NCBI GenBank assembly: GCA_963743305.1
Contig: CAVUPH010000024.1
Location: 32,001 to 96,000 of the forward strand
DNA: 64,000 bases
Direction of reading: 5' to 3'
Source of the DNA: an uncultured delta proteobacterium
GTDB taxonomy: Bacteria; Desulfobacterota; RBG-13-43-22
Part shown: positions 1 through 64,000 of the stretch, piece after piece
Numbering within the stretch: the stretch's first letter is position 1
How the letters are laid out: every line of letters begins with the position of its first letter
The notes under the pieces: model-generated
The model's database searches: none
Told to the model about the DNA's origin: nothing
What the model saw: the letters and a program-made list of their open reading frames with translations, nothing else
Made by a program: the position numbers and the translations under genes

Positions 1-904
1 GGGGATTTCGAATCTCATGGGCCAGGGAAGTGGTGAGTTTGCCGATATGGGCCAAACGCTCGGATTCCCGGATTCGCCGTTCCGTTTCGGTCCGCTCCGT
101 AATGTCCCGGCAAATGCCGGCCACCGCATATTCCCCTTGGTAGAGGATACGTTTCACCTTGTTTTCGGTCGGGAGGCTCAAGCCGTTTTTATGACGGCGG
201 AGGAAGACGTAGAGGTCCTCCGATTCTTCACCGGCCATTCGTTTTTCATAGAGTCTCTGCACCGCCGGGAGTGATCGGGGGGCAATAAAATCCATGTAGG
301 ATTTGCCGAACATCTCCGCCGGGGAATACCCATGGAGGTCGCAAAAGGCTTGATTGGCAAAGACGATCAGTCCCCGCTGATTGACGAAGTAGCCGTCATT
401 GATCTCCTCCACCAGGACGCGATATTTTCCTTCGGATTCGGAAAGCTCCCGGGTCCGCTTTTCCACTTCCCGCTCCAAATTCCCGGCGTGTTCTCGGATC
501 TCCTTTTCATGAAGGGACTGAAAATATTGGCTGAACCGCTTGATCGTATACAAAAGACAGGCATCCATCCGTTGCAAGGCCGGAAGCAGCCCGCGGGAGT
601 TAAGTTTCTTTACCAGAATGGGGACGAGCACCTTCCGGTAAAGATCATAGGCATGTTGCACGTCCGAGAGGGAAAACCCGCCTTCGAGCCGCAATCGGGT
701 GATCCACTTGATATGGGCGTCAATCAGGGAATAATCGTCGTGGAGAATCACGGCGAAATTGGCGTCGTACACCCGGGAAACGGTTAACAACAGCTCCTTC
801 AGCGGCCTTTCACTGTACCGCGGGCTGACCTCCGTTTGCAGCCGGCGAATCCACTCCTCGATGAGCGGTTCCCGGTGTACCGTCAGGATAGTTCCCAGAT
901 CCAT
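1..904 (-). CDS. Sensor histidine kinase (N-terminal RsbRD_N-like helical region + PAS + HisKA), truncated by window start
   Basis: Manual translation from ATG 904: MDLGTILTVHREPLIEEWIRRLQTEVSPRY... in frame with RESERLAHIGKLTTSLAHEIRNP (H-box) at the window edge. Absent from the ORF track because no stop lies in the window. Confidence 0.85.
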   Translation of the reverse strand, partial: MDLGTILTVHREPLIEEWIRRLQTEVSPRYSERPLKELLLTVSRVYDANFAVILHDDYSLIDAHIKWITRLRLEGGFSLSDVQHAYDLYRKVLVPILVKKLNSRGLLPALQRMDACLLYTIKRFSQYFQSLHEKEIREHAGNLEREVEKRTRELSESEGKYRVLVEEINDGYFVNQRGLIVFANQAFCDLHGYSPAEMFGKSYMDFIAPRSLPAVQRLYEKRMAGEESEDLYVFLRRHKNGLSLPTENKVKRILYQGEYAVAGICRDITERTETERRIRESERLAHIGKLTTSLAHEIRNP

Positions 905-918
905 GCGAAACGCCTTTG

Positions 919-1989
919 TTATAACACGGCCCAAGGTTTGGGAAGAAAGACCTTCTCATAAAGGTTCAAGGCATAACGGTCGGTCATCCCGGCGATGAAA
1001 TCCGAGGCGCGTTGGGGGTCGAAAGGCAAGGAGCCCAGTTCCAACCCGGTCTCGCTTTCGATCATTTCCGGGGATTCCATCAGGACGCCATACAATTCCT
1101 GGATCACTTTCCGGGCCTTGATGAAGTCATAATGCACGCGACCGATTTCGTAGACCCGCTCGTAGAGAAAGTCCCGCAAAGCCGTCATGGCCTGCTGGAC
1201 CGATGACCCCAGGGACAACTCCCGGGGCGGGGATTCCCGGCTGTGTTCGACCAGGTCCGTCACCATGGTGTTGATTCGCTGGGAACTGCGGTCGCCCAAC
1301 ACGCGACGGCAAAAGGAGGGAATCTCCCGATCGGTGATCAAGCCGCCCCGCAGGGCGTCGTCCAGGTCGTGGCTGATATAGGCGATGATATCGGCAATGC
1401 GCACCACCTGCCCCTCCAGGGTCGCCGACCTTTCCTCCGATTCCTGGGGCAATATTTCTCCTTTGCCCTTGGAATGTTTGAGGATACCGTCCCGTACTTC
1501 CCAGGAAAGATTGAGGCCCAGCCCGCCCTTTTCCAGTTCATCCACCACCCGCAGACTTTGCTGATTGTGATAAAAACCACCGGGAACGATATCATTCAAT
1601 ACCTCCTCCCCGGCATGCCCGAAAGGGGTGTGTCCCAGATCGTGTCCCAGCGCGCTGGCTTCCGTGAGATCTTCGTTTAATCCCAGGCAGCGGGCCACGG
1701 TGCGGGCGATCTGGGAGACTTCCAGGGTATGGGTCAGACGGGTTCGGTAGTGGTCACCGGTAGGAGAAAGGAAAACCTGGGTTTTATGTTTCAGGCGACG
1801 AAAAGCCTTGCAGTGGATAATCCGGTCCCGATCCCGCTGAAAAGCCGTCCTCAGGGCGCATTCGGCTTCCGGGCGCATTCGCCCCCGGCTCTCGGCACTT
1901 CGGGCAGCCCAAGGGGATAGATAGAGCCTTTCCCGTTCTTCACTGGCCTCGCGGATGGTTATAGCCTGTCGATCATTTAAGCCGGACAA
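919..1989 (-). CDS. dgt: Deoxyguanosinetriphosphate triphosphohydrolase (HD family)
   Basis: RTAFQRDRDRIIH, FRRLKHKTQVF, RTRLTHTLEV, GHDLGHTPFGH and DFIAGMTD motifs. Confidence 0.93.
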   Translation of the reverse strand: MSGLNDRQAITIREASEERERLYLSPWAARSAESRGRMRPEAECALRTAFQRDRDRIIHCKAFRRLKHKTQVFLSPTGDHYRTRLTHTLEVSQIARTVARCLGLNEDLTEASALGHDLGHTPFGHAGEEVLNDIVPGGFYHNQQSLRVVDELEKGGLGLNLSWEVRDGILKHSKGKGEILPQESEERSATLEGQVVRIADIIAYISHDLDDALRGGLITDREIPSFCRRVLGDRSSQRINTMVTDLVEHSRESPPRELSLGSSVQQAMTALRDFLYERVYEIGRVHYDFIKARKVIQELYGVLMESPEMIESETGLELGSLPFDPQRASDFIAGMTDRYALNLYEKVFLPKPWAVL

Positions 1990-2176
1990 TGGGGCCTCCG
2001 ATCGGAAACAATACTAATTTTTCACAAAAAAACAAGGGGCTATTTTTTTTGCTTCTTCGGCGGTTTCGGTTGAGTCTGGGTATACTAGGCGCTCCCCATG
2101 GGTTCTTACCTCCTAAAATACCGGAAGGGCCTTATTTCTATTTACAAAAAGTACTCCCTTGATTAGTATTTCCTCC

Positions 2177-3250
2177 ATGCGGATCATTTCCCACTACATC
2201 GCCAAAGAATTTCTAAAGATGACCCTCTTCTGTCTGGGCACCTTTGTGATGATTTATTTACTGGTGGAAGTGATGGAAAAATTGGACGATTTCAACACGG
2301 CCGGGGTGCCGCCTCGTCAGATAATGAATTATTTTATATATATTATTCCGGCCATCATCAAACAAATGATCCCGGTAGCCATTCTGATGGGCACGCAATT
2401 GACTTTCGGCTCTTTTTCCAAGAACAACCAACTCATCGCTTTCAAGTCCAGCGGGATCAGCATGATCCGACTCTCTTCACCCATCATCCTGCTCGCTATC
2501 GTGACCAGTCTGCTGGTCTTTGTCCTGGGAGAGAGTTTGATTCCGGCCGCCAATGCCCGGGCCCTGGAAATCTGGAATGTCCAGGTGAAAAAAATGGAAG
2601 CGCGGGCTGTTCTGATCAACGAGCGGATCTGGTATAAAGGAGATCGCTCGATTTATACCTTTGATCGCTTCAACTTTAAAGAACAATCGGCCCTCAAGGT
2701 CACCCTCTATTTTTTAGATCCCCAATTTCAGTTGCAATCGCGTCTGGATGCCGAACGGGGATTTTGGGCCGACGACGTGTGGACTTTCGAAGACGGCCTC
2801 TACCAAATCTATCAACCCAAGAGTTCCGTTCAAATCTTTAAAACCCTTAAGCTACCCTTGACGGAAACCCCGGAAGATTTTCGCTACCGGGAAAAAAGCA
2901 GCGAGGAAATGACCTATTCCGAGTTAAGAAGGTTTATCGGGAAAATCGAGCAGGAGGGCTATGAGGCCCAAGCCTACCGGGTGGAACAGCAAATGCGCCT
3001 ATCCTTCCCCGGGGTTTCAATCATCATGGCCTTGATCGGGATTTCCATGGCGCTGCGCCGAGAAAAAGGAATCGGCATCGCCCAGGGCATCGTGGGCAGT
3101 CTGGCGGTGACCTTTATCTACTGGATTTTCTTTGGCTTCTCCCGGTCTCTGGGCCTTTCCGGGGTCTTTCCGGCCTTTTGGGCCGCCTGGGCGTCCAATA
3201 TCCTCTTTCTGCTAATCGGGGGCTACCTGCTCCTTCATATCCGGCAATGA
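2177..3250 (+). CDS. lptG: LPS export ABC transporter permease, LptF/LptG family (LptG-like)
   Basis: MRIISHYIAKEF start, NQLIAFKSSGIS motif, 3+3 TM layout around a periplasmic domain, C-terminal AAWASNILF. Confidence 0.8.
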   Translation: MRIISHYIAKEFLKMTLFCLGTFVMIYLLVEVMEKLDDFNTAGVPPRQIMNYFIYIIPAIIKQMIPVAILMGTQLTFGSFSKNNQLIAFKSSGISMIRLSSPIILLAIVTSLLVFVLGESLIPAANARALEIWNVQVKKMEARAVLINERIWYKGDRSIYTFDRFNFKEQSALKVTLYFLDPQFQLQSRLDAERGFWADDVWTFEDGLYQIYQPKSSVQIFKTLKLPLTETPEDFRYREKSSEEMTYSELRRFIGKIEQEGYEAQAYRVEQQMRLSFPGVSIIMALIGISMALRREKGIGIAQGIVGSLAVTFIYWIFFGFSRSLGLSGVFPAFWAAWASNILFLLIGGYLLLHIRQ

Positions 3251-5050
3251 AGCCCGCCACCTTTGCCGCGCTTTTAAAAAAATCGCTGCCTTTTCTATAT
3301 ATGCTGGCAGTGTCTATGACCGTCCTGATCGCCTGGGTCGGTTATTCCACTTCCAGACAGATTCAAGAGACGATTACCCTGCAATTCAACCAGCAGCAGC
3401 TCACGCTGGCCCGGAAAATATCGAATCATATTCAAAATCAAATCGCCTATCTTCAGAGCACGCTGTTGGGGCTTCGGGAAATCCGGGAGTTGATCGACCC
3501 GGCCGTGGTCGGGGAACGGAAAATTTTCCGGAATTATCAGCAAATCCTGGCCGGAGACGTCTTGTCCGTAATGATCCTCGACCCGCAGGGACGACCCCTC
3601 CTGAAAGCGCAAGACCCGTCCTGGAACCCTGGAGAGATCCCGCTCCCATTCGCCCGGTTCGCTGAGCGCCTACCTGCCGTCGGCGCTGACCCCTGACCGG
3701 GTCTGGGTTGGACGAACGTTTTCACTGGCCGGAAGGTGGGTATTGCCGATGATGGCCCCCTTCGGGCCGAAAGAGCCCTCCCTTCCGGAGGTCCGGGGGG
3801 CAGTCGTCCTGATTTTGGATGCCATTCACCTGGCCAAGAAAGCGACTGCCGGGGTGATCAGCGGCGCCACCGGCTACGCCTGGGTGATCAACCCCCAAGG
3901 GATCCTGCTGGATCACTACGAAAGCTCTTTTGTGGGCCGCAGTATTTTCGAAGTCCGCAAGGCCCGGAACCCCAATATCTCCTACCGGGACATCGATGAT
4001 TTGACTCGACGGGAACTGCTGAAGCGAAAGGAAGGGACTTCCAAATACGTCAGCGGTTGGCATCGCCATAGACTAACCCGGACCGAAAAACTGATTGCCT
4101 ACACGGCTATTCCTTTTTTCGAAACACCGGACCGAAACTTGAGGGCCCATCCGCTGCCGGCCGATGAATTCTGGTCCGTAGCCTTGGTCGCCCCGATCGA
4201 AGAAGTCTCCGGCCTGATCCGCAGCCTCAACTACCAGCAGGTTCTGCTGATCGGCATTTTCCAACTGCTCATCATCGTCGGAACCGGGATGTTTGTGTTC
4301 ATCTCCAACCGCTGGTCCAGGTATTTGACCATCGAGGTGGACCGGAAAGCCGAGGAACTGAAAAAATCCCAGGAAAAGCTGGTCCACTCCGAACGGTTGG
4401 CGGCGGTGGGTTCCATGGCCAGCCACGTGTCCCACGAAATCAAAAATCCTTTGATCGCCATCGGCGGGATGGCCCACCAGTTGAAGCGTTCCCCCAACCT
4501 GACGGACAAGGAAAAAGAGAAGCTGGACCTGGTCATTGGCGAGATCGGCCGCCTGGAAAACATGTTGATAGAAGTGCGCGATTTCACCCGGCCGACCACG
4601 CCTCGAAAAATCAGGAGTTCCCTTCAGCGATTGATCAAGGAAATCACCGACCTCCTGGGCGATCTGATCAAGGAACAGCATATCGAGGTCTTGATCGACC
4701 TGGACCCCCGGATAGCGGAGTTTTCCTTCGACCCGGACCAGATGAAACAAGTGTTGTTGAACTTGATTAAGAACGCAGTGGAGGCCATGCCGGAAGGAGG
4801 CCGGCTGTCCGTTACGACCCATCGGGAAAACAACCAGGCCATTGTGGAAATAAGCGATACCGGCCAGGGCTTTGAAAAAGACCACCAGGCCAACCTCTTC
4901 CGCCCCTTTTACACCACGAAAAAAAAGGGAACCGGCCTGGGACTGGCCGTTTCCTATAAAATCGTCCAGGACCACAATGGCGATATCCGGGTGGATTCCC
5001 AGACCGGGCGGGGCACCCGGGTGGTGGTCCTCTTACCGATAACCGATTGA
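3247..5050 (+). CDS. Membrane sensor histidine kinase (Cache-like periplasmic domain), split by an apparent frameshift near 3650
   Basis: ATG overlaps the lptG stop. TM + periplasmic start (3247-3696) continues in another frame into TM, H-box SHEIKNPL, N-box NLIKNAVEAM and G-box TTKKKGTGLGL. Confidence 0.85.
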
Positions 5051-5110
5051 CGATTAACCATTGACCATTGATTATTGATTATTGGGATATTGACGAAAGG
5101 AAAATTCACC

Positions 5111-7048
5111 ATGGGTTTGAATGTCGTTCAGAAAATAATTTCCCGTCACCGAGTTTCCTCCACCCAGGCGGTGGACGGCGTTGTTCCCTTAAAGGTGGAT
5201 CAGGTGTTGACCCAGGACGCTACGGGGACCATGGTATATCTGCAGTTCGAAGCTATCGGTCTTTCCCGGATCCGGGTCCCCCTGGCCGTTTCTTATGTGG
5301 ATCACAATACCCTGCAGGTGGATTCCCGAAACCCTGACGATCACCGCTATCTGCAAACCGCAGCGGCTCGCTTCGGCGCCTATTTTTCACCTCCGGGCAA
5401 CGGCATCTGCCACCAGCTTCATTTGGAGAACTTTGCCCGGCCCGGCCAGGTGCTGCTGGGTTCGGACAGCCATACCCCGACCTGCGGCGGACTGGGAATG
5501 CTGGCCATCGGCTGTGGCGGGTTGGACATTACGGCCGCCATGGCCGGGTTTCCCTATGAACTGCCGCTCCCCAAAATCCGAAAGGTCCGGCTCAAGGGCA
5601 AACTTCGCCGGCCCTGGGTAACGGCTATGGACCTCAGCCTGGAACTGCTGCGGCGTCTGACCGTTCGGGGAGGTGTGGGCTGGGTCCTGGAGTACGGCGG
5701 ACCGGCGCTACCGCACCTCTCCCTGACCGAACGAGCCACCATCTGCAACCTGGGGGCCGAACTGGGGGCCACCGCCTCCGTGTTCCCCAGTGACCAAATT
5801 ACCCGGGACTTTCTTCGGGCCCGAGGTCGGGAAAACGACTGGCAGGAACTGCTGCCTGACCGGGATGCCTCCTATGATGAAACGATCGATGTGGATCTCG
5901 GCCGATTGGAGCCGCTGACCGCCCAGCCCTTCAGCCCGGACAACGTTGTCCCCTTAAAGGATCTAGCCGGTCTACGGGTGGACCAGGTGTGCATCGGCAG
6001 TTGCTCCAATTCCTCTTACGAGGTCTTACGCGCCGTGGCCTGCATCGTGAAAGGAAAAACCATCGCCCCCCACCTGAATCTGCTGGTTAATCCCGGGTCG
6101 CGGCAGGTGGTCGGGAACCTGGCCGCCGACGGGTCATTAGGCACTTTGATCGCCGCCGGCGCCCGGATCCTGGAAGCGGCCTGCGGTCCCTGCATCGGCA
6201 TGGGCGGGGCCCCGCCGGATCAGGGGATTTCTTTCCGTTCCTATAACCGGAACTTCAAGGGTCGCAGCGGAACGGCCAATGCCCGGGTCTTCCTGGTCAA
6301 TCCTTTGGCCGGGGCGCTCCTGGCCCTCCAGGGAGAAGTGGTCGATCCCCTGCGCTTCCCTTTGCGCCTCCCCGCTTCAGCCCCGGCTCCTGCTTTCCGG
6401 GGTCCGGAGAGGACGATCCAACCCCCGCCCCGAAAAACGGCCGCCTTGGAGATCACCCGCGGCCCCAACATCCGGCCGATCCCCCGAAAAAAACCACTCC
6501 CGGATACTTTCTCGGCCGCGGTCCTGATTAAACTGGGGGATCACGTCACTACCGATGACATTCTGCCCGGCGGGTCTGAGGTCCTCCCCTATCGTTCAAA
6601 CATCCCGGCAATTTCCCGCTACACCTTTTCTCGAGTGGACCCCGGTTTTGCCGAGCGGGCCCTGAAAAATCCCGGAGGGATCATCATCGGCGGCGAAAAC
6701 TATGGCCAGGGTTCCTCCCGGGAGCACGCCGCCCTGGCTCCCATGTTTCTCGGCATCCAGGCCGTGCTGGCCAAATCCTTTGCCCGGATTCATCTGAACA
6801 ACCTGATCAACTATGGGATCCTGCCACTGGTTTTTGAAAACCCGGAGGATTATTTGAGTCTGAAACAAGGAGAACTGCTGACCTTTGCCGGAGTCAGAAA
6901 ATCAATCAGGAAATTAATGACCCTAGAGGCCCGCCGGGGGAATGAACCCAAAGGTATTCGGCTGCTGCCCCAGCTCACCGCGAATAAAATTGAAGTGCTT
7001 TTATCCGGCGGCCTCCTGCCTTACCTTAGAAAGAAGTCAAAAAAATGA
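5111..7048 (+). CDS. Aconitate hydratase (single chain, ~645 aa)
   Basis: TQDATGT, DHN, GSDSHT, IGSCSNS, ACGPCIGMG, YNRNFKGR, TTDDI and NYGQGSSREHA motifs. Confidence 0.9.
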   Translation: MGLNVVQKIISRHRVSSTQAVDGVVPLKVDQVLTQDATGTMVYLQFEAIGLSRIRVPLAVSYVDHNTLQVDSRNPDDHRYLQTAAARFGAYFSPPGNGICHQLHLENFARPGQVLLGSDSHTPTCGGLGMLAIGCGGLDITAAMAGFPYELPLPKIRKVRLKGKLRRPWVTAMDLSLELLRRLTVRGGVGWVLEYGGPALPHLSLTERATICNLGAELGATASVFPSDQITRDFLRARGRENDWQELLPDRDASYDETIDVDLGRLEPLTAQPFSPDNVVPLKDLAGLRVDQVCIGSCSNSSYEVLRAVACIVKGKTIAPHLNLLVNPGSRQVVGNLAADGSLGTLIAAGARILEAACGPCIGMGGAPPDQGISFRSYNRNFKGRSGTANARVFLVNPLAGALLALQGEVVDPLRFPLRLPASAPAPAFRGPERTIQPPPRKTAALEITRGPNIRPIPRKKPLPDTFSAAVLIKLGDHVTTDDILPGGSEVLPYRSNIPAISRYTFSRVDPGFAERALKNPGGIIIGGENYGQGSSREHAALAPMFLGIQAVLAKSFARIHLNNLINYGILPLVFENPEDYLSLKQGELLTFAGVRKSIRKLMTLEARRGNEPKGIRLLPQLTANKIEVLLSGGLLPYLRKKSKK

Positions 7049-7159
7049 GAGTTAAAGTCCCCCTTCGATAAAGGGGGATTTAGGGGGATTTCCAATGAAA
7101 CCGAACAACCACCAAATCTTTTATTTTCGCACTCAATTAGGTAACCAACGGAGACGTTA

Positions 7160-8113
7160 ATGCCCCCCCTCGAGTTTCCTAATGTTCTGATCGGTCACGC
7201 TTCCTATCCGGACGGACCTACCGGTTGCACCGTGATCCTTTGCCCGGAAGGGGCGGTGGCCGGGATGGATGTCCGCGGTTCCGCCTCCGGCACCCGTCAG
7301 ACCGACTCCCTCTCCGCCCTCCACCGGGTACCCCACATTCATGGGATCTTATTGGCCGGGGGAAGTTCTTTCGGGCTGGATGCTACCGGCGGAGTGCTGC
7401 AATACCTGGAAGAAAAAGGGATCGGCTTTGATGTGACCGTTACCCGGGTACCCATCGTGCCTTCGGCTATCCTTTTTGACCTGGCCTTCGGCAATCCGGC
7501 CGTGCGGCCGGACAAGTCCCTGGGGTATCAGGCCTGTATGAACGCCTCGGCCGGCACGGTGGAGGAAGGGAGTGTCGGGGCCGGGATCGGAGCCACGATC
7601 GGGAAACTGTTCAGCGTCCTCCAGGCCACCAAGGGCGGCCTGGGCTATGCCTCCACCACCTTGGAAAATGGATTGACGGTCGCCGCCCTGGTGGTGGTCA
7701 ACGCCTTCGGCGATGTGCGGGATCTCGAGGGAAACATCCTGGCCGGGGCTCGCACCGGCCCCCGGGACACCACCTGGGCCAACACCTGGGCCTGCATGAA
7801 GCAGGGAATCCAGCCCAAACAATTCGTGGTCCAGAACACCACCCTGGGCGTGATCCTAACCAACGCCCGACTGGACAAGGCCGATGCCCGCAAACTGGCC
7901 CAGTTGGGCCAGAACGCCCTGGCCCGGGTGATCGCCCCGGTACATACCCTCTACGACGGGGACATCGTCTTCGCCCTGTCCGTGGGGACGGTCGAGGCCG
8001 GTCTGATGCAGGTGGGAATAGTGGCCCAGGAGATGCTCCAGGAAGCCATTCTCCGGGCGGTCAAAGCCGCCGACGGCCTGGGCCGCCTCCCGGCCTGGCG
8101 GGATTTTCACTAG
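7160..8113 (+). CDS. P1/S58 (DmpA-like) peptidase family protein
   Basis: TGCTVIL, DVRGSASGTR, LAGGSSFGL, GSVGAGIGAT, NTTLGV and HTLYDGDIVFALS motifs. Confidence 0.88.
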   Translation: MPPLEFPNVLIGHASYPDGPTGCTVILCPEGAVAGMDVRGSASGTRQTDSLSALHRVPHIHGILLAGGSSFGLDATGGVLQYLEEKGIGFDVTVTRVPIVPSAILFDLAFGNPAVRPDKSLGYQACMNASAGTVEEGSVGAGIGATIGKLFSVLQATKGGLGYASTTLENGLTVAALVVVNAFGDVRDLEGNILAGARTGPRDTTWANTWACMKQGIQPKQFVVQNTTLGVILTNARLDKADARKLAQLGQNALARVIAPVHTLYDGDIVFALSVGTVEAGLMQVGIVAQEMLQEAILRAVKAADGLGRLPAWRDFH

Positions 8114-8157
8114 TTCCACCGTTGGAAGTCATCCGTCAACCCATCGTTAAGCGCTAT

Positions 8158-9617
8158 TCACCTGTTTTCTTCCGCCAAAAGGGCCTCTGCGGCAAAAATG
8201 CCGGACATGGCTGCCGGGGCTACGCCGAACCCCGGGTAGGTAGTCTGGCCGGCCTGATATAAACCGGAGATTTGAGAAGCGTGTGGAAACTGTGCTTTGA
8301 GAGCCGCCGCCGGGGATAGGCCATAGACGGCCCCTTTGTAAAGATGCAGACGACCCTGAAAATCCTTGGGGCTGCGGACCCTTTTTACGGCAATGTCGAT
8401 AGTATTTTGGCGGGTCAGCGCCTGGAGAGTCGATTCGACCACCTCCCCGGTTTTCCGCTCATTCCAATCGTCAGCCGGTAAATCCTGATTTATAGCCGGA
8501 AATATCTCGACGATGCTTCCGCCCTTTGGGGATAGCTCGGGCATCGTCACAGTGGGTACGAAGGTAATAAACCATTTCCCTTCATCCTTTCCTGGAGAGA
8601 AAAATTTGAAATGCTCCTTCATCATCGGAAAAATGATATGGGTATGGCTGCGGAGGCCGATCACGTTCTTTAACCCAAGTTGGATTGAAAACGCCTTGGG
8701 GGACAAGGGCGCCTTACGTATCTTCAGGCTCATTCCACTCGGCAATTCCTCGGGATCCAGGAGTGAACGGAAAGTAGCCATTCCATTAACGGTTGATATG
8801 ACGGCGTCCACCTCGATCGGACCGAATCCTTCAATTTTCAATCCAGAAACCCGTCCATTCTTCAGGAGTATTTTCTGGATCTTCGCGTTTAGAAATATTT
8901 CGCCACCATTATTTCTCAAAGCCCGACCCAGAGCTTCCGATATTTTTCCCATGCCTCCTTCAGGCAGATAATATCCCTTACTCAGGAGGGCAATGAGCCC
9001 TAATATTAATAGAATCGGTGTCTTCTGCGGCGGCGTGCCCGTATACCAGAGAGCGCCGGCCATGGCGGAGCGTACGGCCTGATCGCTGAAAAGGTCATTT
9101 ATTTCTGAGGCCACTGTCCCGTGGAATTTGTGAAGATGCGGCCACACTTTTGGAATCAGCCGTGAAAGTGAAAAGGGGTTGGTCAATAGGTCATTTTCAT
9201 AGAGCCGGAGCACGGGATCCCATTTCTTTCGCAGGTTATCAAGTTCTCTTTGCAGTCGGCCCGCATTACCCTTGGCCATCCCCCGGTTCACCCTTACCTG
9301 GTACTTATCACCGATAGACACAACCGTTCCGTCAGGCAATGTTGTCCGGTGAGAGGCCACTTTCCTTAATGGCAGGATTGAACGGCGTTCAAGGCCCAAC
9401 TTCGCTCAAAAACTCGATCGAGGATCCCGGGAAAACTTAAGTAAACAGCCCCATCGTTAAATGTATAATCCCCTATAGTTGTGTTTGCACAACAGCCGCC
9501 CAGCTTATCATTGGCTTCAAAAAGTTTCACTCTCAGGCCCCGTCGAGAGAGCAGGCCACCTGCGGAGAGCCCCGACACTCCACCCCCGATAATCCCTATG
9601 GTCCGAATTTTACTCAT
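8158..9617 (-). CDS. Phytoene desaturase (CrtI)-like FAD-dependent oxidoreductase, apparent frameshift near 9405
   Basis: N-terminal IGIIGGGVSGLSAG...LFEANDKLGGC (ATG 9617) joins the 8158-9399 frame with YLPEGGMGKISEAL, GAVYGL and GLYQAGQTTYPGFGVAPAAMSG. Confidence 0.8.
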
Positions 9618-9666
9618 AGCGCCTTTTCCTGAACGGTCGAGAAGGGAGGGAATTGTGACCTCCTTT

Positions 9667-11202
9667 CTAATAACAGACGGTTGCCGGATCGGGCATCCCC
9701 CATCCCTCAAATTTTGAACCGAATCCTCTTTTCAGACAACTGCTCTTCAGCAAATTCTCGATAGCCAGTGACCGATTACGGTCCCGAGGCATTTCATAGA
9801 TGTTCTTGTTGCCGGAAAGCAGACAGGCAGCAGCGCCTGAGACAACCGGGGCCGCCATCGATGTTCCACTGCATGATCCGAAGCCGTTCCCTGGCAATGT
9901 GGATAACACCCCTACCCCTAAACCCGTTAATGATATCTGTTTACCGACGTTTGAAAATCCGGCAAGGAACTCATCCGGGTCAGTGGTACCCTTCGGCGGT
10001 CGGTCGACGAAGGCCTCGTCAATCACGCCGGGAGGAAAGGTCCCTTCCCTTCCCATGGCCGAAACGGCTGTTGCGCCGGGAAAAGCGGCCGGGTAATTGA
10101 CTGCCCCACGGAAATCGTTGCCCGCGGCCACTACGACGAGCACCCCATTATCCCGTGCATCCGTAATCGCCATCTTTAGGGCCTGATCGTTTGGGTCCCC
10201 GTTCTCGATGCTCAGATTAATGATATCGCACTTTTCAATTTGCGCTAGGCCTATGGCATTCAACAGATCTGCGCTATTGGCATTACCTCCCCCGAAAATC
10301 CGGTAAGATCGAATCCCGACCCCGGGTGCGAGCCCGCACAAAGTACCTTGAGCGCCGATAAGTCCCGCGACAAAGGTGCCGTGTCCTACCGAATCGTAAT
10401 AATTTCCAGAGGATTGTCCTAGAACCACATTTCGCCCCCCAATAAGATGCAGATCAAGGTGAGGTCCGACACCGGTGTCGATGACACCCACCGTGACACC
10501 GATCGAGGGATCAAACCGGGACTGGCGATAGTATTGACGCACGCCATCCCTGAAGTACAAATTCAGTGGTTCCAGGTCGAGATCGATAGACGGACTTATG
10601 GGAATATTTCGGCGAAAAGCACCCCACCGCCACAATTGTTCGCAGTAGAGCTGTTCAATGGATTGTCCTGAGAGTCGCATCATTACCTCTCCAGAAGCAT
10701 CGGTCACTTTTTCATCCCCTTCGTTACTTTTATAATTCGAGATGGCGGTCACCAATAGGCCGCTGCCTATTGGAACTCTTTTCCCATTTTCCTTTCCCCA
10801 AACCTTTATCGTAACGTCTGAACACTTCCCCTTCGGTCGCTTTGGTCTCATGACTCCAGCCATAGGTGCGGAAGCCTTCGCAAGGCCACCCGAAACTCCC
10901 GATGGCCTTCTAGGCGTGAGGGGCATGTTTAGCGGCCGGTCATACTTGAAGATAGGCCATCTGAGAACCGCTCGGTTTTGATCCACCGCACGAGCGGCCT
11001 CGTCGTCCAACTCCACCACCTTTGGACCTTGAGGCAGGATGGAATGAATGACCCGGATTTCCTTTCCCCCTGCAAGATTGGTTTTTTTTACCATAAAGGG
11101 CCTGGGGGGTCCTATAGATTCCTCCAGCGGATGCAGCTCCTTTAGCGCTTCACTAAGAAATCCTTTACGGGGTGTCAATAGGTACTGCTTGGTTTCGGCC
11201 AT
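9667..11202 (-). CDS. S8 (subtilisin-like) serine protease, no obvious signal peptide
   Basis: Triad VGVIDTG / GHGTFVAG / SGTSMAAP, oxyanion AAGND, AGGAGG RBS before ATG 11202. Confidence 0.9.
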   Translation of the reverse strand: MAETKQYLLTPRKGFLSEALKELHPLEESIGPPRPFMVKKTNLAGGKEIRVIHSILPQGPKVVELDDEAARAVDQNRAVLRWPIFKYDRPLNMPLTPRRPSGVSGGLAKASAPMAGVMRPKRPKGKCSDVTIKVWGKENGKRVPIGSGLLVTAISNYKSNEGDEKVTDASGEVMMRLSGQSIEQLYCEQLWRWGAFRRNIPISPSIDLDLEPLNLYFRDGVRQYYRQSRFDPSIGVTVGVIDTGVGPHLDLHLIGGRNVVLGQSSGNYYDSVGHGTFVAGLIGAQGTLCGLAPGVGIRSYRIFGGGNANSADLLNAIGLAQIEKCDIINLSIENGDPNDQALKMAITDARDNGVLVVVAAGNDFRGAVNYPAAFPGATAVSAMGREGTFPPGVIDEAFVDRPPKGTTDPDEFLAGFSNVGKQISLTGLGVGVLSTLPGNGFGSCSGTSMAAPVVSGAAACLLSGNKNIYEMPRDRNRSLAIENLLKSSCLKRGFGSKFEGWGMPDPATVCY

Positions 11203-12523
11203 GATTTCCTCCTTTCGCTCCCACAGTGAAGGGGAGATGGCTCCTTCCTCCAGACACTGCCGGGCGGTCTGTATAGACCCGATGGAACAGAAAATATTCA
11301 ATGCACTGCTCCCCGACACAAACCTTCATCCCCAGATCTTCACACCATTGCACCAATTGAACCAGTTTCAAAAGCGCATTGTTGGCCGGCTGCTTTTTTT
11401 GAGAACTGAACTCGGAGGCCGGTGTGGCCCTGAAAGGGTAGACATTTACAACCTCCAGGTACCTCCGGTGGTCCGCCAGAAATTGAATCGTTTTCTCAAA
11501 ATCGAGGCTGCTCTCCCCCGGGCAACCAATTACCAGAGAAGGGGCGGGCAATATTCCGCAGGAATCCAGCCCTTTTATGAAATCCGACATCTGCTTGGTG
11601 GTGATCCCTTTATTCATGGTCCGCAGAGTGCGGTCACTTCCAGACTCCAACCCAAAAAAGATCACTCGACAGCCTGCCCTCCCAAGGGCCTCCATCTTTT
11701 CTCCAGACAGGTCCGCCCTGGAGGCCCCACACCACGGTTTATTAAATCGCTCGAGGTAGCCGCAGAACTCATTCAAATTATGGCCATTGAGTGAATGATC
11801 CCTGCAGACCAGTACCGCCGGGTCATAGCGATCAATCAGCACCTCCAATTCCCTGAAAGCGGTCTTGGCCGACCGTTCAAGATATCCTGAATTCCCACCT
11901 TTAGAAAGGGAACAGAACCCGCATTTCCCCCAGGAGCATCCATGTTTCAATATGAAAGGAAGAAGGTCAAACAGGTATTTTCCCCGATGCGCATACCTGG
12001 GACTGGGCAGCAGGTCGTAATGGATCGGTTTTGCCGCCTCGCCCCTCGTAAAAAGATCATTCAAATGCACCGTTTGTACCCCGTTTTTCTTCAACGCTTC
12101 TTCGTTGGTCCATGAACCCAGCGAGTTGCCGAAGAAAAATACCCTGGTGTCGCCGGATACCTGCCTGATGGTGTGAGAGAGTCTCAAAACCGCTTCCGCG
12201 GGGACCGTAGGAAACCAGGAAGGAGTGGTAATATAAACCCGGGGATATTTCTCCCAAGAGATGGCGGCATACGCTCTTTCGATCTGGGTCTCAAGTTCAT
12301 CGTAAAAGGGATAAAGAAAATAGGCATCCGAGACTTTCGGGGCCTGGTCCATGACGTGCAATATTCGCTTGAGTTTTCTTCGGTTTCTGAAATAGAGTTC
12401 AGCATTTAGATCGATCACTTCCAGATCATATCGGCCTCCCAAGATCGCGGCGCCGTAACCCAGTAATAAATTGGGATGAAAGGGTAGATGAGGAAGCCAT
12501 GGGGTTACCAGAGCGGCCTTCAT
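11165..12523 (-). CDS. B12-binding-type radical SAM enzyme
   Basis: N-terminal PHLPFHPNLLLGY...VIDLNAELY, HGCSWGKCGFC (CX4CX2C), FFGLESGSDRTLRTMNKG; GGAGG RBS before ATG 12523. Confidence 0.85.
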   Translation of the reverse strand: MKAALVTPWLPHLPFHPNLLLGYGAAILGGRYDLEVIDLNAELYFRNRRKLKRILHVMDQAPKVSDAYFLYPFYDELETQIERAYAAISWEKYPRVYITTPSWFPTVPAEAVLRLSHTIRQVSGDTRVFFFGNSLGSWTNEEALKKNGVQTVHLNDLFTRGEAAKPIHYDLLPSPRYAHRGKYLFDLLPFILKHGCSWGKCGFCSLSKGGNSGYLERSAKTAFRELEVLIDRYDPAVLVCRDHSLNGHNLNEFCGYLERFNKPWCGASRADLSGEKMEALGRAGCRVIFFGLESGSDRTLRTMNKGITTKQMSDFIKGLDSCGILPAPSLVIGCPGESSLDFEKTIQFLADHRRYLEVVNVYPFRATPASEFSSQKKQPANNALLKLVQLVQWCEDLGMKVCVGEQCIEYFLFHRVYTDRPAVSGGRSHLPFTVGAKGGNHGRNQAVPIDTP

Positions 12524-12684
12524 TTTGTCCTCCAAGCAAGGGGACTTTCCACCCCAGCGCTAAAGATCCCTGAACTCCAGCAACACCCGTCCTTCCCGCT
12601 CGTCTGCGCTGAAACGCCAGGTCGAAGTTAAAAGACGAGACGATAACCTCATCTCATGATGCCGAAAATTTACGTCACTCAAAA

Positions 12685-12954
12685 CTAGTACCCCGTTTCC
12701 AAGAGAGCCTTCTTCGCCCGGCCCGTGGTCTTGAAAATTTCTAACAGCCGGGATACCTCTTCGGTGGTTACCCCTTCGTACCCCCAATCGACCAAGAGCT
12801 GGCGGAGTGCTTTTGCGTTTGCGCCTTCCTTGTTCAGCTCGCCTAGGAAATGCATCCCGACAGTTGAATCATCACGGCACGCGTCCGCAATCAAATCCAT
12901 CATATCCCTCTTAGGCTTTTGCTTCTTCGTCGGTACCTTTTTTGGCGTGGTCAT
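12685..12954 (-). CDS. 89-aa small protein, candidate RiPP precursor with Nif11-like leader
   Basis: AGGAGG RBS then MTTPKK...DLIADACRDDSTVGMHFLGELNKEGANAKALRQLLVDWGYEGVTTEEVSRLLEIFKTTGRAKKALLETGY; lies between two radical SAM genes. Confidence 0.65.
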   Translation of the reverse strand: MTTPKKVPTKKQKPKRDMMDLIADACRDDSTVGMHFLGELNKEGANAKALRQLLVDWGYEGVTTEEVSRLLEIFKTTGRAKKALLETGY

Positions 12955-13037
12955 ATTCCCTCCTCCTTTTTTTATCCGCACATGAGCCGTTCTGATCGAA
13001 CCTTTTATCCTCTGCGCAAGAAGGCGATGATTAGGGG

Positions 13038-14072
13038 TTACCCATAGGATGAGGCCCTGGACAGTACTCTCTGACAATAGGGGACCTGCGGGAACATGTC
13101 CCGGTACCATTCCGAAGGTCTCATCATCCCCTCCTGGCTGCAAAGGCAAACGTATTCGCAATTTCGACAAATCCTTTGATCCTTCGACACCGGCCGGCCA
13201 TACTCATTCGAGTTGATGAGGGTCGAGAGAATACCCGGAACATAGGAGCCGAAATGCTCTGTAGTTGAATGAGCCGGGGTGATGCGCCCTTCCGCGGTGA
13301 TCATCACGCTCCCCGGCCGGTATAAAGGAGGAGACCGGGTTATCCAGGGTAACTTGAGGATACCTGAGGCCACCGCCGCCAGGGGATTGTTCAATAAGTC
13401 CACTTTCAAACCGAAAAGATTCAGAAGGGAAATCATCCGGACCAGCCGGAGAAAGTCACCGGGACGCAGTACCTCCTTTGACAGATCAAATACATCCTCC
13501 GGCACGCGAATGAGCTGTATGAAAGACAACTGCTTGATGCCGGGGAACTCTATAAAAAGCTTTTCTGCAAAACGAGGCATTTCTGAAATGAGGCTTCTAC
13601 CGACGGGGCTAAAGACGTGCACGGGAAGACCAGCATCCAGGGCTTGGCGGATACCCCCTAGAGCCCGGTCGTATGACCCTTTCCCGCGTAGGCGGTCATG
13701 ATTTCGTCTCGGCCCCTGAAGGCTTATGGAAATAGATAACCCTTCATAGTTGGCAAGTTTACGGCTGACTTTACCGGTCAGCAAGGTCCCGTTGGTATTC
13801 AAAAAGGCCGTTTGGTATCCCAGGCCAAAGGCCTGATCGAGAATTTCCAGCAAACCTTCCCACAGGAGTGGCTCCCCCCCGGTCAGGTGCAGGTGCCTAA
13901 ATCCGGCTTCATATCCCTCCTGGACCATATTCTGAGCCAGAGCGGGGACAAGACCTGACCTCTGCGGACCGCGGGCGCGGACAAAGCAATGCGAGCAGGA
14001 ACTATTGCAGCGGGTCGTTACCTCAAGCCCGAGGCATTCGCCGTGAAACCGGAGAATAGCCAATTCGTTCAT
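13038..14072 (-). CDS. Radical SAM enzyme with SPASM-like C-terminus
   Basis: EVTTRCNSSCSHC (CX3CX2C), HLTGGEPLL, LNTNGTLL, C-terminal CRNCEYVCLC...YC. Confidence 0.88.
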   Translation of the reverse strand: MNELAILRFHGECLGLEVTTRCNSSCSHCFVRARGPQRSGLVPALAQNMVQEGYEAGFRHLHLTGGEPLLWEGLLEILDQAFGLGYQTAFLNTNGTLLTGKVSRKLANYEGLSISISLQGPRRNHDRLRGKGSYDRALGGIRQALDAGLPVHVFSPVGRSLISEMPRFAEKLFIEFPGIKQLSFIQLIRVPEDVFDLSKEVLRPGDFLRLVRMISLLNLFGLKVDLLNNPLAAVASGILKLPWITRSPPLYRPGSVMITAEGRITPAHSTTEHFGSYVPGILSTLINSNEYGRPVSKDQRICRNCEYVCLCSQEGMMRPSEWYRDMFPQVPYCQRVLSRASSYG

Positions 14073-15097
14073 TGTATCCTTCCTGATGGTTCGCTTTCTT
14101 TTTTTGACGCTTCGCCTTTTGGGGTAAGATTATTGAGGTCTCGAAATTCCTTGGCCAACCCTATCATCCGGTGAGCTTCGACCCTAGATGCCGCTGTCTC
14201 TAATTCCGTGCCTATCTTTTCTTTGATTTTGTCAATAAGGTTGTTTTCCAAAATATGTTTGAGAATAGCCTTCAAGGAATCTTTGGCCCTAGCCCGGCCC
14301 CTGCTCCTATAATGATTCCAGTGAGTCCTCATTTTATCAGGAAGGCCAATATATATTGCCGAGTGTTTCCCCTTTTCGAGATCACGCTTTATATCCCGAA
14401 TATCATCGAGAAGCCGCCAAGCAATCCCGAAGGAACCATAGGCCCTCTCAACATCCCTGGTAAGATCCGAGAATCCGGTCATCTTCAGGGAGAGGAGAAT
14501 GGGAGCCACCATGCCGATGGCCATCTGTTTTCTAAAACGATGACCATAGCCAACAAGAGATATTTGCCCTTTTGAATCTCGGGTGCTCTCATAATAATCA
14601 TCAATAAAGCCTCGGACGGTTTTCATTCCTTCGGGAAGGCCTTCCGCCAGATTGCGGAAGGCCCGGTTCATGAGCGTCCAGGCCTGGCTTCTCAGGAGTA
14701 ATGTCAGAGGGGAAACGGAAAGCTGTTTATCGGTGAGATGATCGTCGAGAGAGTGAAGAAACATCGCCAGGGATTGGGCGGTTACTGCATGGGCAACATC
14801 CTTTTTTTCCAAACGCTTGGTAGGGAGAGCCCGATCGCGGCTGAGCCAGTAAATAATGGACCAGGCAGGAGGATAATAATGAGCAAAAAAATCCAACTTG
14901 TTGCCTGGAATTATCCCCGCATACTGCAGGAGGAAAAGGATCGAATCGGTCTGAGTGGACTTAGGAAGGGATCGGCAAAAGAAAAGGATTTCTTTGCTGA
15001 ACCGCCGATAAAAGGCGGTTTCTCTTTTCGAAAGTACACCCTTACCGAAATCTACGGTTTCGCAGTGAAGCAGGAAATCCCTGATAGTACCTTTCAT
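14069..15097 (-). CDS. Class 1 isoprenoid biosynthesis enzyme fold (polyprenyl synthase/ComQ-like prenyltransferase)
   Basis: Two Asp-rich motifs FLHSLDDHLTD and GIAWRLLDDIRD, followed by DLEKGKHS; stop overlaps the rSAM start (ATGA). Confidence 0.75.
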   Translation of the reverse strand: MKGTIRDFLLHCETVDFGKGVLSKRETAFYRRFSKEILFFCRSLPKSTQTDSILFLLQYAGIIPGNKLDFFAHYYPPAWSIIYWLSRDRALPTKRLEKKDVAHAVTAQSLAMFLHSLDDHLTDKQLSVSPLTLLLRSQAWTLMNRAFRNLAEGLPEGMKTVRGFIDDYYESTRDSKGQISLVGYGHRFRKQMAIGMVAPILLSLKMTGFSDLTRDVERAYGSFGIAWRLLDDIRDIKRDLEKGKHSAIYIGLPDKMRTHWNHYRSRGRARAKDSLKAILKHILENNLIDKIKEKIGTELETAASRVEAHRMIGLAKEFRDLNNLTPKGEASKKESEPSGRIQ

Positions 15098-15138
15098 TCG
15101 AAAACGCTCGATTTCCCTGGTCCTTCCGTCGAAGGTCT

Positions 15139-18100
15139 TTAGATCTCAGTAGGTTCAAGACCTGCCCGGTTAATCACCGAAGTCAGATCCTCCAGTTCAT
15201 GGTGCAGGCCCATTTCACGGAACATCGTTTTCGCCCTCAACAAAGGCTCCTTGGCTCTCAGCGCTTCGGGACGCGAGCCTTCGCGAATGCCCTCACAAAG
15301 GCAGGTGCCCATTTCAGCGCAGGTCCTTGAGAGCTGAGGACGGGCACCCAGACTTTCCCCTTCATGAATGGCCTTACTCCACCACGTATAAGCGCTTTTC
15401 TGATCGCGGATCAACCAGTGGTAGAGACCCATTAATCTATAGGATTCCGTCCGGTATTGCGCCGCTTTCCGACAAGTCTTGATCGCCATTTTTCCTGAAT
15501 TGAAAGCCTTTCTGCGATTTTCAGAAGCTCCCTCTCTTTGGCCGGCCCGAAGAGATTCTTCCAGACGACATAGGTAGTATTCGAACTGACTCCGATAAAA
15601 GACGGATAACTGCGTGGGAACGGCCTGCACTTCAGATTTGATCCGCTGGGCGTGATCAAGTGACTTTCCCGCCGCCTCCGTTTCTTTCACCAACAGGTGT
15701 ATCAAAGCCTTTAGGCAATGCATATTCATTAAAGGTAAGGTGAAGCCCCATCTCTGGAAAAGGTCGATTCCTCGAGTCACTTCGGCAGTGGCTTCCTGGA
15801 TCAGGCGGCATTCAATGAGCAGACTAATATTCAAGCAGATAGTGCAAACAACGAGAGATGTCGTTTTCATAGACTTCGGCGATATCGCGCAGCTTGGTCA
15901 CCGTCAGTCTGGCCGCCTCAAATTGCCCCTGGTAAACTTGGGCGAGTCCGTGCCAGTAATAATGCTGGGAGGCGTAATACATTTCCCCAAGTCTCAGATT
16001 TCTGGTCACCAAATCTTCGTTGCAATCGAAAATATCCTTCCACTGTCCTTTGAGAAAAAGGTGAATCGTATCCACGAGATCATAGACTATTTTTTGCTTG
16101 GCATCATCCGGAGCCAGTCTCGGCTTGGCGTAATCCATGATTCGTCTGCTAATACTCAGGGAAAGACCGGTGAAGGAGAACAGGGCACTGGCACCAGCAA
16201 AAATGCCTATACCCAACTTGAACTGTGCCAGATCGAAATGGACGATGGTGTCATAGAAGAAAAAGGATTCGATAAAAAAACGCTTGGGGTTGATAACCAC
16301 CAGGGCCTCACCCTTTTTATAGAAAAGCTCTACCGCTTCGGTATCCTGCCAAGTGGGTAGTCTCTTGAACCAGAAGGAAGGAAAGTACAGGGCCAGGATG
16401 AAGGTCGTGAAACTGGACAGGAATTTTAAGGCGGTGGTCAAAGCATTTTGGGGGAATTCGCCCCAATAGTAGTTCAGGGCCTTGTCGAAATGCTCCACCG
16501 CCTCGGCGTAGTGCCCTCGATTAAAAAGAGCTAATCCGATGTTTTTCTCCAGCATGGCCACCTTTTCCGGATCGGCGCTGTGGCCTTGCAGCTTGCGATA
16601 AATGTTAAGCGCCTCCTGGTAATAGGTAAGCGCTTCGTTGGAAGCCGATGATCGCAAAGCCTCTTCTCCGGCGTTGATCAAGTACTCTTCGGCTTTCTCC
16701 AGACTCTCGGCCCTGCTGTAATGATAGGCCAACATCCCGTAGAATTCGTGAAGCCGCTCGTTAAAGACTTTTTCTATAGCCTGGGCCACTCTTTGATGGA
16801 TCTCTTTTCGCTTCCGGATCAGGATGGACTCATAGGCCGCCTCCTGGGTCAAGGCGTGCTTGAAGAGATACTCCACCTCCTCCATCCGTTTTCGTTCCCG
16901 AATGAGCTGAATCTCCTTAAGGTAATCGAGCCTTCTGTCAATCCCCTCGATGGTGCCGGTTACTTCGGTGAGGATCTTATAGAAGAAGTTTCGGCCGATG
17001 ACGGAGGCCACCCGGACCACGTTCCTGGTTTCTTCATCCAGGCGATCGATTCGAGCCATGATGAGGGCATGGATACTCTGGGGAATGACGATGTGTTGGA
17101 TCTTCTCCGTCACCCGGTATTCTCCCTTTTCCGGGACCACGGCACCTTCATGGATCAGGGAGCGGACCACTTCCTCGATGAAAAAGGGGTTCCCTCCTGC
17201 TCTCTGGAGAATCTGCTCCCGAAGTTTATTGGGAAAACTATCGGTCCGGTGGAGATTCGTGAGGAGTTGCTCACTTTCCGATTCTTTCAAGGGGTCTAAT
17301 TCGATCTTGGTCCAGTAGGCCGGATAGTTCTCCTGGATGGAGGCCGTGACTTGTTCTCCCGTGTCGGTATAGCCGGGACGGAAGACTAAAATAAAAAGAA
17401 TCCGGTATTCTTCCACCAGGCGAAAGAGGGCCTTCAAAAGTCCCAGGGAACTCACATCCACCCAATGGAAGTCTTCCATATAAATCACCGTAGGCCGGAT
17501 TGCGGAGCCCTTGATGAGGATCTCCCGCATGCTCTTAAAGATCAGCTTTTCTAAAGCCTCCCCTTCGATGCCCTTAACCCGCTGGGCGTATTTCCCGGTG
17601 AGCTTCATCCCCATGAGGGTGGCAATGAAGGGAAAGATCTCCCCCACCTCCTGGAAATGAATGTCCCGGATGGCCCGCTCCAGTTTCCACTGGGCCTCGG
17701 TATCGGTGTCATCCTCCCTGATTTGGGACCAGTGTTTCAGGGCGTCGATGATAGGATAAAAACTCAGACCTCTTCCCATGGAAAGGGATCGACCTTCGAG
17801 AATGGTGGTCTTTTTAGCGACCTCGGTCAGGCGCAACTCAGCCAGAAGGCGGGACTTCCCGATCCCCGGCTCGCCGCTGACGGTGATAATCCCTCCCCTA
17901 CCATTGATGAGGCGCACGACCTGAAGCGATAAGCGGTCCATTTCCTTATCTCTTCCCACCAAAGGGGAATCGACGCCCACCGATCGTCTTTTTCTCTCTT
18001 TTATCTCTACGACACGGTAAACCCGGACCGGATCGGTTTTGCCTTTGACCCGAACGGGTACGAGCGGTTCAAAATCAAAAAACCAATCAGCCTGACGAAA

Positions 18101-18744
18101 GGTGCCGTCACCCGCTAAAATCTCACCGGGCCTCGCCAGCGTAGACAACCGTGACGCCAGATTAACGGTATCTCCCATAACCCCCAGAATTCCATTTCCC
18201 TTGGTTACTTCACCGGTAACGACCAGTCCTGTATTGATGCCTGTATGCATGGCCAGACGTTTTCCAACTTTAGGCTCAAACTGAGGACTGATCGCCTCGA
18301 TTCGTTCATGGATTTCTCTCGCGGTTCGGATTGCTCGCACTGGATCATCTTCATGAACCTTGGGCACCCCAAAAAACGCCACCACCGCATCCCCGATAAA
18401 TTTCTGAATAGTTCCTTCATATTTGCTCACCGTGGCGGTAATTTCCCCGAAGATCTGATTCATGATTTTCTTGAGCTCTTCGGGATCTAAGCGCTCAGAC
18501 ATGGCCGTATAACCGGAGAGATCGGAGAAAAGAACCGTCACCTGCTTTCGTTCCTCTTCGATGGCTGGTTCTATCTGTCCGGTTCAGCGGATTCATCTAA
18601 TTGCTGCCCGCACCTGCCGCAGAACCGAAATCCATCGGGATTTACGAAATGGCAGCCTGGGCAAATCCCCTCCAATTTGGCACCACATTTTCTACAAAAA
18701 TCCAGGCCATCGGGGTCAGGATATTGACATTGGGGGCATTTCAT
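15139..18744 (-). CDS. Double zinc ribbon + class III nucleotide cyclase + P-loop ATPase (STAND-like) + TPR protein; apparent frameshifts near 18575 and 15835
   Basis: ATG 18744 after AAGGAG gives MKCPQC...FCRKCG...CPGC...FCGRCG. A shifted frame gives ERKQVTVLFSDLSGYT, KFIGDAV, GDTVNLASRL, Walker A GEPGIGKS, GGNPFFIEE, YLFKHALTQEAAY and TPRs; the tail continues in ORF 15139-15870. Confidence 0.85.
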
Positions 18745-18800
18745 TCTTGGGCTCTCCTTCGATAGAGATCCCTTAATAAAACTCCGGAAGGTGGCGGTGG

Positions 18801-18842
18801 AAATACAAAAGCCTCCACAGGGCTTTACCCCTCTGGAGGCTT
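18801..18842 (-). terminator. Intrinsic-terminator-like hairpin inside the 5' leader of the cyclase gene (possible attenuator)
   Basis: Minus strand AAGCCTCCAGAGGG-GTAAAG-CCCTGTGGAGGCTT, running into TTGTATTT, ~60 nt before the ATG. Confidence 0.6.
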
Positions 18843-18941
18843 CGTCTCGGAATTTCTTGAAACTCCCACTTCATATCCCAATCCAAAAGTTTTTTAGAGT
18901 TAGGTTAGGAAGTTCACGATCAAATTTAACTGTAGGATAAA

Positions 18942-18971
18942 ATCTTAACCATATTTTAGAAAAAATGTCAA
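18942..18971 (-). promoter_or_regulatory. Sigma70-like promoter candidate for the cyclase/RiPP-like cluster
   Basis: TTGACA-N18-TAAGAT on the minus strand in AT-rich DNA. Confidence 0.5.
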
Positions 18972-18985
18972 TGGTTTTCTAGGTT

Positions 18986-19138
18986 AACGAAGGGGATGTT
19001 CAAAGGCTGGATGACTGGATGCCGGCCGGATAAGCGGTTGGTGGATCCCTTCTCGGGGCGCGATAAACGAAGGGAATGTTCTAAGGCTGGATGACTGGAT
19101 GGCGGCCGGATAAGCGGTCGGCGGCTCCCTTCTCGGGC
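18986..19138. repeat. Two tandem ~80-bp direct repeats
   Basis: aacgaagggRatgttcWaaggctggatgactggatgScggccggataagcggtYggYggMtcccttctcggg starting at 18986 and 19066. Confidence 0.9.
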
Positions 19139-19144
19139 TCCCAA

Positions 19145-20503
19145 TCAGAATCCAATTTTGCTGCTGATCGTTACCACCCGTTCCCGAATTTCTTCCCAAT
19201 CCAGGGTCAACAGCCTGCGCTGCCGCATGACCATTTGCCCGGCAATGAAGACGGTGTCCACATCCGCCCCGGAGGCCGCATAGACTAAATGGGAAAAGGG
19301 GTGGTAGAGGGGGGTCAAGTGGGGTTGGTTCAGATTGATCAAAATCAAATCCGCCTGTTTGCCCACTTCCAAAGAACCGATTTCTTTTTCCAGCCCCAGG
19401 ACCTTGGCCGCCTCCAGGGTAGCCATTTCCAGGACCGAATGGGCCCCCAACAGGGTAGGGTCGAGGCGATGGACCTTGTGTAGGCGAGCAGTGGTACCCA
19501 TTTCCCGGAAGAGATCCAGGTCATTATTGCCGGCACAGCCGTCCGTGCCCAACCCCACGACTATTCCCCGCGCCAGCAGTTCCACCACCGGGGTCACTCC
19601 CGCCCCCAGCTTCATATTGCTCTCCGGGCAATGACTGACGCTCACCCCGGCTCGGGCCAGGAGTGCCATTTCCTCCTGATCCGGATAATTCACATGGACC
19701 CCGATAGTGGAATCATCCAGACAACCCAACCTATGCAAATAACGAACCGGGGTCAGACCGGTTTGACTCTGGACCATGGCCACCTCCTCCTTGGTTTCCG
19801 CCAAGTGAATAAATAAAGGAATCGCCTTTTCCAGGGCCAGGGCCCTGGCCTTTTTAAGGGTCTTCGCGGAGCAGGTGTAAGGAGAATGGGGGAACAACCC
19901 CAGTCGGATCCGAGGAGATCGTCCGGACCATTTTTCGATGAAATCCCGGGCCGAGCGGATATTGTCGGCCGGGTCCGGGACCCCCGGGGCTGGAAAATCA
20001 ATCACCCCCGGGGCCAGGACAGCCCGCATGCCGGACTGATAAATCGCTCGGGCAGCGCCATCCAAACAAAAATAGCCGTCGGCCAGGGTGGTGGTCCCGG
20101 ACCGGATCATCTCAGCGCAAGCCAGCAGGCTTCCCCAATAAACCGTCTCCGGATTGATAAACCGCGCCTCCGCGGGAAAGATATGTTTTTCCAGCCAGTC
20201 CTTCAAGGGCAGGTCGTCGGCCAGTCCCCGGAAAAGGGTCATGGCCGAATGGGTGTGGGTATTGATCAGTCCCGGCAGGACCAGAACCCCCCGGCCGTCA
20301 ATCACTTCCCGGGCCGTCCAGCGCTCCGGACAGCGCGCACCGAGATACATTATCCGGCCGTTTTTGATGCCCAGGGCGCCCGCCGGGATCGGCTCCGGAA
20401 AGATGGGGGACATGGTCAGGATCAGCGCGTCCCTGATCAAAAAATCAAAATCTTCCACTATCCGGTTCTCCAGGGGTTGTTTTGATTCTTGATTTTTGGT
20501 CAT
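19145..20503 (-). CDS. Amidohydrolase, MTA/SAH deaminase (MtaD-like), paralog 1
   Basis: PGLINTHTHSAMTLFRGLADDLPL, PHSPYTC, IHLAET, HCPESNMKL, LGTDG. Confidence 0.88.
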   Translation of the reverse strand: MTKNQESKQPLENRIVEDFDFLIRDALILTMSPIFPEPIPAGALGIKNGRIMYLGARCPERWTAREVIDGRGVLVLPGLINTHTHSAMTLFRGLADDLPLKDWLEKHIFPAEARFINPETVYWGSLLACAEMIRSGTTTLADGYFCLDGAARAIYQSGMRAVLAPGVIDFPAPGVPDPADNIRSARDFIEKWSGRSPRIRLGLFPHSPYTCSAKTLKKARALALEKAIPLFIHLAETKEEVAMVQSQTGLTPVRYLHRLGCLDDSTIGVHVNYPDQEEMALLARAGVSVSHCPESNMKLGAGVTPVVELLARGIVVGLGTDGCAGNNDLDLFREMGTTARLHKVHRLDPTLLGAHSVLEMATLEAAKVLGLEKEIGSLEVGKQADLILINLNQPHLTPLYHPFSHLVYAASGADVDTVFIAGQMVMRQRRLLTLDWEEIRERVVTISSKIGF

Positions 20504-20617
20504 TTATTAATGACGCTTCGCCCTTTTGGGTGAGTACCCCCTAGATCTGGTATGGCCTGATTTCAGTCTAATCTACTAGATATTGTGGCCACCCACCCAA
20601 AAGGGCGAACAACCTTA

Positions 20618-21961
20618 TTAATTTAGCCGGGCCAGCCGCAAAGACTCAGCGAAACGATTCGCCCGGGATAAAATTTCTTTAAGATCCAAGGTCAACAGCT
20701 CCCGGTTCTTCATCACCGTTCGGCCATTGATGATCACCCGGGTGACATCGGCACCCCGGGCCGCGTAAACTAGATGGGAATAGATGTTATAAAGTGGAGT
20801 CAGGTGCGGTTGATCCAGGTCCAAGAGTATAATATCGGCTTTTTTTTCGGGCTCCAGGGACCCCACCTGGGATTCCAGCCCCAGGACCCGGGCCCCGCCG
20901 CGGGTAGCCATCCGGAACACGGTGCGGGCATCCATGACGGTGGGATCCAGACGATGGACCTTATGCAGTTTGGCCGCCGAGTCCATTTCCTGAAACAAGT
21001 CCAAATTGTTGTTGCTGGCGCAGCCGTCGGTCCCCAGGCCGACGCAGACCCCCCCGCGTAACAGCTCTACCACCGGGGCCACCCCGGAGGCCAGTTTCAT
21101 ATTACTTTCCGGGCAATGGACCACCTTGACCCCCGCGGCCGCCAGGGTTTTCTGGTCGGTCTCCGAGAGTACCACGCAGTGCACGGCGATCAGTTGCTCG
21201 TCGAGCAACCCCAATCGGGCCAGGTGCTGGGTCGGCGAGACCCCGTATTGTTTCAAAATCTGATCGGCTTCGGTTTGAGTTTCCGCCAGATGGATGATCA
21301 GGGGAACCCCGGTTTCAGCGGATAACCTTTTGGCCTGAAGGAGCAGCTCCGGGCCGCAGGTGAACGGGGTGTGGGGTTCAACGGCCACGGAAATCAGGGG
21401 GTCATCCCGGTATTTTCGGATCAGCTCACGGGTATAAGCAAACCCCTTTTCCAGGGGCCCGTAATTGGGGGAGGGAAAATCGTAAAGCACTTCCCCCACC
21501 AATGCCCGCAGGCCGGCTTCCTGGGCGGCCCGAGCCACCTGACCCTCGAAAAGGTACATGTCGCAGAAAGTGGTGGTACCGGACAAGATCATCTCCGCAC
21601 AAGCCAGCAAGGTCCCCCAATAGACCCATTCCCCGGTCAGGCGGCGTTCCGCCGGAAAGATATGGTTTTCCAGCCAATCCATCAGCGGCAGGTCGTCGGC
21701 CAAGCCGCGCAGTAAGGTCATAGCCGCATGGGTATGGCTATTGATCAAACCGGGCAAAACGGCTCCTCCGCGGGCATCAACGACTTCCTTGGCCTTTAAG
21801 GCCAACGGCGCCAGCTCTTCTTCCGCTCCTACGGCCAAGATAGAATCTCCGCTAATCGCCAGGGCCCCGGGATGAAAAATATTCAGCCGGTCATCCATGG
21901 TGACGATCAGGCCGTTTTTTATGAATAGATCAATGGGTTCTTCTGATATCCGATCGCGCAT
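20618..21961 (-). CDS. Amidohydrolase, MTA/SAH deaminase (MtaD-like), paralog 2
   Basis: PGLINSHTHAAMTLLRGLADDLPLMDWL, PHTPFTC, IHLAET, HCPESNMKLASG, LGTDGCASNNNLD. Confidence 0.88.
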   Translation of the reverse strand: MRDRISEEPIDLFIKNGLIVTMDDRLNIFHPGALAISGDSILAVGAEEELAPLALKAKEVVDARGGAVLPGLINSHTHAAMTLLRGLADDLPLMDWLENHIFPAERRLTGEWVYWGTLLACAEMILSGTTTFCDMYLFEGQVARAAQEAGLRALVGEVLYDFPSPNYGPLEKGFAYTRELIRKYRDDPLISVAVEPHTPFTCGPELLLQAKRLSAETGVPLIIHLAETQTEADQILKQYGVSPTQHLARLGLLDEQLIAVHCVVLSETDQKTLAAAGVKVVHCPESNMKLASGVAPVVELLRGGVCVGLGTDGCASNNNLDLFQEMDSAAKLHKVHRLDPTVMDARTVFRMATRGGARVLGLESQVGSLEPEKKADIILLDLDQPHLTPLYNIYSHLVYAARGADVTRVIINGRTVMKNRELLTLDLKEILSRANRFAESLRLARLN

Positions 21962-22047
21962 ATTCCTCTCTTTCTTGAACAGGTGAGATCCCTAAAAGAC
22001 TTTTTGCCGCGTGGTTTTGTGGCAAGATAGTTTTGATATTCGGTCGG

Positions 22048-22902
22048 TTAACCTGTTATCTTCCTCCCGCTCTTCAACTCCTGCGGGGTCAATTTGGAAA
22101 CCACCCCTTCGACCAGGGCCATCAATCGGGGTTCGGCTTTTCGCGCCGTGGCAATAATGGCCTTCAGCGAAGCGGGCTCCTGGCAGTCCGGTCGGTTGAC
22201 GTTGGAAATGACCGATATTCCCATTACGCGCAGACGGCACTGCACTGCGGTAATGACTTCCAGGACGGTAGACATGCCCACGGCTTGGGCCCCCATCTGT
22301 CTGAGCATTCGCGTTTCCGCCGGCGTCTCCAGGCTGGGTCCCTTGACCGCTACGTAGACCCCCCGGCGAAGAGGGATTTGTTTTTGCAGAGCCACTTTTT
22401 CGGCCAGGTCCGTCAAGCGGCGGTCATAAACGGCGGAGAGGTCGGGAAAACGGTCTCCCCAATACTCCTGGTGGGAACCTACCAGAGGATTCTCTCCGGT
22501 AAGATTGATGTGATCCATGATCAGCATCAGATCCCCGGACTCGAATCCGGGGTCCAGACCCCCGGCGGCATTGGAAACAATCAGGACCTTCACGCCTAAT
22601 CCGGCCAGTACCCGAATAGGGAAACCGATCTCCTGGGGCGCATAGCCTTCGTAGAGATGGAACCGGCCCTGGAGGGCGACTACCGGTTTACCGGCCAGGG
22701 TCCCCCAAACCAACTGGCCCTGATGGGACTCCACGGTGGAATGGGGGAAATAGGGTATTTGCTCATAGGGAATGGACCGGGCCTTTTTGATCCCGCCAGC
22801 CGACTCACCCAGACCGGTGCCCAGGATAAGTCCGATGGGGGCCTCGCCACCCATTTTCTTCTTCAAGTAGGCGACTGTTTTTAGAAATCGTTCTTTGTTC
22901 AT
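22048..22902 (-). CDS. Purine-nucleoside phosphorylase (trimeric type)
   Basis: GLILGTGLG, QGRFHLYEGY, SNAAGGL, DHINLTG, GPSLETPAE, VGMSTVLE. Confidence 0.92.
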   Translation of the reverse strand: MNKERFLKTVAYLKKKMGGEAPIGLILGTGLGESAGGIKKARSIPYEQIPYFPHSTVESHQGQLVWGTLAGKPVVALQGRFHLYEGYAPQEIGFPIRVLAGLGVKVLIVSNAAGGLDPGFESGDLMLIMDHINLTGENPLVGSHQEYWGDRFPDLSAVYDRRLTDLAEKVALQKQIPLRRGVYVAVKGPSLETPAETRMLRQMGAQAVGMSTVLEVITAVQCRLRVMGISVISNVNRPDCQEPASLKAIIATARKAEPRLMALVEGVVSKLTPQELKSGRKITG

Positions 22903-23199
22903 AGTTTCCTTTCCTTTGAGGCTTAGGTGAGGCCTGGATGCCGGATCGCGTCACAATTATAGGCGTGACTTGCCAGGAATGACGAGCTGACTCGACTCGT
23001 TCAAAGCCGTTTTCAGGCTTAGCGGGCTGCCCTCTGGAGCCTGTGGGTTTGATACCGAAATCCCCCTCTCGACGGCAAGAGTTGCAGAATAATGACCTAT
23101 GCTTTAATATACTAGAAATAATTGTTGAACAAGAAATTTTATCCCCATGAACCTCTCTTTTCCCTGGCAAGGGAGGGGTAAACGGAAGGTGGATTTTTT

Positions 23200-24111
23200 A
23201 TGGATCGAAGAGCTTTTTTGAAAGAGGTCGCCCTGTGGTCGGCCGGGTTGACCCTCGTTCCGCCCCTGGTGACGATGAAACCGGAAGCGCGGGCCGAAGG
23301 GAAAAAATCTATGGTGGTAGTCGGCGAAGGTTCGGATTATCCCGCCCTGGTATCCAAAGTGCTGGCCCCTTGGGGGGGGATGGCCGCCCTGGTCAAGAAA
23401 GGAGACCGAGTGGTGGTCAAGCCCAATATCGGTTGGGATCGCACCCCGGAACAGGCCGCCAATACCCACCCGGAGGTGGTCAAGGCCCTGGTCAAACAGG
23501 CCCTGGAGGCGGGGGCCGGCCAAGTGCTGGTCTTTGACCGGACCTGCAATGAGGAGCGACGTTGTTACGTCAACAGCGGGATCAAAAAAGCCGTGGAGTC
23601 CCTCGGGGACCGTCGGGTGTCCTGTCCTTTTATCGATCAGCGGAAATTTGTTCCGGTCCGTTTGGCCAAAGGTAAATCCCTCCAGGAATGGGAATTTTAC
23701 AAAGACGCCCTCGAGGCCGACTGCTATATCAACGTACCGGTGGCCAAACATCACTCCTCGGCCGGTCTCAGCCTGGGTCTGAAGAACATCATGGGGGTCC
23801 TCGGCGGTTCTCGCGGCAAGATCCACTTTTCTTTGGGACAGCGGATCGCCGATCTGAATCTGGTGATCAAACCTCGAGTAACGGTCATCGACGCTACCCG
23901 GATCCTGCTGCGCAACGGTCCTCAGGGAGGCGATCTTAGGGACGTAAAGACGCTCAATACCCTGATGGCCTCCACCGACATCGTGGCCGTAGACGCCTAC
24001 GCCACCACCCTTTTCCAATTAAAACCGGAAGAGGTGGAATCCACCCGGGCGGCCTATCAATTGGGTCTGGGGGAAATCGACCTGAAGAAAATAAAGATCC
24101 TTAAAGTCTAG
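23200..24111 (+). CDS. DUF362 domain protein with Tat signal
   Basis: MDRRAFLK twin-Arg, VVVKPNIGWDRTPEQAANTHP, INVPVAKHH, LGLKNIMG. Confidence 0.85.
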   Translation: MDRRAFLKEVALWSAGLTLVPPLVTMKPEARAEGKKSMVVVGEGSDYPALVSKVLAPWGGMAALVKKGDRVVVKPNIGWDRTPEQAANTHPEVVKALVKQALEAGAGQVLVFDRTCNEERRCYVNSGIKKAVESLGDRRVSCPFIDQRKFVPVRLAKGKSLQEWEFYKDALEADCYINVPVAKHHSSAGLSLGLKNIMGVLGGSRGKIHFSLGQRIADLNLVIKPRVTVIDATRILLRNGPQGGDLRDVKTLNTLMASTDIVAVDAYATTLFQLKPEEVESTRAAYQLGLGEIDLKKIKILKV

Positions 24112-24166
24112 CCAAAACGCAATTAGACCTTTCATTTTAACTGAATTGGATATGTGCCCCTATTCT

Positions 24167-24247
24167 GTCATTGCGAGCAAAGCGAAGCAATCCCCCGGTC
24201 GAGCTTCTAAACTAATTGGGGGATTGCTTCGCTTTGCTCGCAATGAC
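24167..24247. repeat. REP/MITE-like palindromic element (family A)
   Basis: Perfect ~29-bp inverted arms gtcattgcgagcaaagcgaagcaatcccc / ggggattgcttcgctttgctcgcaatgac. Confidence 0.85.
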
Positions 24248-24307
24248 TACTCTTTTTCGTTTTCTGCGGTGGAATCACCCGGTGAAGGCCTAAGAAAAGA
24301 GTAATTC

Positions 24308-25858
24308 ATGGCTTCTAAAAAAGTTTCCGCTTGGCGTTGGGGAAGGAGGCTTTCCCAGGGTTTCTTCCTGGTCCTCTTCCTGCTGCTCTTTCGCCTGACC
24401 GATTACAGCGGCCGGGATGATATTCCTTACGCCGTAAATATCTTTTTCCGCCTGGATCCTCTGGTGGCCGCCAGCGCGGTACTGGCCTCACGGGCGGTCA
24501 TCACCTTGGTCTGGTATTCCCTGATCGTGGTGGTCCTGACCCTGATCCTGGGCCGGGTTTTCTGCGGCTGGTTCTGTCCCTTGGGCACCCTGCTCGATCT
24601 GTCCCATCAGCTCATCCCTCCCCGGAAGGACGCCCGACCAAACCGCTTCCGCACCTGGAAATATCTTCTCCTGGGCTTTATTCTGCTGACCGCCTTGCTG
24701 GGGCTGCCGCTGGTGGGTTACTTTGACCCCTTTTCCATCCTGGTGCGGAGTTTGACGGTCTCGGTGGATCCTTTTTTTAATCGGGTCATCACCGCCCCGT
24801 TCGACTTCTTGTACCGTTACGGCCCCTCCTGGATTTCAGCCATCAGCGAACCGATTTACGGTGTGGTCAAAAAAACCCTTCTGCCTTATCAACAGAAAGT
24901 GTTTACCCTTAGCCTGGTGTCCCTCCTCATTCTCCTCACGGTCTTTGGGCTGGAGCGTCTGGGGCGCCGTTTCTGGTGCCGCAATCTCTGCCCGCTGGGG
25001 GGACTGCTGGCGTTGCTTTCTCGGTTCTCCTGGCTGCGGGGACGCCACGATGAAACCGCCTGCACCCAGTGCGGTCTGTGCGCCAAAGTCTGCCGCCTCG
25101 GGGCCGTCGATGCAGATCGCCGTATCTCCCCCGCGGACTGCAACCTCTGCCTGGATTGCCAGGACCTCTGCCCGGAGCAGATTATCGGCTTTACGTTTAA
25201 AAAACCGGCCACCCCACAGCCGGCGCTCGGAATTTCCCGCCGGGCCTTCGCCGGAATGCTGGCTTCGGGTCTGGTGCTCCCGGCTTATTCCCAAATCGGG
25301 GCCCAAAACAGACTGGTCAATCCGGAATTAATCAGACCACCGGGTTCCCTGGAGGAAAAACGATTCCTGGACCGCTGTGTGCGCTGCGGGGAGTGTCTGA
25401 AGGTCTGCCCTTTGAACGCCTTGCACCCCATCGGTCTAGAATCCGGCTGGGGCGGTATCTTCACCCCCAGACTGATCCCCCGGATCGGCTACTGCGAGTT
25501 CAATTGCACCCTCTGCGGCCAGGTCTGCCCTACCGGGGCGATCGAGCATTTGGATCTCCCCCGAAAACAGAAGATCGTCATCGGTCTGGCCCATTTTGAC
25601 AAAAACCGTTGTCTGCCTTATGCCCGCGGCGTCGCTTGTATCGTTTGCGAAGAGCATTGCCCCACACCGGACAAGGCCATCAAATTTAGGGAGGTCGAGG
25701 TACTCGATCAAAACGGCCGACTGGTCCGGATGAAACAGCCCTACGTCATCGATCGCCTTTGTATCGGGTGCGGGATCTGCGAAAACAAATGCCCTCTGGA
25801 GGGGAAGGCGGCGGTCTTGGTGACCCGAGGTTCGACGGGGATGATGAATTATGGATAA
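24308..25858 (+). CDS. Membrane polyferredoxin (NapH/MauN-like N-terminus fused to NapG/MauM-like 4Fe-4S domain)
   Basis: GRVFCGWFCPLG, RFWCRNLCPLG, several CxxCxxCxxxC motifs, IRPPGS...CVRCGECLKVCP. Confidence 0.85.
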   Translation: MASKKVSAWRWGRRLSQGFFLVLFLLLFRLTDYSGRDDIPYAVNIFFRLDPLVAASAVLASRAVITLVWYSLIVVVLTLILGRVFCGWFCPLGTLLDLSHQLIPPRKDARPNRFRTWKYLLLGFILLTALLGLPLVGYFDPFSILVRSLTVSVDPFFNRVITAPFDFLYRYGPSWISAISEPIYGVVKKTLLPYQQKVFTLSLVSLLILLTVFGLERLGRRFWCRNLCPLGGLLALLSRFSWLRGRHDETACTQCGLCAKVCRLGAVDADRRISPADCNLCLDCQDLCPEQIIGFTFKKPATPQPALGISRRAFAGMLASGLVLPAYSQIGAQNRLVNPELIRPPGSLEEKRFLDRCVRCGECLKVCPLNALHPIGLESGWGGIFTPRLIPRIGYCEFNCTLCGQVCPTGAIEHLDLPRKQKIVIGLAHFDKNRCLPYARGVACIVCEEHCPTPDKAIKFREVEVLDQNGRLVRMKQPYVIDRLCIGCGICENKCPLEGKAAVLVTRGSTGMMNYG

Positions 25859-25863
25859 GTGGT

Positions 25864-26959
25864 TTATTGTTTTTTCTTGGTTTTAGACCACAAAAAGGCT
25901 TCAATAAAGGGATCAATATTTCCGTTTAAGACACTGTCCACATTTCCTATTTCCAATTGAGTTCGGTGATCTTTCACCAGTCGGTAAGGGGCTAAGGTGT
26001 ATGAACGGATTTGGCTCCCCCAAGATATCTCCGACTGCCCTTCGTGGAGTTCCCGCTTTTTTTCTTCTTTTTTCTGCAACTCCAATTCGTACAGGCGTGA
26101 TTTCAGCACTTTAAAGGCCATATCCTTGTTCCGGTGCTGAGACTTTTCGTTTTGACATTGGACGACGATCCCAGTGGGAAAATGGGTCAGCCGAATAGCC
26201 GAACTGGTTTTATTGACGTGCTGGCCGCCGGCGCCGCTGGCCCGAAAAGTATCCACCCGCACATCCGCTTCGTTGACTTCGATATCGAGGTCCTCTTCCA
26301 CTTCCGGATAAACAAAAACGGAGGCAAAGGAGGTGTGCCGCCGTCCTCCGGCATCGAAGGGAGAGATTCGGACCAGACGGTGAATCCCGGTTTCAGAGTG
26401 AAGATACCCGTAGGCGTATTTCCCTTCCACGGTAAAGGTCACGCTTTTGGTGCCGGCCTCATCCCCGGGAAGCATATCGATCACTTCGGTCTTGTAATTC
26501 CGCGTTTCCGCCCAGCGCAGATACATGCGTAAAAGCATTTCGGCCCAATCCTGGGCCTCGGTACCGCCGGCCCCGGCATGAATGGCCACAATGGCATTGT
26601 TGCTGTCGGTTTCCCCGGAAAGAAGCTTGGTAAACTCCATTTGCGAAAGCTTTTTTTGGAGGGCCCCCAGCTTCTCCCGGACCTCGGCGAGCGTCTCGTT
26701 ATCCGCCTCTTCCTGGGCCAGATCAAGGAGGATCTCCGTTTCCTCCAATTGGTCCCGGGTCTCCTCCCATTCGCCGAGGGCGTTGAGGATTTTCCCCCGC
26801 TCCTTCAATAAAACCCGGGCTTGATCGGGCTGGTTCCAGAATTGGTCTTGGGCGATCGCCTTTTCTAAGACTTGTAAACGGGCCTGTTTCCCTTCCAGGT
26901 CAAAGATATTCTCCCAATTTAAATAATCGGTCTCTGGCCTGATCGATTTCTTCGCGCAT
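25864..26959 (-). CDS. prfB: Peptide chain release factor 2 with programmed +1 frameshift
   Basis: ATG 26959 MREEIDQARDRLFKLGEYL, then CTT-TGA-C at 26905-26899 with an upstream GGGAG; downstream frame has GGTEAQDW, SPF and GAGGQHVN. Confidence 0.95.
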
Positions 26960-26964
26960 ATTCT

Positions 26965-28578
26965 TTATCTCCTTTTTTTTATTCTACTTTTACGAATGAT
27001 CCACCCTTTGCCGAGCAATCCGCTGATGACCACCAAAAAACAAATTCCCACCAGCCAATCACCGTAGCGGCTATAAAATGTGCTTCCTTCCCTCAAAGGT
27101 ATTATAGCCTGAATGGTGGCTTTTTCAAAGAGGGAACTTTTCCGAACTATTCGGCCGGAGGAATCGATCAGGGCACTGAAACCGGTATTGGCCGCACGGG
27201 CGATCCAGACCCTGTTTTCCACCGCCCGTAAAGTTAACATGGAAAGGTGCTGGTAGGGGGCTGAAGTCTGCCCGAACCAGGCGTCATTGGTGATATTTAC
27301 TAATAGACGGCAACCGTCCTGTCTTAAAGCCCGACTGAGTTCGGGAAAGATGCTTTCGAAGCAAACCAAGACCCCGATTTTCCCCTGGGGAAGGTTGAGC
27401 CCATAAGGCCGGGGACCGGCACTGAAATCACCAATCGATTCCACCATCCGGCTGACAAAAGGCAGGAACCGTTTCAGGGGAACGTATTCGCCGAAGGGCA
27501 CTAAATGAACCTTATCATAATAGGCCACTTGACCGGACGGGGAGAGCAGGTAAGCCCGATTATAATATTGAAGACGATTGTTTTGTTGGCCCACGGCCGG
27601 GCTTCCAAAAAGCAAATAGGCATTGCTTTCACGACTCAACTCAAAAAGTCTTCCGGTAAGCCGTTGCTCATTGAGAAAGTAAAACGGGACAGCGGTTTCC
27701 GGCCAGATCAACAAAGGGCTGGTTTTACCTAAGAGGGCTTTTGTTTCTATTTTGGAGAGCGCCGAAAGGGATTCATTAGATAAATCGGTATAAATATTAA
27801 TAGTTTTCTCTTGATAAGCAGGATCCCACTTTAATGATTGATCTATATTCCCCTGAATAATAGAGACCTCTAACTTTTCGGAGTGGTCATCAGCCTTCCG
27901 CTCTGCAGGCAAAGCAGCGTAACCATAGGCAATAACCAGGAGCATCAGACCTCCGGCCAGCACCGCTTCGCCCCATTTAGCGGACCACGGACGATAGTCG
28001 CCGGACTTTAGAAAAATATTGTAAAGGGCTTGATTTATTATGATAATTAAAAATGAAAGTCCATAAACTCCGGTGAATTCAACGATCTGAATCAGGGGAA
28101 GCACGTTATACTGACTGTAACCGATCAAAGCCCAGGGAAACCCGGAGAGCAGGACGGCTCGCAGATACTCTAATCCGACCCACAGGGACGGGGCCCAGAT
28201 CAGGGAGAAAAGCCCGCCAGCCGGGAATAAACCCCAAAGAAACCCGAAGACTGCTGGAAACAGGGCCAAATACAGGGCTAAAAGGACCAGCATGGAGATA
28301 CTGATCGGGGCACTGAGGTGGCCGTAATAGCGCATGGAGTGGGTGACCCAGTAAAAAACACCCAGGGAATAAATAAACCCCATGGTGTAGCCAAGGGACA
28401 GGCGCTTCCGGGCGGGTTGACCTTCAAGGGACTTGAATAAGGGAATAAAAGCGATCCAGGCCAGTAACGACCAGGACGTTTTGGGAAATGAAAGGGTGAG
28501 TAAGGCGGCGCTTAAAAGAAGATAGCCAAGTTGTTGTCCTCTTTTATGGGAGAAAAGCGACTCCACCGTCGGCGACAT
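26965..28578 (-). CDS. lnt: Apolipoprotein N-acyltransferase
   Basis: GFPW, IQGNIDQ, IWPETA, YDKVHLVPFGEYVP, VCFESIF, NITNDAWFG, RAANTGFS. Confidence 0.93.
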   Translation of the reverse strand: MSPTVESLFSHKRGQQLGYLLLSAALLTLSFPKTSWSLLAWIAFIPLFKSLEGQPARKRLSLGYTMGFIYSLGVFYWVTHSMRYYGHLSAPISISMLVLLALYLALFPAVFGFLWGLFPAGGLFSLIWAPSLWVGLEYLRAVLLSGFPWALIGYSQYNVLPLIQIVEFTGVYGLSFLIIIINQALYNIFLKSGDYRPWSAKWGEAVLAGGLMLLVIAYGYAALPAERKADDHSEKLEVSIIQGNIDQSLKWDPAYQEKTINIYTDLSNESLSALSKIETKALLGKTSPLLIWPETAVPFYFLNEQRLTGRLFELSRESNAYLLFGSPAVGQQNNRLQYYNRAYLLSPSGQVAYYDKVHLVPFGEYVPLKRFLPFVSRMVESIGDFSAGPRPYGLNLPQGKIGVLVCFESIFPELSRALRQDGCRLLVNITNDAWFGQTSAPYQHLSMLTLRAVENRVWIARAANTGFSALIDSSGRIVRKSSLFEKATIQAIIPLREGSTFYSRYGDWLVGICFLVVISGLLGKGWIIRKSRIKKRR

Positions 28579-28605
28579 GGATTGGTTGGGGGGATAGAAA
28601 AGGGC

Positions 28606-29205
28606 TTAACTGAAATGGTTTAATTTATAATAAGTCTGGTAGCGCAGCACTTTGGAAAGATATTTTTTCGTGTCTTTAAAGGGCGGGACACCATTGTGGC
28701 GTAGGACCTGATTCGGGCCCGCATTATAGGCCGCTATAGCCAGATGTTTGTCTCCATTAAAAGCATCCAACATTTCCCGCAGGTAGCGAACCCCTCCATA
28801 GATATTGTACTTGGGATTGAAGGGGTCGGTGATTCCCAATTCTTCTACCGTGATGGGATCAATCTGCATCAATCCCTTAGCACCTTTCGGAGAAACGGCC
28901 AAAGGGTCAAACCGGGATTCGGCATGAATTACTGCTTTTACCAGGGCTGGATCCAGGGCATACTTTTGGGATGCGCTCCGAATCCAATGATCGTAGGTGT
29001 TAACCGAGGCTGATCGCTCTTCGAGGGTCAGGTGATATAAACGAGCGTCTGGAATTGGAGTCTGTTCCGCGAGGGCAATTTTTTCGCTGAAAAACTCCTG
29101 CGATACCCCCTCTTTCTCGGGAAAAAGGATAAAGAATCCATTCAATCCCAGAATCAACCCTGCCACCCCTATATGAGCTATTTTTTGAATAATCTGTTTG
29201 GTCAT
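28606..29205 (-). CDS. Lytic transglycosylase (SLT domain)
   Basis: LVKAVIHAESRFDPLAVSPKGAKGLMQ and AIAAYNAGP; start uncertain. Confidence 0.88.
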   Translation of the reverse strand: MTKQIIQKIAHIGVAGLILGLNGFFILFPEKEGVSQEFFSEKIALAEQTPIPDARLYHLTLEERSASVNTYDHWIRSASQKYALDPALVKAVIHAESRFDPLAVSPKGAKGLMQIDPITVEELGITDPFNPKYNIYGGVRYLREMLDAFNGDKHLAIAAYNAGPNQVLRHNGVPPFKDTKKYLSKVLRYQTYYKLNHFS

Positions 29206-29892
29206 AATCACAACCCGCCTTATTGCCGAAAACCCATTGCTTAAGTTTTCCCCGGTCGAATCGGTTGAGCGTTCGTACGAGTAACTATCTTGAACCAAGT
29301 TATCAAGATGAGTAAGCAATAAAAAATAAAGCTCAACCTGTTCGGCATTTTTTACCCGGATGTTATTTTTTATGGAATAGGGTAGATAATAAGGATTTCC
29401 AGGATGAATGTCAATGACTAAGTTCGGAGTTAGTCGGCCTCAACCGCTCGACTGGCCTGATTAACAATCAGAATCAGCGACCTTTAGAAAAAAAATAGGT
29501 ATTAGTTTACAAATTAAAACTTATTGTTATTGTATAATTTTTTATAAATAACTTTATATTAATTCGAGAATGGAATTCCAACCTCCCAAGGGTCCAGACC
29601 GACTCGTTCTTCAGAACAGGGTCGATCACTGCTTAAATGCTATTTTCTCGAAATGCCTTTCAGCCCATGACACCGAAAGAATTACACATCCCGAGCTCCG
29701 CAAGTCTTCGGGCTCCTACTCGATGTTCCGGTCCTGGTTATTCAAAGTGTTGCGATTTCATTACTATTTGGTTAGACTAAAAACCACTACTCGGGTTAAA
29801 TTTATTGTGCGGATTATTCTTTAAAAAATTATTGAACGGGCTATTTAACCATTTATTTTCAGGCGAGTCTAATTAGTTGAAAAATTTGATTT

Positions 29893-30438
29893 ATGACGGA
29901 TGACCAATTAATCCACCGGATTCGGGACGGGGATATCGGGGCCTTTGAGCAACTGGTCATCCGTTATCAGAAACCGATATATTCCTTTGTGTTGAGGATG
30001 CTGAAAAATCCCATGGACGCGGAGGATACCGTTCAGAAAGTATTTCTGCTGGCCTTTCAAAACTTGAAAGGATTTCGTTTTGAATCCAGCTTTAAAACTT
30101 GGCTTTTTCGCATTAGCATCAACCAATGCCATAATCATTTCCGGCAACAGAAAAAGAGAGAATTCACTCCTTTGGAGGAAATACCCCTAGCCGACCCCCA
30201 AAATAGTCAGGAGGATGAATTTTCACGAAGGGAATTAAGGGGACAGGCCCAAAAGGCCATTGAAAGGCTTCCCCCCAAACAAAAAATGGTACTATTATTA
30301 CGGGTAGACCAGGACCTTTCCTTTGAAGAAATCGGAAAGGCCCTTAATATGAGAGCCAATTCGGCCAAGGTTAATTTTCACTATGCCCTGGAAAAAGTGA
30401 AGGACTGGATCAAGACCCACCATGAAAACCAAAGGTAG
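29893..30438 (+). CDS. ECF RNA polymerase sigma factor
   Basis: GDIGAFEQLV, DAEDTVQKVF, SSFKTWLFRI, LSFEEIGKAL. Confidence 0.92.
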   Translation: MTDDQLIHRIRDGDIGAFEQLVIRYQKPIYSFVLRMLKNPMDAEDTVQKVFLLAFQNLKGFRFESSFKTWLFRISINQCHNHFRQQKKREFTPLEEIPLADPQNSQEDEFSRRELRGQAQKAIERLPPKQKMVLLLRVDQDLSFEEIGKALNMRANSAKVNFHYALEKVKDWIKTHHENQR

Positions 30439-31102
30439 CTGCGCGAAAATCAGGATACGGCTGGGGGATTATGCCGGTCAACCGCTGACCGGCACCGGAG
30501 CCGAACGGGTCCGGGATCATCTTTCCCGTTGTCCGGATTGTCAAAGTTTTCACGAAGAAAACACCAAGATCATAGACGCCCTTCGAGAGGAAACCCCGCC
30601 CGACCCCGGGTCGGAGTTCTGGAGCCGGATGACCTCCGGGATCATGGCCGAGGTACGTCATCTGGAAGGCCGGCCTCTGCCGTGGTACCGGAGACCCTGG
30701 TCCAACCCTTGGGCCTGGCCGGTGTACGCTTGGTCTCCGGCCCTGATTCTCCTGATCTTCATCGCCGGCTTCTATTATTATGCTTCTTTTTCCAAACCCA
30801 TTTTATTAGTAAAAAACGGGTTACCCGCGGCCGAATCACGACTTGAGGATATCGGCGATTCCCTGGCGGACCCGCTCCTGACCCTGACCCCTCAGGAATC
30901 AACCCGCCTGGGAAAAAGGATGGAGCGCCGATTGGCCCGCGAACTGTATGCCAAAAATGTTGAAGCGGAGGAAGCCGTGTTAGACTGGGATTTGTCCAAC
31001 CGCCTGGAAACGTTATCCATCAAAGACCTAAATGAAGTAGCGGAAAAATTGCGGACCGGCACCCCTGCCGGGGCCAAGGAGGTCACGGAAAATGTGTCGT
31101 AA
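30422..31102 (+). CDS. Zinc-finger (zf-HC2) anti-sigma factor
   Basis: HLSRCPDC motif plus one TM helix; overlaps the ECF sigma gene. Confidence 0.8.
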   Translation: MKTKGSCAKIRIRLGDYAGQPLTGTGAERVRDHLSRCPDCQSFHEENTKIIDALREETPPDPGSEFWSRMTSGIMAEVRHLEGRPLPWYRRPWSNPWAWPVYAWSPALILLIFIAGFYYYASFSKPILLVKNGLPAAESRLEDIGDSLADPLLTLTPQESTRLGKRMERRLARELYAKNVEAEEAVLDWDLSNRLETLSIKDLNEVAEKLRTGTPAGAKEVTENVS

Positions 31103-31625
31103 GTTACTACTAGGGACTTTGATCGGATGTCTGGCTTTCGGCACGGGCTCCCTCACGGCCCAAACCTACCGAGAACCCCTGGATCAACGGGAAAAATCAC
31201 GGGAGCGGATTCAGATGGTCCGCATGTTGAAATTGACCCAGACCTTAAAGTTGGACCGGGAGTCGGCCGGCCGCTTTTTCGCTGTGGGCGCCCAATACGA
31301 GCAGACCAAACGGCATATCAGGCATGATCTTCAGGAGGATATTCAGCGCCTGCGGAACCTCACCCGAGATCTTAACGCTCCGGAAAAAGAACTGCGGGAG
31401 ACAGTCCTGCGGATCAAGAACCGAAAAAAGGATTTAAACGACCTGAATAATAGACAGATCGAAGAAGAATTGAGCCTCCTCCGGCCGGATCAACAGGCCC
31501 GCTACATCCTCTTTACGATTGACTTCCATAGGGAGATGGAAGGCATTCTTCGAGAAATCCGGGAAGAACGGCCGATGGAAAAGAGGCCAGAGCATGGACC
31601 CCGCCCTCCGCTGGAAGGGTCATAA
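31092..31625 (+). CDS. Exported helical protein (Spy/CpxP-like)
   Basis: Signal peptide, charged helical body, LRPDQQARY; third gene of the ECF operon. Confidence 0.6.
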   Translation: MCRKLLLGTLIGCLAFGTGSLTAQTYREPLDQREKSRERIQMVRMLKLTQTLKLDRESAGRFFAVGAQYEQTKRHIRHDLQEDIQRLRNLTRDLNAPEKELRETVLRIKNRKKDLNDLNNRQIEEELSLLRPDQQARYILFTIDFHREMEGILREIREERPMEKRPEHGPRPPLEGS

Positions 31626-31652
31626 GGAAAGAAACCGCTAATTTAATTCCTC

Positions 31653-32397
31653 ATGAAACTGAAAGACAAAGTAATCCTGGTTACCGGTGCCGGCCAGGGG
31701 ATCGGCCGGGCCATCGCGGTGTTGTCCGCCCGTGAAGGCGCCCGAGTCGCCCTGGTCGACCGTAATGAAACCGCTGCCCGGGAAACCCTGGATCAAATAA
31801 ATTCACTCGGGAGCGAGGGGCTTTTAATCCTCAGGGATATAACTTTGGATCAGGCCGTTCCGGAAATCATCGAACAGGTCCGGGCCCGTTGGACTCGTCT
31901 CGATATTTTAGTCAACAATGCTGGGTTTGACCGGCCCGCCGGCATCTTTAAGATCAAAGATCCGGAATGGGACGCCGTCCTGGGGGTCCACCTCAAAGCG
32001 GCCATGGCCTTTATGCGGGCCGCCATGCCGGTTATGAAAGACACAGGGCTACGGCCGGATCGTCAACCTCTCCTCCATCTACGGCAAAACCGGGGGTCAG
32101 GGAGAGATCGCCTACGCCACCGCCAAGGCCGGTATCATCGGCCTGACCAAGAGCGTGGCCAAAGAAGTGGGCAAGTTCGGGGTCTGCGTCAATGCCGTCC
32201 TCCCCGGCCTGACCGCCACCCCCGCCATCCAGACCATGATGGCTGAAAAATTCAAAGAAAAAATCCTCTCTCAAACCCCTTTGGGTCGCATGGCCCAACC
32301 CGAAGAAATCGCCCAAGCGGTGATCTTTCTGGCCTCCGACGAAGCCAGCTATATTACCGGCGCCTGTCTGGAGGTCTCCGGCGGCTGGGAGATGTAG
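31653..32397 (+). CDS. SDR oxidoreductase (FabG-like), apparent frameshift near 32040
   Basis: TGAGQGIG and LVNNAG; shifted frame GRIVNLSS...YATAK...VNAVLPG...ITGACLEVSGG. Confidence 0.85.
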
Positions 32398-32646
32398 CAT
32401 CCCTTGCCAAGTAGCATCATCTGTCCCTGTAAGCCTCCATATTCGTACATCTTTCCGACTTCGCTGCCAAGATCACTCAGTGGCTCTATACGAAATTTGG
32501 GGCATTGAATCCTCACTTCCTACCCCGTTGCCAATCCCCCAAGAGAGATAGGCGTGTACGAGTACATGTCGCCCTAAGATAAGCATTGACTTTTTCTTTC
32601 TCCCTTTTAGGCTACAAACTAGCGCTAAAGAAAAGGAGGAAGGTTA

Positions 32647-33922
32647 ATGAAAGGTATTTCAAAACTTTTGGGATCGTTCGGATTGTTTTTGGTTCTCTTA
32701 ACCTTTTCTGCATTTACGGTACAGGCCGCGGATCCGATCATTATCGGGGTACCCACCTCCCTTGGTTTTCTGGAGGGGGCGGAAGGGCTCAACAGCGTGC
32801 AAATGGCGGTGGAGGAAATCAATGCCAAGGGCGGGGTAGCGATCAAAGGCGAAAAGCACCTGCTGAAGGTCGAGGCCATCGATATCCGTGATGCGGCGCC
32901 CGGGGTGCCGGTTCCGGAAGCCCTCCTGGGAATCGAGAAACTCATTCTGGAGAAGAAAATCAAGGCCATCGTGCTGGCCCCTTTTCGCTCGGAGGCCTTA
33001 TTGGCCAGTATGGATTTAATCTCCAAATACAAGATCCCCATGCTGGCGACGACCGCCATGTCTCCGGCCTACACCAAGAAGGTTTTGGAAGATTATAACA
33101 AATATAAATATTGTTTTCGGGTTTGTCTGGATGCCGGGTACCTGGTCGGCTATTTGAAAGGGTCCATGGAATCCATCCACAAGGAGTATGGTTTCAAGAA
33201 AGTGTATCTGATGCACCAGGATGTGGCCTGGGCGCGGGGAACGGCCAACGCCATGGCCGGCATATTAAAAGGGGCCGGCTGGGAAGTGCTGGGGGTGGAA
33301 TCCTATCCCACCGGGGCCGGCGATTTTTCCGCCGGTTTGATGAAAGCCCGACAGGCCGGTGCCCAGGTCATCCTGCCGATCTTCGATATGCCCCAAAGCG
33401 GCATTCTGGTTAAACAGTGGAACAGCATGAAGGTTCCGGCCCTGATGCTCGGTTTTATTTCGCCTCTGGCCGGCCCGGCCGCCTGGAAAAGTTTTGACGG
33501 TAAGATCGACGGGGCCATGAACCTGATTTTTGAAATCGGCAATATTCCGGTTAAAAAAGTACCCAAATCGGTTGTCTTCTATGACGCCTACAAAAAGAAA
33601 TACAACAAGGAGATCGAAGCCGGACACTGCCCGGCGCCGGCCTACGAATCCGTCTATATCCTGGCCGAAGCCCTGGAACGGGCCGGCACGATCGAACCGG
33701 ATGCCGTAGTCAGCGCCCTGGAGAAGACCGATCGTCAGGGGGCTATCGGCCGGATCCGGTTCGCCAAGAACCACCAGGTCGTCTATGGAAACGACCCCAA
33801 GGAGACGGCCCTGGCGGCCATGATCCAGTGGTCCAAAACCGGGACCCGGGAAATCGTCTTTCCTGAAAGCTATTGCCGACGCCAAGATCCACTTGCCGGA
33901 AGGGCTGAAATCGGCGAAGTAA
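32647..33922 (+). CDS. Liv-type ABC transporter substrate-binding protein; apparent frameshift near 33868 extends the called ORF
   Basis: Signal peptide, AVEEINAKGGV; alternative frame ends AIADAKIHLPEGLKSAK-TAA at 33922. Confidence 0.85.
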
Positions 33923-33940
33923 CGGGCGAAAAAAAGAACT

Positions 33941-34053
33941 GGAAGAATGGAATATTGGAATAATGGAAAAGGGCCCGCAGAGTCGAACATCCCCACTATG
34001 CTCCGTCTCCCTTCTTTTCATTATTCCATTATTCCACCATTCCAATATTTCCA
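33941..34053. repeat. Intergenic octamer-based inverted repeat (GGAATRRT)n...(AYYATTCC)n (family B)
   Basis: ggaatattggaataatgg ... ttattccattattccaccattccaatatt. Confidence 0.75.
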
Positions 34054-34104
34054 TCCCGAATCCGCCTTTCTTTCCGGTACGGTAATTCCTGACCGGTTCA
34101 GCTC

Positions 34105-34977
34105 ATGATTCTCGGCACGCTGATCTATGGCTTCATCAACAGCGTCATCCTGGCCCTGGTGGCCCTGGGTTTCAATTTGACCTTCGGCATCAGCGGGGTG
34201 GCCAATTTCGCTTACGGGGCCTTTTACATTTTTGCCGGCTACGGGGCCTGGATACTAATGAACACCCTGAAATTTCCCTATGCCCTGGCGATCCTCGGGG
34301 CGCTGATACTGACCATGGTCCTCGGGGCGCTCATGTATCGGCTGGTCCTGCTTCGAATCCGGGGCCTGGTCATTTCCGAAGTAATCGCCACCTTCGGAAT
34401 CGGTTTGGCCATCCTGGAGATCTTCCGCTACCTGGGGTTTATCGGTTTTGAATACAACCTCCCGGTCTTCATCGACGGCAGCCTGGAAATCCGCGGCGTT
34501 TTTGTGGATTATCAACGGCTCTTCATCGTCGGTCTGGGCTGCGCCATCGCCCTGTTCCTCTGGCTGTTTACCCACTACACCAAAATCGGTCTGGCCTTCC
34601 GGGGCATCGCCCAGGAAGAGCGGACGGCCCTGTCTCTGGGCATCAACTCCGATTGGGTGGCCACCTTGAGCGTGGCCTTCGGGGCCGGGTTGGCCGCCCT
34701 GGCGGCGATTCTGATCCTGCCCCTGGGGACCATTTCCGTGGAGGGGGGCTATGATATCCTGATCAATGCCCTGGCGGTCTGCATTGTGGGCGGACTGGGC
34801 AGCACCCTGGGGGTGGTCGTGGCCAGTTTTCTGATCGGCTACGCGCAGATGATCACCTCCACCTACCTGGAACCCCACTGGACCATGATCGTCAGCCTGG
34901 TGGCCATCCTGGCTATTCTGGCCCTTAAGCCTTCGGGCCTTTTCGGCAGCCAGAAGGAACTGGAAGAAAGGATCTAA
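34105..34977 (+). CDS. Branched-chain amino acid-type ABC permease (LivH-like)
   Basis: LVALGFNLTFGISGVANFAYG, TKIGLAFRG, IVGGLGS, KPSGLFG. Confidence 0.9.
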   Translation: MILGTLIYGFINSVILALVALGFNLTFGISGVANFAYGAFYIFAGYGAWILMNTLKFPYALAILGALILTMVLGALMYRLVLLRIRGLVISEVIATFGIGLAILEIFRYLGFIGFEYNLPVFIDGSLEIRGVFVDYQRLFIVGLGCAIALFLWLFTHYTKIGLAFRGIAQEERTALSLGINSDWVATLSVAFGAGLAALAAILILPLGTISVEGGYDILINALAVCIVGGLGSTLGVVVASFLIGYAQMITSTYLEPHWTMIVSLVAILAILALKPSGLFGSQKELEERI

Positions 34978-34988
34978 AACGAGCGGAA

Positions 34989-35087
34989 GGATGGAATGTT
35001 GGAATAATGGAATGATGGCGTACGGAAGCCGGTGTGGTTGCCTCTCTTCTCCATTATTCCATTATTCCAGTATTCCACTATTCCCAG
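34989..35087. repeat. Intergenic octamer-based inverted repeat (family B)
   Basis: ggaatgttggaataatggaatgatgg ... ccattattccattattccagtattccactattcc. Confidence 0.75.
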
Positions 35088-35102
35088 CTTTTAAAAAGCC
35101 CT

Positions 35103-36110
35103 ATGTATATCCGCAAAGAACGCATCGATCGGGGTATCAAAGTCAGGACGGGGGATATTTTTGCCCTGTCCTCGGGCTGGGATCTGCTCTACCTGCTGGT
35201 CCCCCGGGTGTTGCCGCTTCTGATCGTCATCATCCTGAGCTTCACGCTCAGTCTGTACTGGCAGAAGGTCCTCATCTCCACGGCCGTTTTTGCCCTGCTG
35301 GCCATCAGTTGGGACTTCCTGGCTTCAGCCGGCATGGTCTCCCTGGGCCAGGCCTATTTTTTCGGCCTGGGGGCCTACCTGACCGGCATCCTGTCCCATT
35401 ATTTTCATTGGCCCATTTGGCTGACCATTCCGCTCGGCGCGGTTTTGGGAGGCCTGGTGGCGACCATCACCCTGCTCCCGGTATTGAGGCTGCGGGGGAT
35501 CTATTTTTCCATGATCACCCTGGTCCTGCCCTTGATGCTGGTCCGGGTCATCGAGGCCACCAAGATCTTCGGCGGCACGGAAGGAATCAGCGGATTGGCC
35601 CCCTACCCCAACCGCTGGGTGGAGCTCTATCTCAGCTTGACCGCCGTCTGGGTCTGTCTCTTCGGCCTCCGGCGGCTCCTGAATTCCGATTACGGCCTGA
35701 CCCTGAAGGCCATCTGCGACAACGATCGCTCGGTGATGAGTTCCGGGATCAATATTTACTGGTACAAGGCCCAGGCCCTCTTCGTCGCCGGAGCGGTGGG
35801 CGCTTTCGCCGGGGCCTTCATGACCCACTCCTACATGTTCGTGGGCATGCCGGTCTTCGCCCTGGACTATTCGATCCTGCCCATCGCCGCGGCCGTGGTG
35901 GGGGGCACGGGCACCATGGCCGGACCGCTGCTGGGAGCCTTTATCCTGGTCCCGCTCTCCGAAGCCCTGCGCGGCCTGGGCGGCCTGCGCATCGTCATTT
36001 ATGCCCTCTCCTTGACCGTGTTTACCGTGGCCCTGCCGGAGGGGATCTTCCATTACATTCAGCGCAAGTATCAACAGTTCGAACGCCAGGTAAAGGTGGA
36101 ATCCGAATGA
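35103..36110 (+). CDS. Branched-chain amino acid-type ABC permease (LivM-like)
   Basis: GMVSLGQAYFFGLGAY, LRLRGIYFSMITL, VVGGTGT, LPEGI. Confidence 0.9.
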   Translation: MYIRKERIDRGIKVRTGDIFALSSGWDLLYLLVPRVLPLLIVIILSFTLSLYWQKVLISTAVFALLAISWDFLASAGMVSLGQAYFFGLGAYLTGILSHYFHWPIWLTIPLGAVLGGLVATITLLPVLRLRGIYFSMITLVLPLMLVRVIEATKIFGGTEGISGLAPYPNRWVELYLSLTAVWVCLFGLRRLLNSDYGLTLKAICDNDRSVMSSGINIYWYKAQALFVAGAVGAFAGAFMTHSYMFVGMPVFALDYSILPIAAAVVGGTGTMAGPLLGAFILVPLSEALRGLGGLRIVIYALSLTVFTVALPEGIFHYIQRKYQQFERQVKVESE

Positions 36111-36862
36111 GCGCCCCGATCCTGAACGTTTCCAACCTTTCCAAACGCTTCGGCGGAGTCCAGGCCGTGGAGTCCATCTCCTTTAAGGTGCAGCCCGGTG
36201 AATTGATGGGCATCATCGGACCCAACGGATCGGGCAAGACCACCTTGGTCAACCTGATCACCGGCTTTATCCGTCCGGACAGCGGCTCGATCCATTATCG
36301 GGATCGGGAGATTACCGGCTGGATGCCTTATCGAATCAGCCGGCAGGGATTGGCCCGAACCTTTCAGATGGTCCGCCCTTTTTACCACCTGCCGGCCTTC
36401 AAGAATATGGTCATTCCCCTTTCCTCGCCCCGGGTCAAGAAGTTGTCCGGGGGGCGCTACGGCGACCGGGACGCGGTGGCCAAGGACCTGCTGGAAGAAG
36501 TGGGTTTTGAACGGGATTCCTCGGTGATCAACAAGGTGGCCGGCGCCCTGCCCCACGGCTATCTCAAGCGTCTGGAGCTGGCCAAATGTCTGGCCCTGCG
36601 GCCCGAACTGATCATCCTGGACGAGCTCTTTTCCGGTCTGAGTCTGGCCGAGGTGGCCGGGATCCTGCCGATCATCGAAAAAATGAAATCCGAGGGCAAG
36701 ACCATCCTGATGATCGAACACCGCTTGCGGGAACTCTTCCGTATCGCCGATCGGGTGATTGTCCTCAATTTCGGGCAAAAAATCGCCGACGGCCGGCCGG
36801 ACCAGGTCATGCAGGGCGACGAAGTTAAAAAGGCCTACCTGGGGACCGAGGGGGAAGGGTAA
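36107..36862 (+). CDS. ABC ATP-binding protein (LivG-like)
   Basis: True start MSAPILNV at 36107 (ATGA overlap); GPNGSGKTT, ARTFQ, ILDE. Confidence 0.9.
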   Translation: MSAPILNVSNLSKRFGGVQAVESISFKVQPGELMGIIGPNGSGKTTLVNLITGFIRPDSGSIHYRDREITGWMPYRISRQGLARTFQMVRPFYHLPAFKNMVIPLSSPRVKKLSGGRYGDRDAVAKDLLEEVGFERDSSVINKVAGALPHGYLKRLELAKCLALRPELIILDELFSGLSLAEVAGILPIIEKMKSEGKTILMIEHRLRELFRIADRVIVLNFGQKIADGRPDQVMQGDEVKKAYLGTEGEG

Positions 36863-36940
36863 CAAAATAGTACTTTAAATGAATTATTGATCAAATTCAA
36901 TGATTGAATATTCGAAATCTCGCAAAAAGTCCAATGACCT

Positions 36941-37026
36941 GTCATTGCAGAGTCGAAGCGAAGCAATCCCTGCCAGTAACAGCTGATTCTTGGGGATTGC
37001 TTCGTCACTTCAATTCTCGCAATGAC
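36941..37026. repeat. REP/MITE-like palindromic element (family A)
   Basis: gtcattgcagagtcgaagcgaagcaatccc ... gggattgcttcgtcac...ctcgcaatgac. Confidence 0.75.
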
Positions 37027-37105
37027 AGCGTCTTGGTATTTGAATTTCGTGCATTGAATTTGTATTTTGAAGTTGTTTCGGAGCGTGAGGGGATGAACCT
37101 CTCCC

Positions 37106-37900
37106 ATGGTTCGAAAAACCAAACGTCAATTATCAAAGGATAAAACGAAGGTGCTGCTGGACGTCAAACATTTGATGATTTTTTATGAGAACGCTCTGGC
37201 CCTGAACGACTTCAGCCTCCAGGTGGATGCCGGGGAGATTGTGGCCGTCATCGGCTCCAACAGCGCCGGGAAAACCACCCTGATGAATGCCATCTCCGGT
37301 TTGATCCTGGACATTCAGGTCAAGGAAAAGCGTAAGGGCGGAGAACGCATTACCCTACTGGGGGAAGTCTGGTTCAATCGGGAGGACCTTAGCCGGGTGA
37401 GCCCGGACAACCGGGTTAAAAAGGGGATCGTCCTCTGCCGGGAACGGCATCCCATTTTTCCCGAAAGCGATGTGCTGGAAAACCTCCACATTGCGGGCTA
37501 TTTGCGCAGCCGGAAAGAAATCAAAGAAACGGTGGACCTGGTTTTCACCCTATTTTCCAATCTGGCCGGTCACAAAAACCAGAAGGCCGGCTTTCTGAGT
37601 GGCGGGGAACAGCAGATGCTGACCATCGGCATGGCCCTGGTGGTCCGTCCCAGCCTGCTCCTCCTGGACGAACCCCTGCTGGGTCTGAGCCCGGCCATGC
37701 AGACCAAACTGCTCTCGGCCATCAAGACCATCCGGCAGGAAACCCGGGTAACGATTCTGATCAGCGAACAGTTCGCCCGGCCGATCCTGCCCATGATCGA
37801 CCGGGGCTACGTGATCGAAAACGGCATGCTGACCCTATCCGGCACCAGCCGGGAACTCATGGAGAACCCGGAGGTAGTCTCGGCGTACTTCGGCGTTTAG
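37106..37900 (+). CDS. ABC ATP-binding protein (LivF-like)
   Basis: GSNSAGKTT, LSGGEQQML, LLDEPLLGLSP. Confidence 0.9.
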   Translation: MVRKTKRQLSKDKTKVLLDVKHLMIFYENALALNDFSLQVDAGEIVAVIGSNSAGKTTLMNAISGLILDIQVKEKRKGGERITLLGEVWFNREDLSRVSPDNRVKKGIVLCRERHPIFPESDVLENLHIAGYLRSRKEIKETVDLVFTLFSNLAGHKNQKAGFLSGGEQQMLTIGMALVVRPSLLLLDEPLLGLSPAMQTKLLSAIKTIRQETRVTILISEQFARPILPMIDRGYVIENGMLTLSGTSRELMENPEVVSAYFGV

Positions 37901-37927
37901 AACAATTCACCGCAGAGATGCAAAATA

Positions 37928-38042
37928 TGGGAATGATGGAATAGTGGAATCATGGAACTATGGGGCCGAAAGGCCTGAAGAGTGCAGAAAGTTTTTTTCC
38001 ATCACTCCATCATTCCATTATTCCACTATTCCACTATTCCCA
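37928..38042. repeat. Intergenic octamer-based inverted repeat (family B)
   Basis: ggaatgatggaatagtggaatcatgg ... ccatcattccattattccactattccactattcc. Confidence 0.75.
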
Positions 38043-38069
38043 AGAGTAATTTAGGCGACGGTTAAAATA

Positions 38070-39743
38070 ATGCCTTCTGAACTTCCACATATCTGCCGGG
38101 CTTTCCAGGAACAGGCGGAGAAGACCCCCCGGAAAGCGGCCCTCGTCTACCTCGGCACTTCCTATTCCTACGCCAGACTTTTGAAGTCCGTGCGGGCTTT
38201 GGCCGCCAGTCTCCAGGCCTTGGGCCTGAAAGAAGGGGACAAGGTCGTTCTCTACCTGCCCAATTCCGTCCAGTGGGTCCTGGCCTGGCTGGCTGTTCAA
38301 TGGATCGGCGGGGTGGCCGTGCCCATTACCCCCATCTACACGGCCCGCGACTTGAACTACATCGCGGGCGACACCGGCGCCGTGGCCGTATTCTGCTCCG
38401 ATCGAAACTTCGGCTATGTGCAACAGGTCCTGGATTCCACTCCGCTCAAAACCATCGTCGTCACCAACCTGGCCGACTTACTCCCCTGGTGGAAGCGGTT
38501 TCTGGGTTGGACCTTCGACATCATCCCCAAAGGGAGCGTGGCCAAAAGACCGGAGGTGCACCCCTTTCGCAGTCTCCTTTCCGGTCCGGCCGCTTCGATC
38601 CCGGAGATCCGAGGAGGCGGCGAAGGGATAGCCGAAATCCTCTACACCGGCGGCACCACCAAACACCCCAAGGGGGTGCCCATCAGCCACCGGCTCTACC
38701 TGGGCTGCGCCCAAGAACAGATCGGCGTCAGCGAACCCCTCTTTCCCTTGACCGAGAACGTGATCGCCGGCGGGGCCCCGCTGTTCCACGTCCTCGGACA
38801 GACCTGCAGTCTGGGAACGATTTTCTTCGGGGGCACCCTGCTGGTCTTCCCCAAGGTGCAGTTGGACGCCCTGATGCACGCCATCCAGCGTTTCCGGGCC
38901 AAGACGCTGATCGGGGTGCCGGCCCTTTACCGGATGATCCTGGAACACGATCGACTGGATCTCTACGACCTCGGTTCCCTTCAATATTGCTTCAACGGCG
39001 GGGATGTGCTCCCTCTGGAAATTGAAAAAAGGTGGCAGGATAAGTTCCAAAAGCCTATCTTCCAAGGGTACGGCGCTACCGAAACCTGCGGCGGAGTGAC
39101 CATGGTGCCGACCGATCGTCCCACTCCGCCCCGGAGTATGGGCCGGGTCCTGGACAGTAAATCCGTTCGGATTATCGACGCCACTACCCGGGAGATCGTA
39201 CCCCGGGGAGAACCCGGAGAGTTGATCGTCTCCTCTCAACCCATGGTCGAAGCCTATTGGAATAAGCCGGAAGAGACGGCCGAAGCCTTCGTCATCCTGG
39301 AGGGTAAGCGCTGGTACCGGACCAGCGATATCGTCTCCGAGGACGAAGAGGGGTACTTCTATTTTGTCGATCGCACCGTGGATACCATCAAACACAAAGG
39401 CTACCGGGTTTCGGCTTCGGAGATCGAGGCCGTGCTTCAGGAGCATCCGGCGGTCATCGAATCCTGCGTGGTGGGCATCCCCGACGAGAAAGTGGGCCAG
39501 CGGATCAAGGCCTTTGTGGTCTTAAAAAAAGATATCAAGGGCGTCACCGGCTACGACCTGATCAAGTGGGCCCGGGAACGCCTGGTCTCTTACAAGCTCC
39601 CCCAATACATCGAGTTCCGGGACATGCTGCCCAAGTCCAAGGTGGGCAAGCTCCTGCGCCGGGAAATCCGCGGGGAGGAAGGCCGACGGCAGGAAAAGGA
39701 TGAAAAGAGCGACGCCGTGATGAAGGACAGCGGAATGGGTTAG
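38070..39743 (+). CDS. AMP-forming acyl-CoA ligase
   Basis: YTGGTTKHPKG, QGYGATE, WYRTSD, LPKSKVGKLLR. Confidence 0.9.
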   Translation: MPSELPHICRAFQEQAEKTPRKAALVYLGTSYSYARLLKSVRALAASLQALGLKEGDKVVLYLPNSVQWVLAWLAVQWIGGVAVPITPIYTARDLNYIAGDTGAVAVFCSDRNFGYVQQVLDSTPLKTIVVTNLADLLPWWKRFLGWTFDIIPKGSVAKRPEVHPFRSLLSGPAASIPEIRGGGEGIAEILYTGGTTKHPKGVPISHRLYLGCAQEQIGVSEPLFPLTENVIAGGAPLFHVLGQTCSLGTIFFGGTLLVFPKVQLDALMHAIQRFRAKTLIGVPALYRMILEHDRLDLYDLGSLQYCFNGGDVLPLEIEKRWQDKFQKPIFQGYGATETCGGVTMVPTDRPTPPRSMGRVLDSKSVRIIDATTREIVPRGEPGELIVSSQPMVEAYWNKPEETAEAFVILEGKRWYRTSDIVSEDEEGYFYFVDRTVDTIKHKGYRVSASEIEAVLQEHPAVIESCVVGIPDEKVGQRIKAFVVLKKDIKGVTGYDLIKWARERLVSYKLPQYIEFRDMLPKSKVGKLLRREIRGEEGRRQEKDEKSDAVMKDSGMG

Positions 39744-40036
39744 GGTAATGAGGGTTTATCACATCCCGGAGTTGATTGCTGCGAATCTAAACCGCATCCT
39801 GGACGATCTCACGGTCCTCCTGACCCTGATGCAGGTAATCAACCGTCGTCGCCTGAGCTGCACTACCCATCATCACTGACGATCTTTCTCCTAAAAAATA
39901 GTACGGGCCTTTCAGAATTTCCACTCATAAATTTCTTATTTAATTATTTCAACGTGTTGCTTCATCAACCCGGGGATTTAAGAAAATTTTCCGGTTACTC
40001 TCTGGTTACCTCCCCCGGGGTATATTCCCTCTTGTA

Positions 40037-40131
40037 TCCTCCTCATTCCGATAGGGATTCCGCTTTTCGCGCCTCCTGAGCGGAGTCCCATCGGGTGCGG
40101 AGCTTTGCTCTTGGCTGGAGAGGCTTTTTTT
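40037..40131 (+). ncRNA. Candidate structured RNA: hairpin with CCUCCU loop motif plus terminator-like end
   Basis: ccgatagggattccgct / agcggagtcccatcgg stem enclosing cctcct, a second cctcct just upstream, then a weak hairpin and T7. Confidence 0.35.
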
Positions 40132-40176
40132 GCGCCCTTCGCGCCGTGGCTACGAATAACCCTGGAGGGAAAACCC

Positions 40177-40476
40177 GTGCATCCCGAAGATGACCAGCGC
40201 CTTACCCCCCGTAATATCTTTGATCAACCCATCCAGTTAGAGCGGAGTCGGTTTTTTATCGAACAAGACACCCAGGTTTTCGAAATCGGCCAGACCATCG
40301 ATATCAGCCTCCAGGGGATCGGGATCAAAACAGAAGCCCCATTACATCCCAAGGAAATGGTCCGAGTCTATCTCCCGGTCCAGGCCATGGGCATCCCCCT
40401 GCCAGTCTTTTCGGAGGTCAAATGGGTAAGATTTGATAACCATTTCTACCGAACCGGGCTACAATTTGTGCGCTAA
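40177..40476 (+). CDS. Stand-alone PilZ domain protein
   Basis: GGAGG RBS + GTG; RLTPR (RxxxR), DISLQG (DxSxxG), EVKWVR...GLQF. Confidence 0.8.
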   Translation: MHPEDDQRLTPRNIFDQPIQLERSRFFIEQDTQVFEIGQTIDISLQGIGIKTEAPLHPKEMVRVYLPVQAMGIPLPVFSEVKWVRFDNHFYRTGLQFVR

Positions 40477-40575
40477 CTTTTTGGATCGTTTGATATTTAT
40501 TTCTATATTCTCAATTAAACGTTTCTGTTTTTTTTAGGCGGTCTACCAGCGCGGATAATTCTTCGCGAGGAAAAA

Positions 40576-43500
40576 TTGGAGAACTTTGATATGGGCAATT
40601 CCCATTCGACCGGTTGCCGGATTAGATCTTTTAGTTATATTCTCCTTTTCACACTGAATTCCTTTTTACTTTCCGCCCTTATCCCTTCAACTGTTCAAGG
40701 AGAATTTTCCTGGACCCAGGTAGTTACCGGCCTCAACCATACGGTGGCCCTCAGAGCCGACGGGACTCTTTGGGCCTGGGGAGGAAACAATTATGGGCAA
40801 TTGGGAGACGGAAGCACTTCCAATTCTTCTATACCTCTTCAAATTGGAAACGATACTTGGCAAGCTATTGCCGCCGGGGACTACCATACCTTAGCCATTC
40901 GTTCTGACGGGACCCTTTGGGCCTGGGGGTGGAATTATTATGGACAATTAGGGACAGGAAATAAAAACGATTCATCCCTACCGGTTCAAATCGGGACGGA
41001 CAGCGAATGGATAGCTGTAGCCGCCGGATACGGCCATTCGCTGGCCATCAAAACGATATTCGGTGGAGAAGGAAGCGGCGTCTTTACTTGGGGGAGTAAT
41101 AGTGACGGGGAACTGGGAACAGCCGGTGTGACGGAGCGGTTATCCCCCGGATTGATTGACAACAGCTTTTTCGGTGGTTCCTCGGCTATCAAACAGATTG
41201 CCGCCAACTGGACTTCCAGCTTTGCCATCGATCAATTTTCAAACTCGCTTTGGGCCTGGGGCTCCAACGTCTCCGGGCAATTAGGTCTGGGGGATACCGC
41301 GCCCAGGACCTCCCCCACCCTGGTCCCTTGGCCTTCGCCCGCCCATCCCTCCTGCTCAACCGGCTATAGCGGCTGGAACTCGGTGACTGCCGGTTACGGG
41401 AATACCCTCGGCTTGGTCAACTGCTCTGAAGGCAAATATGCCTATGGCTGGGGTGACAATACTGGGGGACAAGCCGGAGACGGCACATCAGGGACTAACC
41501 GATTAAGCCCCGTCCCTTTAACGGAGACGACTTTCCATATTTATGATGCCCTGGAAATGGCTGCCGGACAGGGCCATGCCCACGCTATCATCGGTCCCGG
41601 GGATAACCCGAAAGTCTATTCCTGGGGGATGAATGCCTTCGGCGAACTGGGGTCCGGTTCCACCACTGCGGGCCCCAATCCCGTTCCCCTCCAAACAGTT
41701 CTTCCTTCATCAGGGGCCGGGAATTGGACCAGAATTGCCTCTTATGGGAACCATGCGTTTGCCTTAAGCGACTACGGTCAGCTCTGGGGATGGGGACCTA
41801 ACCAACAAGGAAACCTGGGAATCGGTGACTTCACCAGCCCGCAACCTACGCCGCAACAGGTCTGTTCCTTTGAAGTACAATCATCGCTCATCCAGATCGG
41901 GGCCGCGGGATGCGTTTCCTGCAGCCTGATGTTGTCCGAATTCAGCTCCAATAATTGCCCCTGGACCGCCACTACCGGGGAAACCTGGATCTCTCAAATC
42001 AGCTCTTCATCCGGATCGCCTGAAACCGGATCGACTATCGAGGTTTATTTTGATGCGGATCCTAATCCCGGTCCCGGGGCCAGGACCGGCCTGATCCGGA
42101 TTGCCGGTATTAATCTGCTGGTGGAGCAGGAGGCCCCCGGCTTATTACCCCAAAAAATATCAATCGCCCCGGCCTCGCCCTTCGATTTTTCCAGTGTGGC
42201 GGTGGGTAACTCGGCGAGCCAAATCTTTAACCTCTCGAATTCAGGAGCGGTCGACCTCCTGGTAGATAGTATCGGCCTCAGCGGCGCAGCCGACTACAGC
42301 CTAAATCTGAACGGGGGGGGTACTCCCTGCGGCAGTTCCTTTCCCAGGACTTTGACTTCGGGCGCAAGCTGCACAGTGGCCGTGACCTTCCAGCCTTCCT
42401 CTCTCGGTTCAAAAACCGCGACCCTTTCGGTGCGTTCGAACGATCCCGTAATCTCGACGGCCACGGTGGCCCTCAGCGGCACCGGCACTAACGGCGCCTG
42501 TAACTGGCTGGCAGCGGTTAACGGCAACTGGAGCGAGGCGACCAAATGGTCCTGCGGCCATGCGCCGGGGACCAATGATGAGGCGATCATAACCCTTGCC
42601 GGAACCTATACGGTGACTGTTAACGCCAACACAACCGTCAGTAGTCTTACCCTTGGCGGGTCCAGCGGGACCCAGAGCCTCACAGTTTCAGGACCTCTTA
42701 CCCTGAACAATGCCAGCACCGTCGGGACCTACGGTGCACTCAATTTGAGTGGCGGCACCCTTGCGGGGAGTGGTACTCTCTCAGTCAGCGGAACGATGAA
42801 CTGGACAGGGTATGGCGGCACCATGAGCGGGCCCGGGACGACGAACATTGCTGCGGGGGGGGCCTTCAACATCGATAACGGCGGTTACCCCACCACCAGA
42901 AAGAATCTCACTTCACGGACGCTGAATATCGCCGGAACGGCGACCATTATCAACAATACGGACATGAATCTCAGCAATGCAACCATCAACAACCAAACGG
43001 GGGCGTTGTTTAGCTTCCCGAGCGACAGTGCTTTGATCAACACCAGCGGAACCAATGCCTTTAACAATGCGGGGACGGTGACCAAGAGCGCGGGGACCGG
43101 AGCATCCACCATTTCCGTGCCGTTCACCAATACCGGCACGGTGAATGCCAATAGCGGAACCTTGAGTCTCGCCCTGGCCGGTGGTGGGACGAGCATTGGA
43201 TCATTCAGCGTCGTCTCCGGGGCAACGCTTCAGTTGGCACCGAGCGGCACCCACACTCTGGGTACGGGATTGAGCCTTACGGGAGCCGGGACGATGGATT
43301 TCTATTCCGGTACGGTGACCGTCAACTGCGCCTACAATGTGACCGGCACCACCAAGGTGAGCGGCGGGACCACGACCTTCGGCAGCGGAGCCGCAGTGAG
43401 CACTGTCGGGAGCACACTCTGGGTTAATGGTGGCACGGCAAATTTCAACAACACGCAGGCCTGGACAGATCCCACCACTTTGACGATCGACGGCAGTAGT

Positions 43501-46500
43501 ACGGCCAACTTCCACAGGGGACAGGCTCTCAACATTCCCACAGTGAATGTATTTCAAGGCACCTTGGGGGGAACCGACACCCTCAATGTAAGCGGCACCC
43601 TGACCTGGGGGAGGACTAATGCGGCCGGCGGGACCATGAGCGGGCCGGGGACAACGAACATCGCTGCGGGCGCGGTTTTCAAGATCGATAACGGCGGTTA
43701 CCCCACCACCAGAAAGAATCTCACTGATAGGACCCTGAACATCGCTGGAACGACGATCTTTAGCAACAATACTGGCATCAATCTCGACAATGCAATCATC
43801 AACAACCAAACGGGGGCGTTGTTTAGCTTTTCGAGCGACAGTATTTTGTACAACTACAGCGGAACCAATGCCTTTAACAATGCCGGGACGGTAACCAAGA
43901 ACGCGGGGACCGGAGCATCCACCATTTCCGTACCGTTCACCAACACGGGCACGGTGAATGCCAACAGCGGGACACTAAGTCTCGCCCTAGCGAGTGGAGG
44001 CACTAGCAGTGGAGCTTTCAGCGTCGCCTCTGGGGCAACGCTTCAGTTGGCAGCGAACGGCACCCACACTCTGGATACGGGATTGAGTATAACGGGAGCC
44101 GGGACGGTGGATTTCTATTCCGGTACGGTGACCGTCAACTGCGCCTACAATGTGACCGGCACCACCAAGTTCAGCGGCGGGACCACGACCTTCGGCAGCG
44201 GAGCCGCAGTGAGCACTGTCGGGAGCACACTCTGGGTTAATGGTGGCACGGCAAATTTCAACAACACGCAGGCCTGGACAGATCCCACCACTTTGACGAT
44301 CGACGGCAGTAGTACGGCCAACTTCCACAGGGGACAGGCTCTCAACATTCCCACCGTGAATGTATTTCAAGGCACCTTGGGGGGAACCGACACCCTCAAT
44401 GTAAGCGGCACCCTGACCTGGGGGAGGACTAATGCAGCCGGCGGGACCATGAGCGGGCCGGGGACAACGAACATCGCTGCGGGCGCGGTTTTCAAGATCG
44501 ATAACGGCGGTTACATCGCCACCAGAAAGGACCTCACTGATAGGACCCTGAACATCGCAGGAACGACGACCTTTATCAACGGTACTCCCATTAATCTCAG
44601 GAATTCAACCATCAACAACCAAACGGGGGCGTTGTTCAGCTTCCCGAACGACGGTGCTTATTTGTACGACTACAGCGGAACCAATGCCTTTAACAATGCC
44701 GGGACGGTAACCAAGAGCGCGGGGACCGGAGCAACCACCATTGCCGTACCCTTCACCAATACCGGCACGGTGAATGCCAATAGCGGGACGCTTTCGTTCA
44801 CTAACAACTTCACGAATTCAGCCTCCGGCGAGGTCCAGGGAACAGGCACACTCAGCTTCACCGGGACAACCTTTACCAACACCGGCGCCATCAATCCCGC
44901 CACCTCAGGTACTCCCGGCAAACTTACCATCAGCGGTACGCTTCGACAAACCAGCGTGGTCAACGCCGACATCGGCGGCACTACTGCCGGCACTCAATAT
45001 GATCAGCTCGCGGTAAGCGGGGCCGCCACTCTGGGAGGAACACTCCACGTTAACCTGATCAACGGCTTCACTCCGTCTGCAGGAAACTCTTTCAAGATCC
45101 TGACGTACGGATCAAAGGCCGGGAGCTTTGGCGTGGTGAACTTACCCACTTTAACGGGCAATTCCTGGAATACGACTTATAATGCGGGATCGTTAGACCT
45201 TTCGGTTTCACAATCGACCTATACTTTGACCTACGCGGCCGGGCCCAACGGAACCATTTCGGGCACCAGTCCACAGACAATCAGCTATGGCGGCAGCGGC
45301 ACGGCGGTGACGGCGGTTCCCAATACCGGCTACCACTTCGTAAGCTGGAGTGACGGTCTGCCGGCGGCTACCCGGACCGACACCAACGTAACCGCCAATA
45401 TCTCGGTCACCGCTAATTTTGCCATCAATACTTATACCATCACTGCCTCGGCCGGACCCGGCGGGTCGATTCTCCCTTCCGGATCGATCCCGGTTAATCA
45501 CGGATCGGATCAGACTTTCACGATCACTCCTGATGCGGGATATGACATCGTGGATGTCCGGGTGGACAACGTATCGCAGGGGCTGATTGCGAGCTATACG
45601 TTTACGGGTGTTACTGCCAATCAGACGATAGAGGCGATCTTTTCGGCTTCACCGAAGGTTTTATCGGCAGTGACCAACGCGGCCGGTAACATCATAACTA
45701 TTTCATTCGACAAAGTGATGGCTGATCCCTCCAGCAAACAGGCACAGTTCAGCGTAACGGCTAACGGCTCGGTGTTGACCACAGCATCAGTTGCGCTCAA
45801 AACGGATCAGACCAAATTCGACCTGAGGCTGCAGGCACCGGTAACATTCGGCCAGTTCGTACGAATCACTTATTCGGCGGGAGACGTGCATTCAGCGGAT
45901 GGCGGAGTACTGGCGAGCTTTACGAATCTGGCCGTAGCGAATGCCGCCCATCTTCCGGCAGGCATGATCTCCAACCAGGATGGGTTAGGTTTCAGTGGGT
46001 CCATGGCGGCGAATCCTCTGGGCGCTAATATTACCATGACGGGTTATAACGGCTGGCCGGCCGGGATAACTAACATCAGGAATTACGCTTTTCAAGGAGG
46101 GGTTTTTGATGGCCAGAACCTCTGGCTGATGCCGCTGAATGCCGACAGAACCGTAAAGATAGACAAGACCAGCGGGGCCATGATCGGATACGACTCCTGG
46201 CCTGCCGGATTTACAAAAGGACTTTGGGCTTTCAATTCCGGAGCCTTCGATGGCCAGAACATCTGGATGATCCCCTATAATGCCGACCATGTCGTCAGGG
46301 TAGACAAAGACACCGGCGCCATGACGGGCTACGCTTCCTGGCCGGCGGGGATCGCCAACATCGGCAATGGGGCCTTCGCCGGTGGGGTTTTTGACAGCCG
46401 GCACTTATGGATGGCCCCATACAATGCGGACCGGGTGGTAAAAATAGACAAAGACTCCGGCGTCATGACCGGTTATAACGAATGGCCCGCAGGGTTTACC

Positions 46501-49500
46501 AAAGGCAATCAGGCTTTTGTCGGTGGAATTTTTGACGGCCAGAACATTTGGATGATCCCCTACGATGCCGACCGGGTCGTAAAGATAGACAAGGATACCG
46601 GCGTCATGACCGGCTATGCCTCTTGGCCGGCCGGGACCTCCAGCCTCGGTAACCGCGCTTTTGACAGCGGGGTCTTTGACGGCCAGAACATTTGGATGTT
46701 GCCCTATAATTCGGACAGCGTGGTAAAGATAGACAAAGACACCGGGGTCATGACCGGCTATAACTCCTGGCCTGCGGGGTTTATCAAAGGGGATCTGGCC
46801 TTTGCCGGGGGCGCCTTTGACGGCCAGAATATCTGGATGACTCCTCAGTTTGCCGACCGGGTGGTAAAGATAGACAAAGACACCGGCGCCATGACCGGCT
46901 ATAACGGCTGGCCGGTAGGGACCGCCAGCATTGGCAGCCTCGCCTTTACCGGGGGCGCCTTTGACGGCCAGAACATCTGGCTGATCCCCTGCCAGTCCGA
47001 TCGTGCGGTCAAACTGGCCACGGCTGCAGCCGTGTACAACCTGACGGTAAACAAATCCGGCAGCGGGACGGTGACGAGCAATGCTCCACATATAGAGATA
47101 AACTGCGGATCTTCGTGTTCCGCGTCTTATGATGCCGGTACATCAGTCATCTTAACAGCGGCAGCGTCAACCGGTTCTACCTTCACCGGTTGGTCCGGTG
47201 AGGGATGCAGTGGCACTGGCACCTGCACAGTGACCATGGACGCGGACAAGTCCGTTACGGCGACCTTTGCACTCAACACATATACCGTAACATTCAACGC
47301 GGGCAGCCATGGAAGTCTAAGCGGCACGACAATCCAGACGGGTATCCCTTACGGGGGCAGCGCAACGGCGGTCACGGCAGTGCCTGACATCGGGTATAGC
47401 TTCGTCAACTGGACCGGAACCGGAGGGTTTGTTACCACTGCCACGAACCCGCTTACAGTCACCAACGTGACGGCTAACCATACCATCTCCGCCACCTTCG
47501 CTTCCTGTTCTTACACCATCAGTCCAATCTCTAACAACTTTCCCGCAAGCGGGGGAACCGGGTCTGTCCAAATTTTTACCGATCCTGGTTGTTCATGGAC
47601 GGCGGCTAACAATGATCCGAGTTGGATCACCGTTACCTCTGGGACTGGAGCGGGAAACGGATCCGTCAGCTACTCGGTTGCCTCCAATTCTTATGACAAT
47701 GCCTACTATAGATCCGGGAGTATCGCCGTTGGCGGAAAAACCCACAATATTGACCAACCCCCCCTACTTCCTGGAAGTCCGACGCTCGCTTCTCCCCAAA
47801 ATGGTGCAACTGGAGTGTCCCTTTCACCCACAACGCTATCTTGGAATACAACCGAACGGGCGCTGACTTATGAACTGCATCTAGCCACTGATTCAGGCTT
47901 CACTGAAAACGTTAGAAACGTCTTCCTTGACGGCAACACCAGCACTCAGGTGGAGTTCAACGATCTATCCGATAATACCCATTACTACTGGAGAGCTCGG
48001 GCCGGGAACTCTGCAGGCGCTGGACCCTGGTCGCAAGTCAGGAATTTTTCCACAGCGGCCAGCGCTTACAGCTTGACTATCACTACCCCGAGTCATGGGA
48101 TAATTAAAAGCCTGCCGGCAGGCATCGACTGTACTTCGACGGGCGCCGGCTGTATCGGAAATTTCAACCAGGGAACCATTGTTACTCTTTCGGCTATCCC
48201 TGATCCAGGTTACTCCTTTTCCGGCTGGTCCGGCGGATGCAGCGGTCAGGCCTTGACCTGCCTGGTGACCATCGACCAGGCCAGAACGGTGACGGCCTTG
48301 TTCACCCAAGGAACCCCGGAAGTAAGCACCTGGGCCAAGGGGTTTGATCTTCAGGGACCGTCTTCGGCAATTCAAACCCAGGATGGGGGATATTTGTTAA
48401 GCGGGCACAATGCCGGAATGGTACTAATCAAATTAAATGGCACGAATATCCAAACGATAGACTGGCAACGACGATTCGGAAATTCGTACGACTCCCTCCA
48501 ATCAATTCGACAGACTTCGGATGGTGGCTTTGTAATCGGGGGGACGAGCCCTTATAATTATCAATCCCTGGGGGTTTATCATAGTTTCGTCCTCAAAATA
48601 AGCAACTCAGGGGCCCTGGAGTGGCAGAAAGTTTACGGGACCGGCAATATCACCCTTCTTAAGAGTATTCAAATTACAGCCGACGGCGGATATATAGTTA
48701 CCGGGACCAATCGGGGGGGAACTAACGTCAATCACCCCGAAGATATCTTGATTTTGAAACTAGATGCTCATGGCGAGGTGGAGTGGTCAAAATCCCTCAG
48801 TTCGGACCTCGACGAAAGAGCGTATACCGTAATTCAAACCTCAGATCGCGGATATCTGGTTGGCGGATCAAAAAACAACACCGCAGACACCAACCTATTC
48901 TATCTGGTTAAACTGCTTGAAAACGGAATGGTTGATTGGCAAAAATCATATGAGGTCAACGCCTCAGACGTCGGCGGTAATATCCGAACACTCAAGCAGA
49001 CTTCAGACGGTAACTATATCATCGCCGGGGAAAGGATTAGTTATGGAAGCGGACCGGATGCCTGGATACTGAAACTAAACCCGAGCGGCGATATAATTTG
49101 GCAAAAGAATTATCAGTTAAATAAGGATGATTACGTCGGGTCAATTGTCCAGACAACCGATGGCGGCTATCTCCTGGGCGGCTCTACTAAGCCGGAAGCT
49201 GCATCGAGTGACTTATTCGTTCTTCGTTTGAACTCGGACGGAGATCTCCTCTGGAATAAAAAAATAGACAATCTCAATAATAACAATAGTAATCTTGACA
49301 CCTTACAGGAAACCAACGACATGGGGATTCTCGTTGGAGGTATTTTTAATTTCGACCCTTCAAATCCTTTTGGGGTTCTAAAATTGGACTCTAATGGAAA
49401 TACTTGCCGGTTGTGCATCCGAAATGATTTCCGAAGTAGACGTTACCGTTACTGATACACATATAGCTCCGGTTGCAGAAAATCTTGTTTCGCAAGCTCT

Positions 49501-52120
49501 ATCCACTTCTTCTGTTGAGGTCACATTAGCCGCCTTTACCCCATCCTTGGCTGCCACAGCTATCTGCTCCGGTGGGTTTTTCGAAACCATCTCCACCCCG
49601 GCCACCCCAACCGGCGAAACAATGGCCATCACCGGGATCAGCTACACGTATAGTTCCAACGGCTCCGCTTCCTCCGCCGGACATGTCCTCCAGTACAATT
49701 TCGATTTTGGCGATGGGACCTCCAGCGGGTGGCAGGACGCCCCCTCATTCCAAAAAACCTGGACCAATTCGGGGACCTACCAGCTAACGGTCCAGGCCCG
49801 CTGCCAACTCCATTCCGTCATTCTTTCCTCTGTTTCAGCCCCCCTGGCGGTGACGGTTTCCCTCACCACCTACACCTTGATCTATACGGCGGGGACCGGC
49901 GGCTCGATCACGGGCACCAGTCCCCAGACAGTCGGTTCTGGCGCCAGCGGCTCGGCGGTATTGGCAAGTCCCAACACAGGCTACCATTTCGTTAACTGGA
50001 GCGATGGGGTCCTAACGGCCTCCCGAACTGACACAAATGTAACCGCCAATGTATCGCGGACGGCCTATTTTGCCATCAATACCTACACGATTTCCGGACG
50101 CATCACTCTCAACGGTTCCGTGCTTCCAGGGGTAACGCTCCAAGGACTCCCCGGAAACCCAGTCACAGACGCCGGAGGCAACTATTCGGCCGCCGTCTCT
50201 CACGGTTGGACGGGGACGATTAGTCCAACCCTCGCCGGGTATGTTTTCAGCCCTCCTTCGACCCTGTATGCCGGCATTTCCGCGGACCGAGGCCAGGATT
50301 ATATGGCCTTTATCGTACCACCCATTCCATCCTTAATCTCCCCGGCCAATGGGGCAAGCGGCGTTACCGCTGTCCCTGCTACGCTAAGTTGGGCGCCATC
50401 CTCAGGAGCGGACTCCTATCACCTTCAGGTAGCCACCGGTTCGGATTTCAGCGTTTCTACCTTGGTCGTAAATGCCGGACTCAGTCAAACGAGTCTCCAG
50501 CCCAACCTCCAACTCGGAACCACCTATTATTGGCGGGTCAATGCGACTAACCCTATTGCGGGGACCAGTGATTGGTCTTCGATCTGGAGTTTCACCACGA
50601 TAAAGGCAAACACTTCTACGACCTTGACCTCAAGCAATCTCAACTCAACATACGGAAATCCCGTGCTTTTAACCGGAATCGTGTCACCAAGTTCAGCAAC
50701 TGGATTCGTAACATTCAGAGAAGGTGCGGCAACGTTAAAAACAGTTGGCCTGAGCAACGGCCAAGCCGTCTTCAACCTCTCCTCTTTAACGGCGGGTACC
50801 CACTTGATTACCGCCGAATATAGTGGAGACAGCACTTACCAAGGCAGTTCTTCTCCTTCTATAGGTCAAACGGTAAACAAAGCCACTCCGGTTCTCACTT
50901 GGGCCAACCCGGCGGATATCTCTTATGGGACGGCGCTCGGTTCCGCTCAACTCAATGCCTCGGCCTCGGTACCAGGGATATTTTCCTATAGTCCAACAAC
51001 CGGGACCCTGCTGACCGTCGCTAACGGGCAGACCCTGTTGGTTAATTTCCTTCCGACGGATACCGCCAATTACACTAATGCCTCCGCCCATGTCGCCATT
51101 AACATCTTGAGGGCCACGGTCACCGTTATTCTGTCCAATCTCACCCAGACCTATGACGGCACACCCAAGGCCGTCACGGCCACGACCAATCCGCCGGGAC
51201 TAAGCGGACTTTCCATTACCTATAACGGATCGCCGCTGCCGCCCACCAACGCCGGGACCTATGCCGTGACGGCTTCTCTGGCTGATGCCCACTACCAGGC
51301 CAATCCCGCCAGCGGCCTGCTGTTGATCAACAAGGGCGACCAGACCATCCGTTTTGATCCTTTAACGGATAAAATCGATGGCGGCCCGCCTTTTTCGGTT
51401 ACCGCCACCACCACAGCCGGCCTGCCCGTGAGCTTCAGCATTGTTTCCGGTCCGGCCTCGATAACCGGCAATCGGGTAACGCTTTCCGGGGAAGGAAGGG
51501 TGACGGTCCGCGCTTCCCAATCGGGGGACGCCAACTGGAATGCCGCCCTGCCGGTGGATCGGTCTTTTACCGTCAATCCCGCCACGGTGACGATCAGCGC
51601 CTCCGCCGGGCCGAACGGGTCTATTGATCCCTCGGGGCCGGTAGCGGTAGGATTTGGAAACGATCAGTCCTTCAGCCTGACCCCAGCCGCCGGATATCAT
51701 GTTTCTGAGGTGCGAATTGACGGGGTTTCCTCCGGGCCGGTAACGACTTATACCTTCCAGGCGGTAACCGCTCCTCATAGCATAGAAGCCTTCTTTTCAA
51801 ACGAATTCAACATAACCGTAAGTAAAGAGGGAGACGGCCAATGCTTGATTAGCAGTGACCCCGAAGGATTGATTTGTGGTGAGGTGTGCAGTAAAGATTT
51901 TGCTCCCGGTAGCCGGGTGATAATTAATTTCATTCCGGAGTCGGGATCGATTCTTGCGGATGTCACCGTGGACGGCTATTCCTACGGGCCGGTACCAAGT
52001 ATTACCTTCGGCAGTATTATGGATAGCCACCAGGTCGTGGCGGTGGTGCATTCACTGACTCCAATAGTGAACTTGAATCAAAAAGTCTTTCTTCCAATAA
52101 TTGTACGGCCTGGAAATTAA
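40576..52120 (+). CDS. Giant (~3,850 aa) multidomain secreted/surface protein, apparent frameshift near 49400
   Basis: Signal peptide, RCC1 repeats, BACON-like, choice-of-anchor-D-like Ig, G/T/N-rich beta-helix-like repeats, InlB-B-like repeats, SwmB-like region, 7x47-48-aa repeat, FN3, QTxDGGY propeller; after the shift (DSNG/EILAGC) PKD-, FN3-, Ig- and MBG-like modules. Confidence 0.8.
42820..44790 (+). repeat. Intragenic tandem duplication, 813-bp period, ~2.4 copies
   Basis: aacaaccaaacgggggcgttgtt at 42988, 43801 and 44614. Confidence 0.92.
46030..47015 (+). repeat. Seven intragenic repeats alternating 48/47 aa
   Basis: WPAG..AF.GG.FDGQNIWM.P..ADRVVKIDKDTG.MTGY unit. Confidence 0.9.
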
Positions 52121-52172
52121 CTTTATGGTCAAGCGGAAAGCAGTCAATGTGATATCTTGGAGGACCTGACCA

Positions 52173-53669
52173 ATGCGGAAATTTTTCCTGTGGCTTTTGA
52201 CATCCTGCTTTCTAATTTTCACCGTTTCTACGGCCCAGTCAACTCCGCAAAATTTTCTGGATAAGGGTGTCCGGGAATATCAAAACGAGAACTACGAAGA
52301 GGCCTTGGAATCTTTTAAACAAGCTGAGCATCTTTCAGCCGATTCGACTCTGCTTTCTTATTATCTGGGGATTACCTATAAACAAACGGGAAACTATCAG
52401 GAAGCGACCAGGTACCTCCGAAAAGCCCTGGAGCTGTCGCCTCCCGCCACTCAAGCCTATCCCGAACTGGTGGAAGTCCTTTTTAACCTTAACGACCTGA
52501 CCCAGGCCAAAGAGTGGATCGTTCGGGCGGAAAAGGCGGGAGCCTACCCGGGCCTCATGGCCTTTCAAAAGGGGTTGATCCTTCAGAAGGAAGGAAAAGA
52601 TAGCGCGGCCATTGAAGCCTTCACCCGGGCCAAAGAATTGGACCACGCACTCAGGCAAAACGCCGACTTCCAGATCGCCCTCTCTCTTTCCAAAGAAAGA
52701 AAATTTTCGCAAGCCCGGGAAATATTGAAGGCCGTCATTCTCATCGACCCGACGACCGAGACCTCTTCCTACGCCCGGGAGTATGAGCAATCTCTGGCTA
52801 AGAGTCTGGCCAAATATAAAACTTGGGGAGGATCATTCGGCCTGGGCTACCAGTATGATACCAACGTAATTCTGAAGCCGGACAGCGGGATCCCGGGATC
52901 CACCATCACCGGGGAAGAGGACAGCAGCATCCTGGCAACGTTCAGGGCTTATTACAACCCCCTGCTGGAGGGCCCCTGGCTCTTTAACGCCCAATACGGC
53001 CTTTACACCAACAACTACTTTAAGACCAAGACCCACAGTTTGATCAATCAATCCCTCTCCGTCAATCCCGGCTATACGCTCCCCTGGGGAGCCGTTACGC
53101 TGCCTCTTTCCTATAGCTATGCCTGGCTGGAAGGGGTCCCCTATACCGGGGTTCTATTGGCCAAGCCTACCTTGAATATTATCACCACCCGGGGTCAGAT
53201 CGCGCAGCTTTCCGCCGGGTACGCCAAGAGAGACGTTTTCCCCGCCCCCCTGATCCCGGACGAGGACCGGGACGGCAATCTTTTTCTGGGGTCGCTGGCC
53301 TATATCGTTCCCTTCGGGGATCGGGGGATCATCAACCTCTTCTATGAATATTCACGGGACGCGACTACCGGCCAAAACTGGGATAACAGCGGCAACCGCT
53401 TCAGCCTCAACCTGCTCATTCCCCTGGCAAAAAGATTCAGTCTGAACCTGTCCGCTGAATATTTTCAGCAGGATTATACCAACACCCATACCATTTTCGG
53501 AGTCAAACGGCTGGACAAGATGTATTCAGGTATCGCCGGTCTAATCTGGGAACTCCGGAAGGACCTCAAGTTGTATCTCCAATATTACGGGGCCAAAGTG
53601 GAATCCAACATCCCGATTTATTCGTATAAGCGGAATGTCTTTACTCTAGGAACGGAATATTTGTTTTAA
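52173..53669 (+). CDS. TPR + outer-membrane beta-barrel protein (DUF560/Slam-like architecture)
   Basis: Signal peptide, TPRs (YYLGITYKQTGNYQEA), GLGYQYDTNV barrel start, C-terminal YKRNVFTLGTEYLF. Confidence 0.75.
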   Translation: MRKFFLWLLTSCFLIFTVSTAQSTPQNFLDKGVREYQNENYEEALESFKQAEHLSADSTLLSYYLGITYKQTGNYQEATRYLRKALELSPPATQAYPELVEVLFNLNDLTQAKEWIVRAEKAGAYPGLMAFQKGLILQKEGKDSAAIEAFTRAKELDHALRQNADFQIALSLSKERKFSQAREILKAVILIDPTTETSSYAREYEQSLAKSLAKYKTWGGSFGLGYQYDTNVILKPDSGIPGSTITGEEDSSILATFRAYYNPLLEGPWLFNAQYGLYTNNYFKTKTHSLINQSLSVNPGYTLPWGAVTLPLSYSYAWLEGVPYTGVLLAKPTLNIITTRGQIAQLSAGYAKRDVFPAPLIPDEDRDGNLFLGSLAYIVPFGDRGIINLFYEYSRDATTGQNWDNSGNRFSLNLLIPLAKRFSLNLSAEYFQQDYTNTHTIFGVKRLDKMYSGIAGLIWELRKDLKLYLQYYGAKVESNIPIYSYKRNVFTLGTEYLF

Positions 53670-53686
53670 CTGATTGGAGGACGGTC

Positions 53687-55133
53687 ATGAACGCCAGGTT
53701 TAAACAGGAGATAATCCCCCGGACCCCCCCTAAGGCAACCTTAAAGGCCTTGCTTTCTATCTTTATTATCGGCCTTATTTCCTGCCTCTGCTTGTCATTG
53801 TTCGTTCCCTTACCCGTCGCGGAGGGATCGGAGAGCATTGGAAAATTCACCCGAGTGACAGGTCGCGTCGATGTCCTCAGGGCCGGCGCCCTGCCGGCCA
53901 GATCGGTGAAAGTGGATGATCCGGTTTACCGGAAAGACGTCGTGCGTACCAAGAGCAACTCACTGGCCGAGGTCCTCTTCGCCAATAATAATCTCATCAA
54001 AATTGCTCAACGAAGCCGCATCGATATCGGCGAATATTTCTTTGACCATTCCACGCAGAAAGGGTCGATCGGCCTAACGCGCGGCATGGTTAGAGCCGTA
54101 GTGGACAAGGAGAACAGCAAAAAAATTAATCTAGCCCCGGGGGCCAACTCCTTCGAAATCCACACTCAAAATGCCGTAGCCGGGGTTCGGGGGTCCGACT
54201 TTACCGTTTTCGAACAGAACGGGCAAACCGGGATCTTGGTTTATGAAGGTCTTATCCGGGCTTTCAACCCCTTTTTCAGGGCGGTAATAGAAGATATTGC
54301 ACCGAACCAGTTTACCATGATCCAACGGAACCGGCCTGTTCAACCACCTCAAATCGCCTCGGATTTCATGAAAAGTCGAATAGAGAAAAATTTCAACGTC
54401 CCGGGAAAAGAAATCAGAAGAAGCGCCGGGCTCAGGGGACGGTATTCCAGCGAAATCCAGCAGTCAGGCCCCGGTACTCCTAAGCGCGGAAGACGCTGCC
54501 ATTTCCGATCAGGATGCGTCCACGAGGCTCTTCAGTCTCAATGAATTCAGCGGAAGCGGGATCGTGGTCTCCCCCAAACCGATTTCGGAATCGTTTGGAG
54601 ATCTGGTCAAAAAGAAAGAACCGCCGTCTCCTCCTCCACCACCACCGCCTCCTCCTGCTCCATCGCCACCGCCGACGCCGCCTCCCCCCCCGCCGCCCCC
54701 TCCCCCGCCGCCGCCGGTGGAAGTGGGCCAAACCAATCTTTCCGGAATCCTGGTGGTCGGACCCAAAGGAGCGGTGGATTCTATTTCCTTAACCATGAAA
54801 AATATGATCTTCCTGGCTCCCTCTACCGGTCAGGCGCCCACGATATGGAACACGAACGCTATTTCCGGAAACTATACTTTTGGACCCTTTCTCAACAACA
54901 CCACCATTACCAATCCCAGTAATGCGATCAATTTGACGAATGGGCAGGGTTTGTCGGCGGACATGCAATTTGTCGTCTGGAACTCTGCCGCCCAACGCTG
55001 GGAGGCGCAGGTAAACGGCCAGGGCACTTTAAAGGGAGGGGCTTATACCGGTCCGGTCACATTCTCCGGTTCAGCCGGAGGAAGCGCGGGCGGCGGGGCC
55101 TTAAACGGTTCGGGATCGGGGACTGCCCGATAA
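53687..55133 (+). CDS. FecR-domain protein with poly-Pro linker and beta-rich C-terminal domain, apparent frameshift near 54405
   Basis: GRVDVLR, DVVRTKSNSLAEVLF, FEIHTQNAVAGVRGSDF; shifted frame is open from ~54405 into ORF 54564-55133. Confidence 0.75.
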
Positions 55134-55245
55134 GCAGGGAAAGATAGCTTTTAAGACGGATATAGTTTCCGCGCAAAGCGGCGCTCAGATTCAGTAGTCC
55201 TTACCATTTTTGTTATTCTGTCTGAATAATAGGTTGGGAGCTGCT

Positions 55246-55282
55246 GGGGGGATTGCTTCGTCACTTCTCTCCTCGCCATGAC
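55246..55282. repeat. Half copy of family A palindromic element
   Basis: gggggattgcttcgtcacttctctcctcgccatgac. Confidence 0.6.
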
Positions 55283-55307
55283 CGACCGACGGACCTTTGC
55301 GAACACC

Positions 55308-57353
55308 TCACTTTTCATCCAGGGCAACCGCCTCGCCTTCGCGGCATTCGATCACCTCGCAGGCCGAATCCGGGTCCAGGGTAGAAAGATCGTAAACCTC
55401 GACCGGAAACTTCTTCCCTTTGACCACAACCTTCTGGATTCCCCGACTGGCCAGATGGCCCAGTCGTCCCTTTTTGATATCGGGCAGGATTTTCTCCAGG
55501 GTGTGTTCCGTAATCAGGATATGGACATTATATTTCCGAGTCAAGGACTCCACCCGGGATCCCAGATTTACATGGTCTCCAATGACGGTATAATCCATTT
55601 TCTTGCCGGCGGCCCCGATATTGCCGACCAGGACCTCCCCGGTATTAAGACCGATTCCGGCATCCAGAACCGGCTTCCCCTCGGCCTGCCACTTATCCTG
55701 TAGTTCCTTCAATCGCTTGATCATGTGCAAGGCGCAGCGCACAGCCAGTTCGGCATGATCTTGCTGTTTCAAGGGAGCGCCCCAGAAGGCCAGGATGGCA
55801 TCTCCGATAAATTTGTCCAGCGTTCCTTCCCAGCGAAAAATGACCTCGGTCATGGCCTCCAGGTATTCATTCAAGAGGGCTACCACTTCTTCCGGGGCAT
55901 GTTTTTCCGAAAAAGAGGTGAACCCCCGCACATCGGAAAAAAGTATGGTCACCTCCCGCCGCTCACCGCCCAATCGAGCCAGGTCGGGGTTTTTGATGAG
56001 TTCATTGACCACCCGCTCCGTGACATAAGAGGAAAACAGGAATCGAATCCTCCGGGCGTATCGTTCTTCATCCGCGTAATTGTAGGCCGTTACTCCGATG
56101 AAAATAGCCAGTACATTCAAAGAAGGATAGGCGACATTTACCCAGAGCCCTTCACGGATTAAAAGCAAATACCCGGAAACCAGGATAATCAGGAGAAAGG
56201 CGAGGGTTAATAAAGAACCCCCGACCGCCTTCGTCCGCAGAATGACCAGAATAAACAACAGGCCGGTGACCGCCAGGACAATCAGATTAATGGCTGGGGG
56301 CGCTTTCTGCAGGGACCGGTTCTCCAGGATCGAGGCCATCACATTGGCGTGTTTTTCTATGCCCGACATGGCTGGGGAAAAAGGCGTCACCCGAAGATCA
56401 TAAATACCCATGGCTGTGGGGCCCACCAGGACAATCTTCCCCGCCAGCAGTTGCGGTTTAATCTTGCCCTCCAATATATCGCTGGCCGAGTACTGGGGGA
56501 AAGTTTTTTCCGGCCCATAATAATAGATCAGGGCCCGTCCGTAAGGATCGGTCGGAATGGTCCTTTTACCACCCAAGCGAACGGACTCGGTGGCCCTCAG
56601 GGCTTTCTTTTCCGTCGGGATCCCCAGATAAAAGGAGGTGGCCTGCACATCGATGGACGGGTACAAACGGCCTTGATATCCGATCGCCAAGGCCTCCCAA
56701 CGCACGGTGCCGTCCCGATCGGGAAACATGTTGATGTGCCCCAGGCCCATGGCCTCCCGTAATAGAATCGGGAGCGGAGAGAGGATGTTTTTGGCCATAA
56801 TCGGCTGAAAACGGCTAAAGGCTGCCCGGTTTTCAACCCGCTGAAAGGCGGCTGGGAGGATCAAATCGTCGGGCGGATTCTTGGATTCACGGTCGAATTC
56901 AAATACCAGAGGAAGCAGGACATTCCCCTGCTCTCCTATGACCCGAGCCAGAAAGGGGTCATTTTTTTCGGCTTCGCTCAGGATAATATCCAGAACAATC
57001 AATTCCGCCCCGGCCTGACCCAATCGTTGGATCAACCGGGCCAAAACATCCCGGCTCCAGGGCCAGCGCCCGAGCTTTTCAAGGCTGCGGTCATCGATGG
57101 CGGCAATGAGGAGTTGGTCCGGGGTCTTTTGGACGCCCCTGATTTTTAAGCGGTAGTCATAAAGCTTGTCCTCCAGGGTTTCCAGCGGAGACCACTCCAG
57201 GAACAAGAGGCATCCGAAGATCAGGGTCAGCGAAGAGGCGATGATCAGGTTGATAGGTTTCTGACGGGCAGTTTTACGAGAAAACAGATGCTCGACGGCC
57301 GAGAGGTAAACTCTGGCCAGAAAGTTTTTTTTGACTTGAAGAGGACTTTCCAT
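55308..57353 (-). CDS. CHASE2-domain class III adenylate cyclase
   Basis: AIDDRSL..LGRWPWSR, PDRDGTVR, GKIVLVG, GIEKHAN, 3 TM; TILFSDVRGFT, DKFIGDA, DYTVIGDHVNLGSR. Confidence 0.93.
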   Translation of the reverse strand: MESPLQVKKNFLARVYLSAVEHLFSRKTARQKPINLIIASSLTLIFGCLLFLEWSPLETLEDKLYDYRLKIRGVQKTPDQLLIAAIDDRSLEKLGRWPWSRDVLARLIQRLGQAGAELIVLDIILSEAEKNDPFLARVIGEQGNVLLPLVFEFDRESKNPPDDLILPAAFQRVENRAAFSRFQPIMAKNILSPLPILLREAMGLGHINMFPDRDGTVRWEALAIGYQGRLYPSIDVQATSFYLGIPTEKKALRATESVRLGGKRTIPTDPYGRALIYYYGPEKTFPQYSASDILEGKIKPQLLAGKIVLVGPTAMGIYDLRVTPFSPAMSGIEKHANVMASILENRSLQKAPPAINLIVLAVTGLLFILVILRTKAVGGSLLTLAFLLIILVSGYLLLIREGLWVNVAYPSLNVLAIFIGVTAYNYADEERYARRIRFLFSSYVTERVVNELIKNPDLARLGGERREVTILFSDVRGFTSFSEKHAPEEVVALLNEYLEAMTEVIFRWEGTLDKFIGDAILAFWGAPLKQQDHAELAVRCALHMIKRLKELQDKWQAEGKPVLDAGIGLNTGEVLVGNIGAAGKKMDYTVIGDHVNLGSRVESLTRKYNVHILITEHTLEKILPDIKKGRLGHLASRGIQKVVVKGKKFPVEVYDLSTLDPDSACEVIECREGEAVALDEK

Positions 57354-57560
57354 TCAGGCCGGTTCGGAAAAGGAGACGACGCGTTTTTTAAAATCCGTGC
57401 AGTCGAAGGTTATTATTGTGGCTTGGTTAACGCGACTGAGCGCGGCTAGAAAAAGATCCTGGATATCGATCCGGCTTTCCGGGTAGCGATTCAAGGCTTC
57501 GAAAAACACTTCTTTCGGGAACAGGGTTTTAATCCCTTTCAAGCGGACAACCTTGGAAAA
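57354..57560 (-). pseudogene. C-terminal remnant of a PIN-domain (VapC-like) toxin
   Basis: EALNRY...IDIQDLFLAA...IITFDCTDF; N-terminal PIN half absent. Confidence 0.6.
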
Positions 57561-57783
57561 GTCGGAGCGCTTCTTTCCGCGCCTTTTTCAGTGGAATTTT
57601 ATTTCGTCGGTAGTAGGAGTGAAAACTTCCCGCCAACACGTCGCTGTCACGCTCCGTTTTTTTCAGGATTCCCAAGCCTTCCTCTAAATGGATCGACAGC
57701 AGATTTTGAATCGCCAGTTGGTTCCGGAGTTTCTTGGGAAGGGTAACCTGCCCTTTGGGTGTTACTTTTAGTATATATTCCAT
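57529..57783 (-). CDS. AbrB/MazE/SpoVT-family antitoxin
   Basis: KVTPKGQVTLPKKLRNQL motif. Confidence 0.8.
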   Translation of the reverse strand: MEYILKVTPKGQVTLPKKLRNQLAIQNLLSIHLEEGLGILKKTERDSDVLAGSFHSYYRRNKIPLKKARKEALRLFQGCPLERD

Positions 57784-57992
57784 AAATTAATCTTTATTGA
57801 AAGTTGTACTTATTAAAATAGGACACCTTTTTTCATACTTTGTCAAAAAACTTATTTCTTGTTTGGATCAGGTCGCTGAGGATGACGATCCCCGATCCGC
57901 CACCGCGGTGGTCGAACAGGACGAGACGGATTTGGTCGCGGTGGCGGAACAGGTGGCCGGCCCGCGAGAGCCAGCGATGATGTGATTTTTGT

Positions 57993-58502
57993 TTAGCTGT
58001 TTTTCAGGCGGTCGTTGAAATCCTTCCAGAACTGCCCCTCCTTGTTTTGCCAGTCGGGGCCGAAGCGGGCGTTGAAGAAATTCCCCAGTTTATCGAAGAG
58101 CCGTTTCCAGCCGGGCAGTTGTTCATAGCGGAGGATATCCTCCAGAAAAGGGACGATCTCCCCCATTTTTTCTTTGGGCAGGTAAGCCCGGGCACCCAAT
58201 TCAATGGACTGCTGTATCGCTTCCGGGGTCAGGGCATGAGCAGTCAGCATGGCTACCGGAAAATTTCGCACCCGGGCCAGGGAAAGGAGTTCAAACCCCC
58301 GCACCCCCATGATATCCAACACCACCAGGTCGTAGGTCCAGGAGATCATGAGTTCCTTGGCCAGCTCAAAGGTGCCGGCCTCGTCGATCTGGCAGTCCGG
58401 ACAGGCTTCCTGGATTTCCTCCCGCAGCAGGTCCAACACATCCGGTTCATCATCGACAATCAGCAGACGCAAGTTTTTCAGCAGCGATTCTTTCATAGTC
58501 AC
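57993..58502 (-). CDS. Single-domain response regulator with Trp/Phe-rich C-terminal extension
   Basis: IVDDEPD, LDIMGVRG, MLTAHAL, YLPKEK, GWKRLF...RFGPDWQ. Confidence 0.88.
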   Translation of the reverse strand: MTMKESLLKNLRLLIVDDEPDVLDLLREEIQEACPDCQIDEAGTFELAKELMISWTYDLVVLDIMGVRGFELLSLARVRNFPVAMLTAHALTPEAIQQSIELGARAYLPKEKMGEIVPFLEDILRYEQLPGWKRLFDKLGNFFNARFGPDWQNKEGQFWKDFNDRLKNS

Positions 58503-58542
58503 TCCTCCTTCGATACTTTTTCAGATAATTTTTAAGGAAGGC

Positions 58543-60309
58543 TCACTCGATGTCTTTGAGTTCGACGGCCTTCAGCGCAATGCCGGCCTTCTTCACCTTT
58601 CGGGAAAACTCTTCCAGCAAGGTGTTGAGGGCCAGGCGATGATCTTCCCGGTAAAACAGGAAAAGACCCGTCATTTTCCGTTCGGCCCGGCCGCCTGCCG
58701 GACCGACCAGGCCCAGGTCCTGAGATACCTGCTCTAAGAGGGCCAGGATTTCCAGCATGGTTTGAAAGCGGTCGTTGGGGTCTTTTCGGGTAGCCCTCCG
58801 GATAAATCGGACGAGTCCTTCCGGCAAATCAGGGACCCAATTCCGGGGATCGGGAATTTCCCGGGTCAAATGGGATTCCATTATAATGGAAGGATCGTCC
58901 TCGGGAAAAGGCCGCACCCCGGTGATCAGCTCAAAAGTCATGATGCCCAGCGAATAAATGTCGGCCCGGCCGTCAACCATTTCCCCCTCGATCTGTTCCG
59001 GAGAAACATAATGGGGAGTTCCCAGGCCGCAGAGGGTATCCGTGCCCGGGGGACAGGCCAAACCGAAATCCAGGATTTTTAACTGATCGGTCGAGGGCAG
59101 AAAAATGTTGGCCGGCTTGACGTCCAGATGAACCAGCCCTTTATTATGGGCGTATTCCAATCCATAAACAATCGGATACAGCAATTCCAAAACCTGTTTG
59201 ATCGGCAGCGGCCCGACTTTCGAAAGGAGAACGTCCAGCGGGATTCCCTCCAGATATTCCATGATAATAAACAGGGTTCGATACCGCTCTTCAAAGTCGT
59301 AGACCTTGACGATATTCGAGTGATTCAAGGCGGCCACGGTCCTGGCCTCCTGGCGAAAATTCCGGATAAAATCCGGATCCATGGCCATATCGTGTTTCAT
59401 CATTTTGATGGCCACCGGCATTTCGAGGTCCAGGTGTCGCCCTTTATAGACGATGCTGTAGCCCCCCTGGCCGATAATATCGGTGATCAAATATTTGCCG
59501 ATCGTCCGGTCGGCGGTGATATTGGAGGAAGCAAAACGGTAGGCTACCAGTTCGGTGAGGAATTCCCGCAAATCGGGATGTTCCGTGGAGAGGAGGTCAA
59601 ATCGCTCCTTGGTCAATCCCCAGAGCACCAGATCGGTCTCGGCCGTCACCCGGGCGTTGCGGGGTTCCCCGGTAAGCACCGCCATCTCACCGACCACATC
59701 CCCTTCCCGAAGACGGGAAATAAATATCAGTTCCCCGCCCTTTTCCAGATGAACCACGCAGGACCCCTGCTGGATAATAAAAAAAGTGTCTCCGGGATCT
59801 CCCTGGTTGATCAACCGTTCCCCGGCCGGAAGCGACACCCGGAAAATGCTGTTCAGCACAGGTGAGACCGCCTTGCGGGGGATAGCCCTCAGCAGCTTGG
59901 TGCGAATAAAAAATTCATAATCGGCCGTCAAGGGGCGAGGGGTATTTATCTTATCCAGAGCGTTGGGGATAAGCCATCTTTGATCCGCCGGATGGAGGTC
60001 CAGGCCTAAGTGAAAAAATCCTTGTTTTTGATTCACCGGGGCGCACCAGACGACTTGGCCCTGAAAAGGACTCCAGATTTTGTCTTTGGGGGAGTAGACT
60101 TCCAGGCCGATGGGAGTCCCCTCCTCCAGGGCGGAATCGGTCAGGGCCAAAAACCCGGTTTGGCTTTCATTGAGGAGATCTACAAAATGAGGAACCCCGT
60201 CCGTTGACGCCGGAGAAGACGGATCCTTGGGGGAATAATAAAGGGCGCCTATTTTCGGGACTGACCGTCCTTCCCTGGCCGAACGGCGCCGTTCCGTTTG
60301 AGGATACAT
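58543..60309 (-). CDS. PilZ-like + cNMP-binding + Ser/Thr protein kinase
   Basis: ERRRSAR/NESQTG; VVGEMAVLTGEPRNA; IGQGGYSIVYKG, VAIKM, HLDVKPANI, DFG. Confidence 0.88.
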   Translation of the reverse strand: MYPQTERRRSAREGRSVPKIGALYYSPKDPSSPASTDGVPHFVDLLNESQTGFLALTDSALEEGTPIGLEVYSPKDKIWSPFQGQVVWCAPVNQKQGFFHLGLDLHPADQRWLIPNALDKINTPRPLTADYEFFIRTKLLRAIPRKAVSPVLNSIFRVSLPAGERLINQGDPGDTFFIIQQGSCVVHLEKGGELIFISRLREGDVVGEMAVLTGEPRNARVTAETDLVLWGLTKERFDLLSTEHPDLREFLTELVAYRFASSNITADRTIGKYLITDIIGQGGYSIVYKGRHLDLEMPVAIKMMKHDMAMDPDFIRNFRQEARTVAALNHSNIVKVYDFEERYRTLFIIMEYLEGIPLDVLLSKVGPLPIKQVLELLYPIVYGLEYAHNKGLVHLDVKPANIFLPSTDQLKILDFGLACPPGTDTLCGLGTPHYVSPEQIEGEMVDGRADIYSLGIMTFELITGVRPFPEDDPSIIMESHLTREIPDPRNWVPDLPEGLVRFIRRATRKDPNDRFQTMLEILALLEQVSQDLGLVGPAGGRAERKMTGLFLFYREDHRLALNTLLEEFSRKVKKAGIALKAVELKDIE

Positions 60310-60418
60310 GCTTCTCCTCCTGCTTCCGCGGGGGCAAGATGCTATAGGTATTATACCGGGAATTCGTCCTTACCTCGTTCGGAATTGAAATAAGAACTCG
60401 AATAGTTCTGGTTGGGGT

Positions 60419-60964
60419 TTAATAGAACCCCAGCTTCTGGCCCGGCGTTTCCACGTAAGATTTGCCGTCGGTTTTCAATTTTTCATTAAATTCCTTCCAA
60501 AAGGGTTCATCATCCATTTGCCAATCCGGTCCAAAGCGCCGGCTGAAATAATCGCCCAACCGTTCAAACAGGCGCCGCCAACCTGTGATCGGTTCGTGGG
60601 CTAGGACATCCTCCAGGAAGGGAACTATTTCTCCGATCTTTTCTTTCGGCAGATAGGCCCGGGCGCCCTGTTCGATGGCTTTCTTCAGGGTTTCGGGAGA
60701 TAAAGCATGGGCCGTGAGCATCACCACCGGAAATTTTCGCTTCACCGCCTGGGTCAGGAGGTCAAAGCCCCGAACGCCCATGATATCCAAAATGACCAGA
60801 TCGTAGGTAATCGAGCCAAGCAAATCCATGGCCCACTCGTACGTCTCGGCCTTGTTCACCCGACAGTTCGTACAGGCCTCGCCGATCTCTTCCTCCAGCA
60901 GGCTGAGAATGTCCGGCTCGTCATCTACAATCAAGATATTTCTATTCTGAAGCTTGGAGTCCAT
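60419..60964 (-). CDS. Single-domain response regulator, paralog
   Basis: Same motifs as 57993-58502. Confidence 0.88.
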   Translation of the reverse strand: MDSKLQNRNILIVDDEPDILSLLEEEIGEACTNCRVNKAETYEWAMDLLGSITYDLVILDIMGVRGFDLLTQAVKRKFPVVMLTAHALSPETLKKAIEQGARAYLPKEKIGEIVPFLEDVLAHEPITGWRRLFERLGDYFSRRFGPDWQMDDEPFWKEFNEKLKTDGKSYVETPGQKLGFY

Positions 60965-60969
60965 GCCCC

Positions 60970-61161
60970 TTATCCTTTCTTGATTTCTTCCTGAAAATCC
61001 CGTCAGAATTTCTCGTCATTTTTTTGCCAGTCCGGACCGAACCGCTGGTCGAAAAAATCCCCTAATTTTTCCAGAAGCCTCTTCCTGCCGGGTGGGGCGT
61101 CATGACGAAAGAGGTCCTCCAAGAACGGCAAGATTGCACCGAGCTTCTCTTTGGGGAGAGC
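60970..61161 (-). pseudogene. Truncated fourth copy of the response-regulator C-terminus
   Basis: Manual translation ALPKEKLGAILPFLEDLFRHDAPPGRKRLLEKLGDFFDQRFGPDWQKNDEKF*RDFQEEIKKG*; no start, TGA at the conserved Trp. Confidence 0.8.
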
Positions 61162-61166
61162 TGCTG

Positions 61167-62474
61167 TTATTTAATTACCACCCGGTCGAAGCGGCCCCCG
61201 ATTTGGCCCGAAAAAGAGTTCCAGAACCGGGTATCCTTCTGCTGCCAATCCGGGCCGAAACGGCGGTCAAAAAAATCTCCCATGCGGCCGAACAGGCGAT
61301 TCCAACCCTCTTCATTTTCGTATAGCAGGATATCCTCCAGGAAGGGAACCACATCCCCCAGTTTCTCCTTGGGCAGATAGGCCCGGGCGCCCTTCTCAAT
61401 GGACTTTTTCAGGGACTCCGCGGACAAGGCATGGGCCGTCAACATGGCCACCGGCAACCCTCGTCTTTTGGCCTCGTCCAGCAGCTCGAAACCCCGGACC
61501 CCCATAATGTCCAGGATCACCAGATCGAATGGTTCCTTGGCCAGATACTCCATGGCCTGATCATAGTTCGTGGCCCGTAGAATCCGACATCCCCGGCATT
61601 CCGCGTTAATCTCTTCCTCCAAGATATCCAGAACATCGGGTTCATCGTCCACCGCTAAGATAGATTTATCGTTCAGAATTGAATCCTTACCCATTGTCGA
61701 CTCCTTTCTACGGTATAGAGGGGGAATGATAACGGTGAAGGTTGTACCCGCCCCTTCCCGACTTTTCAATGTGATTTCACCTCCCATGGCCTCGACCAGA
61801 GTCTTCACACCGGCCAAGCCCAGGCCCAACCCCGCCAAAGGAAAGACGGCAGCCGGCTCCAATTGAACAAATCGACCAAAAATCGTTTTCTGCCCCTCGG
61901 TCGAGATCCCCGGTCCGTCATCTTCTACCTGAATGACTAAATCCGCCTCTCCGGCAATCTGAATCCGTACTTTTTTTCGGCGGTATTTCAAGGCGTTGCT
62001 GATCAGGTTGCGCAGTATTTGCTGGATCTTTCGTTGGTCATGGCAAAAAAAAGAGCTACAGAATCTTCCTTCGACCTGAAAGAAAATCCCCTGGGATTCC
62101 AAGAGGGTCTGAAATTCATGGGGTTGGACGGCTTGGAGAAGCCGATCATGAATCTGGGGCAGCGTTACCCCCAGGGCATCCATCAAGGCCTCCCGCAAAG
62201 CCGGTTCCAGGTAGAAATATTCCCGTTGGAAAATCCCCTCCTCGGAGCGCAGGATTTCAATCATCTCCTGGATCAAGCACTGGGACTTTTGGACGTTCCG
62301 GGCGATTCGCTCCATAACCTGACTCTGTTTTTCATTCAAAGGCCCGTACCGTTCCCCTCGATGGAGGAGGTTATGGACACTGGTGGCCGCAACCGCCAAG
62401 GGACTGCGCAGGTCATGGATGAGCAGGTCAAAAAGACGTTCCTTATCCTGGAAAGGGTATTTATCCCGGTTCAT
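61167..62474 (-). CDS. Sensorless histidine kinase in frame with a third receiver paralog (own RBS + ATG at 61694)
   Basis: LIHDLRSPL, NLISNALKY, DDGPGI, GLGLGL; then AAGGAG-N6-ATG GKDSIL...AVDDEPD. Confidence 0.8.
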   Translation of the reverse strand: MNRDKYPFQDKERLFDLLIHDLRSPLAVAATSVHNLLHRGERYGPLNEKQSQVMERIARNVQKSQCLIQEMIEILRSEEGIFQREYFYLEPALREALMDALGVTLPQIHDRLLQAVQPHEFQTLLESQGIFFQVEGRFCSSFFCHDQRKIQQILRNLISNALKYRRKKVRIQIAGEADLVIQVEDDGPGISTEGQKTIFGRFVQLEPAAVFPLAGLGLGLAGVKTLVEAMGGEITLKSREGAGTTFTVIIPPLYRRKESTMGKDSILNDKSILAVDDEPDVLDILEEEINAECRGCRILRATNYDQAMEYLAKEPFDLVILDIMGVRGFELLDEAKRRGLPVAMLTAHALSAESLKKSIEKGARAYLPKEKLGDVVPFLEDILLYENEEGWNRLFGRMGDFFDRRFGPDWQQKDTRFWNSFSGQIGGRFDRVVIK

Positions 62475-63003
62475 AGCGCTCCTGATGGTTCCGAGGCTAC
62501 CAGAGGGTTTTCGAAGTTCCCCTCGGGCATGGAGAAGGTTAAAGTAAATAAAGTGCCTCCGTTGGACAGGCAGTCCTCCGGCCCGAGGCAAAACCGGCAA
62601 AGAGAGATCTTGCCGGGGCAGAGGTCCTCTTTCCGGGCTAAATGGCGGCACCGTTCGCTTTGAATCCCCGACCTCAAAACCGAAGCGCCGGCCGGCAGCC
62701 TGGTCCGCAGCAGGTCCATTCCTTTCGCCTCGGCTTTAAATTCGGCAAGGGCTTCTTGGAAGACAAAGGACGGTTTCCTGGGTCTGAAACAGACCGTCCA
62801 AAAGATACTTCTGAGTCCTCCCGGCTGATCCAGTCCGCGTCTTGAACGTCCCAGTAGTACCCGCGGATTGCAGCATGCGGGATTGTTCCCGGTAAAAATG
62901 GAACAGCCGCCCGTCCTCATTGCGGCGACTGGCCTTCCGCCGATCCTGGGGATTCGGTGTGGGATTCGGATCACTGCCTGCTGGAGACTCGGGAAAAACC
63001 ATG
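62471..63003 (-). CDS. Hypothetical protein, possibly frameshifted
   Basis: Two overlapping ORFs can be joined near 62770; the stop overlaps the kinase ATG. Confidence 0.3.
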
Positions 63004-63158
63004 GCCTTCTTCCGCACCGACGTCTGAATATTCTGAAGGGCTGAAATGTTCCTTTCCCTCGGGTCGTTCAGAATGACCAAAAAAGATTTTTAGGATAGGA
63101 TTAATTTAGCTCAAGAATTTGTTTTTATCAACTTCTTTTCAAGCGATACCGGGAAATC

Positions 63159-63187
63159 TTGACAGTCCGGGGAGATTCGATTATAAA
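63159..63187 (+). promoter_or_regulatory. Sigma70 promoter of bioB
   Basis: TTGACA-N17-TATAAA. Confidence 0.7.
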
Positions 63188-63217
63188 TGTAAACCATATT
63201 GAACAAATTGGTTAACA
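63188..63217 (+). promoter_or_regulatory. BirA-type biotin operator
   Basis: TGTAAACC-N14-GGTTAACA between the -10 box and the bioB RBS; matches the proteobacterial BirA consensus. Confidence 0.8.
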
Positions 63218-63230
63218 GACAGGAGAAGTC

Positions 63231-64000
63231 TTGAATCTATCCCCTTTGGCCGATTACGGCCGGAAAGTGATGTCTGGCGAGGCTCTCACCAAAGAAGAAG
63301 CCCGACGGGTAGCCCGCTTAAAAACGCCGGAAGATATTATGGAACTGCTCTTTTGGGCGAATCAGGTACGGCATCTTCACAAAGGAAGAACGGTCGATCT
63401 ATGCGCCATCATCAACGCCAAGTCCGGGAGCTGTTCGGAGGACTGTACCTTTTGCGCCCAATCTTCCCATTATCCGGCCAGGACCAAAAAGTATCCCCTG
63501 CTGAGCGAATCCGACCTCCTGGAGGCCGCCGGCCGGGCCAGGTCCCTGGGGGCGGCCCGGTTCAGTCTGGTCACCAGCGGCCGTTCCCTGCTGAGTCCGA
63601 AGGAATTGGACCGGATCTGTCGGGTGGTCTCCCACCTGGGGGAAAAGAAGAAAATCAGCCCCTGCGCCTCTCTGGGCCTATTGACCCCGGAACAGGCCGG
63701 GTCTTTAAAGAAAGCCGGGCTTGTCCGCTACCATCACAATCTTGAGACCGGCCCGCGGCATTACCCATCCATTTGCACGACCCACTCTTTCTCCGATCGC
63801 CTGGCCACGCTCCGCACCGCCCGGGAGGCCGGCTTCGATCTTTGTTCCGGAGGAATTTTCGGATTGGGCGAAACACTGAACGACCGGGTGGAGCTGGCCT
63901 TCATTCTCAAAAAAATGAAGGTGGACTCGGTGCCCTTGAATTTTTTGAATCCTATCCCCGGGACGCCGCTGGCCTCCCAGCCGCCCCTTTCGCCGCTGGA
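63231..64000 (+). CDS. bioB: Biotin synthase, truncated by window end
   Basis: AGGAG + TTG; manual translation CAIINAKSGSCSEDCTFCAQSSHY, CASLG, YHHNLET, CSGGIFGLGE, SVPLNFLNPIPGTPL. Confidence 0.93.
   Translation, partial: MNLSPLADYGRKVMSGEALTKEEARRVARLKTPEDIMELLFWANQVRHLHKGRTVDLCAIINAKSGSCSEDCTFCAQSSHYPARTKKYPLLSESDLLEAAGRARSLGAARFSLVTSGRSLLSPKELDRICRVVSHLGEKKKISPCASLGLLTPEQAGSLKKAGLVRYHHNLETGPRHYPSICTTHSFSDRLATLRTAREAGFDLCSGGIFGLGETLNDRVELAFILKKMKVDSVPLNFLNPIPGTPLASQPPLSPL

What the first reader, a model, noticed from the sequence alone, without database searches (positions are those of the whole stretch)
8158..18744. Candidate undescribed RiPP-like system: prenyltransferase-fold enzyme, two radical SAMs, Nif11-like precursor, S8 protease and CrtI-like enzyme behind a cyclase-STAND gene
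Seen: seven tightly packed minus-strand genes with ATGA or RBS coupling, in DNA that looks less GC-rich than the flanks, sitting between a P1 peptidase and purine-salvage genes. Known: small peptide + rSAM/SPASM + B12-rSAM + S8 protease is standard RiPP logic. ComQ, a class-1 isoprenoid-synthase-fold enzyme, prenylates the ComX peptide, and CrtI-family enzymes act on polyprenyl chains. Inference: the cluster makes a prenylated, radical-modified and proteolytically released small peptide whose tail may be desaturated or reduced. I know no characterised pathway with this combination.
Basis: partly seen in the sequence, partly recalled or inferred. Interest (0 to 1): 0.9.

Follow-up and report, generated by a model that had tools for sequence, protein, structure and literature searches.

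The report
Tyrosine-ended peptide with prenyl-type enzyme cassette
This is a real, widely conserved but undescribed gene cassette that modifies a small peptide always ending in tyrosine, using a radical enzyme and an enzyme shaped like a prenyl-chain synthase, and it sits next to signalling proteins, so its product may be a lipid-tagged bacterial signal.

Summary
Seven gene products were confirmed, with caveats below. Three frameshifts break the CrtI-like and cyclase-STAND genes; whether they are real is open.

The core recurs widely. It is an 89-aa peptide, a 342-aa enzyme with no Pfam or NCBIfam hit but a trans-isoprenyl-diphosphate-synthase fold, and a radical SAM enzyme. It appears in 62 genome loci (Desulfobacterota, Spirochaetota including Leptospira) and 80 metagenome loci. 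Five distinct metagenome contigs carry the full gene order, including the second radical SAM, S8 protease and CrtI.

The only invariant peptide residue besides Met1 is the C-terminal Tyr: 144 of the best 150 library representatives end in Y. Peptides not ending in Tyr lie in loci without the radical SAM gene.

A complex prediction supports binding of the leader to the fold enzyme (0.68, best control 0.44).

The cassette always adjoins signalling proteins. In one group this is a cyclase-STAND protein whose C-terminal part co-varies with the enzymes. In the other it is a 7TM hybrid histidine kinase directly after the peptide gene.

Closest known systems are PalPXQ and ComQXPA. My best reading is a prenylated, Tyr-modified peptide signal. 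The chemistry is untested.

The parts
18571..18744 (-). Piece 1 of the cyclase-STAND gene. It carries the start ATG at 18744 and Cys-rich zinc-ribbon-like repeats (MKCPQCQ..CRKCG..CPGCH..CGRCG). It is in a different frame from piece 2.
   Evidence: G002 protein aa 2-77 match window 18822-18595 at 87% in another frame; the window has 2 extra nt near 18583 relative to G002.
15824..18583 (-). Piece 2 of the cyclase-STAND gene. It holds a class III nucleotide cyclase domain, an AAA_16 STAND NTPase, TPR repeats, and the start of the variable C-terminal part (from about aa 700).
   Evidence: Guanylate_cyc E 3e-19, AAA_16 E 1.2e-19, TPR_12 E 6.8e-6. TIGR03903 E 1.5e-90, below cut-off; identity breakpoint near aa 700.
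15139..15870 (-). Piece 3 of the cyclase-STAND gene. It is the alpha-helical C-terminal part with no Pfam hit, and it is in frame with piece 2 in relatives.
   Evidence: a single ORF of 1174-1225 aa in relatives.: +1 nt near 15835 relative to L112; its identity tracks IPS342 and the radical SAM (r 0.92-0.95).
14069..15097 (-). 'IPS342', a 342-aa enzyme with a trans-isoprenyl-diphosphate-synthase (class I isoprenoid) fold. It has invariant LHSLDDHLxD and WRLLDDxxDxxxD motifs and a predicted leader-binding N-terminal region (aa 31-68).
   Evidence: no Pfam or NCBIfam family; model pLDDT 76.5; top Foldseek hits are GGPP, hexa-, hepta- and octaprenyl synthases, E 6e-5 to 1e-3, TM 0.5-0.66; motif conservation in 58 homologues; complex prediction.
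13038..14072 (-). Radical SAM enzyme. It has CxxxCxxC at C22/C26/C29 and four conserved C-terminal Cys (C302, C305, C311, C333), consistent with one auxiliary cluster. It has no N-terminal RRE domain.
   Evidence: Radical_SAM E 2.6e-21; many SPASM-type families hit, all below cut-off; conserved Cys in 50 homologues; adjacent to IPS342 in 51 of 62 loci.
12685..12954 (-). 89-aa precursor peptide. It has a helical Nif11-like leader (..DMMDLIADA.., ..WGYEGVT..EEVSRLL..), a variable core, and a C-terminal Tyr (..LLETGY).
   Evidence: family found; the last Tyr is the only invariant column besides Met1. Tyr counts; ribosome-binding site.
12635..12657 (-). Hairpin followed by a T-run, 28 nt after the precursor stop codon. 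It is a possible attenuator.
   Evidence: This is weak: terminator-like sites in the region are not above the shuffle expectation (11 found, 14 expected).
11165..12523 (-). Second radical SAM enzyme with a class-B-like two-domain architecture (N-terminal Rossmann-like domain plus radical SAM barrel). Its cluster motif is the unusual Cx4Cx2C (C196, C201, C204, numbered in the 452-aa protein).
   Evidence: Radical_SAM E 5.9e-11. RiPP C-methyltransferase, MCR Gln C-methyltransferase, HpnJ and PhpK families hit at E about 1e-16 to 1e-14, all below cut-off; model pLDDT 77.9; top folds are AprD4, OxsB, TsrM and MgmA; no Pfam B12-binding domain.
9667..11202 (-). S8 subtilase. It has no obvious N-terminal signal sequence and starts at ATG 11202 behind AAGGAGGA, overlapping the end of the second radical SAM gene by 38 nt.
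   Evidence: Peptidase_S8 E 1.8e-35; start and ribosome-binding site; an S8 gene sits at the same position in L079, L091, L093, L096 and L102; a 54% homologue in L113.
8158..9617 (-). CrtI-family FAD oxidoreductase gene, split into an N part (9366-9617) and a C part (8158-9399) by a +2 nt shift near 9403.
   Evidence: crtI_fam E 1.7e-30 (C part) and 2.6e-10 (N part); indel relative to L079 and L096; a single 477-502 aa ORF in six metagenome loci.
8123..16452 (.). Stretch with no nucleotide homology to the same-genus genome G002, which carries a divergent version of the cassette at the same site. It includes the 3' part of the STAND gene.
   Evidence: blastn matches cover 7175-8123 at 92% and 16452-19056 at 83%, with nothing between; content of the G002 cassette.

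Best explanation
The region is one copy of a widespread, uncharacterised RiPP-type cassette.

- **Substrate.** The substrate is a ribosomal precursor with a structured Nif11-like leader, a variable core and an obligatory C-terminal tyrosine.
- **Leader binding.** The 342-aa isoprenoid-synthase-fold enzyme binds the leader through its own N-terminal helices.
- **Prenyl transfer (inferred).** Using its two invariant Asp-rich motifs, that enzyme transfers a prenyl group from a prenyl diphosphate to the core.
- **Tyr chemistry (inferred).** The adjacent radical SAM enzyme has no leader-recognition domain of its own and works on the terminal Tyr. The most likely reaction is oxidative decarboxylation and/or a cross-link, as MftC, PqqE and RrrB do on Tyr.
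- **Tailoring in this lineage (inferred).** A second, class-B-like radical SAM enzyme probably C-methylates. A CrtI-family flavoenzyme probably alters the prenyl chain. An S8 protease removes the leader.
- **Role (inferred).** The product is most likely a lipidated peptide signal. In Desulfobacterota it would be read by the C-terminal helical domain of the neighbouring cyclase-STAND protein, which would convert it into a cyclic-nucleotide output. In Spirochaetota it would be read by a 7TM hybrid histidine kinase.

Shown here: gene content, conservation, fold, motif invariance, the link between Tyr and the radical SAM gene, and the cassette-like co-variation. A model supports leader binding. 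All the chemistry, and the signalling role, are inferred.
For: **Conservation**
- The IPS342 search found 677 proteins at E<=0.001 among 3507 candidates. None of the 120 listed carries a precomputed Pfam domain.
- In 62 genome loci, the radical SAM gene is adjacent in 51, the peptide is found in 44, and the second radical SAM in 18.
- One locus (L016) has IPS342 and the radical SAM as a single 678-aa ORF.
- The full order STAND-IPS-rSAM-peptide-rSAM2-S8-CrtI occurs in L079, L091, L093, L096 and L102/L151.

**C-terminal Tyr**
- It is the only invariant column besides Met1 in 33 aligned peptides.
- 43 of 48 peptide ORFs from the genome loci, the window and G002 end in Y. Of the other five, one is cut by a contig end. 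The other four (L041, L059, L060, L062) lie in loci with no radical SAM hit.
- 46 of 48 complete ORFs in the metagenome loci end in Y.
- 144 of the best 150 of 516 library representatives end in Y.

**Fold and active site**
- All top Foldseek hits are trans-isoprenyl diphosphate synthases.
- D118, D119, H120, R136, D231, D232 and D235 are present in 58 of 58 homologues, down to 27% identity.

**Leader binding**
- ipSAE is 0.68 against a best control of 0.44. That mark was reached by 58 of 80 solved complexes and 2 of 110 mismatched pairs.
- The runs agree in at least 55% of contacts and the partner's pLDDT is at least 70.
- The interface joins IPS342 residues 31-68 to peptide residues 17-40 and 66-78.
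- My own alignments were used, so the calibration counts hold only roughly.

**Signalling context**
- A STAND cyclase is present in 21 of 62 loci, and a hybrid kinase lies 1-347 nt after the peptide gene in 15 of 62.
- The kinase has the domains 7TMR-DISM, HisKA, HATPase, REC and SpoIIE.

**Co-variation**
- Across 18 loci, identity to the window in STAND aa 701-903 and the C-terminal piece correlates with IPS342 and radical SAM identity at r 0.93-0.95. The N-terminal 700 aa do not correlate (r -0.21 to 0.07).
- L012 shares the cassette (80, 71, 73, 73%) but not the N-terminus (44%). G002 shares the N-terminus (83%) but not the cassette (34-46%).

**Isoprenoid-type accessory enzymes**
- CrtI-like genes occur in 6 of 80 metagenome loci.
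- Geranylgeranyl-reductase-family FAD genes occur in 6 of 62 genome loci, 12 of 80 metagenome loci, and G002.

**Precedent**
- PalP (histidine kinase), PalX (NHLP leader, conserved C-terminal Trp) and PalQ (isoprene-synthase-superfamily prenyltransferase) form a comparable cluster (PMC10853753, sections 2.1 and 2.7 read).
Against: - No chemistry was measured.
- IPS342 matches no ComQ, polyprenyl-synthase or any other curated family. Its best PDB sequence hit has E 0.13.
- A 2026 review states that all characterised trans-IDS-like peptide prenyltransferases act on Trp and share a Gln before the second Asp-rich motif (PMC13290415, section 2.4). Here the residue I take as equivalent is Arg228 (56 of 58) and the acceptor would be Tyr.
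- The confident predicted interface covers the leader, not the C-terminal Tyr.
- Four loci have IPS342 and a peptide not ending in Tyr, so Tyr need not be the prenyl acceptor.
- The GGR-family proteins also resemble peptide-residue hydroxylases such as QhpG, LodB and GoxB, so they do not prove a prenyl chain.
- No exporter was seen in the cassette.
- Co-variation of the STAND C-terminus could reflect protein-protein contact with the enzymes, or simple co-transfer, rather than ligand sensing. Kin are not independent.
- In this window the STAND and CrtI genes carry three frameshifts, so this copy may be inactive.
Confidence: 0.55

Rival explanations
1. The cassette makes an antimicrobial or otherwise bioactive RiPP. 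The adjacent STAND cyclase or histidine kinase only regulates production, possibly by autoinduction as with nisin, and there is no dedicated cell-to-cell signalling function.
For: Many RiPP clusters carry regulators. NCBIfam has a 'TOMM system kinase/cyclase fusion protein' family that the STAND protein resembles (TIGR03903, E 1.5e-90, below cut-off). The cassette is patchy and island-like: it is absent at this site in G001 and G003 and has lower GC. The core sequences are variable.
Against: No immunity, ABC-transporter or C39-peptidase genes recur among the neighbour clusters. The peptide gene lies directly before the kinase gene in 15 of 62 loci. The receptor-like C-terminal domain travels with the enzymes, which is what is expected of a ligand-receptor pair.
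Confidence: 0.2
2. The peptide is only a scaffold. The C-terminal Tyr is converted into a small molecule, for example a prenylated and methylated quinone-like cofactor or diffusible autoinducer. It is then cut off, as in mycofactocin or PQQ biosynthesis.
For: Only the terminal Tyr is invariant, and the residue before it is free: KY 28, AY 17, SY 17, GY 14 and others among 150. A radical SAM enzyme is tied to the Tyr. Proteases, FAD oxidoreductases and methyltransferases are frequent accessories. By recall, MftC acts on a C-terminal Tyr.
Against: The mycofactocin radical SAM model is missed by far (56 bits against a cut-off of 265). No RRE chaperone or partner dehydrogenases were seen. A product built from Tyr alone gives no reason for the receptor-like domain and the core to diversify together. 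The distribution is patchy within one genus, which is unlike a core cofactor.
Confidence: 0.17
3. The small ORF is irrelevant. IPS342, the radical SAM enzymes and CrtI make or modify a free isoprenoid lipid.
For: The fold matches chain-length synthases. HpnJ and HpnH-type hopanoid radical SAM families appear among the weak hits. CrtI and GGR family enzymes normally act on isoprenoids.
Against: The small ORF co-occurs across two phyla with an invariant terminal residue linked to the presence of the radical SAM gene. A model supports leader binding by IPS342. Proteases recur in the cassette.
Confidence: 0.04
4. The region is an anti-phage defence island built around a STAND NTPase and a nucleotide cyclase.
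For: The island is variable between strains. PADLOC gives domain-level hits to Pycsar cyclases (E 2e-16), viperins (E 1.2e-14) and a subtilase (E 8e-35).
Against: These hits cover only generic domains. IPS342, the peptide, the second radical SAM, the C-terminal STAND piece and the CrtI C part hit nothing in PADLOC. The Spirochaete version has a kinase instead of a STAND protein.
Confidence: 0.02

Closest known systems
PalPXQ of Paenibacillus alvei (PMC10853753; abstract and sections 2.1 and 2.7 read)
   Same: Three-part logic: a histidine kinase, a precursor with a long structured leader (NHLP) and a conserved C-terminal aromatic residue, and an isoprene-synthase-superfamily prenyltransferase with no assigned family. 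That prenyltransferase binds the leader domain and needs the acceptor at the very C-terminus.
   Different: The terminal residue here is Tyr, not Trp (2 of 150 library peptides do end in W). A radical SAM enzyme is obligatory wherever Tyr is present. The leader is Nif11-like rather than NHLP. The hosts are Gram-negative anaerobes and spirochaetes. In Desulfobacterota the partner is a cyclase-STAND protein, not a kinase. No sequence comparison with PalQ could be made, because no PalQ sequence was available from any tool.
ComQXPA quorum sensing of Bacillus (ComQ and ComX; PMC13290415 section 2.4 read; polymorphism pattern recalled)
   Same: A trans-IDS-like enzyme prenylates a ribosomal pheromone that is read by a neighbouring sensor. 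By recall, comQ, comX and the sensor part of comP vary together between strains. Here IPS342, the radical SAM, the peptide and the STAND C-terminal part vary together.
   Different: ComQ acts on an internal Trp and there is no radical SAM step. The receptor and output domains differ. The ComQ-type Gln before the second Asp-rich motif is Arg here (equivalence of the position is inferred from the motif, not from a structural alignment).
Mycofactocin (MftA and MftC) and PQQ (PqqA and PqqE) pathways (recalled)
   Same: A SPASM-type radical SAM enzyme acts on a Tyr of a small precursor. In MftA the Tyr is C-terminal.
   Different: The TIGR03962 and PqqE-type models are far below cut-off or only weakly similar. 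The penultimate residue is not conserved. There is no RRE protein. An isoprenoid-fold enzyme and signalling proteins are present instead of redox partners.
Nif11 and NHLP leader RiPPs (proteusins, prochlorosins); TIGR03798 and PF07862
   Same: A long helical leader of about 55-60 aa precedes a short variable core. The G002 cassette has a second radical SAM resembling the 'nif11-like peptide radical SAM maturase' (E 4.6e-53, below cut-off).
   Different: Only 3 of 33 peptides touch PF07862 (best E 0.028) and 2 of 33 touch TIGR03798 (best E 0.029). The window's peptide touches neither.
RRNPP-type peptide receptors (TPR domain binds a signalling peptide; recalled) and the 'TOMM system kinase/cyclase fusion protein' (TIGR03903)
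   Same: A repeat-helical domain sits next to a peptide-producing locus. A cyclase-NTPase-TPR architecture is associated with a RiPP cluster.
   Different: The TIGR03903 score is 304.6 against a cut-off of 705.75. There is no kinase domain and no DNA-binding output. Peptide binding by the C-terminal domain is untested.

Membership tests
Trans-IDS-like peptide prenyltransferases (ComQ, PalQ, ChrPC P domain) | Class I isoprenoid synthase (all-alpha) fold | tested here: met
   AF2 model pLDDT 76.5. The top Foldseek PDB hits are all trans-isoprenyl diphosphate synthases, probability 1.00, TM 0.5-0.66, identity 10-17%.
Trans-IDS-like peptide prenyltransferases (ComQ, PalQ, ChrPC P domain) | Two conserved Asp-rich motifs (FARM and SARM) | tested here: met
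   DDHLxD: D118 and D119 in 58/58, D123 in 57/58. DDxxDxxxD: D231, D232 and D235 in 58/58, D239 in 57/58.
Trans-IDS-like peptide prenyltransferases (ComQ, PalQ, ChrPC P domain) | Conserved Gln just upstream of SARM, used for Trp recognition (PMC13290415 section 2.4) | tested here: not met
   The motif reads W227-R228-L-L-D-D, with Arg in 56/58 and Lys in 2/58. Positional equivalence is inferred from the motif only.
Trans-IDS-like peptide prenyltransferases (ComQ, PalQ, ChrPC P domain) | Trp acceptor in the precursor | tested here: not met
   The conserved terminal residue is Tyr. W ends only 2 of 150.
Trans-IDS-like peptide prenyltransferases (ComQ, PalQ, ChrPC P domain) | Binds its precursor's leader | tested here: inconclusive
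   The model supports binding: 0.68 against a best control of 0.44. This is a prediction, not a measurement.
Trans-IDS-like peptide prenyltransferases (ComQ, PalQ, ChrPC P domain) | Prenyl transfer to the peptide | not testable with these tools
   Needs an enzyme assay or mass spectrometry.
Nif11-like leader peptide family (PF07862, TIGR03798) | Match to the family model | tested here: inconclusive
   3 of 33 peptides at E<=1 (best 0.028) in Pfam and 2 of 33 (best 0.029) in NCBIfam. The window's peptide has no hit.
Radical SAM / SPASM peptide maturases | CxxxCxxC cluster motif and radical SAM core | tested here: met
   PF04055 E 2.6e-21. C22, C26 and C29 are conserved in 50 homologues.
Radical SAM / SPASM peptide maturases | SPASM domain with the full seven-Cys pattern for two auxiliary clusters | tested here: not met
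   No Pfam SPASM hit at E<=0.01. Only four conserved C-terminal Cys were found, in the pattern CX2CX5C...C, enough for one auxiliary cluster.
Mycofactocin maturase MftC (TIGR03962) | Score above the curated cut-off | tested here: not met
   56.2 bits against a cut-off of 265.
Class B (cobalamin-dependent) radical SAM methyltransferases | N-terminal cobalamin-binding domain plus radical SAM barrel | tested here: inconclusive
   No Pfam B12-binding hit at E<=0.5. The model's best folds are AprD4, OxsB, TsrM and MgmA, but MiaB and RimO are close behind. All NCBIfam class-B families are below cut-off. The cluster motif is Cx4Cx2C.
CrtI / phytoene desaturase family (TIGR02734) | Score above cut-off on an intact protein | tested here: not met
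   The pieces score 106.2 and 39.6 bits against a cut-off of 238.1. The gene is frameshifted. Relatives have one ORF of 477-502 aa.
Peptidase S8 (subtilases) | Pfam domain and Asp/His/Ser motifs | tested here: met
   PF00082 E 1.8e-35, above cut-off. IDTG, HGT and GTSMAAP are seen in the translation.
TOMM system kinase/cyclase fusion protein (TIGR03903) | Score above cut-off | tested here: not met
   304.6 bits against a cut-off of 705.75. The match covers profile positions 306-923 only, so there is no kinase part.

The most novel reading that the evidence does not exclude
The cassettes are a large, unrecognised family of ComX/PalX-like lipidated peptide pheromone systems in Gram-negative anaerobes and spirochaetes. 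The acceptor end is a radical-SAM-transformed C-terminal tyrosine, which would be the first non-Trp chemistry for a trans-IDS-like peptide prenyltransferase. The cassettes exist as exchangeable 'pherotype' units in which the ligand-making genes travel with the ligand-reading domain. In Desulfobacterota that domain is the C-terminal part of a STAND NTPase that turns peptide sensing into cyclic-nucleotide synthesis.
Probability: 0.3. Interest if true: 0.9.

Novelty: new variant of a known kind. Interest (0 to 1): 0.78.

Why it matters
- **Under-explored signalling.** Peptide-based, lipidated quorum signals are known almost only from Firmicutes. A conserved system of this kind in Desulfobacterota, Spirochaetota and some Leptospira would open a largely unexplored layer of communication in anaerobic sediments and soils.
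- **New enzymology.** It would extend trans-IDS-like peptide prenyltransferases beyond tryptophan and couple them to radical SAM chemistry on a C-terminal tyrosine. Both enzymes could serve as tools for site-specific C-terminal protein lipidation.
- **STAND NTPase input.** The co-travelling receptor domain offers a testable example of how a STAND NTPase can be wired to a small-molecule or peptide input.
- **Gap in curated libraries.** The three core proteins match no curated Pfam or NCBIfam family above cut-off, yet there are at least 516 peptide clusters at 50% identity. This is a sizeable gap in the curated family libraries searched here.

Tried and rejected
**An early conclusion that I overturned.** After I concluded that the S8 and CrtI genes were window-specific. 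There were no tblastn hits in 62 genome loci, and one search found the S8 in 0 of 30 relatives at E<=1e-20. Metagenome loci of closer relatives show the same S8-CrtI tail, so that conclusion was wrong.

**Read support for the frameshifts.**
- The best run holds 0.14 of the sampled words. No RNA holder is listed.
- The laid contigs leave 9321-9641 almost uncovered and 15099-16382 uncovered, so none of the three sites is tested.

**S8 scan of metagenome contigs.** Exact peptide patterns matched 201 stretches, but none encodes a relative.

**Family searches that gave nothing.**
- Pfam and NCBIfam on the peptide, IPS342 and the C-terminal STAND piece gave nothing significant. The best for IPS342 was SQS_PSY at E 0.16.
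- PDB by sequence gave, for IPS342, a best hit of a hexaprenyl transferase at E 0.13. For the radical SAM it gave BlsE, SkfB and PqqE, matching the core only.

**Other checks.**
- Protein atlas: the nearest clusters are 'Terpene synthase', hypothetical proteins and 'class 1 isoprenoid biosynthesis enzyme'. This is a lead only.
- Hydropathy scan for membrane helices in the STAND C-terminal region: two conserved segments score 1.6-1.9, which is borderline. The window's own piece is below threshold. Inconclusive.
- Terminator and promoter scans are not above the shuffle expectation.
- A stop-to-stop ORF map did not let me judge how common split genes are in the window.
- PADLOC gave generic domain hits only.

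**Limits.**
- Supplementary files were not consulted. Figures S3 and S5-S6 of PMC10853753, and the sequence-similarity network behind Figure 4 of PMC13290415, might already contain this family as an unlabelled cluster.
- The home-made S8, FAD and CrtI profiles were trained partly on the loci they were then counted in: 7 of 12 S8 hits, 2 of 12 metagenome and 3 of 6 genome FAD hits, and 5 of 6 CrtI hits.

Full report
**1. What is in the window**

Domain searches give the following.
- A CrtI-family FAD oxidoreductase in two pieces.
- A Peptidase_S8 (E 1.8e-35).
- A radical SAM enzyme whose core resembles class-B methyltransferase families. All those hits are below their cut-offs.
- An 89-aa ORF with no family.
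- A second radical SAM enzyme resembling many SPASM-type maturases, again all below cut-off.
- A 342-aa protein with no family. I call it IPS342.
- A nucleotide cyclase / AAA_16 STAND NTPase / TPR protein.

Gene starts and coupling are as follows.
- The precursor has an AGGAGGAGGG site before ATG 12954.
- The second radical SAM starts at ATG 12523 behind GGAGGA.
- The S8 gene starts at ATG 11202 behind AAGGAGGA and overlaps the preceding gene by 38 nt.
- IPS342 and the radical SAM overlap by ATGA.

GC content is 0.48-0.545 across 8-19 kb, against 0.55-0.64 and 0.56-0.59 in the flanks. The flanks are a Peptidase_S58 (MEROPS P1) gene on one side. On the other are two amidohydrolases and a PNP_UDP_1 phosphorylase. 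The observation therefore stands.

**2. Three frameshifts**

- The CrtI-like gene has 2 extra nt near 9403 relative to two metagenome relatives. Its homologues are single ORFs of 477-502 aa.
- The STAND gene begins at 18744 with a zinc-ribbon-like piece.
- It has 2 extra nt near 18583 relative to the same-genus genome G002.
- It has 1 extra nt near 15835 relative to L112. Relatives have a single ORF of 1174-1225 aa.

The genome is a 43-contig MAG, 90% complete. Same-genus MAGs also show split flank genes: the P1 peptidase and an amidohydrolase in G002, an amidohydrolase in G003, and the radical SAM in G002. Assembly error is therefore plausible. Public contigs did not cover the three sites. 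I cannot tell whether this copy is decayed.

**3. The cassette is conserved**

IPS342 has 677 relatives at E<=0.001 among 3507 candidates. None of the 120 listed has a precomputed Pfam domain.

A scan of one genome per species gave 62 loci. They come from Desulfomonilaceae, Syntrophaceae, Desulfatiglandales and Desulfobacterales, from many Spirochaetota and Leptospirales including cultured Leptospira, and from single Firmicutes and Planctomycetota MAGs.

In those 62 loci:
- the radical SAM gene follows IPS342 in 51;
- the second radical SAM is present in 18;
- the STAND cyclase precedes the cassette in 21.

One locus (L016) has IPS342 and the radical SAM as a single 678-aa ORF.

A profile of the small ORF finds it in 44 of the 62 loci.

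At first I found no S8 or CrtI relative in these loci or in 30 relatives. Eighty metagenome loci of closer relatives changed that picture. L079, L091, L093, L096 and L102 (L151 is the same sequence) carry STAND-IPS342-rSAM-peptide-rSAM2-S8-CrtI in this order.

Other variants carry different accessory genes.
- S8 plus another FAD oxidoreductase in L113, L138, L148 and L149.
- A C25 peptidase in 6 genome loci.
- A geranylgeranyl-reductase-family FAD protein in 6 of 62 genome loci and 12 of 80 metagenome loci.
- SAM methyltransferases in further loci.

The profiles were partly trained on the loci counted.

**4. The peptide**

In an alignment of 33 peptides the mean identity is 25%, and the only invariant column besides Met1 is the C-terminal Tyr.

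Counts of peptides ending in Tyr:
- 43 of 48 ORFs from the genome loci, the window and G002;
- 46 of 48 complete ORFs in metagenome loci;
- 144 of the best 150 of 516 representatives in a 1.84-billion-protein library. The rest are W 2, L 2, F 1 and S 1.

Of the five exceptions, one is cut by a contig end. The other four (L041, L059, L060, L062) are in loci where no radical SAM homologue is found within 10 kb either side. This links the radical SAM enzyme to the terminal Tyr. One Tyr-ending peptide (L038) lies in a locus without the radical SAM gene.

The leader has two conserved helices (..F-I/L-D-F-I.. and ..W/F-F..KGY.V/I-S..E/D-C..L..). It resembles Nif11 leaders only marginally: 3 of 33 in Pfam and 2 of 33 in NCBIfam, best E about 0.03.

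**5. IPS342**

The AlphaFold model (pLDDT 76.5) matches trans-isoprenyl diphosphate synthases. The top hits are GGPP, hexa-, hepta- and octaprenyl synthases, with probability 1.00, TM 0.5-0.66 and identity 10-17%.

Two Asp-rich motifs and Arg136 are invariant or nearly so in 58 homologues, down to 27% identity. This argues for a working metal- and diphosphate-dependent active site.

A complex prediction with controls supports binding of the peptide.
- The score is 0.68 against a best control of 0.44.
- That mark was reached by 58 of 80 solved complexes and 2 of 110 mismatched pairs.
- The runs agree in at least 55% of contacts and the partner's pLDDT is at least 70.
- My own alignments were used, so the calibration counts hold only roughly.

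The confident contacts join IPS342 residues 31-68, a family-specific N-terminal region, to the two leader helices. They do not include the terminal Tyr.

The radical SAM enzyme starts directly with its cluster motif at residue 22 and has no recognisable leader-binding domain. I therefore infer that IPS342 also presents the peptide to it. The ATGA coupling and the one fusion fit this.

**6. The two radical SAM enzymes**

The first has CxxxCxxC and four conserved C-terminal Cys. That is enough for one auxiliary cluster. No Pfam SPASM domain is found.

The second has an invariant Cx4Cx2C motif and a two-domain model. Its best fold matches are AprD4, OxsB, TsrM and MgmA. No B12-binding domain is detected by Pfam. 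'B12-dependent methyltransferase' is therefore plausible but not shown.

**7. Signalling context**

In Spirochaete-type loci the peptide gene is followed, 1-347 nt later on the same strand, by a protein of about 1000-1100 aa (shorter where contigs cut it). This holds in 15 of 62 loci. In two further loci, L031 and L038, the contig ends beside the peptide gene. Three such proteins were scanned against Pfam. Each has the domains 7TMR-DISM, HisKA, HATPase, REC and SpoIIE.

In Desulfobacterota the cyclase-STAND gene is immediately upstream.

**8. The cassette moves as a unit together with the end of the STAND gene**

The same-genus genome G002 carries, at the same chromosomal site, the following genes:
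- an intact STAND gene;
- IPS342 (43% identical to the window's);
- the radical SAM;
- a peptide ending ..GQKVY;
- a PapB/nif11-type SPASM maturase;
- an S53/S8-like peptidase;
- a GGR-family FAD protein.

G001 and G003 have unrelated genes at that site.

Nucleotide homology between the window and G002 runs through the flanks and the first 2.1 kb of the STAND gene. It stops at 16452 and resumes at 8123. At protein level, STAND identity is 73-90% up to about aa 700 and 24-41% after that.

Over 18 loci, identity to the window in STAND aa 701-903 and in the C-terminal piece correlates with IPS342 and radical SAM identity at r 0.93-0.95. The N-terminal segments do not correlate. L012 shows the reverse of G002: the cassette and C-terminal part are 71-80% identical but the N-terminus is 44%.

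So the C-terminal helical domain is inherited with the biosynthetic genes. By recall, comQ, comX and the sensor part of comP behave the same way in Bacillus. Kin are not independent, and co-transfer or enzyme-receptor contact could give the same pattern.

**9. Comparison with what is known**

The closest described system is PalPXQ: a histidine kinase, an NHLP-leader precursor with a conserved C-terminal Trp, and an isoprene-synthase-superfamily prenyltransferase. That prenyltransferase binds the leader domain and requires a terminal acceptor (PMC10853753, sections 2.1 and 2.7).

A 2026 review states that all characterised trans-IDS-like peptide prenyltransferases (ComQ, the ChrPC P domain, PalQ) target Trp and share a Gln before the second Asp-rich motif (PMC13290415, section 2.4). 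Here the terminal residue is Tyr, the corresponding residue is Arg, and a radical SAM enzyme is part of the core.

None of the three core proteins reaches any Pfam or NCBIfam cut-off. Six full-text searches listed no paper on such a system. I saw only the listings for all papers other than the two named above, and supplements were closed.

**10. Verdict**

The finding is real and conserved. It is best read as a new variant of the ComQX/PalQX kind: a leader-dependent, probably prenylated peptide whose C-terminal Tyr is transformed by a radical SAM enzyme, made by an exchangeable cassette that is wired to signalling proteins.

The rivals remain open: an antimicrobial RiPP with a regulator, or a Tyr-derived small molecule made on a scaffold peptide. 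The free-lipid pathway and the defence system are unlikely. All the chemistry is inference.

Noticed in passing
L079, L088, L091, L096, L102 (metagenome loci), peptide C-termini: In four of the five distinct loci with the S8-CrtI tail, and also in L088, the core ends in a D-W-x-Y motif (GDWQY, PDWVY, TDWLY, WDWHY, VDWTY). The window and L113 end in LETGY. This hints at a possible Trp-Tyr chemistry in that subgroup.
   Followed up: no
P0226, P0264 (library representatives): Two members of the peptide family end in Trp (..VGIFW..VGIW) instead of Tyr. They may be a bridge to PalX-type C-terminal Trp precursors. Their gene context could not be looked up.
   Followed up: no
L016:10001-12037: IPS342 and the radical SAM enzyme form one continuous 678-aa ORF in a 480-kb MAG contig. 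This is either a natural fusion or a lost stop codon.
   Followed up: partly
L039:14339-15051; L133: Two precursor genes lie in tandem before the kinase gene in L039. Two Tyr-ending hits occur in L133.
   Followed up: no
window 15824-16440 and orthologues (STAND aa ~760-890): Two moderately hydrophobic segments (FLSSFxTFILALYFPSFWF and GIxIFAGASxLFSFxGLS) recur at the same place in many STAND orthologues, with borderline membrane-helix scores of 1.6-1.9. They lie at the start of the variable part.
   Followed up: partly
window 11165-12523: The second radical SAM enzyme has an invariant Cx4Cx2C motif instead of the usual CxxxCxxC.
   Followed up: no
G002:C27 (L072), G003:C6 (L074): Flank genes are split into two frames in same-genus MAGs: the P1 peptidase and an amidohydrolase in G002, and an amidohydrolase in G003. 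This suggests indel noise in this group of assemblies.
   Followed up: partly
window 40519-52120: A very long plus-strand ORF (2978 aa, stop to stop) is followed by an overlapping 912-aa ORF in another frame. It may be one giant gene split by a shift. Not examined.
   Followed up: no
window 28500-30000: GC falls to 0.40-0.45, lower than anywhere else in the first 30 kb. Not examined.
   Followed up: no
L017, L019, L020, L034, L046, L058: A Peptidase_C25 (gingipain-like, with propeptide) gene lies beside the precursor gene, between it and the second radical SAM where that gene is present. L058's copy was scanned by Pfam and the other five share its sequence cluster. It is on the opposite strand in L017, L019, L020, L034 and L058 and on the same strand in L046. 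It is a third protease family recruited to the cassette.
   Followed up: partly
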